Shown here: positions 1 through 64,000 of the stretch, in pieces
Layout of the letters: every line of letters starts with the position of its first letter
Position numbering within the stretch: position 1 is the first letter of the stretch
IMG/VR virus record: IMGVR_UViG_3300026549_000035
Span: 96,918 to 160,917 of that record
Length of the DNA stretch: 64,000 nucleotides
Direction: 5' to 3' (one strand)
Source of the DNA: a virus
Notes under the pieces: generated by a model
Told to the model about the DNA's origin: nothing
Database searches by the model: none
What the model saw: the letters and a program-made list of their open reading frames with translations, nothing else
Position numbers and translations under genes: made by a program

Positions 1-495
1 TCTTAATTGTTTTATCTTGTTTTTTACATTTTCTATATGTTCTTTTTTAAATATTGCTTTTGAATATGGAATTGGAATATTTTGTAAAGCTTCTTCATTA
101 TAGTTTATTTCATCAACAAGCTTATTATATTCTGCAATTTTTTCTTTCATTATTTCTATAACTCTTGGATCAACATATTCATTATAGCATTTATTTAAAT
201 CAAATTTAGTAATACGATGCATTGTAGATTGTGAAGATACAAACTCAAGAAAACGATAACGCTCTGCTTCTACCCACATTTTATTAGAGCAAGTTAAATC
301 AAAATTAACTCTAATTCCAGTTAAAAACTAGTGATGTGCAGTATTACCAGTTTTAGTGGCATTAACTAATTTGGTTCCACGCTCAATATCTTTTTTTTCT
401 ACTTCACGCATACCAACTTCTGTTCTCATAGGATAACCAGAAGCAATAAGAGATTCTTCTAAATCATAGATTTTTACATTACTAACGATATCCAC
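1..495 (-). CDS. Hypothetical protein, 5' part; the gene's 3' end lies beyond the window start. Likely GTG start after an AGGAG RBS; 1 in-frame TAG.
   Basis: Manual minus-strand translation gives a long protein-like frame (VDIVSNVKIYDLEESLIASGYPMRTEVG...); RBS aggagag 7 nt upstream of the GTG. Confidence 0.35.
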
Positions 496-510
496 ATTAA
501 TCTCTCCTTA

Positions 511-1530
511 TTTTATACTATATCCAAAGTCTTTTGCATGAAAAAATTCCTACCAATAATCTTCTCGCTCATTTAATTTAGAACGTTCACACTCTTCAAC
601 AATTTCAAAAGAAAAATTTTCAACACCAAGAGAATACATAGCAGGATAAAGTTTATTACGTGTCCAGTCTTCTGCGCCAACACCACGTTTACAATGCTAT
701 TTCCAACGCTCGGCTATATTGGCACTTTGCCCTATATAACATTTTCCGCTATCTATATGAGTAATTTTATAAATACCAGTATGAATACCAGTTCCAACTA
801 CTCTACCAATCATATCAGTTAAAGGTTTTTCATAATAGACTTTATAAATTACCTTATTTAAAGGAGTTTTATCTCTTAAATAAGGTAATACTTCACGCAA
901 ACGTTTTATCTCAGCAATATCTTCATCAGTTAATATTAAACGATAAAAATCTTGTTGATTTTCTATCTCTTGGCGTCGTTTAGCCGCTTCAACAGCTACA
1001 TTAACATTTTTTCGTTCTTGCTCTAAAATAGTCTGAACTTGTGCTAATTCTTGTTGTTTAGAATTAATTTCTTTCTAAAATTCTAAAACACACTCTTGAG
1101 CTGTTTCAAGATAAATCTATTTTGTCTATTCTCTATCTTGTTCAAGAGCAATACTAATATTTTCAACCTCTTGGTCAAATGAAATTTGTGCGGCTTGGCG
1201 CGCAGCCTCGTAGAACTTTTCAGCTGCTTGCGCAGACTATTTTTCTAAATCATCGAGGCTGTTTTTAACTTCATCTCTTTTAGCAGAAATTGTATCATAT
1301 TCAGATTGAATATTAGCAACCTATCCCTTTAACTCATCTTCCTTTGTTTTTAAAATCTAATTTTGATAAATTAACTATTTATTGTTTGATTCAATCTGAT
1401 CATTTTCTTGTAAAGTTTTCTAATTCTACTAAATTATATTTTTCATAGTTGGTCTACAGACTAGATATATTATAAGTCCACCTAATCCAAGACCAAAAAT
1501 AAATAATAAAAGTATTAAAAATATTGTCAT
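511..1530 (-). CDS. Membrane-anchored coiled-coil protein with a C-terminal GIY-YIG (T5orf172-like) nuclease domain; about 12 in-frame TAG codons.
   Basis: N-terminal hydrophobic helix (MTIFLILLLFIFGLGLGGLII), a Q/E/K-rich coiled coil, and a C-terminal GIYKITHIDSGKCYIGQS...EDYWQEF motif. The track ORF 697..900 is its GIY-YIG piece. A terminator hairpin precedes the ATG. Confidence 0.55.
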
Positions 1531-1580
1531 AATACAAAAAAAGTGGGATGGAAATTAATCCATCCCACGCATATACTTAA

Positions 1581-1847
1581 TTATTCAGCGTCAGCATCGG
1601 GATCAAATGCCATACCAGCGTCTGTCAAAGAAAGGAACTTAACTGCCTTATGGGTACCATCCTCAAGCTCGATTTCAGCAGGAGTACGAACACCAAGACC
1701 TTTTCTTTGAATAGCAGAAGTAAAGATGCCATCAACAGAGCGCTTCTCAAGACCGAGAGCCTCAGCAACATCAGCAGCGGTAACATCTTGACCGTTAATA
1801 GTCTTTAAATAATTGAGTACTTTCTTAGAATTTTCTTTCATAGCCAT
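1581..1847 (-). CDS. Hypothetical 88-aa protein; noticeably GC-richer than its surroundings.
   Basis: Intact ORF with start and stop; a hairpin plus T-run terminator lies downstream at 1536-1575. Confidence 0.5.
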   Translation of the reverse strand: MAMKENSKKVLNYLKTINGQDVTAADVAEALGLEKRSVDGIFTSAIQRKGLGVRTPAEIELEDGTHKAVKFLSLTDAGMAFDPDADAE

Positions 1848-1939
1848 AATAATTTTTCTCCTTATAAATAATATTTTTTTCTTTTTTGGTAATTATTTTT
1901 TTTTACCTGTAAAAATTATATCAAAAAATTTTTTTTAAG

Positions 1940-2147
1940 TCAAGATTCAAGCTCCTGTTGAATAAGCTCATCTAATAGAAACATATCCTCTGGATCACTG
2001 ATTTTTGAACTTAAATTATAAATTTTTCTCTAAGCTTTAGTTACTTTTTCTTGATTTTCATTAGCTTGAATTACTTTTTCTAAATCAGCTATTCTTTTAG
2101 CTAACTTTCGTAATTCTCGTTTAGTCATTAACATTTAAAATTTTCAT
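1940..2147 (-). CDS. Small hypothetical protein with 2 in-frame TAG.
   Basis: Manual translation MKILNVNDQTRELRKLAKRIADLEKV...; RBS aagga upstream. Confidence 0.3.
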
Positions 2148-2191
2148 CCTTAATTTTTACAATTTCATTATACGAAATTTTTTTTATTTTG

Positions 2192-3007
2192 TCAACTTAA
2201 TTCTTCTAAAAATTCCGCTTCTGTGATGATAGGAATTCCTATCTTTTTTGCTGCAACACTTTTGACCGAGGTTGAAGCTGAGTCATTATTAATTAAATAA
2301 TTGACATTTTTTGAAATTGCAGAAACAATTTTGCCTCCACGATTTTCAATAAATTTTTGTAATTCGGCTCTGTTCTTGAATTGCTTTACAGTTCCAGTAA
2401 TTACATATTTTCTATCTTTTAATGGCAATTCATTTTCTTCTTTTTCCACTTTCTAAATAGTTAAAAATTTCTCTACTAAATTATCTGCTTCAGTATAATC
2501 AAAATTTAAAATAGCTTTTGATTTTTCTTCAGCAAATCCATAAAGAGTTGTAAAATCAAATCCTTCTTTAACAGCATTTCGAAAATCTTCATATGTAGAA
2601 AAATACTTGGTTATTTCTTTTGCAACATTTCTACCTATAAGAGGAATTCCAAGCGCAGATAAAAAAGCCTCTAAGCTACATTCCTAACTATCTTTAATTG
2701 ATTGTAAAATATTATCTACTGATTTTTTCCCAAAACCTGGTTTAACAATCCATTCTTCTTTATGTTGACTTAAAGAATAAAGATCAATAATATTATTTAC
2801 CCAATTCCATTCCATTAATTTTTCTAAAGTGGCTAAAGATAAACCTTTAATGTCTAATCCTTTTTTGCTACAGAAATGATTTAGACGATTAATAAATTTA
2901 CCACTACAATCTTGATTTGGACAATATAATTGATTAGAAGAATTTATAATAGTTTTTTCTCCACACACTGGACACACTTTTGGAATTTCAAAATAAATAT
3001 ATTTCAT
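2192..3007 (-). CDS. ligA: NAD-dependent DNA ligase, C-terminal fragment (Zn-finger, HhH, BRCT); at least 3 in-frame TAG read as sense.
   Basis: CPVCGEKTI...CPNQDC zinc finger; a BRCT-like VITGTVKQFKNRAELQKFIENRGGKIV segment; own RBS ggagat; start overlaps the HNH stop as ATGA. Confidence 0.7.
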
Positions 3008-3696
3008 TTTTTATCTCCATAATTCTTTAGTATTTTTTTCATATGATTTATCCAAAAATCTATAGAATAATCTAATTTCATTTTATTACAAAACTCACAA
3101 CATGATACGCAATTTTCAAAAAAATATCCTTCTTTGGAATTTACTCTATCAATACCCCGAGAATTCTAAGAAATATCTCCACAATAATAGCAAGGCTATT
3201 TAATAATAGCATAAAATTCGTCTTTAGTTAATTTAAAAGATAAATTACGCCTTTTAGCATTTTTTTTATAATAGGCATATTTATTTTCTTTTATATTGTA
3301 ATCATTACATTTCTTACACTTGTTGGTATAACCATCTAACTAAGCAGAATTTTTCCAAAAATTAATAATTGGTAACATTTGTTTACAACTATAACATCTT
3401 TTATGAGTAATATTTCCATCTGAATCAATCAATCGAAATTGAGAAGATTTTTTTCTAATTGTTTCTAATCGTGAACATCCACAATTGGTTGAAGTTCCAT
3501 TTTTTAATGTTCTTGCTGAAACCGCTTTTACAGTATGATTTTTACAATCACACTAACAAACCCATTTAGGTTTATTTCCATTATCATTTATAGTTCTATA
3601 TAAAACAGTCCATTTTCCAAATTTTTTACCAGTTAAATTTTCTGCTCTTCCTACAGATTTTTCTGGAAACTCTTTTTTTATAATGTCTAAATCCAT
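3004..3696 (-). CDS. HNH homing endonuclease inserted between the two halves of ligA; 4 in-frame TAG.
   Basis: Manual translation MDLDIIKKEFPEKSVGRAENLTGKKFGKWTVL...WVC-TAG-CDCKNH...PCYYCGDIS-TAG-NSRGIDRVNSKEGYFFENCVSCCEFCN shows the zinc-ribbon module plus an HNH motif. Confidence 0.6.
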
Positions 3697-4841
3697 TGTC
3701 CATTTTCATCCTTCGCTTTAGTTATTTGAGGAATTATTTGATTTTTCTTTGTTACATAAATTATTTGTCCTTTAAATGGACGTTCACCTAATAATTCTTT
3801 CATAATTTTTAAATTATGAAGTGATGCACGAGAAATTTCACTTCCATCTATATCTAAAGGTTCAAATATAGCAATTGGACAAATTTGACCAGTTCTACCC
3901 ATGCTCCATTCGATATCTTGTAATTTTGTCTCATAAGCTTCATCATAAAACTTATAAGCTATTGCATTTTTAAAATGGTGAGAAGTTTCTCCCAAACTTT
4001 TACCATATGCAATATCATTAAATTTAAAGACTATTCCATCTATTGGAATAGATTCTTCATAAGAAAGACTGGTTATTATTTGAACAACCTCTTCTAAATC
4101 TCGTTCTGGAGTTACACTATCACAGGGAACAATTTTAAATCCTAAATCAGAAAGTTTATAAAGTTTATTGAAAAAACTATTACTAGCACTATCTTCAAAA
4201 CCTTTTATAACTTCCCACGCTATAAAAGTTAATTTTCTTTTTTCACATTCTTTAGAATCTAATAATCTAATACTACCTGCCGCAAAATTACGAGAATTTT
4301 TATATTCTTTCTTAAAATCCTAAAAGTCTTTTGTTAAACAGACTATTTCACCATCAACAACAAGTTCTTTTTCATAATTTATTCTGTGTGGAATAGAAGG
4401 GATTACTAACGCATTATGTAAAATATCTTCTCCAATAATGCCATCCCCTCTAGTCTCAGCAGAAACTAATTTGCCATTTATATATCTTAACGAACAAGTT
4501 AACCCATCAACTTTTGCCATAGCTACCATTCGTCGATTATTAGAAAACGCAACCACACTATCAAGACTCTTGGTTTTTTCAAGAGAAAGCATTTTGTGAT
4601 TATGTTTTACTTTATCAAGTTGATTAACAACTTGATAGTTAACTTTTCGAGTGGGAGAATCTTCATAAGCAAAATCCATTGTAGTTTCAAAGTCTAAAAG
4701 AGTGAAATACATATCATCCCATTTTTTGTCACTTACTTCTGGATTTCCTTCATCATATTTTTTTGTCCAATAATTCAACTTATCTGTCATATAACGCATT
4801 TTTTCAAAAGTTGAATCACCCATATATGAAGTATCTATCAT
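3678..4841 (-). CDS. ligA: NAD-dependent DNA ligase, N-terminal fragment (adenylation plus OB domains); 2 in-frame TAG. Ends at TAA 3678-3680.
   Basis: AKVDG (the KxDG adenylation lysine), TRGDGIIGEDI, and the OB-fold tail. Track ORFs 4320..4841 and 3687..3995 lie in the same frame joined by TAG. Confidence 0.7.
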
Positions 4842-4892
4842 TTGAAATAATCTCCTTAATTATTATACTAAAAAATTTTTTCATTGTCAAAC

Positions 4893-5132
4893 CTATTCTT
4901 CTTTAGGTTCATCTTCTTCATCTTTCTTCTCTGGAGGAACTAATTCAGTAATTAATTTTGCTAAAACATTATATTTATCTGTTTTGCCAGTATGATATCT
5001 CTTATAGGTTCGAAAAAATTCTTCTTTAGTATCAGGATTATTGGCGATAATTTTACCGCCAATTAATCCATTTTTATTAGAAGGTTCATCAAAAAATTGA
5101 TATTCTCCAACAGAAATCAATAAATTTTTCAT
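4893..5132 (-). CDS. Hypothetical acidic 79-aa protein.
   Basis: Intact ORF; its ATG overlaps the gyrA TGA stop. Confidence 0.4.
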   Translation of the reverse strand: MKNLLISVGEYQFFDEPSNKNGLIGGKIIANNPDTKEEFFRTYKRYHTGKTDKYNVLAKLITELVPPEKKDEEDEPKEE

Positions 5133-7246
5133 ACTTTGCTTACCCCCGTAACAACATTTCCTTTTATAACAATATTTCCCATAGTAGTTTTAGAAGCTGT
5201 TTCTGGTGGTAAATCTTCAGCTTTTACACAAAGAGAACTCTTATCTCCACAAACTAAAATTATATCTCCATCTGAAACTAAGCAAGCTCCCGCAGTATCT
5301 GCATCTTTAGCATATATTGTTCCTCGTCCATTTCTAGCTTGAACTGGAAATGCAGACAATTTAACTCTACGTGCCAACCCACTTCTAGAGAAAAATGCAA
5401 TTGAATCATTAATATCACGAATTGGTAAAGCCGCAATAACTTCATCATCATCGTGAAGATTAATACCTTTATATCCCATAGTTACTCTTCCAGAAGCAGG
5501 GAAATCTAACCCCTTACATCTAATGGCATATCCATTTTTAGATAAAATAATAATATTTTCTTCATTTGCTAAAAAGACCGAAGCAATACTATCTCCTTCA
5601 TGAAGATTTAAAGCTTTTATACCGCCCTTTTTCTTAGTTCCAACATATTCCTCTAAAGAACTTCTTTTTACATATCCGTTTTTAGTTACAAATATTACAT
5701 ATTTAGCATCTGTATCTCTATAGATTGAGTAAATAACTTCAGGTCTTTCTCCTTGTTCCATAGAAACTAATGCTCTAACAGGAGTTCCTTTAGATGTATT
5801 AGTTCCTTCTGGAATATCATCAACAATTAATCGATACATATTTCCTTTATTTGTAAATATCATTAAACTATCTACTGTATTTGTTCGAAGAACCATTGAA
5901 GTAATATCATCTTGCGTTTTTATTCCTTTTCCACCGCGTCTCTGAGTTCTGAAAGACGTTGACTTAATTCTTTTAATGCTACCCCCGTCCGTGAGGACCA
6001 CAACACATTTTTCTGGTGGTATGGCAGCAATCTTTTTCTCCTCATTGTCTTTTGGCTCGGCAAGTTGTGTCAACTCCGTTCTTCTATCATCACCATATTT
6101 ATCTACAATATTTTGAAGTCTTTTTTTCAATTCATCTAATGGATTTGTTAAAATCGCATTAAAGTGTTTAATTTGTTCTTTCAACCCTTGAATTTCTTCA
6201 TTTAATTCAATCTTTTCAAGGTTTGCTAATTTACCAAGCTTCATATCTGTAATGGCTTGAGATTGCGCTTCAGAGAATTTATATTTCGCGCAAAGTTCTT
6301 GACGAGCGGCTGCCGCAGACTTTGATTGTTTAATTAACGCAATAATATTATCTATATCTTCTAATGCTTTTAATAAACCTTCATTAATTTCAAGCTTTGC
6401 TTTAGTTTTATTTAAATCATATTCAGTTTCTCTGCGGATACATTCATTGTTATGTTCAACGTAAATTTTACAACAATCTTTTAAATTTAATTCAGTAGGA
6501 GTTTTACCGACCAATCCAACCATATTATAAGAAAAAGATGTTTGTAAATCAGTATTTTTAAATAATTGAAAAATAGTTTTATTTAGATTAGCATCTTTTT
6601 CACATTCAAGGACTAATCTAAATCCTTTTTTACGAGTACTTTCATTTCGGATATGTTTAATTCCACTTACATCCCCAGCATCACAGGCTTTTCCAATTTG
6701 TTCCATAAGAGATTCAGTTCCTACACCATATGGAATTTCATAAAATATAATATTATTTCCTTCAATATCATATTTACCACGAAGCTTAATACTACCATGA
6801 CCAGTACGCATAATAGTTGGAATAATATCTTTATTAATAATCAATCCACCTGTTGGAAAATCAGGACCAGGTAACATAGGTTCTTTACCATCTATATAAT
6901 CAAAAATAGCTTGCGCTACTTCTCTAAGATTATGTGGTGCCCAATTACAAGCCATAGCAACGCCTATGCCTGCGTTTGGATTACATAATAAGTTAGGAAA
7001 ATAAGAAGGTAAAGTCACTGGCTCATCTTTAGTTTCAGAATAATTAGGAACAGTATCTACTACTCCTTTTTTCATTCCTACCAACATACCATCTTCTACT
7101 AAACGACTTAATCTTGCTTCAGTATAACGATAAGCCGCAGGACCATCACCATCTCGATTTCCTTTAGAACCATGAAAATCAATTAAAGGATAGCGCATTA
7201 CCCATTCTTGTGAAAGTCTAACTAAAGTTCCATAAATAGAACTATC
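5129..7246 (-). CDS. gyrA: DNA gyrase/topoisomerase II A subunit, exon 2 (ends at TGA).
   Basis: GyrA-like: AAYRYTEARL; a beta-pinwheel C-terminal domain; a 706-aa uninterrupted frame with no TAG. Confidence 0.8.
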   Translation of the reverse strand, partial: DSSIYGTLVRLSQEWVMRYPLIDFHGSKGNRDGDGPAAYRYTEARLSRLVEDGMLVGMKKGVVDTVPNYSETKDEPVTLPSYFPNLLCNPNAGIGVAMACNWAPHNLREVAQAIFDYIDGKEPMLPGPDFPTGGLIINKDIIPTIMRTGHGSIKLRGKYDIEGNNIIFYEIPYGVGTESLMEQIGKACDAGDVSGIKHIRNESTRKKGFRLVLECEKDANLNKTIFQLFKNTDLQTSFSYNMVGLVGKTPTELNLKDCCKIYVEHNNECIRRETEYDLNKTKAKLEINEGLLKALEDIDNIIALIKQSKSAAAARQELCAKYKFSEAQSQAITDMKLGKLANLEKIELNEEIQGLKEQIKHFNAILTNPLDELKKRLQNIVDKYGDDRRTELTQLAEPKDNEEKKIAAIPPEKCVVVLTDGGSIKRIKSTSFRTQRRGGKGIKTQDDITSMVLRTNTVDSLMIFTNKGNMYRLIVDDIPEGTNTSKGTPVRALVSMEQGERPEVIYSIYRDTDAKYVIFVTKNGYVKRSSLEEYVGTKKKGGIKALNLHEGDSIASVFLANEENIIILSKNGYAIRCKGLDFPASGRVTMGYKGINLHDDDEVIAALPIRDINDSIAFFSRSGLARRVKLSAFPVQARNGRGTIYAKDADTAGACLVSDGDIILVCGDKSSLCVKAEDLPPETASKTTMGNIVIKGNVVTGVSKV

Positions 7247-8158
7247 CATTTTTTTGTTATCGTAAAAGTTTTTTATCTTTTACTTCTTATACTTTTATTT
7301 GTATAAGTTCAGCATATCTTTTTAATTTGGTTTGCTAATTCCATTTTTCTATCTAATGCAACATCATTATCTTGATATAAATGAGATATTATTTTTGGAA
7401 TAGCATCTTTTGTAGAACGATATTCAATTTTAAAAGTATTATAATGAGAATATATTTTTAAAGGTTTAATATTTAATTGTTCTTGAAAATAATTCTATAC
7501 AAAAGATAAACATTCAAAAGAACCTACTAAACCAATTCCATTTAAGTTTTCTCTAATAAATCCATCTCCATCCCATAAACCTCTAATAAAATCTCTATAA
7601 TAAATTTTATCTATGGGTGGAATATGCTCTTTTCCACTTTTAGATTGTTCTACATTTAATTTTATCAAGGCATTTTTTATTTCTATTGAATATGTTGATA
7701 CATACCACTGAATATTTCCAGTTGTATTATGAATTTCACTTTTTAGCATAGTTAAATCTCCACCTAAAAAATTAATAAATTTTTCTAAATGATGCTTATC
7801 TTTATTTCCAAGTTTAATTCGCAACATTCTTCTGTCTATATTCAAATATCCATCTGCGATAATAAAACCTAACCAATAAGCTTTTTCCGCAGAATCTATA
7901 GTATCAAAAATATGCCTATTATATTCTTTCATGATAATTCCTCCAATATTAATATGGATGTTTTTACATCCTCACTAATACTGGAAATTATTATAAATAT
8001 TTTTAAAATTTTTGACCAAATTATCGCGGCCTCGTGGGTAGATTATATCTTTTCACTACCTATGCGTTGCCCCTGACTATACTTTGTATAGCCTTCGGTT
8101 CGGGTTAACATTTCAGCTTTCCCGCTTAATTCCGCGATTTACCCACGGCAACAGTTCT
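7247..8158 (-). mobile_element. Group I intron in gyrA, carrying a LAGLIDADG homing endonuclease.
   Basis: Exon 1 ends ...NWHPHG after a U; the intron ends in G (...atg) directly before DSSIYGTLVRL. A TAA stop follows the exon-1 read-through; flanks of roughly 60 and 225 nt are left for the RNA core. Confidence 0.6.
7309..7932 (-). CDS. LAGLIDADG homing endonuclease (two motifs), intron-encoded; 1 in-frame TAG.
   Basis: YWLGFIIADGYL and RGLWDGDGFI. The track ORF 7495..7932 continues through TAG to TGA at 7309. Confidence 0.7.
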
Positions 8159-8407
8159 ACCGTGCGGATGCCAGTTTGCCATAGTATTACCAACAATATT
8201 AGCGCATTTGACATGAGGTTTTTTAGAACTAAAGCCTTCATCATATGCGTCATAGAGAATTCTTTTTGCTACTGGTTTTAAACCAGTTTTTGCATCTGGA
8301 ATAGAACGGTCAGTATTAACAGCAACCGCATATTCTATAAAATTTGTTCCAAGTTCATCAACTAAATCAGTTAAAATCTCATTCGGCATTATAAGTTGCC
8401 TCCTCAC
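8159..8407 (-). CDS. gyrA: Gyrase A subunit, exon 1.
   Basis: IPDAKTGLKPVAKRILY...KKPHVKCANIVGNTMANWHPHG, the conserved GyrA N-terminus. Confidence 0.75.
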
Positions 8408-9020
8408 TATGTTCTTTAATGTATATCTTTCTTGGGGTAACCGCAGTTCCCATTAAATTATCAAATAGCTTTTTAGCAGCAGTTGCATCACTAATTGTAA
8501 CCTGCTTAATAATTCTCTGTTCTGGATCAGCTAATGTTTCTTCTGTTTCATCAACATCTAATTCTCCTAATCCTTTAAATCTATTCACAACATATTTTTT
8601 ACCGAAATTTTCTTTTCTATATTTATCTAATGCAATATCATCTTTAAGATATTGATAACCTTTTGAAGTAGTTATTTTATAGAGCGGAGGAACGCCCGCA
8701 TAGATAAAGCCATCTTCAATTAATTGTGGGCAGAAACTCCAAATAAAAGTGTAAAATAGATTTTTGATATGCGCTCCATCAGAATCAGCATCACTCATAA
8801 TAATAATTTTTCCATATCTTATTTTATCTTTATCATAAACAACTTTCATTGTCTTTAAATCAATATCTAATCCAAAAGCGTCAATCATAGTCATAATTTC
8901 AGCGTTCTTTTGAATTTTATCAACGGTTGCTTTATAACAATTTAGTATTTTTCCTCTTACTGGAAGAACTGCTTGATATTCATTATTACGTGCTTGTTTT
9001 AGGTTACCTGAAGCACTATC
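8379..9020 (-). CDS. gyrB: Gyrase B subunit, exon 2 (Toprim and C-terminus).
   Basis: DSASGNLKQARNNEYQAVLPVRGKILN...IIIMSDADSDGAHI...RFKGLGE. Confidence 0.75.
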   Translation of the reverse strand, partial: DSASGNLKQARNNEYQAVLPVRGKILNCYKATVDKIQKNAEIMTMIDAFGLDIDLKTMKVVYDKDKIRYGKIIIMSDADSDGAHIKNLFYTFIWSFCPQLIEDGFIYAGVPPLYKITTSKGYQYLKDDIALDKYRKENFGKKYVVNRFKGLGELDVDETEETLADPEQRIIKQVTISDATAAKKLFDNLMGTAVTPRKIYIKEHSEEATYNAE

Positions 9021-10126
9021 CGTGTTTATCTTATATTTCTATAAGCACTGACTAACTCTTCACTCCGGTTTGTCAAGCCATCATCGTGTCCTCTATTTCC
9101 AATCACGTATCAATAGTAATTGTACTCTCCGTCTCACCGGAGATAGTCGATACAGCTTATTTTATATCTTTATAGGTTTTTCTCGTTATGGCATTATATA
9201 CGGTGCTCCAGGCTCTATCTGGAGCATATTTTTGCCAAATCTATTTAGGACTAATACCATTATCATAATCATATCTCATTTGTTTTACTTGTTCTTCGGT
9301 AAAACATTTTTTATTATTTGCGGCTACCTCAGAAGAATTTGCCTTTGCATTATGAGAATGCCAGTATTTATTTTCTTCAGTATGATACTCTGGATAAATA
9401 TTTTTCCAAGTATCAAACCACCAAACCTTCTAAAGACCTCTTTTTGAAATTTTATCTTTGTATTCTTCATAAACTATTTTGAATGGAATATGAGCATTAT
9501 AACATTCTCTAATATATCTTACATCTTCCTCATTCAATAATGCTCGACCATTTTTTGAACCAATCTAACTCCTATTTGGATTTTCATCTCCACCTGGAGT
9601 AGCATTATATCCATTGGTATAAGAATTATAATAATTTATAAAGAATTTTTCCATCTAATCAAGAAGTTCTTTAGAATATTCTTCTGGAGATAATGTTGCG
9701 ATAATTTCATAATTAAAATTATCAAAACCATATTTTCTTACTGCTTGATGAAATTGACTATTATAGTCATTTGCTTTATCATTATAAACAGAAGATTTAT
9801 GATTATATTGACGTCTTTCTATATCAATACTCTATCCAATATAACATTTATGATTTATTTTATTTTCATATTTATAAATTCCTATCATATCACTCTCTCC
9901 CTTCATTAAGATATAAAGGAGATACTGATACGATTTACTGGTTTTGTCCTAAAGATATAAAATCTTGCCACGGGATTGCCTTCGCCTAAACATATTTTGA
10001 CATATATGTATAACGGTAAGGTTTCCCCGTTAGCCTGCGGTTTATCAAAAATTCCTAGGAATTTTTCTTTTTCCACAAACCCCGCTGATAAAGCGGTAAA
10101 AAGGATTAGGGCAATAGTTTTCACTT
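9021..10126 (-). mobile_element. Group I intron in gyrB, carrying a GIY-YIG homing endonuclease.
   Basis: Exon 1 ends ...YITEG then a TGA read-through. Exon 2 starts exactly at the DSA of the universally conserved EGDSAGG motif, and the intron ends in G. Confidence 0.6.
9161..9905 (-). CDS. GIY-YIG homing endonuclease (intron-encoded); 4 in-frame TAG.
   Basis: GIYKYENKINHKCYIG-TAG-SIDIERR; the TAG falls at the invariant Gln of the YIGQS motif. Confidence 0.7.
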
Positions 10127-11398
10127 ACCCTCAGTTATATATATTTCACATTTTTTACGATCTTTACTAAAACAATCTGCCAGTTTAGAATCAAATTTTA
10201 ATGCTTTTTCTTTTTTATTTTGTTTCTCACGAATTGCATCTCTAGCTTTTGCTGCCGCTTCGCGAGCCTTTTTAGCCATTTTTGCTTTATCTGCGATTAT
10301 CTTAATATCTTTTTCATTTGCTGCCAACCATATACGAAGCTCTTCTGCAATTGCCGCTGTATATGGTGTCATTTCAAGTTTAGTAATACGAGTTTTTACC
10401 TGAGCATCATATGCAACATTTGGCGCAGTGATATTAAATACAATATACAATCCTTCTTGGATATCATCACCAGAAAGATTTCCATCACTATCTTTTAACC
10501 ATTTTTTCTCTTTAAAAAATCTATTAAATTCTCTTGTTAAAAGAGCTTTAATCTGAGTAATATGAGGTCCAACAGAAGTTAAACCTGTATTAACATATGG
10601 AACCATTGTCATTGAATAATTAGATGTATAAGTCATAACCATATCAATTTTATTTTTACCATTTTGATAATTTAAATTAAAACGATTATCATATCCAATT
10701 AATTCTTTATTTGCAACAGCGTCATCTACTAAATCATTTAATCCTTTTTCTGAAAAATAAGTTGTTTTTTCGCCAGAATTATTTAATTCAATAGTTAGAC
10801 CTGGGCAAAGACAAGCGATAGTTTTAAAAAGATTTTTTACTTCTTGAATATTTACTTTTGGATTAGTAAAAAATTCTTCACTTGGTTGCCACTGAACTAA
10901 AGTTCCAGTAGTATTATTTTCCCAAGCTCCAGATTCTCTTTTCTAAAAAACTCCTTCTTTAAACCATAAATGCTCATATTGTCCATCTCGATAAGTAATT
11001 ACTTCAAGCCAATGACTTAAAAAGGTTGTAATTTTACTACCAATACCAAAAGAACCTAAAGAAGTTCCTTCATAGGTTCCATCTTCACGATATTTTCCTG
11101 ATGTATTTAATACGCTAAAAGCAGCTTCAAGAATTGTTTTTCCATCATCTCGAAAGCTATTTGGAATAAAACCTTGTCCATTATCTTCTACGATACAAAC
11201 TTTATCAGCAATATCTATTTTAATTTTATTACCATGTCCTAGTCTAAATTCATCTACAGCATTAGAAAATATTTCTACTAATAACTATGTAGAATAAGTG
11301 GTATCTCCTGCGTAGACCCCTGGTCTAAGACGAGTAAACTCTAGAGGTGAAAGAGATTCGATACTTTCTTCATTATATAAAGTTTTATCTTGTATCAT
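10127..11398 (-). CDS. gyrB: Gyrase B subunit, exon 1 (ATPase and transducer); at least 1 in-frame TAG.
   Basis: MIQDKTLYNEESIESLSPLEFTRLRPGVYAGD...EIFSNAVDE...LADCFSKDRKKCEIYITEG. Confidence 0.7.
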
Positions 11399-11449
11399 TT
11401 TATTTCTCCTTTAATATTCATTATTTTCTATTTTTAAATCTATTTCTTC

Positions 11450-11635
11450 CTAATTAATAACCATTCCTTCAGTATATGCTAATCCTAATATTTCACATTC
11501 TTTAAATTCATTTTGTATAACTTTCATATATCGACATACTTTATCAGATGGAAAAACTGAATTACCATCTGATTTAAAAGGCTCTTTAATTAAAATAACA
11601 TTATTAGGATAAAAAATAGTTTCTAAGCTTTTCAT
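11450..11635 (-). CDS. Hypothetical 61-aa protein.
   Basis: ORF with an RBS. Confidence 0.35.
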   Translation of the reverse strand: MKSLETIFYPNNVILIKEPFKSDGNSVFPSDKVCRYMKVIQNEFKECEILGLAYTEGMVIN

Positions 11636-11691
11636 TTTTTTCTCCTTGTTTTTATATTTATATTATAACATTTTTTTATATTAAATGCAAG

Positions 11692-11919
11692 TTATTTTTC
11701 TGGTTTTATAGATAACAAATAATTATATACTTTTTCCCAATCTTTAAGCTGTATTTCTAATCCCTGTGGAACGGTAAAAACTGCGTTATTAGGAAAGAGT
11801 TCCTTTAAATCAGTATGAATCTTTTCTATTTCTTCTAAGTCAAAATTTTCGATTTGTGGCTTTACTAAAACAATATCATTAGGTTTAATATTAATTGTTT
11901 CTAAAATATATTTTTCCAT
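11692..11919 (-). CDS. Hypothetical 75-aa protein.
   Basis: ORF with an RBS. Confidence 0.4.
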   Translation of the reverse strand: MEKYILETINIKPNDIVLVKPQIENFDLEEIEKIHTDLKELFPNNAVFTVPQGLEIQLKDWEKVYNYLLSIKPEK

Positions 11920-11943
11920 TCACTTTCTCCTTCCTGTAGCTAA

Positions 11944-12360
11944 CTAATCTGCTACTTCATTCCATATGATATTATTATGTCCTTTTACTTTATATATTTC
12001 TATTTGATTTCCATTTTGTAGATGTTTAAAAAACGGAATAATTAAATCTAAATTTTCTGGAGTTTGGTTATCAGATTTTAACCAGCCTCTTTTTTCCCAA
12101 GAGAACATCCAATTAGTTAAAGTATTTACGCAATATGCGCTATCAGAGTAGACTGTGAGAGGTTTTTGACCTGCGGCCGCAGGTTCTCCATATTTTAAAA
12201 AAGCCCATAAAATAGCTTTTAGTTCTTCTCTATTATTAGTTGTGTTTTTACTTCGTTCACTATAATAAGTGATAGGTTTTTCATTATCATCTAAGACAAC
12301 AACTCCAAATCCTCCTGGACCGGGATTACCTTGACAACTTCCATCAGTATAACAAATCAT
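11944..12360 (-). CDS. rnhA: Ribonuclease HI.
   Basis: YTDGSCQGNPGPGGFGVVV...REELKA..., the RNase H fold motifs. Confidence 0.8.
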   Translation of the reverse strand: MICYTDGSCQGNPGPGGFGVVVLDDNEKPITYYSERSKNTTNNREELKAILWAFLKYGEPAAAGQKPLTVYSDSAYCVNTLTNWMFSWEKRGWLKSDNQTPENLDLIIPFFKHLQNGNQIEIYKVKGHNNIIWNEVAD

Positions 12361-12767
12361 TAGAAAGGAAAATCCTCCTTTTTCTTTTCGTCTTTTATAT
12401 GAACAATAGATATTTTTATATCATCTGAGATTGCTAACACTCTATTAGAACCATTAATAAAAGTTTCATAAATAGCATCAAGAGGATTTTTTATTAATTC
12501 TACATCTTCATTTTCAGAGAACTATATTAATATAATATCCTTGTCTTTATTAAAATTTAATTCTTGTATATCCATTTTTTTCCTCCAAATTAATTGTCTT
12601 TTTATTAAAATTTTTAATATAATATTTTTAGAGTTTAAAAATACATATTTACTTTTATATTATTATTATATTAAAAAATTTAATAAAAATCAAGAGAAAA
12701 AAAATAAAAGGATTAGAATAAAACAAATTTAAAATTGAATTATTCTAATCCTTTATTCTATTAATTA

Positions 12768-14414
12768 TTTACATAAAGCTGAGAAAGTGTTTTTCCCTGC
12801 AATACCATCTGCATATAAGCCTTTACTGTTTTGATAAGACTAAACCGCAGATTTAGTTCCTCCTCCAAAGATTCCATCAAATCCATTTGTTGAATAACCA
12901 TTACAAATTAAAAGACCTTGTAAAGTTTTAGTAATATTTCCCCAATCTCCGTATTGAATATTTACTATTGCATTATTAGTTAAATTTCCATATTGTCCAT
13001 CAACCGCAAGTCCAGCTCCAAATTGTTCATTAAGTTCAGTTTGTAAAGCTTTTACTAAAGCAGCTTTAGTTAAAGGACCATATTGTCCATCAATAGAAAG
13101 ACCAGTGTTATAATTATTATTAAGCCATCTTTGAACTTCTGCAATAGAGGGGTCTCCTTCGTCATTATAATCATAAGAAGGTGTTTCATCTGAAGAAGAT
13201 GATTGTCCATACTTTGGACGACAGCAACAAGAAATATTAGATTTATAACGAGTCTTTAATTGAAAATCATCACATTCTGTTCCGCCATTATTAGCTCCAA
13301 TACAAGTAATAGTTCCATCATTATTTACAGCTACGCAAAGCTCAACATGGTCAAGAGTATTATAACCAAGAGAACTGGCTGGCCAGTAAGAAGAACGTTC
13401 TTTACTCCAAGAGAAAATTACCAAGTCTCCTGGTTGCACATCGTCTGGGCCATATAATTGTCCTGCATTATAAAAATTTTTACATAACGAGCCGCAATCA
13501 GCTACTTTTCCTCCTGGAATTAAATCAAAAGCTCCTGCTTTATAGAATAAATACATCATTCCAGCGCAGCAGCAAGCCACGGCATTAATACTATCATCAA
13601 AGCCACCATACCAATACATAATATCACAGCAGCTACCATGTTCATCATGATTTAATAAACTATAAGCGGTTTTAATTACAGTATCTTCACTGATTTCATT
13701 TTTTATAATTGTTGAATTACTTGTAGAAGAATCAGTTTCTTTTTTATTAATAATTGATGGATAATCTATATAGGCTTTATTTTTATCAATAGTTCCTATT
13801 CCAGAAATAGAATTGCTTTCAAGAACATTAGTTTCTCCACCATATTGCCATAATCCTAATCTATTATATTTATATAAACTAGGACTAGAACTCCATTGAG
13901 CAAACCAACAATCATAATCCTTTTGGATGTGTTCAGAAACCATATTATCAAGAACTGAGTATCCAGTGTATATCATTGGATAATATTCTAAATCTTTTAG
14001 ACCATCAAGAACAATAGTTGATACTTTTGTTAAATTACTTTTATTCCAGCCTCCGTTTTTAGATACATAGTTAGAAGGTTCAATATCTAATGCTATTGGT
14101 AAAGTTGGATAATGTCCTTTTTTCGCTTCTTGTCTAAGAAGTCTATCAATGTGTGCTAATTCACTTTTAGCTTCTTGTTCAGAGCAAGCATATGAGAATA
14201 AATATACTCCCCAAGGCATATCAAGCGCTTCTGCTTTTGCGACATTAGTAGCAAAATATTCATCATCTTGAGATGTCATATCATCTCCGTATCCACATCG
14301 AATCATAACCCAATCAAAGCCAGCGTTTTTAATTGTTTTAAAACTAACATCCCCATTAAATTCAGAAACATCTACACCTTTTGTATTTTTAATATTAGCC
14401 ATATTATAATTCAC
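12768..14414 (-). CDS. Endolysin: GH25 muramidase, CHAP domain and three peptidoglycan-binding repeats. The third repeat lies beyond a TAG at 12840.
   Basis: N-terminal GH25 motifs (GVDVSEFNG...DWVMIRCGYG); a Cys/His CHAP segment; and QRWLNNNYNTGLSIDGQYGPLTKAAL repeats. After the TAG the frame continues as SYQNSKGLYADGIAGKNTFSQL. Confidence 0.75.
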
Positions 14415-14435
14415 CTCACTATAAAAATAAAAGTC

Positions 14436-14462
14436 TAGTAGTTAAAACTACTAGACTTACAT
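14436..14462 (-). terminator. Terminator hairpin after phoH, before the endolysin RBS.
   Basis: AGTCTAGTAG-TTTTAA-CTACTAGACT followed by TTTATTTTTAT on the minus strand. Confidence 0.5.
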
Positions 14463-14880
14463 TAAGTTCGCTATTTCAGCGATTCGACTTCTATGAATTT
14501 TCTTTAATTCAATTTCACCATAAATATCTTTACCTCGAAAGACCTAAGATGCTCTACGCATACCGTTTCGAGAGCCTTCATAATCAATTAAATCAACTTG
14601 ACTCTTGGTATCTCCATCAAGAATAACTATTGAATCTTCTCCAACTCTTTGAAGAGCTAATTTTAATAATTCTACATCTAAATTCTAAGCTTCTGTTATA
14701 TAAATACCTGCGTTCATACCAGAAGTATCGTAACCTCTAATATCACTCATAGGTAGTAAAATTAATTTATTTTCATCAATCAATTGTTCTACTCCAATAG
14801 TGCCTCCTAGTTTACTAGCTAAAAAATTACCAATTTGAGAATCTAATAATTTTTCATCTTTAGACCCTGGATAAACATAA
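14456..14880 (-). CDS. phoH: PhoH-like ATPase (PIN-PhoH, PhoH2 type), exon 2; 2 in-frame TAG.
   Basis: YVYPGSKDEKLLDSQIGNF...IYITEA-TAG-NLDVELLKL...GDTKSQVDL. The TAG lies at the Q of the PhoH DEAQN Walker B motif. Confidence 0.7.
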
Positions 14881-16176
14881 CATTATATTTTTCAATATAA
14901 ACCTGACTATATCTTATTCTAAACTTTGCTTTAATTTTAAATAAAGCTAATATTTTCTATTTAAATGAATTGGACAATCTTTATATAAAATATTTAAAAT
15001 AGATAAAACCTATTTTCTACCTCTCCATTCAGCATGCCAAGCAGAAGTAAAAAATATTTTATTAGATTTTTTCTTATGAATAATCTTATCTATTTCTTTT
15101 TGAAAATCTTTTACTACAGATTCATAATATGAAGTAAATCCAAAAGTAACATCAGTAGAATAATTCTCAGAACAATAAAAATTTCCATCACCATCAAATA
15201 ATCCTAATAAAAAAGATGTAATATATTGTTTTGGAATTTTTTCAAAAGGAATATGTTTTGAAAGATAAGTTTTATTAGGAACAATTCCAAAATTAATTAA
15301 ATCTTGATATATCTATTCGCTAACAAATTCAACAGAGCAACAAACGCTATTTATTCTTTTGTCATAAATAATTTTAGAATCAATCTATAAACATTCTTTA
15401 AATTTTTCTAATATTTCTTTATCTTTTTCCTATAACTATAATCTAATTCTCCCTGTATGACGATAATGATCAATATTGCCATCTGTATATAAAAAACCTA
15501 GCCAATAGGCTTTTTCGTGTGAATTAATTTCTGAAAAATAATTATTTTTTATTCGTTTATTAATTCTATTATAGTTTCTTTCAAAACCATGTTCTTCTTT
15601 TATTCTTCTTAAAGTTGTTTTATCTAAAAGATATTTTTTAGATAATTCAATATCAGAAATACCATTTTTTAAATCTTTTTCATATTCTATTAACTATTTT
15701 TTTGATAATTCTTTTTTCTTTCTTCCGCCTCGAATAGTAATATTATTTTTTGTTAAGATTTTTTGAATTCGATAATAACTAAAAGGGTATTCCTACGATA
15801 ATTTTTTTATAGATTTACCATTTAAATATTCTTCAATAATTTTATTTTCCATAATATTTTTAAAACTCTTTTATTTTTTCTATATAATTATGGAAAAATT
15901 TTAATTTTACTTTTCGTTTTTTGTCCAAAACTTTTCGTTTAGAATCCACGCGCTTCGGTATATATACCTACTCTACTTAGTTCATTTTTTTTATAAAATG
16001 CTGTTCGATAGTCGATGAACCTTTTTCTATTCGAAACTTGGCTGCTGATTACCCAATTCTTATAATTTTTAAACATTCACGCTTAATTTTATTTCATATT
16101 GACGTTGTAGTTTATAAGACTCTAAGGGAGTTCCAGCAATTCACGTGGTTTTATACTTGAGCCTTATCCATTTTTT
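14881..16176 (-). mobile_element. Group I intron in phoH, carrying a LAGLIDADG homing endonuclease.
   Basis: Exon 1 ...AKLG+tt after U, then TAA; the intron ends in G, and exon 2 t|tat gtt restores LGFYVYPGS, matching the PhoH LGFLPGD motif. Confidence 0.55.
14913..15852 (-). CDS. LAGLIDADG homing endonuclease with an N-terminal HTH; 9 in-frame TAG.
   Basis: Manual translation MENKIIEEYLNGKSIKKLSQ...AYWLGFLYTDGNI...LLGLFDGDGNF.... Confidence 0.65.
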
Positions 16177-16177
16177 A

Positions 16178-17021
16178 ACCCAAGTTTTGCAGAATTTCTA
16201 GTAGCTACTGTATTACAAAAGATAACAATTTGATTAATTTTTCCTCTTTCTAATAAAGAAAATAAATAACCTAAAGCTAAATGAGATTTTCCTGTTCCCG
16301 CAGAACCTTTTATAATGGTAATTTTATTATGAGTTAAACTATCAGCAACCATAGCTTGATAAATATCTCCTTTAAAAGGCTTAATTTCACCTAATTGCTT
16401 AGAAGAAAAAACTCGATTATATGATAATTGACGGAAGTTTTCTCCTGTCCAACATAAAGTATCTACTCTATCTCCATCAGTATTATAAATATTTAAATAT
16501 TGATTAATAAGTATTTGTAATTTTTCTCCATATTCTTCAGGATTTGAATAAAAATCTGCCATTTCTTCATCTTCAAGCTATATTTCTAAATAGCCAGAAT
16601 AACTATCTTCATTATCTTCATTAACACTTAAAATCTGACAAGGTTTTAAAAAGATAGTTGCAATCATCTTTAAAGAAAGGTCGTTTGTATAAAAATAAAA
16701 ATCTTTTATTTTATATTTTTCTTGATAATCAATTGCGGACCCAAGGATACGCATATCATTATTTATTTCTAAATCCTACTCTTTTAAGCAGTTAATCATA
16801 TGGTCTTTATAAATATAACAAATAAACTTACTATTGTTTTCATCTAAAACGTGTAATAATTTCCGAGCTATATATTTTGTATGAGAATCTTTATTTATTG
16901 AAACTTTTATATGCTCCAATTCTTGTAATGTAATAGAAGAAATTACGATAGTATCATTTTCATTTTCAAATAATTGTTCAGCCATTAGTAATAAACTGCT
17001 TGTATCATAAAACTTAATCAT
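16178..17021 (-). CDS. phoH: PIN-PhoH ATPase, exon 1 (PIN domain plus Walker A); in-frame TAG present.
   Basis: PIN-like MIKFYDTSSLLLMAEQL...; GSAGTGKSHLALGYLFSL Walker A. Confidence 0.65.
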
Positions 17022-17330
17022 TTGATTCTTCTTCCTCTTCTTCCTCTAATACAGCAAATCCAATCTATGAAAGATTGTTGTTACTATTAGTTTTTTCTTT
17101 TAATTCTTCTATTTGCTGTTGACTTTTAGCAATTTTTAATGCCATATAGTTTTTCCAAACTTCAAACTATGTCAAAAATAAACCTATTAGTCCATCTATG
17201 AGTGGAAAAATCCATTGAATAAAAACAATTCCAAGAAGGAAAACGATAATAATATTTATAAATATCATCCTTTCTGCTTTAGTTTTCATATAATGTGAAA
17301 AAATGAGTAATAAAATTATTTATTTTTGAC

Positions 17331-17761
17331 CTATAGGTTATTTTTCTCTCTATTGCGTCTAATTTTTTTATAAAAAATTTCTTTATCTTTAAGGTAATCT
17401 TTTAACTGTTGTTTTTCATATTCTAATACTTTTTTAGTATCTTCAATATCTTTTTTTGTCATTTCTATATGACTTATTAATCTTCGAACTTCATAACTTT
17501 CTGAATTAAAATATTTACTTGTATTAATAGAGTAATAAAATCTTTTTAAGGCTTTTAATTCAATTCTTAGTTTATCACGAAAATCTTGTAATGCCATAAT
17601 ATAAGCTCGTTTCTCAGCAATAAAACAGCCAGTTTTTTCACTCATCATATCTCGGTCTTCTGGAGAACAATTCGCTATTCCATAGTAAGTTTTTTCTTTA
17701 TCCTATATGACACAAAGGGCTGTTCCTTCTTCTGGATCCCAACTAAATATTGGTCTTTTCA
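17331..17761 (-). CDS. Hypothetical protein; 1 in-frame TAG near the N-terminus.
   Basis: MKRPIFSWDPEEGTALCVIQDKEKTYYGIANCSPEDRDMMSEKTG... in the same frame as track ORF 17331..17648. Confidence 0.4.
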
Positions 17762-17943
17762 TTTTAATAATTCTCTCCTTTTAATATTTTTTCTATAAAT
17801 ATTATAGCAAAAAAATATTTGAAAAGCAAATATCCCCCTTTTACTAAAAAAAATTGCTATAGGCGGGAAGAACCGAACTACGGTCGTTAGCGGAATCTAA
17901 GGACAAAAAAAAGAGAGTAGATCTCTCTACTCTCTTAGTCTTC

Positions 17944-19413
17944 TTATTCAGAAGTCGGAGGGGTGGCAGCTTTACCACCAAAATAACCAGCCAGCATAGA
18001 CCCAAGATCAATACCGGTAGCATCCTTAACGCCATGAATGACCTTGCTAACAGTAGTAGTAATATCACCAACTAATTTAGAAGAATTATTTTCACCATAC
18101 ATGGTAATAGAATCTACATTTGCAAGAGGAGCAGAAGCAGCAGCAGTCATTTCAGGAAGTGCTTTCATAAGCATTTCTACAATAGAAGCATCTTTCATTT
18201 TAGCTTGAGCTTCTGCTTTCTTCTCAATACCTGCGGCTTCCGCTTCGCCCTTAGCCTTAATAGCAGCAGCTTCAGCATCACCCTTAGCCTTAATAGCAGC
18301 AGCTTCAGCTTCAGCAGCATATCTTTCGGCATCAGCCGCAGCTTTACGAGCTTCAGCTTCTTTTTGAGCTACAAGCAGGGCAGCTTCTGCTTCTTGCTCA
18401 CGCTCATACTTTTCAGCTTCTGCTTCTCTCTGACGGGCCGCAAGTTTTGCTTCAGCCTCCTTTTCAGCCTTATACTTTTCAGCATCAGCCTGTTTGCGAA
18501 CTATAGCATCAAGCTCATACTCTTTTAATTCAATCTCTTTTTGCTTAAGCTCAGCTTCACGCTCAGCCTTTGCGATGTTTGCATTAGTTTCTGCAACATC
18601 TTTCAACTTACGCTGATTCTCAGCCTCAATACTCTTTGCGGCTTCAGCGCGAGCTTTTTCAGTATCAGCTTCTTTTTGTAAATTAGCCTGTTTAATAGCT
18701 AAAGCATTATTGCGTTCAGCCATCTCTTCCGCAGCTTTAACCTTAGCATCATTTGAAGCTTTGGCTGCTTCAGCCTGCGCGATTTCTACATCTCGGTCAG
18801 CCTGCGCTTTAGCAATCGCCGCATCTTTCTTAATGCGAGCAGTATTGTCAGCACCAAGGTCTCGAATAAGACCATTATCATCTGTAACATTCTGAATATT
18901 ACAAGACAAAATTTCAATACCGAGTCTTTCCATATCCTTTGAAGCTTTTTGCATTACCTGGTCAGAGAAAGAATCTCTATCGGTATTAATGCTCTTCAAA
19001 CTCAATGTGCCGATAATCTCACGCATATTACCCTGTAAAGAGTCTTGCAGATCTAAAGTAATTCCTTCTGGACTTTTATTTAGGAAGTTCTTAGCCGCAA
19101 GAGAAATACCTTCAGGTGTAGGTAAGATACGAACTTTGGCAACCGCGTCTACATTAACATTGATAAAATCATTCGTAGGAACGGACTGTTCTGTCTTAAT
19201 ATCTACAGTCATCTGACCAAGATACAATTTATCTAGACGTTCCAAGAAAGGAATTTTTACACCAGCTCGTCCAATTAAGGTTCGCCCCTTTTTCTTAAAA
19301 CCAGAAATAATATACGCCTGATCCGGTGGGGCTTTTACATAGCCAGTAGCAAATAAGATAATTACTAAAATAGCAATTATTCCGCCGATAATGTAGGGAA
19401 GATAAGTTGTCAT
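17944..19413 (-). CDS. SPFH/band-7 (flotillin/YqiK-like) protein with a long A/E/K-rich coiled-coil tail; GC-richer than the local background.
   Basis: N-terminal TM, an SPFH core (ISGFKKKGRTLIGRAGVKIPFLERL...), 489 aa with no TAG. Confidence 0.7.
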   Translation of the reverse strand: MTTYLPYIIGGIIAILVIILFATGYVKAPPDQAYIISGFKKKGRTLIGRAGVKIPFLERLDKLYLGQMTVDIKTEQSVPTNDFINVNVDAVAKVRILPTPEGISLAAKNFLNKSPEGITLDLQDSLQGNMREIIGTLSLKSINTDRDSFSDQVMQKASKDMERLGIEILSCNIQNVTDDNGLIRDLGADNTARIKKDAAIAKAQADRDVEIAQAEAAKASNDAKVKAAEEMAERNNALAIKQANLQKEADTEKARAEAAKSIEAENQRKLKDVAETNANIAKAEREAELKQKEIELKEYELDAIVRKQADAEKYKAEKEAEAKLAARQREAEAEKYEREQEAEAALLVAQKEAEARKAAADAERYAAEAEAAAIKAKGDAEAAAIKAKGEAEAAGIEKKAEAQAKMKDASIVEMLMKALPEMTAAASAPLANVDSITMYGENNSSKLVGDITTTVSKVIHGVKDATGIDLGSMLAGYFGGKAATPPTSE

Positions 19414-19622
19414 TTACATTTCTCCTTTTATTATTTAATTTTAATTATATCAAAATTATCTAAAATATTAAAATCACTTAAAGAAGTATCTTTAAATTTT
19501 TTTTTCTAAAAGATCATATAAATCAAATCTACTTCTATACCCATATTGAAGAAAAGATTTTTTTTGTTTAATATTTTGATAATTATTATACCATTTAGCC
19601 TTTTTCTTTAAACGTTTTTTCA

Positions 19623-20093
19623 TTAAAGCATTTCCTTACATTCTTTAACTTTTTTATTCATATCTTCAATAATTTGATCAATATGAACAGGGGTGCAATT
19701 ATGAGAGTCTACACCCACATGAAACATAAAGGGTATATCTTGATAAAAATTTGTCTGTTGGTGTGTATGTCCATAAAGATTACAGGTGCATTGTTTTAGA
19801 CTCTCTTTTTCAAGATTTCCAGTAAAACAAGGATAATGCGTCATAAAAAAATGATATCCTTTATATTTTAGCCTTGCGGCAAGCGCCACCTCAACCACAT
19901 TCTCACATTCCCTATAAAGAGATTCTCGAGTAGGAGTGTCATGATTTCCTAAGATAATATGAATTTTTCCATTTAAAGATTGAAGAAGTTTAATACCTTT
20001 TTCATTATCATTAAGCATAACATCACCAAGAAGATATACTTCATCTTCTGACAACACTTTTAAATTCCACCTTTTAACAATAGCATCATTCAT
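19623..20093 (-). CDS. Calcineurin-like metallophosphoesterase. The N-terminus may extend upstream through a TGA or frameshift.
   Basis: LLGDVM...ILGNHDTP...GHTH motifs. Confidence 0.6.
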   Translation of the reverse strand: MNDAIVKRWNLKVLSEDEVYLLGDVMLNDNEKGIKLLQSLNGKIHIILGNHDTPTRESLYRECENVVEVALAARLKYKGYHFFMTHYPCFTGNLEKESLKQCTCNLYGHTHQQTNFYQDIPFMFHVGVDSHNCTPVHIDQIIEDMNKKVKECKEML

Positions 20094-20213
20094 ATCTTCA
20101 ATATTATTAAAACCACGAGGCTCATATACAAAACCACGATTATGACTGAAGTGGCTAATGCAAATCTGAAGTGACCCAAATATTTTTTTGTGTGCTCAGA
20201 TTTGACATATCAT

Positions 20214-20917
20214 CATCTCCTTTTTTTAGATGTAATAGCATCTATTACATTCATTCCATTTTTTAATCTTCTATAAACAGTTGTTCTACTAATATTATAA
20301 ATTTTACACCAATCAGTAATATTATGTCGTTCTCCATTTATGATTGGATTTTTATTATTATATTCTTTAATTACTTCTTGACTAGTTAAAGAATCTGGTT
20401 CAATTATATTATTATCTTTGTCAATTTTACGAATAATATAATCTTTAATTTTAGAATATCTTTTATTGCCTTTTATACATTGATGAATAGAACTTCTATC
20501 TGTCTTTAAGGCAATAGCTGCTTCACTAACTGAATCGTATATAGTTTGAGATAAATCATTAATATTAATAGCTACTACTTTAGTTTTTAGATTATTTCTA
20601 ATATTTTCATCTGATAAAGCATTATGTGTTTCACAACTTTGATTATAGCCTTTAATATCAGACTAATATTTTTGGATTTGTTGTTTTTCATATTCTTCCA
20701 TATCAAATCGAGTTTTAAAATTAGTAGCAATTATTTCAAAATAAAAATTTTCAATACCATATTTTCTAAAAGCACAATAGAGAGGATAATTATAAGTTAT
20801 TGAATTTTTATTTTGAGAATTACTTTTATGTTCTCGCCATCTTCTTTCTGGGTTATTGCTAGACCCAATATAGACTTTATTATTAATTAAATTTGTAATT
20901 TTATAAACTGAAAACAT
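20214..20917 (-). CDS. Free-standing GIY-YIG homing endonuclease (I-TevI-like, C-terminal DNA-binding domain); 1 in-frame TAG.
   Basis: VYKITNLINNKVYIGSSNNPERRWREH; the frame continues after the TAG at 20663. Confidence 0.6.
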
Positions 20918-21005
20918 TTTTACATTCCTCCTTTATAAATATAGAAGAATAATTTAAATGTTTTATTTACTTTTGACCTACAGAAGATCTGAGGTTACAT
21001 AAATA

Positions 21006-21485
21006 TTATTCATCTTCTGGCACCTCAACATATTTTACATCAAAAATTCTGTTTTCATCCTCTTCTGGACGTTCAAATTGTGACCACATTCGTCTAATAA
21101 CATAATTTGGCACATATTTTCGCCCTGAGCGTTGAGCATTTCGTTTTAAGGCTTCAGCTAAAGATGGGCGCACAACTAAAACAGTTATATTTTCAACATT
21201 AGTTAAATCTAAAGCATTTAATACTTTATCTCTAGACTTTTTTGTTAAATGAGTCGCATCGCAATAGATTTCTTTTGGACCTTCTTCATTATCTATCGCC
21301 TTTTGGATTTTTTGAATAAAGGTTGCAAAAACTTCATCTTCTTTTGCAAAATAATCATCAAAATCTCCGATTAAGCTAAAACGAATTTCATCCCTAGAAA
21401 TAACTATTGCATTTGAAACGTTTTTTTGTAGCCAAGAACTTTTTCCACTTCCTGCTACGCCGCACATTAAAAACAAATGTTTCAT
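21006..21485 (-). CDS. P-loop kinase (polynucleotide kinase-like).
   Basis: MCGVAGSGKSSW Walker A at the N-terminus; a DxxR-like lid. Confidence 0.55.
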   Translation of the reverse strand: MKHLFLMCGVAGSGKSSWLQKNVSNAIVISRDEIRFSLIGDFDDYFAKEDEVFATFIQKIQKAIDNEEGPKEIYCDATHLTKKSRDKVLNALDLTNVENITVLVVRPSLAEALKRNAQRSGRKYVPNYVIRRMWSQFERPEEDENRIFDVKYVEVPEDE

Positions 21486-21778
21486 ACTATCTCCTTTAAA
21501 GATTCATTTTTTATATACATAATAGATTCCATAGCTTCTTCTTTATATAATCCTTTATTAAAATTCTCTTTAAATTTTTCTACTTCTTCAAAATTTCTAA
21601 CTTCGATATGATTTACGGTTGTTTTACAATAAGGACAATAAAGAGCTTTACGATGATTTTTACTATGCAAATGTCCTCTATGTCTCCAAATGGGAATTCC
21701 CTTATGACCGCAATTTAAACAATAAAAAGAGTGATCTTCATATTTAGAAATTGAATTTTTTCTTGTTGATTTAGCCAA
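21482..21778 (-). CDS. Zinc-ribbon protein (hypothetical).
   Basis: CLNCGHKG...CPYCKTT; ATGA overlap with the downstream gene. Confidence 0.4.
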   Translation of the reverse strand: MAKSTRKNSISKYEDHSFYCLNCGHKGIPIWRHRGHLHSKNHRKALYCPYCKTTVNHIEVRNFEEVEKFKENFNKGLYKEEAMESIMYIKNESLKEIV

Positions 21779-21782
21779 AAGA

Positions 21783-22526
21783 TTATTCCTCCTCTTTTTT
21801 CTTCATAAAATTTTTATCATAAATAGGAATTGCTATCATTTCATCAAGATCATATAATACTGTTGCGCCAGTATAAAAAACACCGTTATCAATATCAATT
21901 TTATGACCATTACAATAAATTTTTGCTTGAGGTTTAGTAGAATTATATTCTTCTTTATAAGATATTTTTCTTATAAGATATTCTATAGGAGTATGACCAT
22001 GAATACAAATATCATTTGGATACTTTTCTTCGTTCCATTTTTCATAAAAATGAGCGCGACTCCAGAGAAGATCATCGCCCCAAGGGAAAGTGCCAACTGT
22101 AAAGCCAGCGTGAGACATATGGAAAGTAATACCCTGTTTATTAGTATATTCGGCTTGTAAAGGTAATTTATTTAAATGAGTTGCCCAAGCTAAATCAGCT
22201 CCGTCTTCTAGCCACTCATAAAAAGTTTTATTTCCGCCATTACTAAACCATAGTTCCATAGGGCTATAATAAGCGTCAAACTCTTCTCCAAGATGTTGTC
22301 GTAAAGCATGAATCATCATATCTTCATGATTACCCTTAAGATAAAACCATTGAGGATTATTATAAATGGCTTTCATTGTTTTAAAACAAGCATAACCTCG
22401 ATCTGCTGCATCACCAAGAAAGTATACAATATCATCAGGTTTAAGGATTTCGCAAACTTGTTCATATATATTATACATTCCATGTATATCTGCTATTGCA
22501 TAATGTTTAGCCATTTTTATCACCAT
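21783..22526 (-). CDS. Ser/Thr-type metallophosphatase (lambda PPase/PrpA-like).
   Basis: ADIHGM...FLGDAADRG...GNHEDMM motifs. Confidence 0.7.
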   Translation of the reverse strand: MVIKMAKHYAIADIHGMYNIYEQVCEILKPDDIVYFLGDAADRGYACFKTMKAIYNNPQWFYLKGNHEDMMIHALRQHLGEEFDAYYSPMELWFSNGGNKTFYEWLEDGADLAWATHLNKLPLQAEYTNKQGITFHMSHAGFTVGTFPWGDDLLWSRAHFYEKWNEEKYPNDICIHGHTPIEYLIRKISYKEEYNSTKPQAKIYCNGHKIDIDNGVFYTGATVLYDLDEMIAIPIYDKNFMKKKEEE

Positions 22527-22897
22527 CCATATCCCAATCTTTTTTTAGGTATCCATTTTACTTTAGTCCAATCCGTCTTATCATCTTTTACCTCTTGGAT
22601 ATTATTCCAAACTCCAGAGTATTCTACAATAAATTTATTAACTTTTTCAAAAAGTTTCCAACCTTTATCAAAATTATCAATAAAAAATCCTTGATATACT
22701 CCAGTTTTAAGGTCTCTTATTTCAAGTACAACAGTAAGAACTCCACCAGAACCATCATCAAATGCCTCCCAAAAATCTTGAATTTGACGTACAATAAAAC
22801 GACCTCGCCAAAGATTGTCATTAAGAATATTTTTGTTTAACATTCTTACATAATGATTTATTTTTCTTTGTTCATGTTTTCTTATTTTATTTTTCAT
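22520..22897 (-). CDS. Hypothetical protein.
   Basis: ORF. Confidence 0.35.
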   Translation of the reverse strand: MKNKIRKHEQRKINHYVRMLNKNILNDNLWRGRFIVRQIQDFWEAFDDGSGGVLTVVLEIRDLKTGVYQGFFIDNFDKGWKLFEKVNKFIVEYSGVWNNIQEVKDDKTDWTKVKWIPKKRLGYGW

Positions 22898-23003
22898 AGT
22901 ATCAACTCCTTATTTTTAATCAGATTTAATTATATCAGTATTTATTTCTTTGATTAATTTTATTGGAATTTGAATTGTATTATTATTAATAATTTTCTTT
23001 TTC

Positions 23004-23046
23004 ATTTTCTATATATATTATATCATATTTTTTATAAAAAATCAAA
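23004..23046 (-). promoter_or_regulatory. Promoter repeat copy 1. Other copies lie at about 26296, 30655, 34097, 43109, 47029, 49277, 49701, 53572, 56987, 57433, 57657 and 62648.
   Basis: Consensus ATTTTCTATATATATTATA-N6-8-TTTTTTATAAAAATCAA on the plus strand, which is TTGATT-N17-TATAAT on the minus strand. A hairpin terminator is often immediately 5' of it. Confidence 0.55.
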
Positions 23047-23057
23047 GGGTGATTTTT

Positions 23058-34024: not shown

Positions 34025-34203
34025 TAAAACACCTCTTTTTATTATAAATATAAATAATTAAATAATAATTCTATAATAAGTATTATCACAACCTTTTATT
34101 TTCTATATATATTATAATATATTTTTTTATAAAAATCAATTAAGGTCAAATATAGTTAATATAATTTTATTTTTTTTTATAAAATAAAAAAGGAGTTGAG
34201 TAA

Positions 34204-36817
34204 AATGGCTATAAGCATAGTAAAATTTCGGGAGAAAAAAGCATATGGGGTATATGAATTCCTATGCGATTTTGATTCAGATGTAAAGGACTTAAGAACT
34301 GATTGTGCCCCTGGAAGCAAGGCTTAGGTTGCTGAAAGTGGAAAAAATTATGTATTTAATAGTTTAAAATAGTGGAAAGAAGTAGAGAGTAGCGGAGGAA
34401 ATAGTGTTAAAATTCCAATTACTAGAAATTTATTAAAAGGAAATGATAATGGAGGAGTTAGTGTTGCTAATTCCGGTTCTGATTATCAGTTACCTTTAGT
34501 TAGTGGAACAAATATAAAAACAATAAACAATACATCAATATTGGGTAGTGGAAATATAAATATTGAAGGTGATTGGACTAGCCCTCTTGCAGATAAAAAT
34601 ATAGTAGTATTTGGAGATTCATTAACAGATCCTCAATCAGGAGGAACATCTTGGACTGAATCATTTATAAATATTGCTGAATATAATAGCTTTAGAGGTT
34701 ATGGTAGAGGTTATTGTACTTGGACTTTTAAAAACAATACTGAATATAATATAACTGATAATACAGATGCTAATGTAGGAAGTAATGTTATTTGGAATCA
34801 ATTTAATAAATTAAAACATGATGTAGATAATAATAATACTCCTATACCTGATATTATTATGATATTCTGTGCTGACAACGATATTATGCAAAATAAAACT
34901 ATAGGTAGTGAGTCAGCTACGTTTAAAGCTGAAGCACAATCTACTAATGTTAAAACATTAACAAATTTAATGGACTCTATTAGATATAATATTGATACTA
35001 TTAATGCAGAATACCCAAATTGTATAATTGTTCCAATAATACCATTATTGCCATCTCAATATACAAAAAGTAAAACTTACAGAGATGCACTAATTACTTG
35101 TTATAATAATTTAGGACTTTCTTATATTGATGTAATGTATGGCTCAGGAATTGCTTGGTATAGAGAAGTTATGAAAAAAACTTACTTTGCAGGCGATAGA
35201 GTTCATTTAAGTGAAGCAGGCTCAATGAAGGTTGCAAAATTTATTTATCAATCATTAATTACAATGCCAAGGATTCAAAAATTGCCTTCAACTACTACTA
35301 ATAAAGGTCTATACAATGTATATTATAACTTTACAAATGCAACATCTACTAACAGTTTTGCATCAGTAATGCAAGGAGAACCATATAGAGCAATAATTTC
35401 AGCAACAACAGGATATTCATTAACATCTGTAACTTGTACTATGGGTGGAGTATCTCAACCAGTTGAAGCAGGGGTTATTAATATTGCTAGTGTAACTGGA
35501 AATATAACTATTACAGCAGTAGGAGGAAGCCCAACCCCAACAACATATACTATTACAAATAATTTAACTAATGCAACAAGCACAAATGCAGCCACTTCAA
35601 TATCAGCAGGAGAGGCTTATACAGCAACTATCTCTCCATTAGAACATTATACATTGGATAGTTTAACTTGCACTATGGGAGGAGTTGCCCAAACAATAAC
35701 AAATAATACCATTATTATTGCTAGTGTATCAGGCAATATAGTTGTAACAGCTGTAGCTTCTTCAGACCAACCAACAACTACCTACACAGTTACTAATAAC
35801 TTGACTAATGCAACGAACTCAAATGCGGCTACATCCGTAACGCAAGGGGATTCATATACTGCCACAATTTCCGCAAATACAGGTTACCATATAACAAGTG
35901 TAACCTGCACTATGGGAGGTGCACAACAGACCGTGACTAATAATAGTATTAACATAGCGGAAGTGACTAGTAATATAGTTATCACAGCAGTTGCAGAACA
36001 AGACCAGCCAACCGTTTATTACACGGTTACGAATAATTTGACAAATGCGACAAATTCCAACGTAGCAACATCTGTAGAAGAAGGTGCTTCCTATACTGCT
36101 ACGATTTCCGCCAATCAGGGTTACCATATGATGAGCGTCGTTTGCACTATGGGTGGTGTGGAGCAGACTGTAATTGATAACACCATTAGCATTGCTAGCG
36201 TAACAGGCAACATAGTAATTACAGCGGTTGCAACGCAATTTGTTCCAGTTGAAGGAGCATATATTCATAATGATGGTGATTGTTGGGTTGGCACAAGTTA
36301 TGTACCAAGTAGAAGCACGACCAAAGTAGAGTTAGTGGCAGAGGTACACAACTTTACTACTACCTACGCATATTTGATAGGGTCGACAAGCACAAAAATT
36401 TGTCAATGGCAACCAGTTGCTAATTCAGTTTCGTTTATAGCTGGTGGAGCGCAACCAGGTAGTAATCAAACAACTATATCTTTTGACAAAAAGTTTACTG
36501 CTGTTGGAGATATAACCAACAGAGTATTTACAATAGCAGATGTAGACGGTACTAGGTCAACCGGAATAGTAGCAGGCCGCCAGTTCAATTCTAAGCCAAT
36601 GTGGTATTTTGCTGGGTATTGGAACGATAACTTCGAACATAAGAGTGGAGATATGAAAATATACTCATTGAAAATTTGGGAAGGCGATACTCTTGTTTAT
36701 GAAGGCTATCCTGTCAGCGATTCTAACGGAGCTGGTATGTACGACGCTATTACAGGAATTACAAACTACAACGAAGGTACGGGAACTCTAACTTACGGTG
36801 TAGATTCAGTATCTTAA
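34204..36817 (+). CDS. Tail fibre/receptor-binding protein with an SGNH/GDSL esterase domain and four tandem Ig-like repeats; 2 in-frame TAG near the N-terminus.
   Basis: Start ATG 34204 after the RBS aaaggag; ...CAPGSKA-TAG-VAESGKNYVFNSLK-TAG-WKEV...; a GDSLTD block; four repeats of about 77 aa (YTITNNLTNATSTNAATS...CTMGG...); the 3' third is GC-rich. Confidence 0.65.
35290..36230 (+). repeat. Four tandem repeats of about 231 bp encoding Ig-like domains inside the tail-fibre gene.
   Basis: The protein segment Y(T/Y)(I/V)TNNLTNAT(S/N)(T/S)N.ATS...TCTMGG...ITAVA occurs four times; GC content rises toward the 3' end. Confidence 0.6.
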
Positions 36818-37220
36818 AGAAGATTAAGATGAAGTAATAGATATAAGGATAAAGGCTATACCTATACAAAAGACAGTGCTTTAGTTTAGGTTTGGGTTAG
36901 ACTAATAAAAAATTAGACTTATACCATTAATGATATTCCTAATTTGTCAAATTTAAAAGAAATTGTTACTATGGTTCTTTCACAATCAGAAGAAGATAAT
37001 GAACAATCTCAAAAAGCAGAAGATTTTGATTATATAACAGGAAGGAATGAAAATAATGAATAAATATTTAGAAGAAGCTAAAAACATCCGAGTTAGTATT
37101 AATGATTTAGTTAAAGACGCAAGTGATGAAAAATTATTAAATAATAAAGCCGCTTTTCCTTTTTAGAATGACAATAATGTAAAATATGATATTGGAGAAA
37201 ATCTTTAGTATATAAAGTAA

Positions 37221-37441
37221 TTCAAGCGCATAATTCGCAAGCAACATGGGCTTCCAGATATAGTTCCTGCTTTATTTAAAGAAATTAGTTTAGAGGAGTG
37301 GCCTGATTGGACGCAGCCAACTGGCGCACACGACGCATATGCAAAAGGAGATAAATGTTCTCATAATGGAAAACATTGGGTTTCTAATATAGACAGTAAC
37401 GTTTGGGAACCAGGTGTAACAGGTTGGGATGAAATCGAATA
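37221..37441 (+). CDS. Conserved phage tail-fibre C-terminal domain (WTQPTGAHDAY...WEPGVTGW). It lies in the same frame as the upstream small ORF 37056-37220 but is separated from it by TAA.
   Basis: ...PDWTQPTGAHDAYAKGDKCSHNGKHWVSNIDSNVWEPGVTGWDEIE; no in-frame ATG after the TAA. Confidence 0.35.
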
Positions 37442-37500
37442 AGGAAGTATTTTTAATACTTCCTTATTTTTTTTATTTAAAATAAGGAGAGAATAATTTT

Positions 37501-37893
37501 ATGTCTAGAAATATTTATTTTAGTAATAAAACTCCGCATTTAACACATGAAGCTATATATTATAATGATACACCTTTTAAAAGTGGCGGAGGATTAAAAA
37601 ATAGTATTGTTCTTAACGTTAAAACGGCTTATGATTTAGCGGTTGAAAATGGATTTAAAGGTTCTGTTCAAGATTGGCTAAATAGTTTATAGGGAATTAC
37701 TCCTCATATTGGACAAAATGGAAATTGGTTTATAGGAGAACAAGATACTGGCATTTCTGCTTCTGGAGAATCTTCTTCTGAAGAAATAGATTCAATTTCA
37801 GAGGAAGATATTAATAATTATTTTAATTAGAAAGAAGAAAATATTTCCTTTCAAAATAATGGAAATATTTTAAATTCTAGCGATATTGACGAT
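37501..37893 (+). CDS. Tail-fibre-like protein; 2 in-frame TAG.
   Basis: ...GITPHIGQNGNWFIGEQDTGISASG...; the track ORF 37501..37692 continues through TAG. Confidence 0.5.
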
Positions 37894-37933
37894 CTTTTTA
37901 ATTAATAAAAAAAAGAAAGGAATGAAAAAATAG

Positions 37934-38257
37934 ATGGCAAAATTTTTAGATGAGAATGGAGCAGCTTATTTAGTAAATAAAATTTTACTTTTATTAAATA
38001 ATAAAATAGATAAAGAAGAGGGTAAAGAGCTCTCAGAAGAAAATTTTACTACTTCATTAAAAACTAAATTAGAAAATTTAGAAAACTATTCTTTACCGAT
38101 AGCAAATGATTAGTCTTTAGGTGGAATAAAAGTAGGTCTTGGATTAACAATTGATTCAAATGGAAAGCTTTCGGTTTCTTCTTTGGATTGGAGCAATATT
38201 ACTAATAAGCCCGATATTATTACTAATCAAGAAATTGATACGCTTTTTGAAGAATAA
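37934..38257 (+). CDS. Tail-fibre protein (LPIA..LGGIKVG motif); 1 in-frame TAG.
   Basis: MAKFLDENGAAYLVNKI...YSLPIANDQSLGGIKVGLGLTIDSNGKLSV. Confidence 0.55.
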
Positions 38258-38280
38258 AATGAAAAAAAGGGAGGGTTGAT

Positions 38281-39036
38281 ATGGATAAATATATTGATTC
38301 TAAAGCTTTAACTTATTATAATAATAAAATTAAAAAAATATATGCTCAAAAAAAAGAAATACCAACAAAAACATCTGAATTAATTAATGATAGTGATTTT
38401 TTAAGTTCTCATTAGGACATTTCTGGAAAAGCAGATAAAGCAACAACTTTAGCAGGATATGGAATTATTGATGCTTATACAAGTCAAGAAGTTAATCAGG
38501 AAATTAAAGATTATGCAGAACCATTAATGGTAGAAATTGATTCTTCAAATAAAAGATTATTAGGAAGACAGCTATATCGTACAACTGACACAAAACACTT
38601 TGGAGTTAGTTTTAAAAAATCTGGAGAAAATCCAAATCCAGATAATAATATAATTGAAATGTATTCTATTCCATAGATTGATAATTTATTAACTAATAAA
38701 TCAAATATAGAATCTGGTCTTATTGCAGAAAACAATTTAGCTTGGTATAAATATGATTCAAACTATACTTTAACAGGTTCTTATGAATTGATTGGAAATA
38801 TTTGTTTTTTACATGGATCTGCTAAATTAGTTAATGGTTGGGATAAAGTTTACTATTCTTTACCAGTTGCTGCTGCTCACAAAAGTGAAACGATTACTTC
38901 TAATAATGAAATAAAATATTCTATAGCAACAGGTTTTATTGATAATACTTCTGTATTAGAAATTAAAAGACTAGATGGAAATCTTTTAAACACAGAAGAT
39001 ATTATTCAGTTCTCATTAACATATAGATATCAATAA
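38281..39036 (+). CDS. Tail fibre/receptor-binding protein; 2 in-frame TAG.
   Basis: N-terminal ...KTSELINDSDFLSSHQDISGKADKATTLAGYG..., typical of Firmicutes-phage tail fibres. Confidence 0.5.
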
Positions 39037-39053
39037 AAGGAGGTTTTTTAGAA

Positions 39054-39296
39054 ATGGATTTTAATATTAATTATGTTTTAGAGCAATTAACAGAAAAAAA
39101 TGTTAATATTATTTTTATAAAAACTATTGAGTTAAATAATAAAATTTATGAATTAGAAAGAAGCCGAATCTGTTTTGGTAATTCTTTTTTAGGTAGACAA
39201 TAGATTGCTGATTAGTTACCAGAGTAGTATGTAAAAGCTATTCTTGAAATTTGGGGAGAAGAACCTTTATTAATAGATCCAGAACCTTCAGATTAA
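39054..39296 (+). CDS. Hypothetical 80-aa protein; 3 in-frame TAG.
   Basis: ATG after the RBS aaaggagg; a bidirectional terminator hairpin follows at 39408-39443. Confidence 0.4.
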
Positions 39297-39407
39297 AAAT
39301 ATTATATATATAAAAACAAACAAATTTGAAAGAAAAAATTGAAAGGTAATCTTTATTTGATGAGACGGTTTTTTCTACCAACCGCGCTGCGAGCAGATAA
39401 AAAGAAA

Positions 39408-39443
39408 AAAGGGGTTAGATATTAATAATAATATCTAACCCCT
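39408..39443. terminator. Bidirectional rho-independent terminator between the convergent tail-fibre block and a minus-strand gene.
   Basis: AAGGGGTTAGATATTAATAATAATATCTAACCCCTT perfect hairpin with flanking A/T runs. Confidence 0.6.
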
Positions 39444-39467
39444 TAAAATTATTTAATTAGTTCGCTT

Positions 39468-40611
39468 CGCGAACTAGATATTTATCACTCATTAACATTT
39501 CTAATGTTATATTATCTCTTTCCCAATATGGGATACGAACTAATGGAATATTATGAGATAAAGCATATTCATTCTTTTCTTTATCTCTTTGTTGTCTTTC
39601 TTTAAGAGAAGAGGATTTTTCCCATATATTATTACAAACTTCAAAATGCTATCTACCATCAAATTCAATAATACGAGAAATTTGATTATTTTCTATTATA
39701 ACAAAATCATATCGTTTTTTTGGTAAATCTGAAAAAATATATTCTTGTTGAAATTTTATATCATTATCTTGTAAAATTTTTTGAATATTTTTTTCTCCAA
39801 TAGAATAATTAATACAACCACAAGATTTAGTAACACCTCGTCTTAAAGAAACTCCATTAATAATTTTCTAATTTCCACAATCGCATTGACATAAATAATT
39901 ATAACTTCCATCAGAATCTTTTCCTGCTTGTTTTAAAACTATTAATTTTCCAATTCTTTGATTAATAATATTAATAGTTTTAGCTTGTGATATTGCTTCT
40001 ATTCTTTTACAACCACATGATTTTATTTTTCCAGAAACTAATTGTCCTCCTGCTACATAATGAATATTGCCACAATCACAATTACATTTCCAAATATAGT
40101 TAGAATTTTGTTTTTTATTTGTTTTTGATATTGCTATTAATGAACCAAACCTTTGGTTAGTTAAATCATGAAAAGTATTTTTTCCCATTTTTTTTGCATT
40201 TTCTTTTCTTAAACAGCCACAAGATTGAGTTATGTTTTGAACTAAATTTTTTGAACAAATGTCACATTCATTTCCACATTCACATTTACAATGCCATATT
40301 GCATTTCCATCTTTAGTTCGTTGTTTTATTAAATATAAAACTGTTAATTTACCAAATTTCTAATTTGTTAAATCTTTAATTTTTTTTCCTTTTAAATGTT
40401 GAGATTTTAATTTTTTACTACATTCAAGGCAAGCAATACGTTTTTGATCTATACGAATTTTTTCTATTGTACCACATGTACACTATGCCCACCAATAAGT
40501 TTTTTTATTTTTTATTTCTGCGGGTTTTAAAATTATAAACTATCCTCGAGTTTCTCCAGAATAATCTTTCATTTTAGAGGTTAAAGTAATTGTAGGTAAA
40601 TCATTAATATT
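39468..40611 (-). CDS. Homing-endonuclease-like protein: multiple zinc-ribbon modules plus a Vsr-like PD-(D/E)xK domain; many in-frame TAG.
   Basis: Contains track ORF 39868..40188 (FGSLIAISK...WKCNCDCGN...SCGC). C-terminal RYDFVIIENNQISRIIEFDGRQH...VRIPYWER. Confidence 0.5.
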
Positions 40612-40698
40612 CATTAAAAATTTCACATCCTTTTATTTTTCTATAGGATATAAAAATTAAGGGTAAAACATTAATCTGTTTTACCCTTAAAAATTTAC

Positions 40699-42252
40699 TT
40701 AATAAATACAGGAATATCTTTCTTCATTAAGTTTATCAAACATTAATGTAAAAGCGTTTTTATTTTGCATCACTTGTTCAAAAAGGTTCTGACTAAATCC
40801 AGAAATAAACTGAACATGACCTTCAGCTTTCATTGGAATATTATCTTGACGTGCGTCTAAATTCCAGAATGTAATACCTGGCATCTCATATCCTGCATTA
40901 TGCCAACGTTTTTCAATAGTTTCAAAAAGTGTCTCATTTGCAACACAATTCTCTCTACCATAGCTCCAGCGGTTAAAGGAAGTAGGACCGCCGCATACGC
41001 AGTTATTAAATTCCATATCACTCAAAATAATAACTTGTTTAGGTATATCTTCTTGAGGAATATGATTTTTAATTACAAGGTTAAGCATTTGATCAAATAC
41101 AGATTCAATGTTAGTGCTTCCACCCCAATCAGCCTTAGCAATTCTATTTACTTTATCTACAAAATCAACGCCTTCTACTTTAATAAAATCAGGATGATTG
41201 CTAAAAGTAAAGAAATGATTTGCAAAAGGTCCTGAATTATATTCTGCACAATACATACCAAGAGAAATAGCAACCGCCATGGGAGTTCCATACATACTTC
41301 CACTAGTATCTACAACGGCAATGCCATTGAAAGCATAACCATTCATAACATCATGAAGATTCTCCCAATATTTATTAATCATAAGACGCTCGACGTTATC
41401 AAGATCTTGACTTTTATCACCATAGCCGTAGCCATAACCCCAGCGACCAAAAGCCATAGCTTGCTTAGTTACTTCATAAGGATAAAGAGCCTTGGCGTTA
41501 ACCTTAGTGGTCTTATCCTTTGCGAAGTTTTCATAAGAAACTACTTCCTTCTCAGACTTCATGCGTTCAATGTCATGACGAGCAAAAGCGTTTCGATAAA
41601 TCATACCTGCGCGAGAAGGAATCTTATCGAATTCGATTTCATCCCACTTTCCAGCAGACATAAGCTTCTCAAGAACGCGAATACGTCCACGAAGAATAGA
41701 CAAAGTCTTACGATATTCACGATGACTCATATTCAAATAAGTGCGAGTCTTATTTGCAAGTCTACGTGATTCAAGTGAACTTGTATTTTCAGACTTCAAC
41801 CACTTTGCAAGCAAAGAAGGGGTCTTACTTTGAACATCAAGAGCCAACTGGTCTTTCATAATCTTAAAAGCGTCCTTTTCAAGGGAAGTCCCTACAAAGA
41901 CATAAAGGTCATCCCATCTCCGATATTCTGGAATATATTTGAGATTGCGACGCATTACTTCAGGATGTTCATGCGCAAGCCATTTTGCAATTATACGAAA
42001 AAAACGTCTTTCTCCTTGACCTCCTCTAATATCTGCGATATAAAAAAGACATTTCATCGCATAAGTCTCATTCTCTTCAAAAGCTTTTTTAAAGAGATTG
42101 ATACAGTCAACATCGCTTCTTGTGCGATAAGATGCGCCAAGAGCAAACAAGTCAAGCAAACCATTCATAGTTGACTTATAGGTTAAGGCTAAATTCTCAG
42201 TATAGGTGAGATTTTGCTTATTATCCAAAGCAGTTACAAAACGATTACTCAT
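40699..42252 (-). CDS. rsr: Ro60/Rsr-like protein: an alpha-helical TROVE-type N-terminal region plus a C-terminal vWA domain with a MIDAS motif.
   Basis: A 517-aa uninterrupted ORF. Roughly 300 aa of helical region, then GIAVVDTSGSMYG (a DxSGSM MIDAS motif) ...ISLGMYCAE...ILSDMEFN. A 240-nt leader begins at promoter copy 5. Confidence 0.55.
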   Translation of the reverse strand: MSNRFVTALDNKQNLTYTENLALTYKSTMNGLLDLFALGASYRTRSDVDCINLFKKAFEENETYAMKCLFYIADIRGGQGERRFFRIIAKWLAHEHPEVMRRNLKYIPEYRRWDDLYVFVGTSLEKDAFKIMKDQLALDVQSKTPSLLAKWLKSENTSSLESRRLANKTRTYLNMSHREYRKTLSILRGRIRVLEKLMSAGKWDEIEFDKIPSRAGMIYRNAFARHDIERMKSEKEVVSYENFAKDKTTKVNAKALYPYEVTKQAMAFGRWGYGYGYGDKSQDLDNVERLMINKYWENLHDVMNGYAFNGIAVVDTSGSMYGTPMAVAISLGMYCAEYNSGPFANHFFTFSNHPDFIKVEGVDFVDKVNRIAKADWGGSTNIESVFDQMLNLVIKNHIPQEDIPKQVIILSDMEFNNCVCGGPTSFNRWSYGRENCVANETLFETIEKRWHNAGYEMPGITFWNLDARQDNIPMKAEGHVQFISGFSQNLFEQVMQNKNAFTLMFDKLNEERYSCIY

Positions 42253-42502
42253 AATAATTTTCTCCTTTTTTTATTGCTTCCTCTTGGACAAGAGGATTTA
42301 TATAGAAAATAAAAAAGTAATTGGGGCCTCTTATAATATCCTTCCATATTCACACAAAACTTTGGAGACTTACTTCCTATGTCCTTTAATTGGTGAAGTG
42401 ATGTTTGTATACCTCCCATCCCGTCTCACGTAACGACAGCCCTATGAATAAGAATGCCGCACAATGAAAACTCAGAGTAGTGGGGAATTAATTACTTTTT
42501 TA

Positions 42503-42544
42503 TTTTCTATATATATTATAATATATTTTTTTTAAAAAATCAAT
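42503..42544 (-). promoter_or_regulatory. Promoter repeat copy 5, upstream of the Ro60-like gene leader.
   Basis: Same 42-nt consensus. Confidence 0.55.
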
Positions 42545-42620
42545 TTAAGATTTTTTATTTGCATTATTTAATCATTTTTAAAATAAAAAAAACGATAAAG
42601 TATTATTAACTTTATCGTTA

Positions 42621-42965
42621 TGGTAGGATGAGAGGGATTCGAACCCTCACTTGATGGATTTTCTTACTACTCTATGTCACCATAGCCGTATTGCTACGTT
42701 GTAGTCTGGAGCACGTCTTTACCATGTGCGGCCGCAGATAATACGACCTCATTTAGGTAGTCGGTGTATGCTCTCTACACTCAGATTTTAGAGCTTTATT
42801 TTTACCTCTATAATCTTAGCACGGCGTTCTGTTAGCGCCTTCGCCGTTTTAGCCAACTTCTACTCTAAAGATTTCTCTTTAGGCACTCTCTGGATTTTAT
42901 CCAGTCTACGATATCGTAGAGCTAACATCAAAGTCCATTGCCTCTGCCGTTGGGCTACCATCCCA
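42621..42965 (-). tRNA. Class-I tRNA with anticodon UAA, interrupted by a 268-nt group-I-like intron between positions 34 and 35 (5' exon 42931-42964, 3' exon 42621-42662).
   Basis: 5' exon GGGATGGTAGCCCAACGGCAGAGGCAATGGACTT; 3' exon AAAATCCATCAAGTGAGGGTTCGAATCCCTCTCATCCTACCA. The intron begins after U and ends in G; A73 discriminator; CCA encoded. Confidence 0.55.
42663..42930 (-). mobile_element. Putative group I intron in the tRNA anticodon loop, at the U34/A35 position.
   Basis: Same insertion position and AAAAUCC 3'-exon start as the classic tRNA-Leu(UAA) intron; no ORF inside. Confidence 0.45.
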
Positions 42966-43146
42966 TATTTTCTTTTCCAAGACGGCTCAAAATATTTTTC
43001 GGAATCGAACCGAATCGCTTTATTTTCCAGACAAAGTGTGAAACCAAATCACTATAATATTCTTGAAAGAAAATTTGCTGTATCCGTCTTTATTATTTAT
43101 TATTTTTTATTTTCTATATATATTATATATTATTTTTTTATAAAAA

Positions 43147-43860
43147 TCAATTGATATTTTTATAATCAGAACTATGGAATGGTAAATTATATCCTTTACA
43201 CCATTTTCTAATAGTGTTATCTGATACATTAAATAATAGTCCAACTTTAGAAAAATTTCCTTTATTCTATAAAAGAATTTCTTTTAATTCTTTTATAGAA
43301 GGTCTGTTTTTTACTTTTCTAATTCTCTTTTTTTCACAATTCATACATCTAGTAGCACCTTGAGAAATTTCTTTTCCACAATCACAGCATAAATAAATTT
43401 TCTTTTGTCTATTTTTTATATTTTTACTACAAAATGTATCTAATTGCCTATCGCAATTTGGACATACCCAACGTAAATTTTCTAATCTATCATCAGTATT
43501 TATTCCATTAATATGGTCTAATGTTAGAGTTAATTCTTTACCATTCCAAAAAGGTTCCTAACCACATATTGCGCATTTATATTTAGTATAATTTCCTTTT
43601 ATATACCATCTTCTTAATACAGATTGTGAAGCGGTAGAATTTTTAATAAAAATATTTTTTTCTGTTCTTTCTATCTTTTCTGGTTGTAAAAAATGTTCTA
43701 ATGAAATATTCTATTTTTTACAATATTCAATAATTATTTTTGCTGGTCTACTATTATTACTATATCCTAATTTTGATTGTAATTCTTTAATAGAATTACT
43801 TTCTTTAACATATTTTTTTAATAATTCTAAATCACATTTTTCTATATATGAATTAGCCAT
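43147..43860 (-). CDS. Free-standing HNH endonuclease; 3 in-frame TAG.
   Basis: LDHINGINTDDRLENLRWVCPNCD and several Cys4 clusters. Confidence 0.6.
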
Positions 43861-43968
43861 AAAAATTCCTCCTTTATTATCTTCTATAATAATTAAAGAT
43901 TAAAGAGGTAAAATTATAATAACTCGACCAAAAAATTATATTTTTATTTATTTTTTGGTCGAGTCGTT

Positions 43969-44043
43969 TGGCGCCGGTGCTGGGAGTCGGACCCAGACAT
44001 GCGGTTTTAGAGACCGCCGCACTAACCGTTATGCAACACCGGA
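43969..44043 (-). tRNA. Amber suppressor tRNA (anticodon CUA), probably Gln-accepting.
   Basis: TCCGGTGTTGCATAACGGTTAGTGCGGCGGTCTCTAAAACCGCATGTCTGGGTCCGACTCCCAGCACCGGCGCCA: anticodon loop CU-CUA-AA, G73, weak 1:72 pair (both Gln-tRNA hallmarks), CCA encoded. Promoter copy 7 sits immediately upstream. Confidence 0.75.
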
Positions 44044-44058
44044 TTATATATATCTCTT

Positions 44059-44100
44059 ATTTTCTATATATATTATATCAAATTTTTTTATAAAAATCAA
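44059..44100 (-). promoter_or_regulatory. Sigma70-like promoter repeat (copy 7) directly driving the tRNA-CUA suppressor gene.
   Basis: On the minus strand, TTGATTTTTATAAAAAAATTTGATATAATATATATAGAAAA, i.e. TTGATT-N17-TATAAT. Confidence 0.6.
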
Positions 44101-44261
44101 GTTTTGGTTGCCAGAGCGTCAACTCTGGCAACGCTCCCAACTTATTGGCGTAAGAAGGGTTTTTCGTGTTAATCTCGGGAAACACCGGTCGCCGCCTTTT
44201 CAAGACCGCTTCCAAAACCCGCTAGTACTAACATATATTAGGAATTATAACCTAATATATC

Positions 44262-44336
44262 TGGTACGGTGAGCAGGACTCGAACCCGCATAAGGTAGAT
44301 TAGAAATCTACTGCCTATCCTTTAGGCTACCACCGC
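44262..44336 (-). tRNA. tRNA-Arg (UCU).
   Basis: Cloverleaf with loop UU-UCU-AA; T-loop TTCGAGT; CCA encoded. Confidence 0.7.
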
Positions 44337-44726
44337 AAATAAAAATTAAGAATAATGCTCCTCAGCATAGCAATTTGCACATAATAATTCACATTTATCA
44401 ATTTCTTTATATAAAGAAAATCAAATTAATAAAGATCTTCACTATATAATTCATATTCGTGTTTATCACGTTTATATTGACGAGTAACTGCGCTTAATTG
44501 ACCATTATTCATTGCAACTTCAAATGCTTCTTCTCTTGTAAGAAATTCATTTTTAGTATTTATGAAACCTTGTTCAATTTGACTCATACCAATTTTAATT
44601 CCTAAATCATGAAGTATTGAAAAACCATCGCCATGACGACAACAAGGTATTACTACATCTGTTTCTTTAATTTTTAAAGCTGCACAAAGAATAATCATTT
44701 ACATTTTCCTTTTTTTTCTTAATAAT

Positions 44727-44819
44727 TGGCGCCGACTCCCGGACTCGAACCGGGACACCGTTTACACGATTACTGGCGGTTTTCAAGGCCGCTGCCTTAC
44801 CAGTTAGGCTTAAGTCGGC
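44727..44819 (-). tRNA. tRNA-Ser (UGA), class II.
   Basis: GCCGACT acceptor, 3-bp D stem, long variable arm, loop CU-UGA-AA, G73. Confidence 0.7.
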
Positions 44820-45393
44820 ATATATAGAGCGAGATTAAAATTCTCGCTCGAAATTTACTCTATTAGCAGTTGCAATCATCCAAGCAGCTGAAGAATCTGC
44901 AACATAACTCTTCATCTTATCAACTCTACGCTGAGCAGCTTCTGCCGCACGCTCTGCCTTAGCAAGCTCTTTCTGAGCTCTATGCATACGCTTTGTAGCA
45001 ATCTTCTCTGCGCAACGAGCCATGGCAAGGTCTTCACCCTTAGCCATATCAAAATTGTCTCTCGGGTCACACTTAGCTACACCTCTTACAGTTTTGCCAG
45101 CGTAAGTAGATACTGCTACAATCTTATTTTTTCCATCGTTATAAAACTTATACTTGTTTTTCATTTTTATTATACTCCTTTTTCTCATTTTCTATTATTT
45201 CTTGGTATAAAAGACATCCTTCTAACCAAATTGGGTTTGTGAGCCACACATCATACATCTTTTTTGAATAAATTGGTCTAAATCAAACATATTTACTCCT
45301 TTTCAAGACTCAAGACGCTTTTATTTTGCTATTTTAATTCCCTAAATTAATGCATCATAAATAAAAAGATTTGCAGTATACGTCTTATGAAAA

Positions 45394-45468
45394 TGGAGCC
45401 TCGGGACGGATTTGAACCCCCTTTAGCAGATTACTAAACTGCCGTTCTACCAATTAAACTACCGAGGC
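45394..45468 (-). tRNA. tRNA with an atypical anticodon region: anticodon AGU (Thr, A34) with a U31-U39 mismatch, or alternatively a 9-nt loop.
   Basis: GCCTCGGTAGTTTAATTGGTAGAACGGCAGTTTAGTAATCTGCTAAAGGGGGTTCAAATCCGTCCCGAGGCTCCA. Confidence 0.45.
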
Positions 45469-45639
45469 AAATATAGAATCGAGCTATAGGACTTTCACCT
45501 ATAGGAACAATATCTAGGTTAGGTCTGCGCAGTCCCGCACTAGAAAGCCTTTTACTAATTAACCTGTGGGCTTAAACAGTCTTTTTCTAAAATATTTTTG
45601 TATTGTTTTTTCATATTTCATACTTTTAAGAGATTTTCT

Positions 45640-45735
45640 TTTTGGTCGAGATATTGTAAGATTCGAACCTACACCTCCGCCCTTCTCTGGGCAGCATGCT
45701 AGCCTATTACACCATCACCCTAATCTCTGCTACAC
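45640..45735 (-). tRNA. tRNA-like element with a T arm and a long extra arm; acceptor and anticodon arms not resolvable. Possibly a pseudo-tRNA.
   Basis: GGTTCGAATC T-loop and a GCCC-AGAGAA-GGGC extra hairpin; tgg at 45644. Confidence 0.3.
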
Positions 45736-45820
45736 TATTTTAGCATTGTACGGATGCTTATAAAATAGTTTGTACGTTGTAGCATAATCCATATGGCTTT
45801 ATACTCACTACTCGATTATC

Positions 45821-45897
45821 TGGAGCGGCTGACGGGATTCGAACCCGCAGTCTCATGCATGGCAAGCACGTGCGCTAGCCGATTGCGCCACAGCCGC
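45821..45897 (-). tRNA. tRNA-Gly (GCC).
   Basis: GCGGCTG acceptor, loop UU-GCC-AU. Confidence 0.7.
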
Positions 45898-46079
45898 AAA
45901 TATAATGGCATTTAGTTATTAATTACAGCTGATTCTTAATAACCTGCAGTTACTTAGCGCCATCTAACTAAACCAAGTTATCACCATTTTGTATAGTGGG
46001 AAAGCATCACTTTCAATCGCACCCATCATTTAAAAGCTATACCTTTTGGTATTTATATCTATTTTTATATAAATCAAAA

Positions 46080-46695
46080 TTATCCATATCGCCATTTATA
46101 TTTAGCAGCTGTTTTTCGACGACCCGTACAGACTTCTGTAATATGTTGTTTAATAGTTGTATGTTTACAACCTGTTAATTTTTGTTTTACCATATAACGA
46201 GCGGCTTCGTTGGTAGAAGGAAAACTATGTAAAAATTTTCCTTCTAAATCATACATATTTGTAATTTTACCATATTTCATAGTTTGAACTTCTTTAATTG
46301 AAGCTACTTTAATATTATTACTATGTAAAATTCGAGAAATAGTGCCTTGATCAATAGATAATTTTAAAGCTACATCTTTAACACTACCTAATTCTTTATA
46401 AGTGGCAATTACTAAATCATAATCAATATATTTTCTTCCATCGCCCCCTAAAGTGGCATTATATCCATTTTTAAAAGAACGATAATGTTCAATCCAGTAT
46501 TTTTCTCTCTCTTCTGGATTGTTTGTTTCTTCTATTTGTTCGATATGAAAATGTTCAATTCCATATTTTTTCATAGCAGAATATAAAGGACGTTTTTCAT
46601 TATGCTCTTTAAAAGCATCTCGACAATGTTCTTTAAATCTTTTTTCAATAGAAAATTCTGTTTTACCGATATAAATTTTCTAATTTATATCATTA
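46080..46695 (-). CDS. GIY-YIG homing endonuclease; 1 in-frame TAG, unclear (possibly non-ATG) start.
   Basis: YIYKITNDIN-TAG-KIYIGKTEFSIEKRFKEH plus the C-terminal E.YWIEHY...GYNATLGG (track ORF 46080..46574). Confidence 0.5.
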
Positions 46696-46801
46696 GTAAT
46701 TTTATAAATGTATGCTATAATTAAACAGCTCCTTTTTTATTTTTTTTTAGGAAATTAGTAAAAACAGTATCGCCACGAGAAGGCCTTCCTTATGATACCG
46801 A

Positions 46802-46883
46802 GCTGAAGGTGGGATTCGAACCCACGCGGGCAAAGCCGACGGCTTACAAGACCGTTCCAATCGACCACTATGGGACTTCAGCA
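46802..46883 (-). tRNA. Class-II-shaped tRNA (3-bp D stem, 13-nt extra arm) with anticodon loop CUUGUAA, reading as UGU; U73; no CCA encoded.
   Basis: GCTGAAG...CTTCAGC perfect acceptor; ACGGT-CTTGTAA-GCCGT. Confidence 0.45.
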
Positions 46884-47582
46884 TATATTGCGAAGGCACA
46901 ACCCTTCGCCGTAGAAGACTTTCTCCTAGAGTTCCCCAGTCTTTCAGCGCATAATTACTACGAACTAGGTGGTGGAACCATTTATTGCGCCGGCTCCGTA
47001 TCTTTTTTCTTTTTTATTTTCTTTTCATTTTCTATATATATTATATAATATTTTTTTATAAAAATCAATTAAACCTTTTTTATTTAAAAATTTTGAAAAG
47101 TGATTTTGTTTTGGGTTTACGGTTTTTACGCGCGCTCGCGCCGCAAGCAAACCGTTCGGTCATTATTATATAATAAAAAAAAATCCCCTGATATGAAACA
47201 TCGTTACTTGAACCTACTTTATATGCGCCAGTCAATATAACTTGCCATATACTAAAATACCTACCTCTTTTTACATTTCATCAAGTGTATAAAGATTACT
47301 TTGTAAAACCTTTTACCATCGGTCAAAACTTTTCACTATTTTCATATCAGAAGATTCGTTAATTGTATAATTTCAAAATAAAGACGACAGACAAGAAATG
47401 AAGAGCTTTCTTTTTTACTTTATATACAACTAACCTTTTTAATTCCCTGTCGTATTTTTCTTCACTACTGCTCTACCAGCCTTCAATGTCCTACGTAGGT
47501 TTAAATATAATGAAGGATTTAATTGTAAACTATCAGTATTAACCACCAAGCACCACGGGGAGGTTGTTTACATTCGCTTAGC

Positions 47583-47665
47583 GCATGGTCCCGCGTCGTG
47601 GAATCGAACCACGTGAGTCTTACGACACCTGATTTACAGTCAGGACAGCTTCCATATACGGGATA
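47583..47665 (-). tRNA. tRNA-Tyr (GUA)-like, class II, with a defective acceptor/D region. Possible pseudo-tRNA or tRNA mimic.
   Basis: CCTGA-CTGTAAA-TCAGG, long extra arm, a CGTGG/CCACG T arm, ACGCGGG-A-CCA; 5' strand pairs poorly. Confidence 0.4.
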
Positions 47666-47672
47666 CCGTGGG

Positions 47673-48113
47673 TTATTTAATTTTATATTGAGAATATTTT
47701 TCTCCTAATGTCATAGCATTTGAAGTTAATATATTTTGAGGTAATAACCACTCTTCTCCTTTTTCATTAAGAACAAAAACATAATCATTATTTTTATCTT
47801 TTTCACGTCCATAGACAGAACCGTTTGTGCCCCCACAATTTCTTAAACTAACTACAGAATATCCTGATGAAGCATGAGAACCAGTTGCTTTACAACTAAT
47901 TTTTAAAATATCATTTCCATCATCAACAATTAAATCATAATCTTGAATATCATTTAATGGGATACAAACAGTATATCCATTCATTCCGAAATAAGCAATC
48001 GCAGCTGAAATTCCAGCTCGACCTTTATCTTTATTAGTTTCAAATAACAATGTAATCAACTCCTTCATTATTACTTGAAAAATACAACAGACACCCTGTC
48101 TGTTTTTGCCCAT
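47673..48113 (-). CDS. PD-(D/E)xK nuclease family protein (putative homing endonuclease).
   Basis: GRAGISAAIAYFGMNGYTVCIPLNDIQDYDLIVDDGNDILKISCK, a paralog of the ORF at 54399-54830; immediately 5' of the defective tRNA-Tyr-like gene. Confidence 0.45.
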   Translation of the reverse strand: MGKNRQGVCCIFQVIMKELITLLFETNKDKGRAGISAAIAYFGMNGYTVCIPLNDIQDYDLIVDDGNDILKISCKATGSHASSGYSVVSLRNCGGTNGSVYGREKDKNNDYVFVLNEKGEEWLLPQNILTSNAMTLGEKYSQYKIK

Positions 48114-49068
48114 ATATTAGCAGATTAAATCTTTTACAAGATCTTTATCTGCTTTTTTTCTTAACTAAATCAAAAAATAAAAATGAATTTGAAAAATTTG
48201 CGTGAACCTTCGCTCTACAATTTTTATATTTCCTGCTTGTTAGACTACCGAGGAAACAAGTCTGAGCATTAGGGGAGCGACCCCGACACTTCTTGCCCCA
48301 GTCCCAAAGGACCAATTCTCGGAGAGGAATGTTTACCTCCAACTTTCACCCGCCGTTCAGAAGTTTTTATTCATAAACTGCTATCTATTTTCCATTAATC
48401 GTTGCTTATGGGCTACTCGCGCGTTGACCTTACCTTATAGCCTTGTTACCAAGACATCACAGCAGACCCTCTTATTAGCATTTCCTTGGTTTGCAAAGGT
48501 TGCTAAGCCTATTACCTAACAAGGATTCTTCCCCATCTGGGGCGTCTATTATGAGGGCGATAAGACACCGTCCTAGCTTAGAAAATATAACTTGCGCTAT
48601 TTACCTTCGGCGTTTTACTTTTATAAAACAATTTCAATTTATCACTAAAAAGAAATTTCACAATATTTCAAAGTATCCTTTGAAGTTGTTTAGCCCGCAC
48701 CTTAGTGTGGTAAATACCTCAGCACAATGGCATTTGCTCTGCACTGAGTTACGCAAATTTTCAAAGTTCTTGTAAGAAATTAGTGGAAACAGCATCGCCA
48801 CGAGAAGGCTTCTTACTTGATGCCATATGAGAGGTTTTAAACCATCCGAATGGGAGTCGAACCCATCCTGTGGGGAATCAAACCTTGCTTACCTCTCGGG
48901 TTGCCCCGCAACCTCATGAAACGATTTTAAGGTTAATCGAGAACCTTGGTAGTGTGGCGCTTGCCCAAAGGCTTACCTCGCGACCGCAAACCAATCTTTA
49001 AATGCTGGACTCTTCTAATCCTACATCCTACCTCTTTTGGTCTTACACTTGCTATTAAGCATGATGCC

Positions 49069-49145
49069 ATGGCGGGGCCACCCAGATTTGAACTGGGATC
49101 ATTGGAGTCAAAGTCCAATGTTTTAACCTCTTAAACTACAGCCCT
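49069..49145 (-). tRNA. tRNA-Gln (UUG)-like with only 3-4 acceptor base pairs; CCA encoded.
   Basis: Perfect TTGGA-CTTTGAC-TCCAA anticodon arm, CCCAG/CTGGG T arm, but 5' GGGCTGT versus 3' TGGCCCC. Confidence 0.4.
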
Positions 49146-49507
49146 ATATATCAAGACCGAATATTTTTAGCTATTGATCTCCCAACTGATCTATTTGTCA
49201 AATTAATTTTGGCTGACAAAGCAGGAATCGAACCTGCGACGTATAGTTTAAAACTATAATTGCTGTATCGGTCTTTATTTTCTATATATATTATAACAAA
49301 TTTTTTTTATAAAAAACAATTTGTTTTATTTTCAACTAGACCTTAAAGCTCTTTAACAAGTATAACCATCAATGTAACCCTTGTTTGAACTCTCTATCAA
49401 TTACATATCGCTTGGCTAAAATCGTCTAATGATATATTAATATCAACCAGTCTTTTTATCATTTATTATAATGAAAGATTGCTGTATAAGGTCTATTAAA
49501 TTTTATG

Positions 49508-49584
49508 TGGACCGAGTAGTGGGACTTGGACCCACGGCCTCTTGAACCCAAATCAAGCGCTCTACCAAACTGAGCTATACCCGG
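49508..49584 (-). tRNA. tRNA-Pro (UGG).
   Basis: CTTGA-TTTGGGT-TCAAG. Confidence 0.7.
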
Positions 49585-49589
49585 ATATA

Positions 49590-49666
49590 TGGTAGGAATG
49601 GAAGGAATCGAACCCACGACCTCTCGGTTATCAGCCGAACGCTCTAACCATCTGAGCTACATTCCT
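49590..49666 (-). tRNA. tRNA-Ile (GAU).
   Basis: AGGAATGTAGCTCAGATGGTTAGAGCG...CTGATAA... Confidence 0.65.
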
Positions 49667-49795
49667 ATATTTATTTTTTTCTCTTTTTATTTTCTTTTCA
49701 TTTTCTATATATATTATATAATATTTTTTTATAAAAATCAATTTATAATTTTTATTCCAAGGGGAGAATTTCTTCTCCCCGGAACAAAAAGATTC

Positions 49796-50330
49796 TTACG
49801 GCCACTCGCCAAGAGGTTTTCCAAGATTACCACGTTCAACATCTGTGCAATAATGAACGCCAATAGGAGTATTTTCAAATACCTCAGGAGCAATATCTTG
49901 ATAAAGAGTGCTAACATTACCAAAAGCATCATTTAGATTGTCATTAAAAAATTGAACTACACAATTCTTAAAAATAATATAAGTAAAATCAATGAATTGG
50001 TAACCATCTTGAACAGGAGCAACACAACAAGAGAAAGCTGGATTCTTCTCAAAGACGGTTTCAAATAGCTCTTTATTACTTGTAAAAGCTTTATTAGACA
50101 TAGGACCATCAACAGAAATTGTCCAAGTAATATTACCCCATGTTTTTTCAGATGGAAGCAATTTTACTAATGCAGTAGCTTTATTTCCGTTATTTGTTGC
50201 AATAACTAAAGAATTCTTTCTTGCATTAATATTAATTGCGATTTTGGGATCTCCATCAAGAAGTGCTTATACCTAATTGATATAAGTAATCCAAGGCGGA
50301 GAAAGTTTAAGTCTTACATCATTCATATTT
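49796..50330 (-). CDS. Hypothetical protein; 2 in-frame TAG near the N-terminus.
   Basis: Extends track ORF 49796..50161 upstream through MNDVRLKLSPPWITYINQVQALLDGDPK.... Confidence 0.4.
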
Positions 50331-50402
50331 CCTTTTCTCCCCTTTTATATAAAAATTTTAAAAGAGAATTAACTCTTTTAATGATTAAGTAATTTTATTT
50401 TT

Positions 50403-50495
50403 TGGCGGAGCAGGTGGGACTCGAACCCACACGCCGCCGAAACGGTTACTAACAGTTTTCTAGACTATTCCCTTACCAATTAGGGTTACTGCTCC
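50403..50495 (-). tRNA. Class II tRNA-Ser-like with anticodon AGA (A34), G73.
   Basis: GGAGCAG acceptor, ATAGT-CTAGAAA-ACTGT, a 19-nt extra arm. Confidence 0.5.
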
Positions 50496-50498
50496 ATG

Positions 50499-50576
50499 TG
50501 GGGTAAACGGTGGGATTCGAACCCACGATCTTCAGAGCCACAATCTGACATGCTAGCCATCTGCACTACGCCTACC
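50499..50576 (-). tRNA. tRNA-His (GUG) with an encoded G-1.
   Basis: G-GTAGGCG...TCAGA-TTGTGGC-TCTGA; C73. Confidence 0.7.
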
Positions 50577-50582
50577 ATATTT

Positions 50583-50906
50583 TTATAATAGCTGCGATTC
50601 TGTTACATCCACAGAAACTCTTAAAGCAATTCGATCAAGTTTTTCACGCATTATTTGTCTAACTTCTGAACTAAGACAATTTTTTAAAGCTCTACCGGCA
50701 TTATCTTCGAAATAGGCTTGAACAGAACCTTCCACATTATATTCCGCCATAGCTTGTTTACAAGCTTTATTAAGTTCTTCATTAAGAACCTCCTTAACCA
50801 TATCTTTTAAAGTATCTTTAGTAATTCCTGCTTCATTGAGCATTTGTCGAATTTCTTGTCGCATATAAATTTCTTCAATCTTCATATTGCTTTTCCTCTT
50901 GCACAA
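50583..50906 (-). CDS. Hypothetical protein.
   Basis: ORF. Confidence 0.35.
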   Translation of the reverse strand: MCKRKSNMKIEEIYMRQEIRQMLNEAGITKDTLKDMVKEVLNEELNKACKQAMAEYNVEGSVQAYFEDNAGRALKNCLSSEVRQIMREKLDRIALRVSVDVTESQLL

Positions 50907-51126
50907 TAATTTGATTACCGTATGAATCTAATAAAGGTTCAAATTTACCATGATCATAAATATATAGCTCTTTAGATTTTGGATCTACATATACCATGTA
51001 TTGATAAAAACCTTGAGAATATTTGTTGCTTTCTTTTCCTATTTCTTTTATAGCAAAAAACGCAGTTAATATAATTAAAATTATTCCTATAATAGAAATA
51101 ATGATTTGTTTAATATTATCTTTCAT
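50875..51126 (-). CDS. Small membrane protein (hypothetical).
   Basis: Hydrophobic N-terminal helix. Confidence 0.4.
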   Translation of the reverse strand: MKDNIKQIIISIIGIILIILTAFFAIKEIGKESNKYSQGFYQYMVYVDPKSKELYIYDHGKFEPLLDSYGNQIIVQEEKQYED

Positions 51127-51137
51127 AATCTTTCCTT

Positions 51138-51234
51138 AATATAAAATTGGCGGTAGGTCTGGGACTCGAACCCAGACACCGAAATAAATTCGATTACTCA
51201 GAGATTAGCAATCTCCTGCCTTACCAAATTAGGC
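51138..51234 (-). tRNA. tRNA-Ser (GCU), class II.
   Basis: GGAGA-TTGCTAA-TCTCT, long extra arm, G73. Confidence 0.7.
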
Positions 51235-51503
51235 TTAACCTACCATAAATAAATAAAAAGTAGAGAATAAAAAGAAGAAATAATTGTTCCTTGCCATTAC
51301 AATTATCCAGAATTAAAAAACTTTCTCTACGAAGAGTTTTATTTTTTCTGAAGATAACACTATATATAAAGTGATAGCAACCTGCAGCCTGACTGCTTAA
51401 AAAAGGTGATTATCATAACAAAGTTTTTTAAATACGCGAATATTCCAAAAGAAAGGTAAAATACGTCAGGATCTCACTTTACAGGTCTTAAATACAGTGT
51501 TAA

Positions 51504-51580
51504 TGGTGCTTGCGGAAGGTGTCGAACCTTCATCCTCTGGTTCTTCAGACCAGCGCTCAGACCGCTTAAGCTACACAAGC
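51504..51580 (-). tRNA. tRNA-Phe (GAA).
   Basis: CTGGT-CTGAAGA-ACCAG. Confidence 0.7.
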
Positions 51581-51586
51581 ATATGA

Positions 51587-51663
51587 TGGTACCAAAGACT
51601 GGGTTTGAACCAGTGACCTTCGCCTTATGAAGACGTTGCTCTAACCAACTGAGCTACTTTGGC
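51587..51663 (-). tRNA. tRNA with anticodon CAU (elongator Met or Ile2).
   Basis: Loop UU-CAU-AA. Confidence 0.6.
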
Positions 51664-51670
51664 ATATATA

Positions 51671-51746
51671 TGGTGTTCAAGGTGGGATTTGAACCCACAA
51701 AACCTTGGGTTTGAGCCAAGTATGTATGCCGTTCCATCACTTGAAC
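51671..51746 (-). tRNA. Class-I tRNA with anticodon CAA, A73.
   Basis: GTTCAAGTGATGGAACGGCATACATACTTGGCTCAAACCCAAGGTTTTGTGGGTTCAAATCCCACCTTGAACACCA; canonical 76-nt cloverleaf with a 5-nt variable loop. Confidence 0.6.
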
Positions 51747-51749
51747 AAA

Positions 51750-52091
51750 TTAATATTTTCTTTTTCTACGACGACTTAAAAAATCAATGATTATAGGATT
51801 ATGCATTTCATGTGAAATTAGGATATCACCATAAATTCTATCTACTGGAATTGGCATAATAGAAGGATTTTCATTCGGAGAAATTCTAAGGAAAGAGCAA
51901 ATGTTTATAGCTTGTTCTAATTCATTTGTAAAAACAATAAAGAACTTACGACTAACCTTATATTTATTTACAACTTCTTGAATCATAGAAAATTCTTCAT
52001 CAGTGCATACACATAAACAATCTTCTATAATTCCTTTTTCCAATTGCTTAGCCATAATTTCTAACCAAGCTCTATTCAAAGTATGTAGCAT
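51750..52091 (-). CDS. Hypothetical protein.
   Basis: ORF. Confidence 0.35.
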   Translation of the reverse strand: MLHTLNRAWLEIMAKQLEKGIIEDCLCVCTDEEFSMIQEVVNKYKVSRKFFIVFTNELEQAINICSFLRISPNENPSIMPIPVDRIYGDILISHEMHNPIIIDFLSRRRKRKY

Positions 52092-52867
52092 AATAAATCT
52101 CCTTAGTTAAAAAGATTTGCAATCATTAAACCAATCTATATAATACCTACTATTAGAATGAAGAAAGAAAAATTACCTTCTTTCATTTCATTAGTTATCT
52201 TAGAAAAGAATTTTCGCATTTTTTCTTCCCCCATTTCTTTTTATTTATATATTATTTTTATTGCTTTTATTTAAAAACATTAAATGAACTCCCATTTTCT
52301 TGAATATAAGCAATAGTTTCTAAAACAGTTTTCTTTCCATACTTTTTTACTAAAGCATCAAAATAATAACTATCATTATATCCAGTATTACCAATAAAAG
52401 GATATATATATTTTCCTACATCTTTCAACAGAATTTCATCCATTATTATTATCTCCTTTTTTTCTAGACACACTATAATCTTTGGTCAAATACGTTGCCA
52501 ACTGCGCCATTTTACAAAATGAAGTAAAAGTCGGATTCGAACCGACGACACCCTGATGTTACAGAATATAATTTTTGCTGTGCGTGTCTGAAGGATATAA
52601 AAAATATATAATTATTTGGCGGGTGCGACTTTCTCCCGCATCTCTCAGATTGTAACAATATAAACAATCTTGTCATACCATCGGCGTATAGGCGTCGCGG
52701 AATCTTCCTACTTCAAATAATTATAAACGTAAGATTGATAAGGAACTCAGGTCTGCCTTATATCTTTTGCATATGTGAAGAGCGACTTCACGCAAATGTA
52801 GAGAGCCTCTATTTTTTCTACTACAATCTTACTTAGCATTGATTGAAGGCTAATGCTCAATACCTTC

Positions 52868-52943
52868 TGGTGCTCCGTACTGGACTCGAACCAGTGACCC
52901 TCTGTTTGTAAGACAGACGCTCTCCCAACTGAGCTAACCGAGC
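52868..52943 (-). tRNA. tRNA-Val (UAC).
   Basis: TCTGT-CTTACAA-ACAGA. Confidence 0.7.
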
Positions 52944-53265
52944 ATATAAATGGCGTCTTGGTTTTTCGCACTTACGAAGGCTTGCCCATTGCCGGTTTTA
53001 CATCCATTTCGCCTTTTGGATAATATTTATCTTGTCGAGTGTGCAGTTTCAATCACACGCATCCCTGATGGATTTCAGCTTTTATTTATACCAGTACATC
53101 GGCACGGAGTGCAATCCTCCTATTGTTCCATCGTATGGGCTATATTCTCTTCTCGGCTTTTAATGCTTGCCTATCGACATCAGGATAATCGCGGTTTTTG
53201 TGTATACAAAAACTATTGTGTATTTGCAGAGAGAATTTTTGAACCATTACCTCTCGCGACTAAAA

Positions 53266-53340
53266 TGGCACGGCTCATCCGATTCGAACGGATAATAAAG
53301 GATTCGTAGTCCTCCGGTTTCTCCATTAGCCTAGAGCCGC
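53266..53340 (-). tRNA. tRNA-Arg (ACG).
   Basis: GAGGA-CTACGAA-TCCTT. Confidence 0.7.
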
Positions 53341-54121
53341 ATATAAAACTGATAGGTAAAAAATTTTCTTGTAATGAAAATAGAAAAAGATGTTTTCGTA
53401 AAAGCCAAAGAAAGGAAATCAAAACGAAGATTACAAGTTTTATAAAAGACTCCTATCAGAAAAATAGTCTTTTATTACAAAGAGAGGGATATACAGCAGT
53501 AGCAATTCCCTGTAGCCTAACCTGCACAAAAAATGTGGTTAGGATCCTGCCAACAGTTCTTTCTTTCTTTATTTTCTATATATATTATAACAAAATATTT
53601 TATAAAAATCAATTTTTTCATAAAATAATAGACAAGCGCAATTAGTTAATCCAATTTTACATTACACCTAGACACTTTCGAGTTGGTCTGCGTAGCCACA
53701 CCACATCCAATAAATATTTAAACCTACAAGGGGTATATTTATTATCGCCTCAAATTTTTTTAACTAATATAACTTGTCTATTATTTCTTATGTCAGTATC
53801 AAATATACTCCCATCAGACACGATAGAGAGAAACTACCTCTCTTATTTGACTTAACATAATAATATTCACTTAAATTGACTGATGTTTCACACATTTTCC
53901 CATGTAGTTATGCTATTACTTAAATCGGCGAATAGACTTAAAGTGGACTCCTACCGGCGTCATATATATTGTTTCAATGACGACTTCAAAATAAGGATAT
54001 ATCGTTTCACCTTATTTCTAAAATATAATATGATATACGACACAATTTCGGATTCTTTTTCAAGAATTTGGCACAGCTGCCGCACCACGCCAATGCTTTT
54101 AATTATTTTATCATATTATAA

Positions 54122-54197
54122 TGGTTCGGGGTATAGGATTCGAACCTATGACTCGTAGCTTATGAAGCTCCGCTGCTGACCTCTGCATTAACCCCGT
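54122..54197 (-). tRNA. tRNA with anticodon CAU and an A1-A72 mismatch (Ile2/Met/initiator-type).
   Basis: Loop UU-CAU-AA; A73. Confidence 0.55.
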
Positions 54198-54209
54198 ATA
54201 TTTTTATAT

Positions 54210-54286
54210 TGGTGCCGCGGGTGGGATTCGAACCCACACTGTATTGCTTCTAAGGCAACCGCCTCCTGCCATTGGGCTACCGCGAC
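54210..54286 (-). tRNA. Class-I tRNA with anticodon UAG, A73.
   Basis: GTCGCGGTAGCCCAATGGCAGGAGGCGGTTGCCTTAGAAGCAATACAGTGTGGGTTCGAATCCCACCCGCGGCACCA. Confidence 0.6.
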
Positions 54287-54360
54287 AAAACTAGACACTT
54301 TTTTAGCGAAATAATTTAAAAGATTATAGCTTAAAAATAATTGCTGAATGTGTCTATTTA

Positions 54361-54405
54361 TGGTGCGCGTGGCGGGTCTCGAACCCACGACGCCTTGATT
54401 AATGA
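54361..54405 (-). pseudogene. Truncated tRNA: only the 3' half (T arm, acceptor 3' strand, CCA). It abuts the stop of the PD-(D/E)xK nuclease gene.
   Basis: ...GGCGTCGTGGGTTCGAGACCCGCCACGCGCACCA with no matching 5' half. Confidence 0.45.
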
Positions 54406-54830
54406 ATTATTTTATCAAATTCATAGTCTGAAACTAAATTTATGTTTCCTTGATTATTTTTTGGTTTATCTAGCCTAAAAGATAAAGTTTTATGTGTTCC
54501 TATAATATTAATTGAAACTAAAATAATTTTATCCCAACAAGCTAAATAAAAACAAAAATAATCAATATCATTTTCATAGGTAGTATAATGTTTATTTGTA
54601 GTATGGTTAGTGCTACTAGCACAAGGACAAGATATAGAACCAGTATTTTGAAGCTAGTTACAATATTTTACCTAAATTTTATTTAATTTACCATTAAATT
54701 CTGCAATTAAATCATACCTTGCATTATCTCCAAATGGAATTGCTACTTGGATATTCCGTTTGGTAAACTCTGCTAAAGCAATAGCTTCACCTATATTGCC
54801 TTTAGTTTTACTATTCATAAATATTCTCCT
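54399..54830 (-). CDS. PD-(D/E)xK nuclease family protein (putative homing endonuclease); 2 in-frame TAG.
   Basis: MNSKTKGNIGEAIALAEFTKRNIQVAIPFGDNARYDLIAEFNGKLNKIQVK..., with D...D...QxK spacing. Confidence 0.45.
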
Positions 54831-54842
54831 TTATATTTAAAA

Positions 54843-64000: not shown

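Follow-up and report, generated by a model that had tools for sequence, protein, structure and literature searches.

Does a ligase gene that lies in two parts around an endonuclease gene still encode an enzyme, and how did it come to be divided? The locus that raises these questions lies in a 64,000-nt stretch of viral DNA (hereafter the window; positions 96,918 to 160,917 of IMG/VR record IMGVR_UViG_3300026549_000035). The window derives from a large phage in which TAG is read as an amino acid, and its NAD-dependent DNA ligase is encoded by two genes with an HNH-type endonuclease gene between them. With TAG as a sense codon, ligA-N, the endonuclease gene and ligA-C are three overlapping ORFs on the minus strand, one in each frame. 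The relevant features are:

4862..4890, minus strand: sigma-70-like promoter, TTGACA-17-TATAAT, 12/12 positions, consensus match only
3678..4841, minus strand: ligA-N, ATG at 4841, TAA at 3680..3678, 387 codons
4322..4320 and 3689..3687, minus strand: the two in-frame TAG codons of ligA-N
3707..3713, minus strand: Shine-Dalgarno-like AAGGATG for the endonuclease, within the codons of the ligA-N tail (AKDENGQW)
3004..3696, minus strand: endonuclease ORF, ATG at 3696, TGA at 3006..3004, 230 codons, four in-frame TAG codons
3015..3018, minus strand: GGAG Shine-Dalgarno of ligA-C, 7 nt upstream of its ATG
2192..3007, minus strand: ligA-C, ATG at 3007, TGA at 2194..2192, 271 codons, two in-frame TAG codons
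2908..3962, minus strand: approximate mobile patch, in which ~270 nt from the 3' end of ligA-N and ~100 nt from the 5' end of ligA-C enclose the endonuclease gene
43969..44043, minus strand: suppressor tRNA with anticodon CUA, which reads TAG

The endonuclease ORF shares 19 nt with ligA-N and an ATGA with ligA-C. The first-pass annotation of this DNA had described ligA-N (adenylation and OB domains) as ending at the TAA at 3678, a middle ORF with four TAG codons as filling the gap almost completely, and ligA-C as restarting in a different frame with its own ribosome binding site and an ATGA overlap. The ORF coordinates and domain matches agree with this description throughout, the gap in fact being filled completely. 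The start signals recur elsewhere: GGAG or AGGA plus ATG is found at the equivalent position of ligA-C in each of the five split IMG/VR loci that were compared (the window, L001, L017, L018 and L020), and the ligA-N tail that holds AAGGATG is kept in every HNH-bearing allele. The promoter at 4862..4890 is located directly upstream of ligA-N, and no minus-strand promoter of comparable quality was found inside the three-gene cluster. Based on its consensus match, this promoter likely drives the whole cluster.

Reading TAG as sense is justified by three observations: the tRNA-CUA is encoded in the window, TAG read-through lengthens many ORFs in the window, and three of the four TAG positions of the endonuclease fall in a predominantly Q column of the homolog alignment. 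Comparison of the suppressor tRNA with the other tRNAs of the phage was uninformative as to which amino acid is inserted at TAG; it is dissimilar to the phage tRNA-Gln. Together the three genes contain eight in-frame TAG codons, and the suppressor tRNA would be required for translation of each of them.

The two outer ORFs are the halves of a NAD-dependent ligase. LigA-N matches the Pfam families DNA_ligase_aden (PF01653, 1e-48) and OB (PF03120, 3e-18), and ligA-C matches BRCT (2e-9), with the HhH models slightly below their gathering cut-offs. On the NCBIfam model TIGR00575, ligA-N covers positions 4-378 and ligA-C positions 389-652 (the latter at 1e-51), although each half alone scores under the full-length equivalog cut-offs. 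The joined halves give a single end-to-end alignment with LigA of T. filiformis (1DGS, residues 12-655). In the N-terminal domain Ia region, the profile matches begin at model position 2-4 and the 1DGS alignment at residue 12. These Pfam and TIGR00575 matches and the end-to-end alignment put the ligase identity of the halves far beyond chance, and they confirm the earlier assignment of a ligase in two ORFs with the Zn, HhH and BRCT domains in the second. The KVDG of ligA-N (with the KxDG lysine) aligns with KVDG of the T. filiformis enzyme, and the Cys4 Zn finger of ligA-C (CPVC...CPNQDC) aligns with CPEC...CPNPLC of 1DGS, its four Cys intact. The break falls in the linker that joins OB fold and Zn finger, and nothing of the LigA profile is missing from the two halves: ligA-N ends 10-14 residues past the OB motif ...IIPQI, and ligA-C starts 11 residues ahead of the Zn finger. 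The locus does not encode a single-polypeptide LigA, as ligA-N stops at the TAA at 3678 and a 693-nt ORF separates it from the C-terminal half, which is in another frame. Judging from these ORFs, the ligase would be expressed as two polypeptides.

The label 'HNH' that the first-pass annotation gave to the middle ORF is upheld by PHROG matches, a sequence motif and the predicted fold, but not by Pfam or NCBIfam, in which the 230-aa protein matched no family at E ≤ 0.01-0.1; its homologs carry no precomputed Pfam domains. The PHROG matches are PHROG 1035 'endonuclease VII' (1e-18) and PHROG 374 'HNH endonuclease' (1e-13). An invariant motif, CxYC...GIDR...N...CCxxCN..K, runs through the homolog alignment, in which C169, C172, C200 and C203, N195 and N204, and Y171 and Y191 are invariant. 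The AF2 model (pLDDT 93) displays strands at 181-184 and 196-199 followed by a helix at 201-207, a predicted β-β-α-metal arrangement with Zn-binding Cys pairs. In a Foldseek search with this model, the top and only significant match was PacI (3LDY, E 5.8e-5), followed by HNH domains of Cas9; PacI is also the sole PDB match by sequence search, at a marginal E-value of 0.044. The catalytic His of the DH motif is missing, Arg standing in for His in the invariant G-I-D183-R184. A Cys-rich β-β-α-metal core lacking the canonical His is common to PacI and, by prediction, the window protein. Cleavage by PacI is reportedly initiated by a Tyr. There are also differences: PacI, with two Zn sites, is a restriction enzyme of 142 aa and no homing endonuclease, the window protein has an additional Cys-rich N-terminal region of ~130 aa, and the global TM-score is low (0.32/0.49). 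PHROG matches, motif and the confidently predicted fold point to a PacI-like variant of the HNH (β-β-α-metal) endonucleases with an N-terminal Cys-rich module. Its nuclease activity is putative, the canonical HNH His being replaced and Pfam and NCBIfam being silent.

Comparison with contiguous ligA in related phages had been named beforehand as a check. Among 23 IMG/VR relatives, ligA is contiguous (639-652 aa) in 18, bears an HNH or GIY-YIG gene at the same linker in four, and is cut off there by the contig edge in the remaining one (L016). Two of the split alleles, L018 and L020, have HNH proteins with 84% aa identity (dN/dS 0.13), whereas their ligA-N and ligA-C are only 47% and 46% identical. 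At the nucleotide level, identity is 80-95% from 240 nt before the end of ligA-N through the end of the HNH gene, ~70% for a further 110 nt of ligA-C, and ~40-55% outside this tract. The window and L001 are ~95% identical at the nucleotide level except in the patch at ~2908..3962, where L001 carries a GIY-YIG gene in place of the HNH gene. A search of IMG/VR with this GIY-YIG protein found it in ligA on the same contig only; its recurrence was found through the search with ligA-C. Elsewhere, a third endonuclease family (NUMOD4+HNH_3) occupies the same gap. All three members of the window endonuclease family sampled at ≥ 45% identity are located in the ligA gap, in differing phage neighbourhoods, and of the best 120 ligA-C homologs, 91 stand alone as ~270-aa proteins. 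When the region was compared with cultured phages by blastn, a short match in the ligase to Clostridium phage c-st was all that emerged.

The endonuclease gene is free-standing: it has its own ATG (3696) and AAGGATG, its ORF overlaps both neighbours and there is no intron match. Given that it is more alike between phages than the host gene and has co-conversion-like flanks, it appears to have spread horizontally. The reading of the gene as a free-standing homing element, put forward from the window alone, is strengthened by the presence/absence polymorphism at one site, the far higher conservation of the endonuclease than of the host gene and the flanking co-conversion tracts, as well as by an extra ORF in the gap of L017 and a promoter-bearing spacer in that of T5.

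The break point itself has a counterpart in cultured phages. In T5 (Demerecviridae), dnlj1 and dnlj2 (AAU05253 and AAU05254) are annotated as LigA 'subunit A/B' (PMC3632103), and it is the same inter-domain linker that separates them; the literature searched states no link of this annotation to a homing endonuclease. Subunit A of T5 ends ...RAGGVIPCIVERVYD and subunit B begins MKIEIPTQCPSCG; in the window, ligA-N ends ...KKNQIIPQITKAKDENGQWIQTL and ligA-C begins MKYIYFEIPKVCPVCG. In both phages, the ligase is encoded in a replication cluster by two genes, each translated on its own. By this junction comparison, the window ligase would be of the T5 type, in which the parts before and after the OB|Zn linker are encoded by two adjacent genes. 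The T5 gap differs in holding no endonuclease gene; it is a spacer of ~200 nt in which early promoters are predicted. Vibrio relatives have small unrelated ORFs there. For the ORFs in the gaps of L017, Vibrio phage phi 3 and 70E37-2, Pfam identified no families. Subunit A of T5 is shorter (323 aa against 387 aa for ligA-N), and sequence identity between the two ligases is only ~25%.

Homing endonucleases in phage genes may be intron-encoded, as in T4 td/I-TevI and SPO1 DNA polymerase/I-HmuI. The ligA locus shares with this type the homing of an endonuclease gene into a conserved position within a DNA-metabolism gene and the co-conversion of flanks, but differs in having no non-coding intron core, separate translation signals for each half and no Rfam match. 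The interruptions of gyrA and gyrB in the window do resemble the type. In these two genes, the downstream exons have no start codon and 60-215 nt of non-coding DNA flank the endonuclease ORFs.

The closer parallels are the genes-in-pieces formed by free-standing endonucleases in T4-like phages, namely mobE in nrdA of Aeromonas phage Aeh1, mobA between T4 genes 39 and 60, and a seg-like gene that interrupts gene 43 of phage 25 (Friedrich et al. 2007; reviewed in PMC2988022). These cases and the window have in common a free-standing HNH or GIY-YIG gene within an essential gene of DNA metabolism, two separately translated polypeptides that have to come together again, related phages with a contiguous gene, and mobility with co-conversion of flanks (PMC2988022). 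The window differs in its host gene (LigA), in its endonuclease, which is PacI-like HNH with GIDR and not of the T4 Mob type, and in its TAG recoding, which extends to the endonuclease gene itself. Activity of the split enzyme was shown for NrdA and gp43, whereas the window ligase is known from sequence alone. No description of an endonuclease-split NAD-dependent ligase was found in the literature searched.

We consider it probable that the ligase is a 'gene in pieces' with a free-standing PacI-like HNH homing endonuclease gene in the OB|Zn linker. The 0.7-kb insert might instead be a self-splicing group I intron containing the HNH ORF, with splicing restoring a one-piece ligase, and the phage probably does host introns, since the neighbouring gyrB and gyrA look intron-interrupted. 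An Rfam scan of positions 1..13000 at E ≤ 10 returned no intron or other relevant RNA, but this is a weak negative and indecisive for ligA, because the probable introns of gyrA and gyrB were missed as well. The anatomy makes an intron highly improbable: the ORF fills the whole insert, with overlaps at both ends and no non-coding core; ligA-N has its own stop, and the ribosome binding site and ATG of ligA-C are kept in all split loci; the halves are out of frame with each other in the window, whereas L018 and L020 have them in one frame; and L017 has a second ORF of 96 aa between endonuclease and ligA-C, while the T5 gap holds promoters. The earlier remark that the insert leaves no room for an intron core therefore stands, the ORF overlapping both ligase halves so that neither an intron nor an intein fits. 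An intein or split intein was ruled out by the three frames and because each half reaches only ~10 residues past the LigA profile, and a programmed frameshift or bypass was rejected on anatomy and independent recurrence. For a metagenome-derived sequence with three ORFs in differing frames, frameshift errors or a chimeric join that fake the split have to be weighed too. However, public assemblies obtained independently encode counterparts of the endonuclease and of ligA-C at 98-99% protein identity (P0001, P0121), and the architecture recurs in dozens of separate contigs as well as in cultured phages. These independent recurrences effectively refute an assembly or sequencing artefact, the probability of which we regard as negligible.

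Two further explanations concern the fate and the history of the ligase. Insertion could have inactivated it, leaving one or both halves as decaying remnants and the phage dependent on host LigA. LigA-N by itself would be without the Zn and HhH DNA-binding domains, and dN/dS of both halves between the window and L001 is only moderately low (0.34-0.43, by the simple NG86 method on AT-rich sequence), indicating moderate constraint only. Inactivation is nevertheless very unlikely given that both ORFs are intact and retain the catalytic Lys and the Zn-finger Cys, that intact halves occur in many lineages at dS > 1 and C-halves standing alone form at least 80 clusters, that the same split is kept throughout cultured T5-like phages, and that the endonuclease-bearing alleles of L018 and L020 are ~0.6 dS apart since they shared the cassette, with neither half lost. 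Alternatively, the ligase may already have been two genes in an ancestor, as in T5, and endonucleases later colonised a harmless gap and did not fracture the gene; present anatomy and expression would be the same and the history alone would differ. Three unrelated families in the same gap (PacI-like HNH, GIY-YIG and NUMOD4+HNH_3), and a T5 gap that holds none, accord as well with such colonisation as with fracture of the gene; the Demerecviridae show the linker split with no endonuclease; split alleles are basal on the ligA-N core tree (a crude, midpoint-rooted NJ tree without support values), and the same caveat was voiced for gene 43 of Aeromonas phage 25 (PMC2988022). Against it, cellular LigA and three clades of close phage relatives are contiguous, so that a split ancestor would need several precise re-fusions. 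The mobile tract moreover carries the ligA-N stop and the ligA-C ribosome binding site and ATG, and L018 is placed among contiguous alleles on that NJ tree, yet has an L020-like junction block. We judge an ancestral split rather unlikely, though with a larger share of the probability than any of the preceding alternatives.

Under the gene-in-pieces reading, ligA-N, the endonuclease gene and ligA-C probably share one transcript, initiated at the promoter at 4890..4862, and would be translated separately: ligA-N would stop at the TAA at 3678, the endonuclease would start at the ATG inside the ligA-N tail, and ligA-C would restart at its own GGAG and ATG, overlapping the endonuclease stop. The endonuclease gene, the ligA-N stop and the ligA-C start signals would constitute one mobile block that moves between phages by double-strand-break repair (homing), taking ~250 nt and ~100 nt of ligase flanks with it; the endonuclease would cleave alleles that lack it in a site-specific manner. 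As the mobile tract holds both the ligA-N stop and the ligA-C ribosome binding site and ATG, homing alone can turn a contiguous allele into a split one. Conservation of the halves and the precedents of the T5-like phages and Aeh1 NrdA suggest that the two polypeptides may reassemble non-covalently into an active ligase.

We have good confidence that this locus is a new example of a known phenomenon, at a break point long annotated in T5. LigA would be the fourth essential replication enzyme among the phage genes-in-pieces made or maintained by free-standing homing endonucleases, with unusually clear comparative evidence of mobility. Standard-code gene callers, or those that expect a single ligA, will mis-annotate such loci. 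The OB|Zn linker emerges as a place where LigA is naturally divided, a fact of use in understanding domain assembly around DNA and in split-ligase engineering. Whether the split LigA is a selfish, transmissible trait carried by a homing cassette, with the linker as a convergent hot spot, is to us an evenly balanced proposition. If so, the cassette would turn contiguous ligA alleles into two-subunit ones, no fewer than three endonuclease families, unrelated to one another, would have used the linker, and the two-subunit ligase of T5-like phages, long annotated but unexplained, would be an invasion scar from which the endonuclease has since been lost. The locus thereby gives the ligase of these phages a possible origin that is concrete and can be tested.

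Read with TAG as a sense codon, the ligA locus consists of three ORFs in three different frames, and on this re-reading all coordinates and counts of the first-pass annotation proved correct. The relevant features are:

4841..3678, minus strand: ligA-N, 387 aa, stop TAA, 2 TAG
3696..3004, minus strand: endonuclease-like middle ORF, 230 aa, stop TGA, 4 TAG
3007..2192, minus strand: ligA-C, 271 aa, stop TGA, 2 TAG
3018..3015, minus strand: GGAG, 7 nt before the ligA-C ATG
4890..4862, minus strand: perfect sigma-70-type promoter (consensus match only)
43969..44043, minus strand: suppressor tRNA with anticodon CUA, one of 33 phage tRNAs

A 19-nt overlap joins ligA-N to the middle ORF, which in turn shares an ATGA with ligA-C. 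LigA-N comprises the adenylation and OB domains (Pfam, 1e-48 and 3e-18), and ligA-C the BRCT and HhH domains (Pfam). As the halves match the LigA equivalog TIGR00575 consecutively (positions 4-378 and 389-652) and their concatenation aligns uninterrupted to residues 12-655 of Thermus filiformis LigA, with the KxDG lysine and all four Zn-finger cysteines in place, the alignments put the break in the short linker between OB fold and Zn finger, with no residues lost or gained. A split intein was therefore rejected. Two further perfect or near-perfect TTGACA-17-TATAAT promoter-like sites (2167..2195 and 1915..1943, minus strand) lie directly downstream of ligA-C, before the next small genes.

TAG is a sense codon in the window: standard ORF calling chops the minus-strand coding of the ligA region into pieces, each terminating at TAG, read-through yields many longer ORFs throughout the window, the CUA tRNA is encoded, and when the middle ORF is aligned with its homologs, three of its four TAG codons fall in columns that are mostly Q. 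The 33-tRNA cluster, suppressor included, spans 42989..62316 (all minus strand). The suppressor is dissimilar to the phage tRNA-Gln(UUG), its nearest phage tRNA being Ser(UGA) (75%), so the assignment of TAG to Q comes from protein alignments only. In-frame TAG is unevenly spread, with none in several long genes (gyrA exon 5129..7249, 30743..33214, 40699..42252 and 23532..24917) and 5-12 in others. One ORF with 12 (508..1530, minus strand, 340 aa) has a hydrophobic segment at the N-terminus and a GIY-YIG-like motif (GIYKITHIDSGKCYIGQS) at the C-terminus, along with a long Q/E-rich coiled-coil-like region, a fusion that is unusual for this domain.

Neither Pfam nor NCBIfam recognises the middle ORF. 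It is predicted to be a nuclease of the HNH superfamily (beta-beta-alpha-metal), of a PacI-like variant, based on matches to PHROG families annotated as endonuclease VII (1e-18) and HNH endonuclease (1e-13), an invariant C-x-Y-C ... G-I-D-R ... N ... C-C-x-x-C-N-x-x-K motif in a 43-member alignment of homologs, a confident AlphaFold2 model (mean pLDDT 93), and structural similarity in the PDB that reaches significance only for the HNH restriction enzyme PacI (E 5.8e-5), with Cas9 HNH domains next in rank. An Arg replaces the canonical HNH His. The earlier label 'HNH' thus stands at the level of the fold, but not as membership of a curated HNH family. The N-terminal Cys-rich module of the endonuclease (~60 aa, GKxFGxWTVL...WxCxCxCG...SCGC) is also found, tandemly repeated, in three further TAG-rich ORFs elsewhere in the window (27058..27825, 28737..29639 and 39457..40614, all minus strand) and occurs in duplicate in more distantly related members of the family; it may be a DNA-binding repeat common to several mobile nucleases.

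The first-pass annotation had seen no room for an intron core, and indeed the insert relative to contiguous alleles measures ~700 nt, of which the ORF takes 693 nt. An intron was also rejected on the stop codon that ligA-N has of its own, on the RBS and ATG of ligA-C, equally noted before and placed identically in each of the five split IMG/VR loci, and on the frames of the halves, which differ in the window yet coincide in the related loci L018 and L020. Further grounds were an extra 96-aa ORF between endonuclease and ligA-C in relative L017 and the T5 gap, a spacer with predicted promoters. An Rfam scan at E ≤ 10 detected no intron in ligA, which is weak evidence, as it also missed the neighbouring gyrB and gyrA interruptions. 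The internal contrast with these two makes a free-standing element at ligA more credible: neither downstream exon has a start codon (junctions …CEIYITEG / DSASGNLKQ… and …WHPHG / DSSIYGTL…, respectively), and 60-215 nt of non-coding sequence surrounds a GIY-YIG and a LAGLIDADG ORF. In gyrB (8379..11398, minus strand), the break falls within the EGDSAGG motif of Toprim, with exon 1 ending near 10124 and the frame resuming near 9050; the ~1.07 kb insert (ORF 9993..9157, 6 TAG; flanks of ~130 and ~100 nt) has the look of a genuine self-splicing intron, which that of ligA does not. GyrA (5129..8410, minus strand) is interrupted after ...ANWHPHG (~8150) and resumes at DSSIYGTLVRLSQ (7249..); its ~0.9 kb insert (ORF 7932..7309; flanks of ~215 and ~60 nt) is probably another intron. 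GyrA is contiguous (781-791 aa) in relatives L024, L026, L114 and L117.

An IMG/VR search returned 23 related loci, allowing the comparison proposed earlier: ligA is contiguous in most (639-652 aa), while others carry an endonuclease at the same linker, namely an HNH homolog in L017, L018 and L020 and a different gene, GIY-YIG by Pfam, in L001. Between L018 and L020, the ligase halves are 47% and 46% identical and the endonucleases 84% (dN/dS 0.13). Their nucleotide identity rises from ~40-47% to 82-92% at ~240 nt upstream of the endonuclease start, stays high across the endonuclease, is ~70% for ~110 nt more into ligA-C and then falls to ~50%. The window and L001 are ~95% identical across ligA outside one patch (last ~270 nt of ligA-N, endonuclease and first ~100 nt of ligA-C; ~3962..2908), within which the window is closer to the HNH-bearing L017. 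Both patterns are what homing that co-converts its flanks should leave behind, a process known from T4 endonucleases (PMC2988022). The ligA-N tail AKDENGQWI, conserved in all HNH-bearing alleles, encodes the AAGGATG and ATG of the endonuclease and therefore belongs to the cassette. In L024 and L026, the endonuclease contains 4 and 2 TAG, respectively, and the flanking ligase halves none, which suggests that the cassette moved between recoded phages. At the start of the GIY-YIG cassette, 18 nt nearly duplicate the ligA-N sequence that directly precedes them (ATGATTATTCCTCAAATT versus ATGATTATTCCAAAAATT, encoding MIIPQI / MIIPKI; L001 5290..5400, L114 2852..2880). This near-duplicate is kept in both lineages bearing the cassette and may be a remnant of insertion or of a donor exon. 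The 96-aa ORF of L017 (7816..8106), a second passenger in the gap, has no Pfam match, and the region where ligA-C starts overlaps its stop.

At ≥ 45% identity, the endonuclease family counts no fewer than 50 clusters, and all three members sampled at this level lie between ligA-N and ligA-C genes, in differing phage neighbourhoods; a 32% relative is not located there. Stand-alone proteins of ~270-290 aa make up 91 of the 120 closest homologs of ligA-C, and ~80 of these begin 9-14 residues before the Zn-finger CxxC. The GIY-YIG version occurs in 11 contigs, and two loci (L117 and L118) carry a third, unrelated endonuclease (NUMOD4 + HNH_3, 170 aa) in the same gap.

NAD-dependent DNA ligase subunits A and B are annotated in T5 and other Demerecviridae (PMC3632103; PMC3326045), and the T5 junction (…RAGGVIPCIVERVYD, stop / MKIEIPTQCPSCG…) falls in the same linker. 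The T5 gap lacks an endonuclease, and Vibrio relatives have small unrelated ORFs there. Three unrelated endonuclease families and the endonuclease-free T5 at one site, together with the basal position of split alleles on a crude NJ tree, would fit endonucleases colonising an already split ligA. We consider this origin rather unlikely and fracture by homing the likelier one, given that LigA is contiguous in cellular organisms and in three clades of closely related phages, that the stop and start signals are carried within the mobile tract, and that L018 is nested among contiguous alleles, yet has an L020-like junction. Whether the split goes back to fracture or preceded colonisation, the present-day anatomy described by the first-pass annotation, ligA split by a free-standing endonuclease gene, holds.

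Function of both halves is supported by the intact catalytic and Zn residues, a dN/dS of 0.34-0.43 (window versus L001) and retention of both across numerous lineages as well as cultured T5-like phages. We infer that the halves are expressed and reassemble: most likely, the cluster would be transcribed from the promoter at 4890..4862 and translated as three proteins, all dependent on the TAG suppressor, after which the LigA-N and LigA-C polypeptides would assemble non-covalently. Essential phage genes split by free-standing endonucleases include Aeh1 nrdA/mobE, T4 39-60/mobA and phage 25 gene 43, with activity of the reassembled enzyme demonstrated in two of these (PMC2988022). No endonuclease-split NAD-dependent ligase was found described in the literature searched; the ligase is therefore a new, further case of a known phenomenon. 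Its value lies in the clean evidence of co-conversion, the convergence of three endonuclease families on one linker and the link to the two-subunit ligase of T5.

Follow-up and report, generated by a model that had tools for sequence, protein, structure and literature searches.

Predicted group I introns with homing endonuclease genes in gyrB, gyrA and phoH of a TAG-recoded phage

The window analysed here, 64,000 nucleotides of DNA from an uncultivated phage, carries gyrB, gyrA and phoH on the minus strand, and each of these genes is interrupted exactly within a conserved motif: EG|DS, HPHG|DS and LGF|YPG, respectively. The insertion points are the most conserved codons of the three genes, namely the Toprim EG|DS of gyrB, the HPHG|DS beside the DNA-cleavage region of gyrA and the LGF|YPG of the PIN-PhoH gene. 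The range 7247-16176 also holds unrelated genes, including those for an RNase H and an endolysin, and small ORFs. Throughout its genome the phage reads TAG as glutamine (genetic code 15), as indicated by TAG at conserved Gln positions together with a suppressor tRNA with anticodon CUA (43969..44043, minus strand; found by ARAGORN, Rfam tRNA score 51.6 bits). At TAG codon 38 of gyrB, 42 of 45 aligned relatives have Q, at TAG codon 19 of the endonuclease ORF inside gyrB 29 of 36 have it, and the PIN_4 match in phoH spans a TAG. The tRNA(CUA) is required for the TAG codons in the endonuclease ORFs described below, and also for those in gyrB and phoH.

Exon 1 of gyrB (10127..11398, minus strand, as are all following features; 424 codons with two in-frame TAG) ends with ACT GAG GGT (TEG), and exon 2 (8379..9020) begins with GAT AGT GCT TCA GGT (DSASG). 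An earlier note on this DNA had placed the junction correctly at EG|DS; the downstream motif that it gave, DSAGG, has to be amended, as the actual sequence is EG|DSASG. When the exons are joined, the Pfam Toprim/DNA_gyraseB match of GyrB runs over the junction. The predicted intron between them (9021..10126, 1106 nt) has a td/Twort-like layout and ends in ...CACG, with the terminal G at 9021. Its P1 is AGGGU/GCCCU and its P10 is ACUAUU/GAUAGU (6 bp), with the P10 strand at 10118-10113 and the IGS at 10112-10108. P3 is formed by 10105-10100 and 9094-9089, P6 by 9969-9967 and 9156-9154, and P7 by 9149-9145 and 9053-9048, followed by hairpins P7.1 (9143-9126) and P7.2 (9122-9100). P6 encloses a GIY-YIG homing endonuclease ORF (9157..9888, 243 aa, five in-frame TAG) that starts with MIGIYKYENKINHKCYIG(Q)S and has an N-terminal GIY-(X10)-YIG catalytic domain (Pfam GIY-YIG, 7e-5). 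Homologues of this ORF with 33-41% identity are located in gyrB introns of relatives.

In gyrA, exon 1 (8159..8389, 77 codons) ends with CAT CCG CAC GGT (HPHG) and exon 2 (5129..7246, no TAG) begins with GAT AGT TCT (DSS). Spliced GyrA matches Pfam DNA_topoisoIV (2e-123) over residues 28-445, with the junction at 77/78. The intron (7247..8158, 912 nt) ends in ...AUG, with its terminal G at 7247, and pairs with its exons through P1 (CACGGU/GCCGUG; IGS at 8149-8144) and a 6-bp P10 (AGAACU/AGUUCU; strand at 8158-8153). The core comprises P3 (8137-8132/8029-8024), P4-P6 (8124-8072), P7 (8067-8061/7316-7311), an extra hairpin (8060-8037), P8 (8023-8016/7330-7323), P9 (7307-7286) and P9.1 (7283-7262). 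Enclosed by P8 is a LAGLIDADG endonuclease ORF (7309..7932, 207 aa, one TAG at codon 146; LAGLIDADG_3, 2.8e-8), which carries two motifs, LGFIIADGY and IRGLWDGDG, in one chain, as in the monomeric type, and whose final codons overlap P8', J8/7 and P7'.

The phoH gene is arranged in the same way, with exon 1 (16178..17021, two in-frame TAG) encoding a PIN domain and the first part of the PhoH domain and ending with CTT GGG T, and exon 2 (14457..14875, two in-frame TAG) beginning with TT TAT CCA GGG (F-YPG). The PhoH match over the exon junction is at 2e-25, and on the spliced protein of 420 aa Pfam gives PIN_4 (4.5e-11) and PhoH (6.6e-25). Two boundaries in the earlier note needed revision here: the intron starts at 16177 instead of 16176, as it must to follow U and end in G, and exon 1, with TAG read as Gln, extends beyond the range given there to 17021, thus including PIN_4 as well as PhoH. 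The intron (14876..16177, 1302 nt) ends in ...UAUG, with the terminal G at 14876; P1 is CUUGGGU/GCUCAAG (IGS at 16162-16156) and P10 is GGAUAA/UUAUCC (6 bp; strand at 16169-16164). P3 (16148-16142/15952-15946), P4 (16137-16133/16048-16044), P7 (16014-16010/14908-14903) and P8 (15945-15937/14924-14916) are present, and P8 encloses a LAGLIDADG endonuclease ORF with an N-terminal HTH (14914..15852, 312 aa, eight in-frame TAG; LAGLIDADG_3 1.2e-8, HTH_58). This ORF has LGFLYTDGN and LLGLFDGDG in one chain, again the monomeric type, and its 3' end forms P8'.

The three interruptions share the features expected of self-splicing group I introns. At all junctions the last base of exon 1 is T and the last base of the intron is G, in agreement with the earlier note. 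Each intron has, a few nucleotides from its 5' end, a guide sequence that pairs with the last 5-7 bases of exon 1 to form a P1 in which the last exon U faces G; the P10 strand, which lies 0-3 nt on the 5' side of the P1 strand, pairs with the start of exon 2. The core follows the order P3-P4-P5-P6-P7-P3'-P8-P7' with the P3/P7 pseudoknot in each of the three, and P3, P4-P6, P7, the extra hairpins between P7 and P3', P8 and P9 are intact. The ORFs lie in peripheral loops, the GIY-YIG gene in that of P6 and the two LAGLIDADG genes in that of P8; the earlier assignment of LAGLIDADG, GIY-YIG and LAGLIDADG types to gyrA, gyrB and phoH is borne out by Pfam.

Homologues from viral metagenomes lend covariation support to these cores, as about 91-96% of cells are paired compared with 32-47% in slid controls. 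For the gyrA type (70 sequences), 90.7% of cells are paired vs 73.2% in shuffled alignments (0/500) and 32-41% in slid ones, and 41 pairs show compensatory change; P3 shows four pair types and 99.8% pairing, and in the pseudoknot strand P7 pairing is complete (100%), with an AU/GC switch (44/26). For the gyrB type (84 ORF-deleted homologues), 91.8% of cells are paired vs 39-47% slid, and covariation across the ORF is seen for the long-range helices P3 and P6. The phoH type (six sequences) reaches 96.4% paired, with compensatory change at 16 pairs. P7 is invariant in the gyrB and phoH types, and covariation is therefore silent on that helix there; it covaries only in the gyrA type. Each of the three ribozymes belongs to a different sequence family, and all three families are frequent in phage metagenomes.

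Could these ribozymes be decayed relics that no longer splice, leaving three pseudogenes in this phage? Splicing is predicted here from structure, and scores against the Rfam group I model (RF00028, gathering score 50 bits) are low or nil: the phoH intron gives a partial match at 16142-16003 (36.8 bits in a 321-nt search, E=4.5e-8, short of the gathering score), and the gyrA and gyrB introns give no RF00028 match at all, so that the Rfam check proposed earlier largely fails. However, RF00028 also misses the ORF-less homologues of the gyrA and gyrB intron types, which points to insensitivity of the model and not to decay. Moreover, the core helices of the copies in the window pair perfectly or nearly so and agree with the family consensus, the exon reading frames are intact with their conserved motifs kept, and the endonuclease ORFs are intact when TAG is read as Gln. 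We therefore consider such decay very improbable.

Inteins and certain group II introns also contain LAGLIDADG domains, and GyrA and GyrB are known intein hosts. Nevertheless, an intein or group II nature of the insertions is extremely unlikely, as the exon 1 frames run into a stop within each intron, as noted earlier, here placed 1-11 codons in, and the intron ORFs begin at their own start codons with 238-325 nt of non-coding RNA ahead of them. In-frame Hint blocks that continue without a stop are not seen, Pfam gives no Hint, intein or reverse-transcriptase match, and an Rfam search returned no group II intron, with domain V/VI structure absent.

Split proteins do occur in phages, such as the T4 topoisomerase gp39/gp60 and the split NrdA of phage Aeh1. 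The three genes might accordingly be truly split by free-standing endonuclease genes, with the halves made as separate polypeptides that assemble. An ATG (7249-7247) immediately precedes gyrA exon 2 and opens a 706-aa ORF (5129-7249), which makes separate translation of a C-terminal fragment formally possible, and public annotations of related cases give two CDSs, for instance for gyrB of Lactococcus phage LW81 (KY554777). Yet no GGAGG-type ribosome-binding sequence is seen before this ATG, gyrB exon 2 and phoH exon 2 lack a start codon at the junction, and all three breaks lie within tight motifs (EGDS, HPHGDS and LGFxPG). Every insertion has a complete, covariation-backed ribozyme core with guide pairings to both exon ends, and the joined exons encode uninterrupted proteins whose Pfam matches continue over each junction, in keeping with the claim that HPHG|DS and LGF|YPG are restored. 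The gap in LW81 itself holds the same ribozyme family as the gyrB intron of the window (blastn 77% over the P7-P7.2 region), with a P1 (AAGGGU/GCCCUU) and a terminal G. This unannotated intron, listed for LW81 together with its relatives AM1-AM12 and P1048, differs in its site (KG|LGE near the C-terminus, compared with EG|DS here), in having no ORF and in residing in a standard-code phage. Truly split genes are hence very improbable.

Are these introns mobile? Intron-less alleles, with which the earlier note called for a comparison, occur among close relatives at all three sites. Both gyrA and gyrB lack introns in locus L001, whose GyrA is 98% identical, and in most of 60 related loci, while phoH is intron-less in L058 and L010. 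Same-site introns are found in other contigs, in gyrA of L054, in phoH of L006 (with a 77% identical endonuclease) and at EG|DS of gyrB in L272 and L352. Related genomes thus show presence/absence polymorphism at identical sites, as for mobile introns. Taken with the P1 and P10 pairings, the terminal G and the covarying cores, this makes it very probable, judging from the DNA, that the gyrB, gyrA and phoH interruptions are self-splicing group I introns and that, as originally proposed, the homing endonuclease gene differs from one to the next. After transcription, the RNA would fold and an external guanosine would attack the 5' splice site; the freed 3'-OH of exon 1 would then attack behind the terminal G, yielding intact gyrB, gyrA and phoH mRNAs. 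The endonucleases would be translated once the phage tRNA(CUA) reads their TAG codons as Gln, and they may cut intron-less alleles in co-infecting relatives, whereupon repair would copy the intron in (homing).

The gyrB intron is akin to the T4 td intron (IA2) with its endonuclease I-TevI, whose catalytic domain (PDB 1MK0) its ORF matches at 1.9e-6, and like the td and Twort orf142 introns it has extra hairpins P7.1/P7.2 between P7 and P3'. The I-TevI ORF likewise lies in the P6 loop of td, and J3/4-P4 of the gyrB intron (CUAACGGGGAA...AAUCCCGUG) seems to resemble td, which we take as a lead only. In contrast to td, the host gene is gyrB and the ORF contains five TAG sense codons; the P3 5' strand and J3/4 are separated by two additional hairpins, and the P7.2 loop consists of a conserved CUAUUGAUACG. 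Subgroup IA2 makes up over half of viral group I introns (PMC11835236). In the huge, intron-rich Jug phages of the gut, group I introns and endonuclease genes interrupt many essential genes (terL, nrdD, DNA polymerase), and metatranscriptome reads confirmed splicing for 37 of 76 predicted introns (PMC12880540). Most of the Jug introns measure about 206 nt and so presumably lack an ORF; they were identified by means of subtype-specific models. The host genes differ from those reported here, and gyrase is absent from the main text of that study.

In the three endonuclease ORFs TAG is about sevenfold enriched, with 14 TAG against 17 CAA/CAG compared with 6 against 49 in the exons (p=5e-4). The earlier note regarded the gyrB and phoH endonucleases as dependent on suppression; this dependence holds for all three, as the single TAG of the gyrA ORF also requires read-through. 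As an endonuclease-specific switch, however, the idea falls short, because TAG is a sense codon phage-wide and gyrB (two TAG) and phoH (four TAG) need the suppressor as well, so that TAG does not cleanly divide host-gene from endonuclease expression. The idea of a recoded-stop delay of an intron endonuclease has already been published for TGA-recoded phages and matches the one in that note: in Agate gut phages, a group I intron endonuclease preferentially uses the reassigned stop, and in-frame stops were proposed to block it until late infection (Borges et al., bioRxiv 10.1101/2021.08.26.457843). Here, TAG encodes Gln whereas there TGA encodes Trp, the bias extends over three introns of three ribozyme types, and two of three host genes carry TAG, which weakens a simple early/late switch.

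The motif TT[T/A]GG[T/A]CAAAA is restricted to these three introns, where it precedes the start codon of each endonuclease by 54-88 nt. Together with the dense TAG codons it could form a code-dependent control module, a proposal that we regard as doubtful. Before the suppressor tRNA accumulates, ribosomes would halt at the first TAG, at codon 19 (gyrB ORF), 20 (phoH ORF) or 146 (gyrA ORF), and would never reach the strands of P8', J8/7 and P7' with which the 3' ends of the ORFs overlap; free of ribosomes, these strands might permit folding of the ribozyme and splicing. Endonuclease synthesis would follow later, through suppression and a private promoter.

That essential phage genes can harbour group I introns with homing endonucleases is textbook knowledge, and phage genomes dense in introns were described recently; our findings add further instances of a known selfish element, not a new principle. 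They do provide three new insertion sites, gyrA HPHG|DS, gyrB EG|DS and phoH LGF|YPG, with candidate endonuclease targets, and mark gyrB as a hotspot for introns in this phage clade, where it has four or more sites. Two abundant phage ribozyme types elude the Rfam group I model, with the consequence that genes such as LW81 gyrB are annotated as split. The introns also offer a second, TAG-based case of stop-codon-rich intron endonucleases, and if the control module were real, the spread of TAG-laden endonuclease genes could be confined to TAG-recoded phages.

By string search and translation, we set the exact exon and intron boundaries of three interrupted genes, which, like most ORFs in this stretch of a large phage-like genome, lie on the minus strand. 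The gyrB gene consists of exon 1 at 11398-10127, an intron at 10126-9021 and exon 2 at 9020-8379; gyrA of exon 1 at 8389-8159, an intron at 8158-7247 and exon 2 at 7246-5129; and phoH of exon 1 at 17021-16178, an intron at 16177-14876 and exon 2 at 14875-14457. Joining the exons gives ITEG|DSASG in gyrB, WHPHG|DSSIYG in gyrA and AKLGF|YPGSK in phoH (the bar marks the junction), and in all three genes the exon-1 frame meets a stop codon 1-11 codons inside the insert. In DNA letters, splicing is predicted to yield CACGGT|GATAGT in gyrA, GAGGGT|GATAGT in gyrB and CTTGGGT|TTTATCC in phoH. The interruption of these genes, claimed in an earlier note from the sequence, is confirmed by the joined frames and by Pfam matches that run unbroken across the junctions (DNA_topoisoIV 2e-123; DNA_gyraseB/Toprim/GyrB_C; PhoH 2e-25), with two corrections: the GyrB motif is DSASG instead of DSAGG, and 16177, not 16176, is the first base of the phoH intron. 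Taking TAG as Gln moves the phoH start from the ATG at 16562 to position 17021, a shift of 459 nt upstream, and the predicted spliced product is a PIN-PhoH fusion of 420 aa with four in-frame TAG codons and an N-terminal PIN_4 domain (4.5e-11). The gyrA (8164-8159/7246-7241) and gyrB (10131-10127/9020-9015) junctions share GGT|GATAGT (G|DS), yet hold unrelated ribozymes and endonucleases.

Rfam gave no group I match over the region, either at gathering score or at E<=10. The Rfam check suggested in the earlier note was borne out only in part and only in the phoH intron, where a 321-nt search returned a partial RF00028 match (16142-16003, model positions 56-151, 36.8 bits, E=4.5e-8), whereas narrow scans of the gyrA and gyrB introns found nothing. 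Intron-bearing relatives likewise gave no match; among ORF-less homologues, the gyrA type (ribozyme families are named after their host genes) had none at gathering score, and the gyrA and gyrB types had none at E<=1. Because Rfam was of little help, we derived the structures from the sequence itself and checked them against homologues. In all three introns, the 3′ part of the internal guide sequence pairs with the end of exon 1, with the final exon U opposite G, forming P1 (exon 1/guide: CACGGU/GCCGUG in gyrA, AGGGU/GCCCU in gyrB and CUUGGGU/GCUCAAG in phoH). The stretch immediately 5′ of this P1 strand pairs with the start of exon 2 as P10 (intron/exon 2: AGAACU/AGUUCU, ACUAUU/GAUAGU and GGAUAA/UUAUCC, respectively), and each intron ends in G.

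Short core motifs, searched for as exact matches in IMG/VR, turned up at least 119 stretches of the gyrA type, 58 of the phoH type and at least 119 of the gyrB type, and the gyrA and gyrB types include ORF-less members. In an alignment of 70 gyrA-type sequences, in which the ORF of the window copy was swapped for GAAA, 90.7% of cells are paired, compared to 73.2% in shuffled controls (0 of 500 as high) and 32-41% in slid controls, and compensatory change is seen at 41 pairs. Pairing reaches 99.8% in P3, which has four pair types, and 100% in the P7 pseudoknot, A(C)GCAUA/UAUGCU (bulged C), where AU is exchanged for GC (44/26); all eight pairs of P8 covary (80.7% paired). Two other pairings were rejected: GUUGCC/GGCAAC as P3, since it overlaps the guide sequence, and UCAG/CUGA as P7, since covariation gives the pairing with the bulged C. 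For the gyrB type, 91.8% of cells are paired in 84 distinct ORF-deleted sequences, against 39-47% when slid, and the long-range P3 and P6 helices covary across the ORF, which therefore sits in the P6 loop. The phoH type is 96.4% paired, with compensatory change at 16 pairs among six sequences. The order of helices, P3, P4-P5, P6, P7, one or two extra hairpins, P3′, P8, P7′ and P9, is the group I topology. Subgroup IA typically has additional hairpins between P7 and P3′, and for the gyrB intron IA2 is the expected subgroup. Over half of the group I introns of viruses belong to IA2 (PMC11835236). Readings of the insertions as inteins, group II introns or split genes were considered and rejected. 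The P1 and P10 pairings, the terminal G and the covarying core uphold the main reading of the earlier note, and we predict with high confidence that each of the three insertions is a group I intron with a homing endonuclease gene inside.

How are these introns distributed among relatives? The locus has no megablast match in 50,697 phage records, and because the nearest GyrA among these is only ~44% identical, the phage falls outside every cultured group. The gyrB-gyrA arrangement is common to 60 IMG/VR contigs (up to 200 kb), with GyrA 44-98% identical. Most relatives have uninterrupted genes at the three sites: contig L001 (GyrA 98% identical) lacks both gyrase introns, and phoH is intact in contigs L058 and L010. 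The gyrA HPHG|DS site is also occupied in L054, the gyrB EG|DS site in L272 and L352, and the phoH site in L006, whose endonuclease is 77% identical; phoH-site occupancy is probable in L183, L216, L220 and L226 as well, as judged from their nearly identical guide sequence. In L054 (4251-5530) the gyrA-intron core is kept, but the LAGLIDADG ORF is found outside P8, after the 5′ splice site and ahead of the guide sequence; with the position of the ORF different and the core the same, ORF and ribozyme appear to have separate histories. A related intron in L056 (4838-6000) interrupts gyrA at another site, following IDWHG, and exon 1 there ends in CACGGT too.

The gyrB gene of this phage clade is a hotspot for introns, which occupy at least four positions in it (SFGIG|, EG|DS, the aa 506-513 region and KG|LGE; loci L310/L319, L272, L352, L003/L007/L057/L039/L054, L011/L029/L050 and L357). 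A single ribozyme family fills all of them, and the introns at EG|DS, aa 506-513 and KG|LGE contain a related GIY-YIG ORF. In the cultured Lactococcus phage LW81 (L357), a ribozyme of this family at KG|LGE (2324-2633) is unannotated and separates two annotated CDSs as which gyrB was entered. Two different group I introns lie ~100 nt apart on another IMG/VR contig (L074, 3624-3845), the gyrA-type one missed by Rfam and the phoH-like one detected at 94.5 bits.

That group I introns of phages can harbour LAGLIDADG or GIY-YIG genes has long been known. With TAG as Gln, the minus-strand ORFs in the present introns encode a double-motif LAGLIDADG protein of 207 aa with one TAG in gyrA (7932-7309), a GIY-YIG protein of 243 aa with five TAG in gyrB (9888-9157) and an HTH + LAGLIDADG protein of 312 aa with eight TAG in phoH (15852-14914). 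The GIY-YIG domain matches the I-TevI catalytic domain of solved structure (1.9e-6), and the two LAGLIDADG proteins share ~32% identity. The motif TT[T/A]GG[T/A]CAAAA (TTTGGACAAAA) has three exact copies in the 64-kb window versus 0.69 expected by chance, one per intron (8020-8010, 9952-9942 and 15929-15919, minus strand), each preceding the endonuclease start codon by 54-88 nt, and it recurs in the L006 and L054 introns. In a generic sigma-70 scan, two copies are called as a -35-like element (TGGACA/TGGTCA) with TAAAAT/TATAAT 17-18 nt downstream of it; the motif may serve the endonuclease genes as their own promoter or as a regulatory site. Three further GIY-YIG genes lie outside introns on the minus strand (20213-20917, ~46740-46080 and 508-1530); one carries NUMOD/HTH, one is in the tRNA array between tRNA-Thr and tRNA-Gly, and one forms the C-terminal domain of a coiled-coil-like, TAG-rich protein of 340 aa (12 TAG). 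This array of 33 tRNA genes, at 43-62 kb of the window, includes a tRNA with anticodon CUA (43969-44043) and encloses a full-length ROOL RNA (48184-48772, minus strand, 332 bits) and a skipping-rope RNA (52611-52721, minus strand, 43.8 bits).

TAG is a sense codon in this phage: in 42 of 45 relatives TAG codon 38 of gyrB stands opposite Gln, as does codon 19 of the GIY-YIG ORF in 29 of 36, and Pfam domain matches span TAG codons. The proposal that TAG gates endonuclease expression holds in part, as all three endonuclease ORFs require read-through and, taken together, are enriched in TAG. However, gyrB (two TAG) and phoH (four) require it too, gyrA having none, and TAG is therefore no clean gate for the endonucleases alone. 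The bias itself is real, with 14 TAG versus 17 CAA/CAG in the endonuclease ORFs and 6 versus 49 in the exons (odds ratio 6.7, p=5e-4); many large genes of the window lack TAG altogether, and the ORF at 508-1530 is another that is TAG-rich and endonuclease-like. Two paralogous minus-strand ORFs (27058-27825 and 28737-29639) with repeated CxCxCG and a common C-terminal RFDFAI...(E/Y)DGxQH are extremely rich in TAG (5 and 10 codons) and match nothing in Pfam; they may represent another endonuclease-like mobile gene family.

In the literature on phage introns in gyrase, gyrB and phoH, we found no description of introns at these gyrA, gyrB and phoH sites. A Jug phage genome contains ~18 introns, and RNA reads have demonstrated splicing in these phages (PMC12880540). 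The bias towards the recoded stop codon has a published counterpart: Borges et al. (bioRxiv 10.1101/2021.08.26.457843) described it for an endonuclease encoded in a group I intron of Agate phages, which are TGA-recoded, and proposed that recoded stops delay the endonuclease until late infection; the interpretation is therefore not new. In the phage studied here, in-frame stop codons would similarly delay production of the intron endonucleases.

Follow-up and report, generated by a model that had tools for sequence, protein, structure and literature searches.

A probable short-arm tRNA-Leu(UAA) gene with an ORF-less IC3-type group I intron between U34 and A35 in a large phage

The 64,000-nucleotide stretch of viral DNA analyzed here (the window) carries an array of 34 tRNA genes, and at the 3′ end of this array, on the minus strand, lies a tRNA gene in two halves. 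The locus raises the question of what separates the halves and whether the tRNA that they would form is a leucine tRNA. When introns were permitted, ARAGORN reported a single split tRNA for the 64 kb. It maps to c[42621,42964]; its spliced length is 76 nt including CCA, its anticodon is UAA, and an intron of 268 nt is inserted between U34 and A35. Default ARAGORN and the Rfam tRNA model, applied to the whole window, missed the gene, and the intron is the only reason for this. The other genes of the array cover the rest of the code, and ARAGORN lists this one as its only tRNA(UAA) gene. Among Leu codons, UUA is used most (41% in 12 large ORFs). The parts of the gene are as follows.

42931..42964, minus strand: 5′ exon, tRNA positions 1-34 (ARAGORN and sequence read)
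42663..42930, minus strand: group I (IC3-type) intron of 268 nt, without an ORF (covariation, profile, homologues in RF00028, published IC3 introns)
42621..42662, minus strand: 3′ exon, tRNA positions 35-76 (ARAGORN and sequence read)

Both exons are intact and together give a perfect cloverleaf with CCA. Read on the minus strand, the 5′ exon consists of the acceptor strand GGGATGG, a Leu-type D-arm (TA GCC CAACGGCAGA GGC), a single A, the anticodon-stem strand ATGGA, and C32 U33 U34 (CUU). The 3′ exon continues with A35 A36 A37 A38, the stem strand TCCAT, a 5-nt variable loop CAAGT whose last base is U48, the T-arm GAGGG TTCGAAT CCCTC, the acceptor strand TCATCCT, the discriminator A73, and CCA. 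A first-pass annotation of this DNA had described an intron-containing tRNA(UAA) that lacks the long variable arm, has a 268-nt insert at 34/35, and forms an ATGGA/TCCAT anticodon stem with the loop CUU|AAAA; each of these features was recovered. Two details had to be corrected. The gene ends at 42621 as described, but it starts at 42964, not 42965; and the GU end pairs of the acceptor stem (G1.U72 and G7.U66) are real, but the strand given as CATCCTA was off by one base, the true strand being TCATCCT (66-72) followed by A73.

The window comes from a large, AT-rich phage and encodes GyrA, a GH25/CHAP endolysin, an RNA ligase, and an MVP-shoulder protein. A gene for a Ro60/TROVE-like protein lies directly downstream of the split tRNA. 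TAG is read as sense in this phage: the NAD-ligase frame does not stop at an in-frame TAG, and the product of reading through it matches the adenylation and OB domains in full. Sense TAG fits the presence of a tRNA(CUA) gene at 43969-44043, and TAA is the main stop codon in the window. A zeta crAss-like assignment, suggested by TAG recoding and fragmented genes, was considered and not established, and the taxonomy was left unassigned. The split gene is part of a small unit that is framed by two elements.

43122..43150, minus strand: promoter-like site TTGATT-17-TATAAT (consensus match only)
42591..42619, minus strand: intrinsic-terminator-like hairpin with a T-run, immediately past the CCA

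Between them are an AT-rich tRNA-like element and the split tRNA, and the promoter-like site is upstream of both. It sits inside a 62-nt cassette which, in a repeat search, was found repeated three times; a rigid pattern search for the promoter cassette gave no match.

The insert has the layout of a group I intron. The predicted elements, in the order in which they would be transcribed, are given below.

42890..42920, minus strand: two extra hairpins in the P1 loop (MFE fold)
42882..42888, minus strand: internal guide sequence GAGU(G)CC (pairing read from sequence; same arrangement in the Nostoc and Acidobacteriota IC3 introns)
42866..42881, minus strand: P2 hairpin with a GAAA tetraloop (6/6 pairs changed on both sides; GAAA loop in 49/55)
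42853..42858, minus strand: P3 5′ strand AGUUGG (partner 42759-42764)
42821..42847, minus strand: P4 (ACGGCG/CGCCGU) around a reduced P5 (P4 100% paired, one pair changed on both sides)
42784..42815, minus strand: P6 hairpin (MFE fold; the inner two tested pairs covary)
42768..42783, minus strand: J6/7 (UGAGUGUA) and P7 5′ strand G-[A]-GAGCAU, the predicted G-binding motif (alignment)
42759..42764, minus strand: P3 3′ strand CCGACU (crosses P7, giving a pseudoknot)
42721..42758, minus strand: P8, with an ACC/GGU base, a UAA bulge, and a variable stem-loop (covariation; MFE fold for the distal part)
42708..42720, minus strand: J8/7 (AAAGAC) and P7 3′ strand GUGCUCC (alignment and Rfam)
42666..42705, minus strand: P9 (ACUAC/GUAGU) around P9a (GCAA loop) and P9b (5 bp with a GUGA GNRA loop)
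42663, minus strand: omegaG, the final intron nucleotide (G in 55/55)

The helices follow the canonical order P3, P4-P6, P7, P3′, P8, and P7′, with the P3/P7 pseudoknot present. The guide pairs with the exon GGACUU to form P1, placing intron G43 opposite U(-1)/U34 in a U.G wobble, and its GAG is invariant in all 55 sequences compared. The claim that the insert begins after U34 and ends in G was thus borne out at both ends, by the U.G pair with the guide GAG (55/55) and by the omegaG (55/55). The two extra hairpins, UCUACG-AUAU-CGUAGA and CUGGA-UAAAA-UCCAG, are specific to the subclade of the window copy, and equivalents with other sequences are present in L054, L223, L221, and others. P5, a 4- to 5-bp hairpin in most relatives, appears by eye as a stub of ∼2 bp in the window copy. 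P6 is the place where the HNH ORF is inserted in several long relatives (L009, L011, and L070).

For the covariation test, 55 distinct compact copies were aligned with MAFFT. Compensatory changes were found in P2, P3, P7, the P8 base, P9a, and P9b. In P3 (intron 73-78/167-172), five of the six pairs are standard in 100% of the sequences and 6/6 changed on both sides; the outermost pair (intron A73-U172) is unpaired in 27 of the 46 scored sequences. P7 (intron 156-163/217-223) is 98.4% paired: G156-C223, the bulged A157, G158-C222, and A159-U221 (intron numbering) are invariant in 55/55, and three further pairs changed on both sides. This predicted guanosine-binding arrangement is the same in the Nostoc and Acidobacteriota sequences, and GTGTAGAGA is near-invariant (53/55). 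The P8 base is 100% paired, with two pairs changed on both sides. P9a and P9b covary and L9b is a GNRA loop in 54/55; P9 itself is invariant and therefore carries no covariation information. P6 aligns poorly at its base, where the two outer pairs fail on the MAFFT alignment, and the helix is 56% paired overall. Altogether, 91.7% of the cells are paired in the proposed structure compared to 28-43% when the partners are slid by 1-3 columns, a contrast that is inflated because the structure was taken by eye from a first alignment (L029 and L035 were dropped from it) that shares some sequences with the 55-copy test. Changes on both sides were counted in 386 cells versus ∼110 in shuffles, and the observed value was reached in 0 of 500. 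P2, P4, P6, P7, and P9b were also obtained independently, by MFE folding of the window copy (z=-4.3). A complete group I core is thus supported by alignment and folding; the first-pass annotation had made its proposal depend on such a core, and the core is present and covaries.

The sequence-model search that had been proposed as a check gave a mixed outcome. At the gathering threshold, Rfam reported no group I match anywhere in the window, and a sensitive scan scored the window copy against RF00028 at only 16.5 bits (E=0.1; the gathering score is 50 bits), with an alignment that was out of register and overran the tRNA. Homologues of the copy do reach the RF00028 threshold: L220 scored 68.8 bits and L214 61.5 bits, and L120, L248, L212, and L234 scored 48-50 bits. 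Since the score of the window copy itself is low, the group I case rests on these homologues and on covariation. The Rfam alignment of the homologues agrees with the by-eye placement of P3, P4, P6, J6/7-P7, P8, and J8/7-P7′, and it aligns the block homologous to J8/7-P7′ with the AAGAUAUAGUC consensus. The window copy aligns with the Rfam-passing homologues throughout the core, and the family profile matched the window stretch with E=1.9e-48 (nhmmer).

The family was then placed among reference introns whose subgroup labels were taken from the supplement of PMC13011429, using the nhmmer profile. It matched IC3 introns: a Bacillota_A tRNA-Asn intron (E=7.4e-21), an Acidobacteriota tRNA-Leu(UAA) 34/35 intron (E=1.7e-14), and the Nostoc PCC 7120 tRNA-Leu(UAA) intron (E=9.5e-7). 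The match to an IB2 intron was limited to P7′-P9, and that to an IA1 intron, the outgroup, was nonsignificant. Assignment to IC3 is a matter of profile similarity and architecture: the copies are compact, lack P5abc, and have a GAAA L2 (49/55) and a GNRA L9b. The first-pass comparison to the cyanobacterial intron therefore reflects homology. Compared to bacterial and plastid IC3 tRNA-Leu(UAA) introns, the window gene has the same anticodon UAA and the same 34/35 site, which is a classic intron site in tRNA-Leu (PMC13011429). It also has the same P1 design (GGACUU with GAG(U)(G)CC and a U.G wobble), P2 with a GAAA loop straight after the guide, J6/7 GUG(U/C)AGA followed by P7 with G-C/[A]/G-C, J8/7 (U)AAAGA(C/G), and P9 around GNRA-capped hairpins with omegaG a few nucleotides beyond. 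Some differences were apparent as well. The known introns are cellular or plastid whereas the present family is in phage genomes, many of its members contain an HNH ORF, placed in P6 or close to P1/P2, the subclade of the window copy has two extra P1-loop hairpins and a vestigial P5, and the host tRNA in the window lacks the long variable arm. Similarity of the phage family to Nostoc is modest (E ∼1e-6), and it is stronger to the Acidobacteriota Leu and the Clostridia-type Asn IC3 introns. The extra P1 hairpins and the reduced P5 could lower the efficiency of self-splicing. The intron is of a known type, the textbook tRNA-Leu(UAA) group I intron, and involves no new mechanism.

The family is widespread. 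The first homologues came from loci fetched via the neighboring Ro-like gene. The core motif, with a degenerate P7′ strand, matched 106 viral stretches and at least 120 metagenomic ones, with rumen and human gut as the sources, and 196 of the 235 motif matches were inside split tRNAs (ARAGORN -i). The exact junction GGACTT|...GTAG.A.G|AAAATCC is shared by 178 of these 196 loci; because it recurs in these parsed loci on other contigs, the split gene is not a chance match. In total, homologues were present at >200 phage and metagenome loci in two collections. Searched by blastn, 50,697 phage records gave no match to the split gene, and a 17-mer across the exon/intron junction hit 23 loci, nearly all by chance, L070 being the sole relevant one.

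Intron lengths in the family fall into two modes, one of 203-551 nt that is densest below 400 nt and one of 708-1087 nt. The long introns encode HNH-like ORFs of 148-209 aa with the motif HH.DG...N...CPNCH, which scored at or just below the thresholds of Pfam HNH/HNH_3. HNH-encoding introns have been described in tRNA-Leu(UAA) of Bacteroidota (PMC13011429). The 268-nt window intron contains no homing endonuclease ORF; it is an ORF-less derivative or passenger in which the ORF was lost or never present. Among 130 distinct host genes, ∼121 (∼93%) are long-arm tRNA-Leu(UAA), and nine, including that of the window, are short-arm genes of 73-77 nt. The closest relatives of introns in short-arm hosts were found in long-arm hosts: the L098 intron is closest to that of L114 (90% identity), the L187 intron to that of L180 (91%), and the window intron to that of L223 (78%). 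In all three pairs, the introns are similar whereas the tRNA bodies are unrelated. The simplest reading of this pattern is repeated lateral invasion, and it suggests lateral homing via a shared target in the anticodon arm.

The host tRNA is the less expected part of the locus. Bacterial tRNA-Leu has a long variable arm (class II), whereas the window gene has a 5-nt loop. The gene nevertheless carries the LeuRS identity set, namely A73, A14, the A15-U48 Levitt pair, G18G19, and a Leu-type D-arm, and the D-arm of the spliced tRNA matches that of the long-arm tRNA-Leu(AAG) of the window. The window has three other Leu genes.

54210-54286: short-arm gene, anticodon UAG
51671-51746: short-arm gene, anticodon CAA
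59549-59634: tRNA-Leu(AAG), the sole long-arm Leu gene in the window

All four genes have a 3-bp D-stem, an xAAyGGCAGA-type D-loop, and A73. Counting unique genes in all fetched loci, short arms were common at Leu anticodons (19 short-arm and 16 long-arm genes for CAA, 24 and 18 for UAG, and 5 and 17 for intronless UAA; UAA genes with an intron gave 9 and ∼121), compared to 1 and 116 for Ser and 3 and 38 for Tyr. The short-arm Leu-anticodon genes have A73 in 51/55 and A15-U48 in 52/55, versus ∼50% and ∼40%, respectively, for other class I tRNAs from the same loci. The identity elements for Escherichia coli LeuRS are A73, A14, A15-U48, G18G19, and the tRNA-Leu-type D-loop, and this enzyme charges minimal tRNA-Leu variants without the long arm (PMC9976931). 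Because the short-arm genes keep the identity set and the long arm is dispensable, we consider with moderate confidence that the spliced product of the window gene is a leucine tRNA.

The short arm is not peculiar to the window. A blastn search with the spliced tRNA found short-arm genes annotated as tRNA-Leu in four cultured phages: Cronobacter phage LPCS28 (UAA and CAA), Bacillus phage Deep Blue (UAG), Cyanophage P-RSM6 (UAA), and Enterococcus phage vB_Edu_21C1 (UAG). They share with the window's spliced tRNA the N7-TA-GCCC-AAyyGGCAGAGGC body, a 5-nt variable loop ending in T, A73, and a length of 73-77 nt; unlike the window gene with its IC3 intron, they are uninterrupted. The short arm is thus a recurrent type of phage tRNA-Leu that is already in databases, and our limited literature searches found no discussion of it. 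Animal mitochondrial tRNA-Leu(UUR) also has the anticodon UAA and no long arm and yet is leucylated via A73 and A14 (PMC9976931), but it is an intronless tRNA of an unrelated lineage with a dedicated LeuRS and serves as an analogy only.

With the gene anatomy, the covarying core, the IC3 homology, and the distribution of loci established, the locus is very probably a tRNA-Leu(UAA) gene that belongs to a large gut or rumen phage with an AT-rich, TAG-recoded genome and that carries an ORF-less IC3-type group I intron between U34 and A35; its expression, splicing, and leucylation would proceed as follows. Transcription would start at the phage promoter cassette and end at the terminator right behind the CCA. 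In the precursor, the exon GGACUU and the intron guide GAGU(G)CC would form P1 with U34 in a U.G wobble, and the P3-P8 and P4-P6 domains, held by the P3/P7 pseudoknot, would make up the catalytic core. An exogenous guanosine at the G158-C222 site of P7 would attack the bond 3′ of U34; omegaG268 would then occupy the same site, and the freed 3′-OH of U34 would attack the bond after omegaG. Joining of CUU to AAAA would give the 76-nt tRNA with the anticodon UAA. Most likely, it would be charged by the host LeuRS, using A73, A14, A15-U48, G18G19, and the 3-bp Leu-type D-stem, and would read UUA/UUG, the commonest Leu codons in the window phage genome. The intron itself is part of a mobile family in which longer members encode HNH homing endonucleases.

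Other explanations can be set against this one. The insert might be a group I relic that has lost splicing, leaving a disabled tRNA pseudogene, as might be read from the low Rfam score of the window copy, its reduced P5 and expanded P1 loop, and the absence of a homing endonuclease ORF. Against this, the copy keeps every column that is invariant in the 55 sequences (GAG, J6/7, the P7 motif, J8/7, and omegaG), and all core helices can form in it. The odd P1 and P5 features are common to its subclade (L054, L221, L223, L265, L267, L277, and others), across which the extra P1 hairpins show compensatory changes. The exons are intact and form a perfect cloverleaf with CCA, and the gene is the sole one with a UAA anticodon in an array that otherwise covers the code of a phage whose top Leu codon is UUA; we regard decay as improbable. 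Nor is a shifted splice register, by which the anticodon would be UUA (an ochre suppressor) or GAA (Phe), at all credible. On paper, CUUU|GAUG...AAG|AAAAUCC permits several 7-nt loops, and ARAGORN gave tta, ttc, ttt, or gaa for some relatives, but CUU|...G|AAAA alone has both a U facing the guide's invariant G and a G at the 3′ end of the intron. The first intron base is also variable (T 144, C 18, A 9, G 7) whereas CTT is constant, so the first intron base is not in the anticodon loop; and an ochre suppressor would face TAA as the main stop codon of the window. Just as remote is an insert of another kind, be it an insertion element, a group II intron, or an intron of the archaeal bulge-helix-bulge type, which a protein endonuclease would remove. 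The empty Rfam gathering scan over the insert would allow it, but the group I core has been demonstrated, no other Rfam family had a meaningful score in the sensitive scan, and the insert has no ORF and no terminal repeats that we could see.

A different question is whether splicing takes place but yields a short-arm product other than a leucine tRNA, one charged by another synthetase or acting as an uncharged decoy or regulator. This would imply that UUA/UUG are decoded differently or that the RNA has a role outside translation. Three observations lean this way: Aquifex LeuRS is sensitive to the orientation of the variable arm (PMC2377443); A35 and A36 are common to tRNA-Phe; and TAG is already recoded in the window phage. 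Yet A73, A14, A15-U48, G18G19, and the 3-bp Leu-type D-stem are retained at a much higher rate in the short-arm genes than in other class I tRNAs, and short arms are confined to Leu anticodons (for Ser, 1 short arm against 116 long ones; for Tyr, 3 against 38). Arm-less variants are charged by E. coli LeuRS, and the human mitochondrial tRNA-Leu(UUR) is short-armed (PMC9976931). Cultured phages with the same body infect E. coli relatives, Bacillus, Enterococcus, and Prochlorococcus, a diversity that makes wholesale reassignment of Leu codons implausible. A product other than a leucine tRNA is therefore unlikely, and leucylation of the spliced tRNA by the host LeuRS is the reading that we prefer.

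The intron, here in a phage and lacking an ORF, is of a well-known kind; the unusual part is the short-arm host tRNA, a recurrent phage trait of putative function. A well-defined, HNH-bearing IC3 family emerges, frequent among the tRNA-Leu genes of large phages from gut and rumen (>200 loci), and it explains why standard tRNA finders miss the sole UUA reader in such genomes. According to a recent review, tRNA-Leu is long-armed everywhere except in animal mitochondria; short-arm tRNA-Leu genes with the full Leu identity set are widespread in phages, counter to that statement. If leucylated, these tRNAs would be natural experiments on LeuRS recognition and candidates for tRNAs that evade defense. 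The retron-Eco7 and Septu systems cut tRNA-Tyr in its variable loop. By analogy, we propose that lacking the long variable arm might let a tRNA escape host factors that recognize or cut class II tRNAs there. In a fuller and rather speculative form, which we hold to be possible but doubtful, many phage lineages would carry a dedicated short-arm tRNA-Leu, charged by the host LeuRS via A73 and the D/T-loop core and evading nucleases of class II variable arms, and the intron would home on the anticodon arm alone, with repeated jumps from long-arm to short-arm genes.

The family also bears on the Lak megaphages, whose tRNA introns were called "enigmatic" (Devoto et al. 2019, PMC6784885) and, in the portion of that paper available, were left unclassified. 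Like the window phage, Lak phages are large, alternatively coded gut phages with introns in tRNA genes, although their genomes are ∼540 kb whereas the relatives of the window are contigs of ∼110-250 kb. The tRNA-Leu(UAA) gene of Lak-C1 (MK250029.1) has a 34/35 insert homologous to the window family (E=7.5e-14), and at least one Lak tRNA intron is thereby concretely identified. Its host tRNA is long-armed in contrast to that of the window, and it contains an apparent second group I-like insert in the D-loop.

Further analysis of loci taken from other contigs and phage records showed that relatives of the window's intron are found in more than one kind of tRNA gene. In Prevotella phage Lak-C1 (locus L324, MK250029.1 331300-333200), the tRNA-Leu(UAA) gene, at positions 690-1424 of the locus, appears to carry two group I-type inserts. 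One is a 34/35 intron homologous to the window's intron family, and the other lies in the D-loop and has the core motifs GGTGCAGAGACTATAC...AAGATATAGTCC. Related introns were also found in the tRNA-Leu(CAA) genes of five loci (L096, L142, L149, L150, and L202), whose hosts include both long-arm and short-arm tRNAs. The junction in these genes is CUC|AAA, which means that position -1 is C rather than U and is paired with the same GAG guide, the internal guide sequence of the family. This agrees with the C(-1) type that Williams 2020 described. Seven further loci (L099, L110, L157, L169, L178, L185, and L253) have the intron's core motif in split tRNAs, which are not Leu(UAA) because their 3′ exons start differently. 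The latter seven suggest a spread of the intron family to additional tRNA genes.

Only one Leu tRNA of the window, tRNA-Leu(AAG) at 59549-59634, has a long variable arm. Two others are short-arm and Leu-like, each with a Leu-type D-arm and A73:

51671-51746, minus strand, short-arm Leu-like tRNA(CAA)
54210-54286, minus strand, short-arm Leu-like tRNA(UAG)

Beside the split tRNA is a further, AT-rich element:

42989-43062, minus strand, tRNA-like element (ARAGORN, tRNA-Ser(gga))

Its GC content is 31%, it scored under the Rfam tRNA threshold, and it lacks a long arm. Counterparts with 83% identity adjoin tRNA-Leu in three other loci (L005, L177, and L280).

Other elements lie among the tRNA genes:

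46080-46574, minus strand, free-standing 164-aa NUMOD1-domain ORF with tRNA genes on either side
46800-46882, minus strand, tRNA of 83 nt, anticodon UGU (Thr), whose variable region is unusually long
48184-48772, minus strand, full-length ROOL RNA (Rfam, 332 bits)
52611-52721, minus strand, skipping-rope RNA (Rfam, 43.8 bits)

NUMOD1 is a DNA-binding module of homing endonucleases. The phage tRNA array houses both ROOL RNA and skipping-rope RNA.

The window also encodes a suppressor tRNA, and TAG is a sense codon:

43969-44043, minus strand, tRNA(CUA) suppressor gene

The NAD-dependent DNA ligase frame (about 3680-4841, minus strand) continues across an in-frame TAG. With TAG read through, the product matched complete adenylation and OB domains and scored 166.5 bits, compared to 81.1 for the truncated ORF.

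The gyrB gene is split into at least two pieces, separated by ~1.2 kb:

8379-8894, minus strand, gyrB piece
10121-10642, minus strand, gyrB piece

The upstream piece stops at TGA, and the sequence after it is out of frame. The split may reflect an intron or intein, although the Rfam scan gave no group I match there.

Directly downstream of the split tRNA is a gene for a Ro60/TROVE-like protein, and a 62-nt AT-rich cassette occurs in three copies:

40699-42252, minus strand, Ro60/TROVE-like protein (DUF2828 and DUF7788; phrog_850, "RNA-binding protein")
42496-42557, 43103-43164, and 44053-44114, 62-nt cassette, motif on the minus strand

The closest cultured homologues of the protein, at ~39% identity, are in large Bacillus phages. 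The cassette reads TTGATT-17-TATAAT on the minus strand and, from this motif, is probably a phage promoter module preceding the tRNA units and the Ro-like gene.

Finally, two separately encoded proteins are unusual in a phage:

30743-33220, minus strand, 825-aa protein with a Major Vault Protein shoulder domain as well as Vault_3 repeat domains
17944-19413, minus strand, SPFH/flotillin-like protein

Follow-up and report, generated by a model that had tools for sequence, protein, structure and literature searches.

The window analysed here, meaning the whole stretch of 64,000 nt taken from viral record IMGVR_UViG_3300026549_000035 (record positions 96,918 to 160,917), carries an array of tRNA genes. 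Two small nuclease genes, ORF1 (47673..48050) and ORF2 (54399..54818), are found in this array, both on the minus strand and co-oriented. ARAGORN called 33 tRNAs in the window, covering 19 amino acids, with Tyr alone absent; the calls include an amber suppressor tRNA with the anticodon CUA (43969..44043, minus strand). GIY-YIG, LAGLIDADG, and HNH genes are also encoded in the window, and the same phage encodes an RNA ligase (PF09414). A search of viral contigs for this ligase, as a possible link with split-tRNA loci, returned no relatives. By DNA, no close relative of the window was found among GenBank phages, and the matches obtained there were tRNA-sized only.

The phage is of low GC content and, as alignments indicate, reads TAG as Gln. 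Many genes in the window are interrupted by TAG, and Pfam families matched straight across the TAG positions. This assignment was based on alignments of TAG with Gln and not on the lengths of open reading frames. Stop-to-stop statistics had been tried as a test of recoding and were uninformative in the AT-rich DNA of the window, because treating TAA as a sense codon lengthened the reading frames equally.

The ORF1 and ORF2 nucleases

ORF1 encodes a 125-aa protein of the PDDEXK_5 (I-Ssp6803I-like) type. It had been described as a longer gene, 47673..48113, but its start is most likely the TTG at 48050 and not the ATG at 48113, because the sequence MxFETNKDKG that follows from this start is the N-terminus of all homologues and because a terminator-like hairpin falls within the longer frame. 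This hairpin (AACAGAC AGGGT GTCTGTT followed by a T-run; 48086..48104, minus strand) lies between a ROOL RNA and ORF1, and a ribosome-binding site, AAGGAG (48060..48065, minus strand), is placed 9 nt before the TTG. ORF2 encodes a 139-aa PDDEXK_5 nuclease, and it is intact at this length, as judged from its translation, only if both of its in-frame TAG codons (54674..54672 and 54656..54654) are read as Gln. Both codons align with Gln in homologues. The CUA suppressor tRNA would be needed for translation across them.

The preliminary description had recognised two paralogous PD-(D/E)xK nuclease genes, and database searches agreed. ORF1 matched the Pfam family PF11645 (PDDEXK_5) with 44.6 bits and ORF2 with 105.5 bits (cut-off 26.1), and both matched I-Ssp6803I (PDB 2OST) in phmmer searches (E 0.0026 and 1.2e-5, respectively), the first TAG of ORF2 being aligned to the Q of the QVK motif. 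ORF1 was also assigned to PHROG 5018, while NCBIfam held no family for either ORF. The predicted structure of ORF1 (AlphaFold2, pLDDT 94.2) had the four chains of 2OST, A to D, as its best four Foldseek matches (E 1.4e-7 to 6.3e-7, TM 0.74-0.78), and a tRNA-splicing endonuclease was matched only at E 0.26. I-Ssp6803I is the only strong structural match of this model. By sequence for both proteins, and by predicted fold for ORF1, the two ORFs are genuine members of the I-Ssp6803I homing-endonuclease family, though they are only about 23% identical to each other.

Residues K, G, P, D, and Y-D do not vary within the nuclease family. The QxK part of the core previously said to be shared by the two ORFs is not shared: the motif is D..Q(TAG)-V-K in ORF2, in keeping with the family pattern D..Q-x-K, and D..S-C-K in ORF1. 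The Ser is fixed throughout the ORF1 sub-clade, which made up 34 of the 73 sampled clusters, and the catalytic competence of ORF1 is uncertain because the whole sub-clade has Ser at this position. Inactivation of ORF1 by a Gln-to-Ser change was considered as a sign of decay and rejected, since the Ser is sub-clade-wide and the dN/dS of ORF1 is low. Values of 0.11-0.15 were estimated against the relatives L118 and L119 (numbers with L denote related loci), and from these codon comparisons ORF1 is under purifying selection.

The tRNA-Tyr gene beside ORF1

Both nuclease genes had been placed directly 5' of tRNA sequences, and this was confirmed. With zero spacer, a tRNA-Tyr(GUA) gene (47586..47672, minus strand) begins at the base after the ORF1 stop codon (47675..47673). 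This 87-nt class II tRNA, which has C1-G72 and an encoded CCA, is the sole tRNA-Tyr of the array. It was missed by ARAGORN with default settings, was detected in a relaxed run at 93% of the threshold, and had no match to the Rfam tRNA model at E ≤ 1. Five of the 7 acceptor pairs and 20 of the 23 cloverleaf pairs can form, and the T, anticodon, and variable arms are intact; the mismatches are A4.C69, a C.U in the D stem, and a 7.66 mismatch that is typical of the family. The unpaired acceptor that had been reported for a Tyr-like gene at 47583-47665 was mostly a product of mis-registration.

Across the family of this tRNA-Tyr, 92.3% of the cells of the cloverleaf are paired and compensatory changes were found at 20 of the 23 pairs. 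The tRNA-Tyr of L146, a relative with 94% identity, differs from the window copy at two bases, both of which are paired in L146. Seen against this copy, the two pair defects of the window tRNA are point mutations of recent date that have nothing to do with nuclease invasion, and the gene beside ORF1 is full length and not invaded. In all close relatives an ORF1-type nuclease gene likewise abuts an intact tRNA-Tyr, the gene for which the preliminary description had suggested that relatives be compared. A search of viral contigs with the exact pattern of the window gene gave 0 matches. A missing 5' half of a tRNA-Tyr upstream of ORF1 was rejected, as that region contains only the terminator and the ROOL RNA. 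A register in which the tRNA-Tyr has no D arm (6 of 7 acceptor pairs, with 11 nt in place of the D arm) was also rejected, because the 5' part of the gene aligns base-for-base with the tRNA-Tyr genes of L118, L119, L146, and L054. Elsewhere, L002 may contain a genuine D-arm-less tRNA.

A candidate self-cleaving ribozyme of the HDV-like (theta) type was located after the tRNA-Tyr (47524..47582, minus strand) by a sub-threshold Rfam match, a descriptor search, and drawing of the helices. The sequence 47582..47524 can accommodate every helix of a nested double pseudoknot (P1, P1.1, P2, and P3), and a C is available for J4/2: P1 is GCUAAGC/GCUUGGU with a G1.U wobble, P2 is UGUAAAC/GUUUACA, and P3 is ACC/GGU, with UCCCCGU as L3, GG available for P1.1, and a putative catalytic C at 47536. 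In a local search the candidate scored 24.5 bits (E 0.015) with RF02682, below the gathering threshold of 44, and it scored 17.3 bits with drz-agam-1, for which the threshold is 37. The descriptor matched twice in the window, compared with an expected 0.05 matches. All differences between the window and L146 in this element are at unpaired positions, leaving the helices unchanged, and homologues were found directly 3' of tRNA-Leu, tRNA-Gln, and tRNA-Met in L023/L024, L014/L015, and L005.

Cleavage is predicted 5' of G47582, 3 nt past the CCA of the tRNA that ends at 47586, which is within the ±5 nt of the tRNA 3' end used to define theta ribozymes (PMC10879173), and the putative ribozyme would thereby cut the 3' trailer of the tRNA-Tyr. 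The candidate resembles the theta ribozymes of Kienbeck et al. (2024) in that a minimal HDV-like fold immediately follows a phage tRNA, and in its occurrence in a TAG-recoded phage with an RNA ligase (PMC10879173). It differs from most of them in that its tRNA is a tRNA-Tyr with an encoded CCA, whereas only 4.5% of theta-associated tRNAs encode CCA and tRNA-Met, suppressor tRNA, or tRNA-Leu accompanies more than 70% of the hits (PMC10879173); it also differs in its sub-threshold Rfam score and in that its self-cleavage is a prediction.

ORF2 and the split tRNA-Lys gene

ORF2 lies inside a tRNA-Lys(UUU) gene that, from the pairing and homology of its halves, is split at the anticodon loop. The 3' half (54361..54401, minus strand), recognised by inspection, consists of 41 nt corresponding to positions 36-76 including the CCA. 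It had been taken for a 3'-half-only tRNA; that half was confirmed, but it has a partner, a 5' half at 54975..55004 on the minus strand (positions 1-31, GTGCGTG TG ACGC AGAGGTA GCGT A GCTGA). The stop codon of ORF2, TAA (54401..54399), forms the first three bases (UAA) of the 3' half. The acceptor strands of the two halves pair at 7 of 7 positions and a D stem of 4 bp is formed, while the anticodon-stem strands in the window pair at only 3 of 5, so the halves may have decayed or may derive from two alleles.

The insert between the halves is made up of a 55-nt AT-rich spacer, an intact and divergent tRNA-Lys(UUU), a ribosome-binding site, and ORF2. The intact tRNA (54843..54919, minus strand; ARAGORN, Rfam tRNA 71.2 bits), with acceptor GGGAGUA and anticodon stem UCAAA/UUUGA, is inside the split gene 24 nt upstream of ORF2. 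The 3' half might have been a duplicate of this neighbour, but this was rejected: it is identical to the tRNA-Lys 3' exon of L012 at 33 of 41 positions and to the neighbour at 28 of 41. The 5' half is homologous to the L012 exon that begins GAGCGTG. By these exon comparisons, the split tRNA-Lys of the window is of the same lineage as the intron-bearing tRNA-Lys(UUU) genes of L012 and L018.

No group I intron was found around ORF1 or ORF2: RF00028 had no match at E ≤ 1, and there is no room for one, the flanks of ORF2 being 24 nt upstream and 0 nt downstream. Conserved intron blocks of the kind found in L012, and present in the window at 42612..42951, were also absent from the DNA between the tRNA-Lys halves.

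Nuclease genes and tRNA genes in related loci

Nuclease genes lie inside tRNA genes or directly beside them in more than 100 related loci, some of these in cultured T5-like and Bacillus phages. In the ORF1 clade a tRNA-Tyr is directly downstream in about 35 of 71 loci, and most of the remainder have tRNA-Ser or tRNA-Leu. The nuclease gene overlaps the tRNA or ends 2-14 nt before it in the cultured phages SelmaRatti, My1, and BCP12, and a junction of zero to a few nt is kept among proteins that are 35-45% identical, across phage families. Adjacency of nuclease and tRNA is not chance, as it recurs in the fetched relatives and in annotated cultured phages. No frameshifts were found in dozens of relatives.

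Several layouts occur. In L012 and L018 the order is tRNA-Lys(UUU) 5' exon, 5' part of a group I intron, ORF, 3' part of the intron, and 3' exon, and the intron parts align with an ORF-less intron (Rfam 66 bits). ORFs 60-71% identical to ORF2 were found in L011-L024. The split tRNA-Lys layout of the window is repeated identically in L025, though the ORF there is only 54% identical to ORF2, and L038 has the equivalent layout with tRNA-Tyr instead. Ribozyme-less ORF cassettes interrupt the tRNA-Tyr genes of L054, L073, L095, L097, L113, L114, and L116. The L054-type cassette is about 440 nt long, its insertion point in the tRNA-Tyr being either U35/A36 or G34/U35; the 7 nt at one end of it pair with the 7 nt at the other, beside a T arm, and this T arm is formed by the last codons of the ORF, followed by N-CCA.

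Among 452 T5-like phages with shared flanks SelmaRatti is the only carrier of the nuclease gene, and in its sister phages a Toprim ORF occupies the slot, a presence/absence pattern that speaks indirectly for mobility. No member of the window lineage without ORF1 was found, the gene being present in each of L146, L118, and L119. Two signs had been named that would argue against invading endonucleases, namely the same tRNA-like sequences in relatives with no nuclease gene beside them and the loss of catalytic residues. Neither was observed for ORF2, and for ORF1 only the Gln-to-Ser change was.

Comparison with known systems

I-Ssp6803I is a proven homing endonuclease whose gene lies within a group I intron, itself placed in the anticodon loop of the Synechocystis tRNA-fMet gene, and to our knowledge it is the sole characterised member of the PDDEXK_5 family. 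The window ORFs share with it PF11645 and small size, and in the case of ORF1 the predicted fold and in that of ORF2 the D..Q-x-K motif; a tRNA anticodon loop as the site and, in relatives L012 and L018, an intron location are also shared. They differ in their carrier, a phage and not a cyanobacterium, in the tRNAs concerned, which are Lys(UUU) and Tyr(GUA) where I-Ssp6803I has fMet, in the Ser that replaces Gln in ORF1, and in an identity to I-Ssp6803I of only 23-27%. Neither gene is inside an intron as that of I-Ssp6803I is: ORF2 occupies a split gene and has a replacement tRNA as its neighbour, and ORF1 stands free on the upstream side of a tRNA gene that is not interrupted.

SegB of T4 and T6 is an established case of a free-standing homing endonuclease encoded within a phage tRNA cluster, and it promotes inheritance or amplification of adjoining tRNA genes (PMC2330249, PMC13096335). 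The window genes are like SegB in being nuclease genes of a phage tRNA cluster that are statistically associated with tRNAs. SegB, however, is a GIY-YIG protein with an unrelated fold and does not favour any one tRNA isotype, whereas the window clades are tied to Lys or to the class II tRNAs (Tyr, Ser, Leu), and split tRNA halves and a replacement tRNA, as at the ORF2 locus, are unreported for SegB.

Integrative elements insert into tRNA genes and bring a copy of the part that they displace. The likeness lies in a tRNA gene as target and in tRNA function being saved by the incoming sequence. Such elements depend on integrases, and 3'-end duplication restores the very gene that was entered; in the window a whole second tRNA travels with the nuclease, and the target is left as two dead halves.

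Interpretation

Taken together, the window nucleases are likely to be members of a group of mostly free-standing, tRNA-linked homing endonucleases, with DNA cleavage and a target site predicted from their sequences. It is probable that both ORFs are I-Ssp6803I-family homing-endonuclease genes residing in the tRNA array, each tied to one tRNA species. The proposal that homing endonucleases had disrupted tRNA genes is upheld by the family assignment, the split tRNA-Lys, and the introns of L012 and L018, but it does not extend to the tRNA-Tyr, which is full length. In the proposed mechanism a co-infecting genome has no nuclease gene but has a sensitive allele of the tRNA; the enzyme would break both DNA strands in the anticodon arm of that allele, as I-Ssp6803I does on tRNA-fMet, and recombinational repair would copy the nuclease gene together with the tightly linked tRNA. 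The linked tRNA-Lys would escape cutting, because its anticodon stem reads AAA-loop-UUU and that of the target UGA-loop-UCA, and would take over the function of the destroyed gene; this idea of resistance is drawn from four to six loci. The flanking halves would be the remains of the target, acting as homology arms, and RNase P, acting on the tRNA that follows the ORF, probably also defines the 3' end of the mRNA. Two observations argue against homing. The anticodon arm of the window tRNA-Tyr, CCUGA CUGUAAA UCAGG, is the same as that of the cassette-split tRNA-Tyr genes in L054 and L095, and an ORF1 enzyme that cut there would cut its own genome too; and ORF1 is present in all the relatives found within the window lineage.

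A more specific and tentative extension, which may hold but for which the odds are low, is that the tight nuclease-tRNA pairs are mobile modules of a nuclease and a resistant replacement tRNA, whose homing target is the anticodon loop of a sensitive tRNA allele, with a ribozyme-less tRNA intron as the form of a sister branch and the window ORF1-tRNA-Tyr pair as a resolved, uninterrupted form. Included in it, with the same reserve, is the suggestion that the L054-type cassette might fold as a tRNA-like minihelix. If so, RNase P and RNase Z could excise the cassette exactly at the exon borders, after which the anticodon loop could be rejoined by a phage RNA ligase.

Other explanations of the tRNA linkage were weighed against homing. 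It is rather unlikely that the nucleases have been domesticated, so that cutting of a competitor's or the phage's own tRNA cluster leads to preferential inheritance or segmental amplification of tRNAs and offsets defences that cleave tRNA-Tyr or tRNA-Lys. The strong purifying selection on ORF1, the stable S-x-K sub-clade, and the linkage to tRNA-Tyr and tRNA-Lys would all suit such a role. There are precedents in the Septu defence, which cleaves tRNA-Tyr and is overcome by SegB-driven amplification (PMC13096335), and in the T4 tRNA region, which is preferentially inherited through SegB (PMC2330249). The window, however, contains no tandem amplification of a tRNA-Tyr or tRNA-Lys segment, an action of the SegB kind would be ascribed to PDDEXK_5 nucleases by analogy, and domestication is compatible with selfish homing rather than exclusive of it.

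The reading that the ORFs and tRNA pieces have no present function, being decaying leftovers of old insertions spaced closely because the array is compact, is considered very unlikely. It could account for the two TAG codons in ORF2, the missing family Gln in ORF1, the two fresh stem-breaking changes in the tRNA-Tyr, and the non-functional tRNA-Lys halves. Yet the TAGs coincide precisely with positions occupied by Gln, and the genome has a CUA suppressor tRNA as well as numerous genes that contain TAG; moreover, decay would not predict the low dN/dS of ORF1, the lack of frameshifts in relatives, or junctions that persist across phage families while the proteins diverge. The least probable alternative, to which hardly any weight is given, is that the nucleases act on RNA, for instance on precursor tRNAs, which they would cut, or on split tRNAs, from which they would remove inserts. 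The preliminary description had mentioned processing of tRNA-like RNAs, and this gained no positive support. The nuclease genes are always co-oriented with tRNA genes and abut them, ribozyme-less cassettes split tRNA-Tyr genes in relatives, and the PD-(D/E)xK fold is distantly common to the archaeal tRNA-splicing endonuclease. The structural match of ORF1 to I-Ssp6803I is nevertheless far above that to the splicing endonuclease, and the one characterised family member is a DNA homing endonuclease. ORF2 retains the D..(Q)xK residues for DNA phosphodiesters, and the intron-borne members in L012 and L018 splice with no need for a protein.

A family studied so far in one cyanobacterial intron enzyme is extended here to phage tRNA clusters, in which it is widespread. 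It occurs there in a group I intron of a tRNA gene, free-standing against a tRNA, and in a split tRNA gene with a spare tRNA, and it is labelled "unknown function" in PHROGs and mostly "hypothetical protein" in GenBank. A 2014 review stated that all phage introns then known were in protein-coding genes (PMC3984707). The group I introns in phage tRNA genes described here bear on that statement; no later report of such introns was found in the searchable literature, though one may exist. These loci offer testable systems for the spread of a selfish nuclease through tRNA arrays with no loss of tRNAs to the phage, for the cause of mosaicism in these arrays, and possibly for the retention by phages of tRNA-Tyr and tRNA-Lys, which are targets of host defences. 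For annotation, TAG should be read as Gln in such genomes and tRNA halves should be sought on both sides of such ORFs, and some tRNAs should be expected to escape standard finders.

Family and fold of the nuclease genes

ORF1 (47673..48050, minus strand) and its paralogue ORF2 (54818..54399, minus strand) both scored above the curated Pfam cut-off for PDDEXK_5, and both matched PHROG 5018 ("unknown function") and, at the sequence level, 2OST, the structure of I-Ssp6803I, the homing endonuclease from the group I intron of Synechocystis tRNA-fMet. The top four PDB matches of an AlphaFold model of ORF1 (73 homologues as input, pLDDT 94.2) were the four 2OST chains (TM 0.74-0.78), with Hjc resolvases and SPARDA nuclease domains far weaker structural matches and tRNA-splicing endonuclease reaching only E 0.26. 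The preliminary description of both genes as PD-(D/E)xK nucleases is thus borne out by the Pfam and 2OST matches and, for ORF1, by the fold.

The best reading of the ORF1 start is TTG at 48050, because a terminator-like hairpin falls within the longer ATG-start frame and all ORF1 homologues have the N-terminus MxFETNKDKG. The two TAG codons of ORF2 both correspond to Gln in close homologues, and the first aligns to the Gln of the I-Ssp6803I QVK motif. In ORF1 this Gln is replaced by Ser, which judging from the alignments is not decay, since Ser is fixed in 34 of the 73 sampled protein clusters, including all those at least 61% identical to ORF1, and dN/dS against 83%-identical relatives was 0.11-0.15. 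These data establish the family and fold, and intact reading frames under selection.

A whole tRNA-Tyr gene after ORF1

A class II tRNA-Tyr(GUA) of 87 nt (47672..47586, minus strand), called by ARAGORN at relaxed settings, begins one base past the ORF1 stop codon. In an alignment of this copy with 12 related tRNA-Tyr sequences the cloverleaf was 92.3% paired, with compensatory changes at 20 of 23 pairs. Three pairs fail in the window copy, including 7.66, which is itself often unpaired across the family. The same gene is found in L146, a metagenome contig 94.2% identical across 1242 nt, in which G4-C69 and the D-stem pair are both formed; exactly two of the 87 bases differ, each disrupting one pair in the window copy. 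Intact tRNA-Tyr is also present in relatives with 69-85% protein identity, following the ORF in L118, L119, L147 and L148 and preceding it in L120-L123, of which L120-L122 add a short tRNA 3' remnant. The preliminary description had called this tRNA defective; the gene is whole, and two of its changes are point differences from L146. It is the sole tRNA-Tyr of the array and retains its own 3' processing element, and we consider it about twice as likely to be functional as dead.

That element, directly 3' of the tRNA, is a candidate HDV-like ribozyme. It gave a sub-threshold Rfam match, its sequence accommodates every helix of the minimal HDV fold, and the predicted cut lies at a G1.U wobble 3 nt past the CCA. 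A purpose-written descriptor found two elements in the window where 0.05 were expected, and in related loci it detected homologues immediately 3' of tRNA-Leu, tRNA-Gln and tRNA-Met. The candidate is retained in L146 with substitutions confined to unpaired positions. It matches the theta ribozymes published for recoded gut phages (PMC10879173); like those phages, the window encodes an RNA ligase domain protein (PF09414; 23532-24995, minus strand). The second HDV-like candidate (60965-61019, minus strand; GGUAAC…GCC UCCUCGU GGC GUUACU GG…ACUAUC) lies 3' of an ORF's terminator-like hairpin, not of a tRNA.

In the related locus L002, a nuclease ORF reads into a tRNA-Tyr-like gene (4391-4482) with a perfect 7-bp acceptor stem, a 29-nt variable region and just about 10 nt where a D arm would be; ARAGORN made no call there.

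A split tRNA-Lys gene around ORF2

The tRNA 3' half noted earlier beside ORF2 proved recognisable through CCA (54401..54361, minus strand: UAA, anticodon-stem 3' strand, variable loop, T arm, acceptor 3' strand, A, CCA). It had been taken to stand alone, but a search for its partner strand located the matching 5' half at 55004..54975 (minus strand; GTGCGTG UG ACGC AGAGGUA GCGU A GCUGA), with a 4-bp D stem and acceptor strands pairing at 7 of 7 positions. By sequence and pairing, the tRNA gene at locus 2 is split, with both halves present. The insert comprises a 55-nt AT-rich spacer, an intact, different tRNA-Lys(UUU) (54919..54843, minus strand), a ribosome-binding site and ORF2; no intron RNA is left between the halves in the window.

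Two relatives, L012 and L018, carry an ORF2-type gene (68% and 63% identical to ORF2, respectively) inside a group I intron in the anticodon loop of a tRNA-Lys(UUU) closed by a 3' exon nearly identical to the window 3' half, and the two parts of these introns align with an ORF-less intron scored 66 bits by Rfam. The related locus L025 (nuclease 54% identical to ORF2) shares the layout of locus 2, both stems of its halves being fully complementary, and L038 has the split layout for tRNA-Tyr. Because the anticodon loop is flanked as UGA-loop-UCA in the split genes versus AAA-loop-UUU in the intact nuclease-linked tRNA-Lys genes, the latter would fit a nuclease-resistant replacement tRNA.

A further interrupted tRNA gene, reported by neither ARAGORN nor Rfam, lies at 42612-42951 (minus strand), with roughly 290 nt of ORF-less group I intron in the anticodon loop (anticodon UAA or UUA); its blocks TGTGTAGAGA…CCTAAAT…TCCAGACTAC…AGTAGTAAG align with the Rfam-validated intron in L012. 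A conserved element, (T/C)GCGGTAAGTAGTTTTCGAGTTGCAACTATTGTAGCCAGCATTAG, which may be another 3' processing RNA, occurs in related loci (L011:4524-4570; L013, L016 and L017 from about 4433) directly 3' of the CCA end of either tRNA-Lys or a 10-12-nt tRNA remnant.

Linkage of the nuclease family to phage tRNA genes

Of the first 37 relatives, nearly all map to tRNA arrays, on the same strand as the tRNAs. In about half of 71 further ORF1-clade loci tRNA-Tyr is directly downstream, and in the remainder mostly tRNA-Ser or tRNA-Leu; all three are thus class II tRNAs. In three kinds of annotated cultured phages (the T5-like SelmaRatti and My1, and Bacillus phage BCP12) the gene is a "hypothetical protein" ending 2-14 nt from, or overlapping, a tRNA. 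Among 452 T5-like phages with common flanks it was found only in SelmaRatti; in its sisters a small Toprim ORF takes its place, a pattern expected for a mobile nuclease gene. Linked whole tRNAs, intron-borne relatives and patchy distribution are established. This position, just 5' of tRNA-Ser(GCU) in the T5-like phages, is occupied by either the PDDEXK_5 gene or the Toprim-domain ORF of 172 aa (L144:1252-1770, Escherichia phage DaisyDussoix; L145:1191-1709, JLBYU43), a swap of two small nuclease-like genes.

We propose that the nuclease proteins would cleave DNA of tRNA genes at the anticodon arm or close to it, that the linked tRNA would avoid cutting and make up for the destroyed gene, and that the flanking tRNA halves would act as homology arms; RNase P, acting on the downstream tRNA, would end the nuclease mRNA. 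Among described systems the closest is SegB, the GIY-YIG homing endonuclease found in the T4/T6 tRNA cluster (PMC2330249, PMC13096335). According to a 2014 review (PMC3984707), every phage intron known by then lay in a protein-coding gene, and a literature search of incomplete coverage turned up neither group I introns in phage tRNA genes nor the I-Ssp6803I/PDDEXK_5 family in phage tRNA arrays.

Split tRNA-Tyr genes in relatives

In seven distinct relatives (L054/L055:1472-1928, L073:1461-1922, L095:1466-1923, L097:1452-1913, L113:1454-1911, L114/L115:1471-1931 and L116:1480-1935) a cassette of about 440 nt (439-445 nt) splits the anticodon loop of tRNA-Tyr(GUA) at CTGT|AAA or CTG|TAAA and leaves no space for a ribozyme. 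The 7 nt at its start pair with the 7 nt at its end in a covarying 7-bp stem, beside which the final codons of the nuclease ORF build a canonical T arm; N-CCA follows in six of the seven, and in L113, which has no CCA, the exon resumes right past the discriminator base. The cassette looks like a substrate of RNase P and RNase Z. It may represent a protein-spliced intron, excised by these enzymes before a ligase reseals the gap, but the intact exons could also just reflect recent invasion.

The tRNA array and neighbouring genes

The window (31% G+C) has 33 called tRNA genes from 42989 to 62316, every one of them on the minus strand; they serve 19 amino acids, Tyr alone being absent, and include an amber suppressor with anticodon CUA. 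Many long reading frames contain in-frame TAG opposite Gln in paralogues or Pfam families, so the genome decodes TAG as Gln. In some related phages TGA rather than TAG appears to be reassigned, as suggested by in-frame TGA matching Trp or Phe of homologues in L001 (274-276; QWYDF in the L001 clade) and in the L022-L024 ORFs (LP*GDN versus IPFGDN).

Five more homing-endonuclease-like ORFs (508-1554, 9157-10029, 14914-15870, 43147-43899 and 46080-46574, all minus strand) comprise two GIY-YIG, one LAGLIDADG, one HNH and one NUMOD1-domain type, most with in-frame TAG at Gln positions. A ROOL RNA (Rfam RF03087; 48184..48772, minus strand; 332 bits, full length, above the gathering score) lies immediately upstream of ORF1, and L024 likewise has one (334 bits). 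The array also holds, on the minus strand, a skipping-rope RNA (52611-52721; 43.8 bits, above the Rfam gathering score) and a YrlA-like Y RNA match (49150-49275; 35.9 bits, below it). Together with a major-vault-protein-like gene (MVP shoulder and Vault_3 domains; 30743-33256, minus strand), a DUF2828/DUF7788 gene (40699-42270, minus strand) and the RNA ligase gene, the Y-RNA-like and ROOL RNAs suggest a gene set for an RNA-protein particle or RNA repair. Where tested, the three CxCxCG-repeat paralogues (27058-27882, 28737-29645 and 39457-40632) matched no Pfam family. Hairpins resembling T arms (5-bp stem, UUCRANN-type loop) occur outside called tRNAs at 45656-45672, 48850-48866, 52530-52546 and 62338-62354 (minus strand), and could represent additional tRNA fragments or tRNA-like elements.
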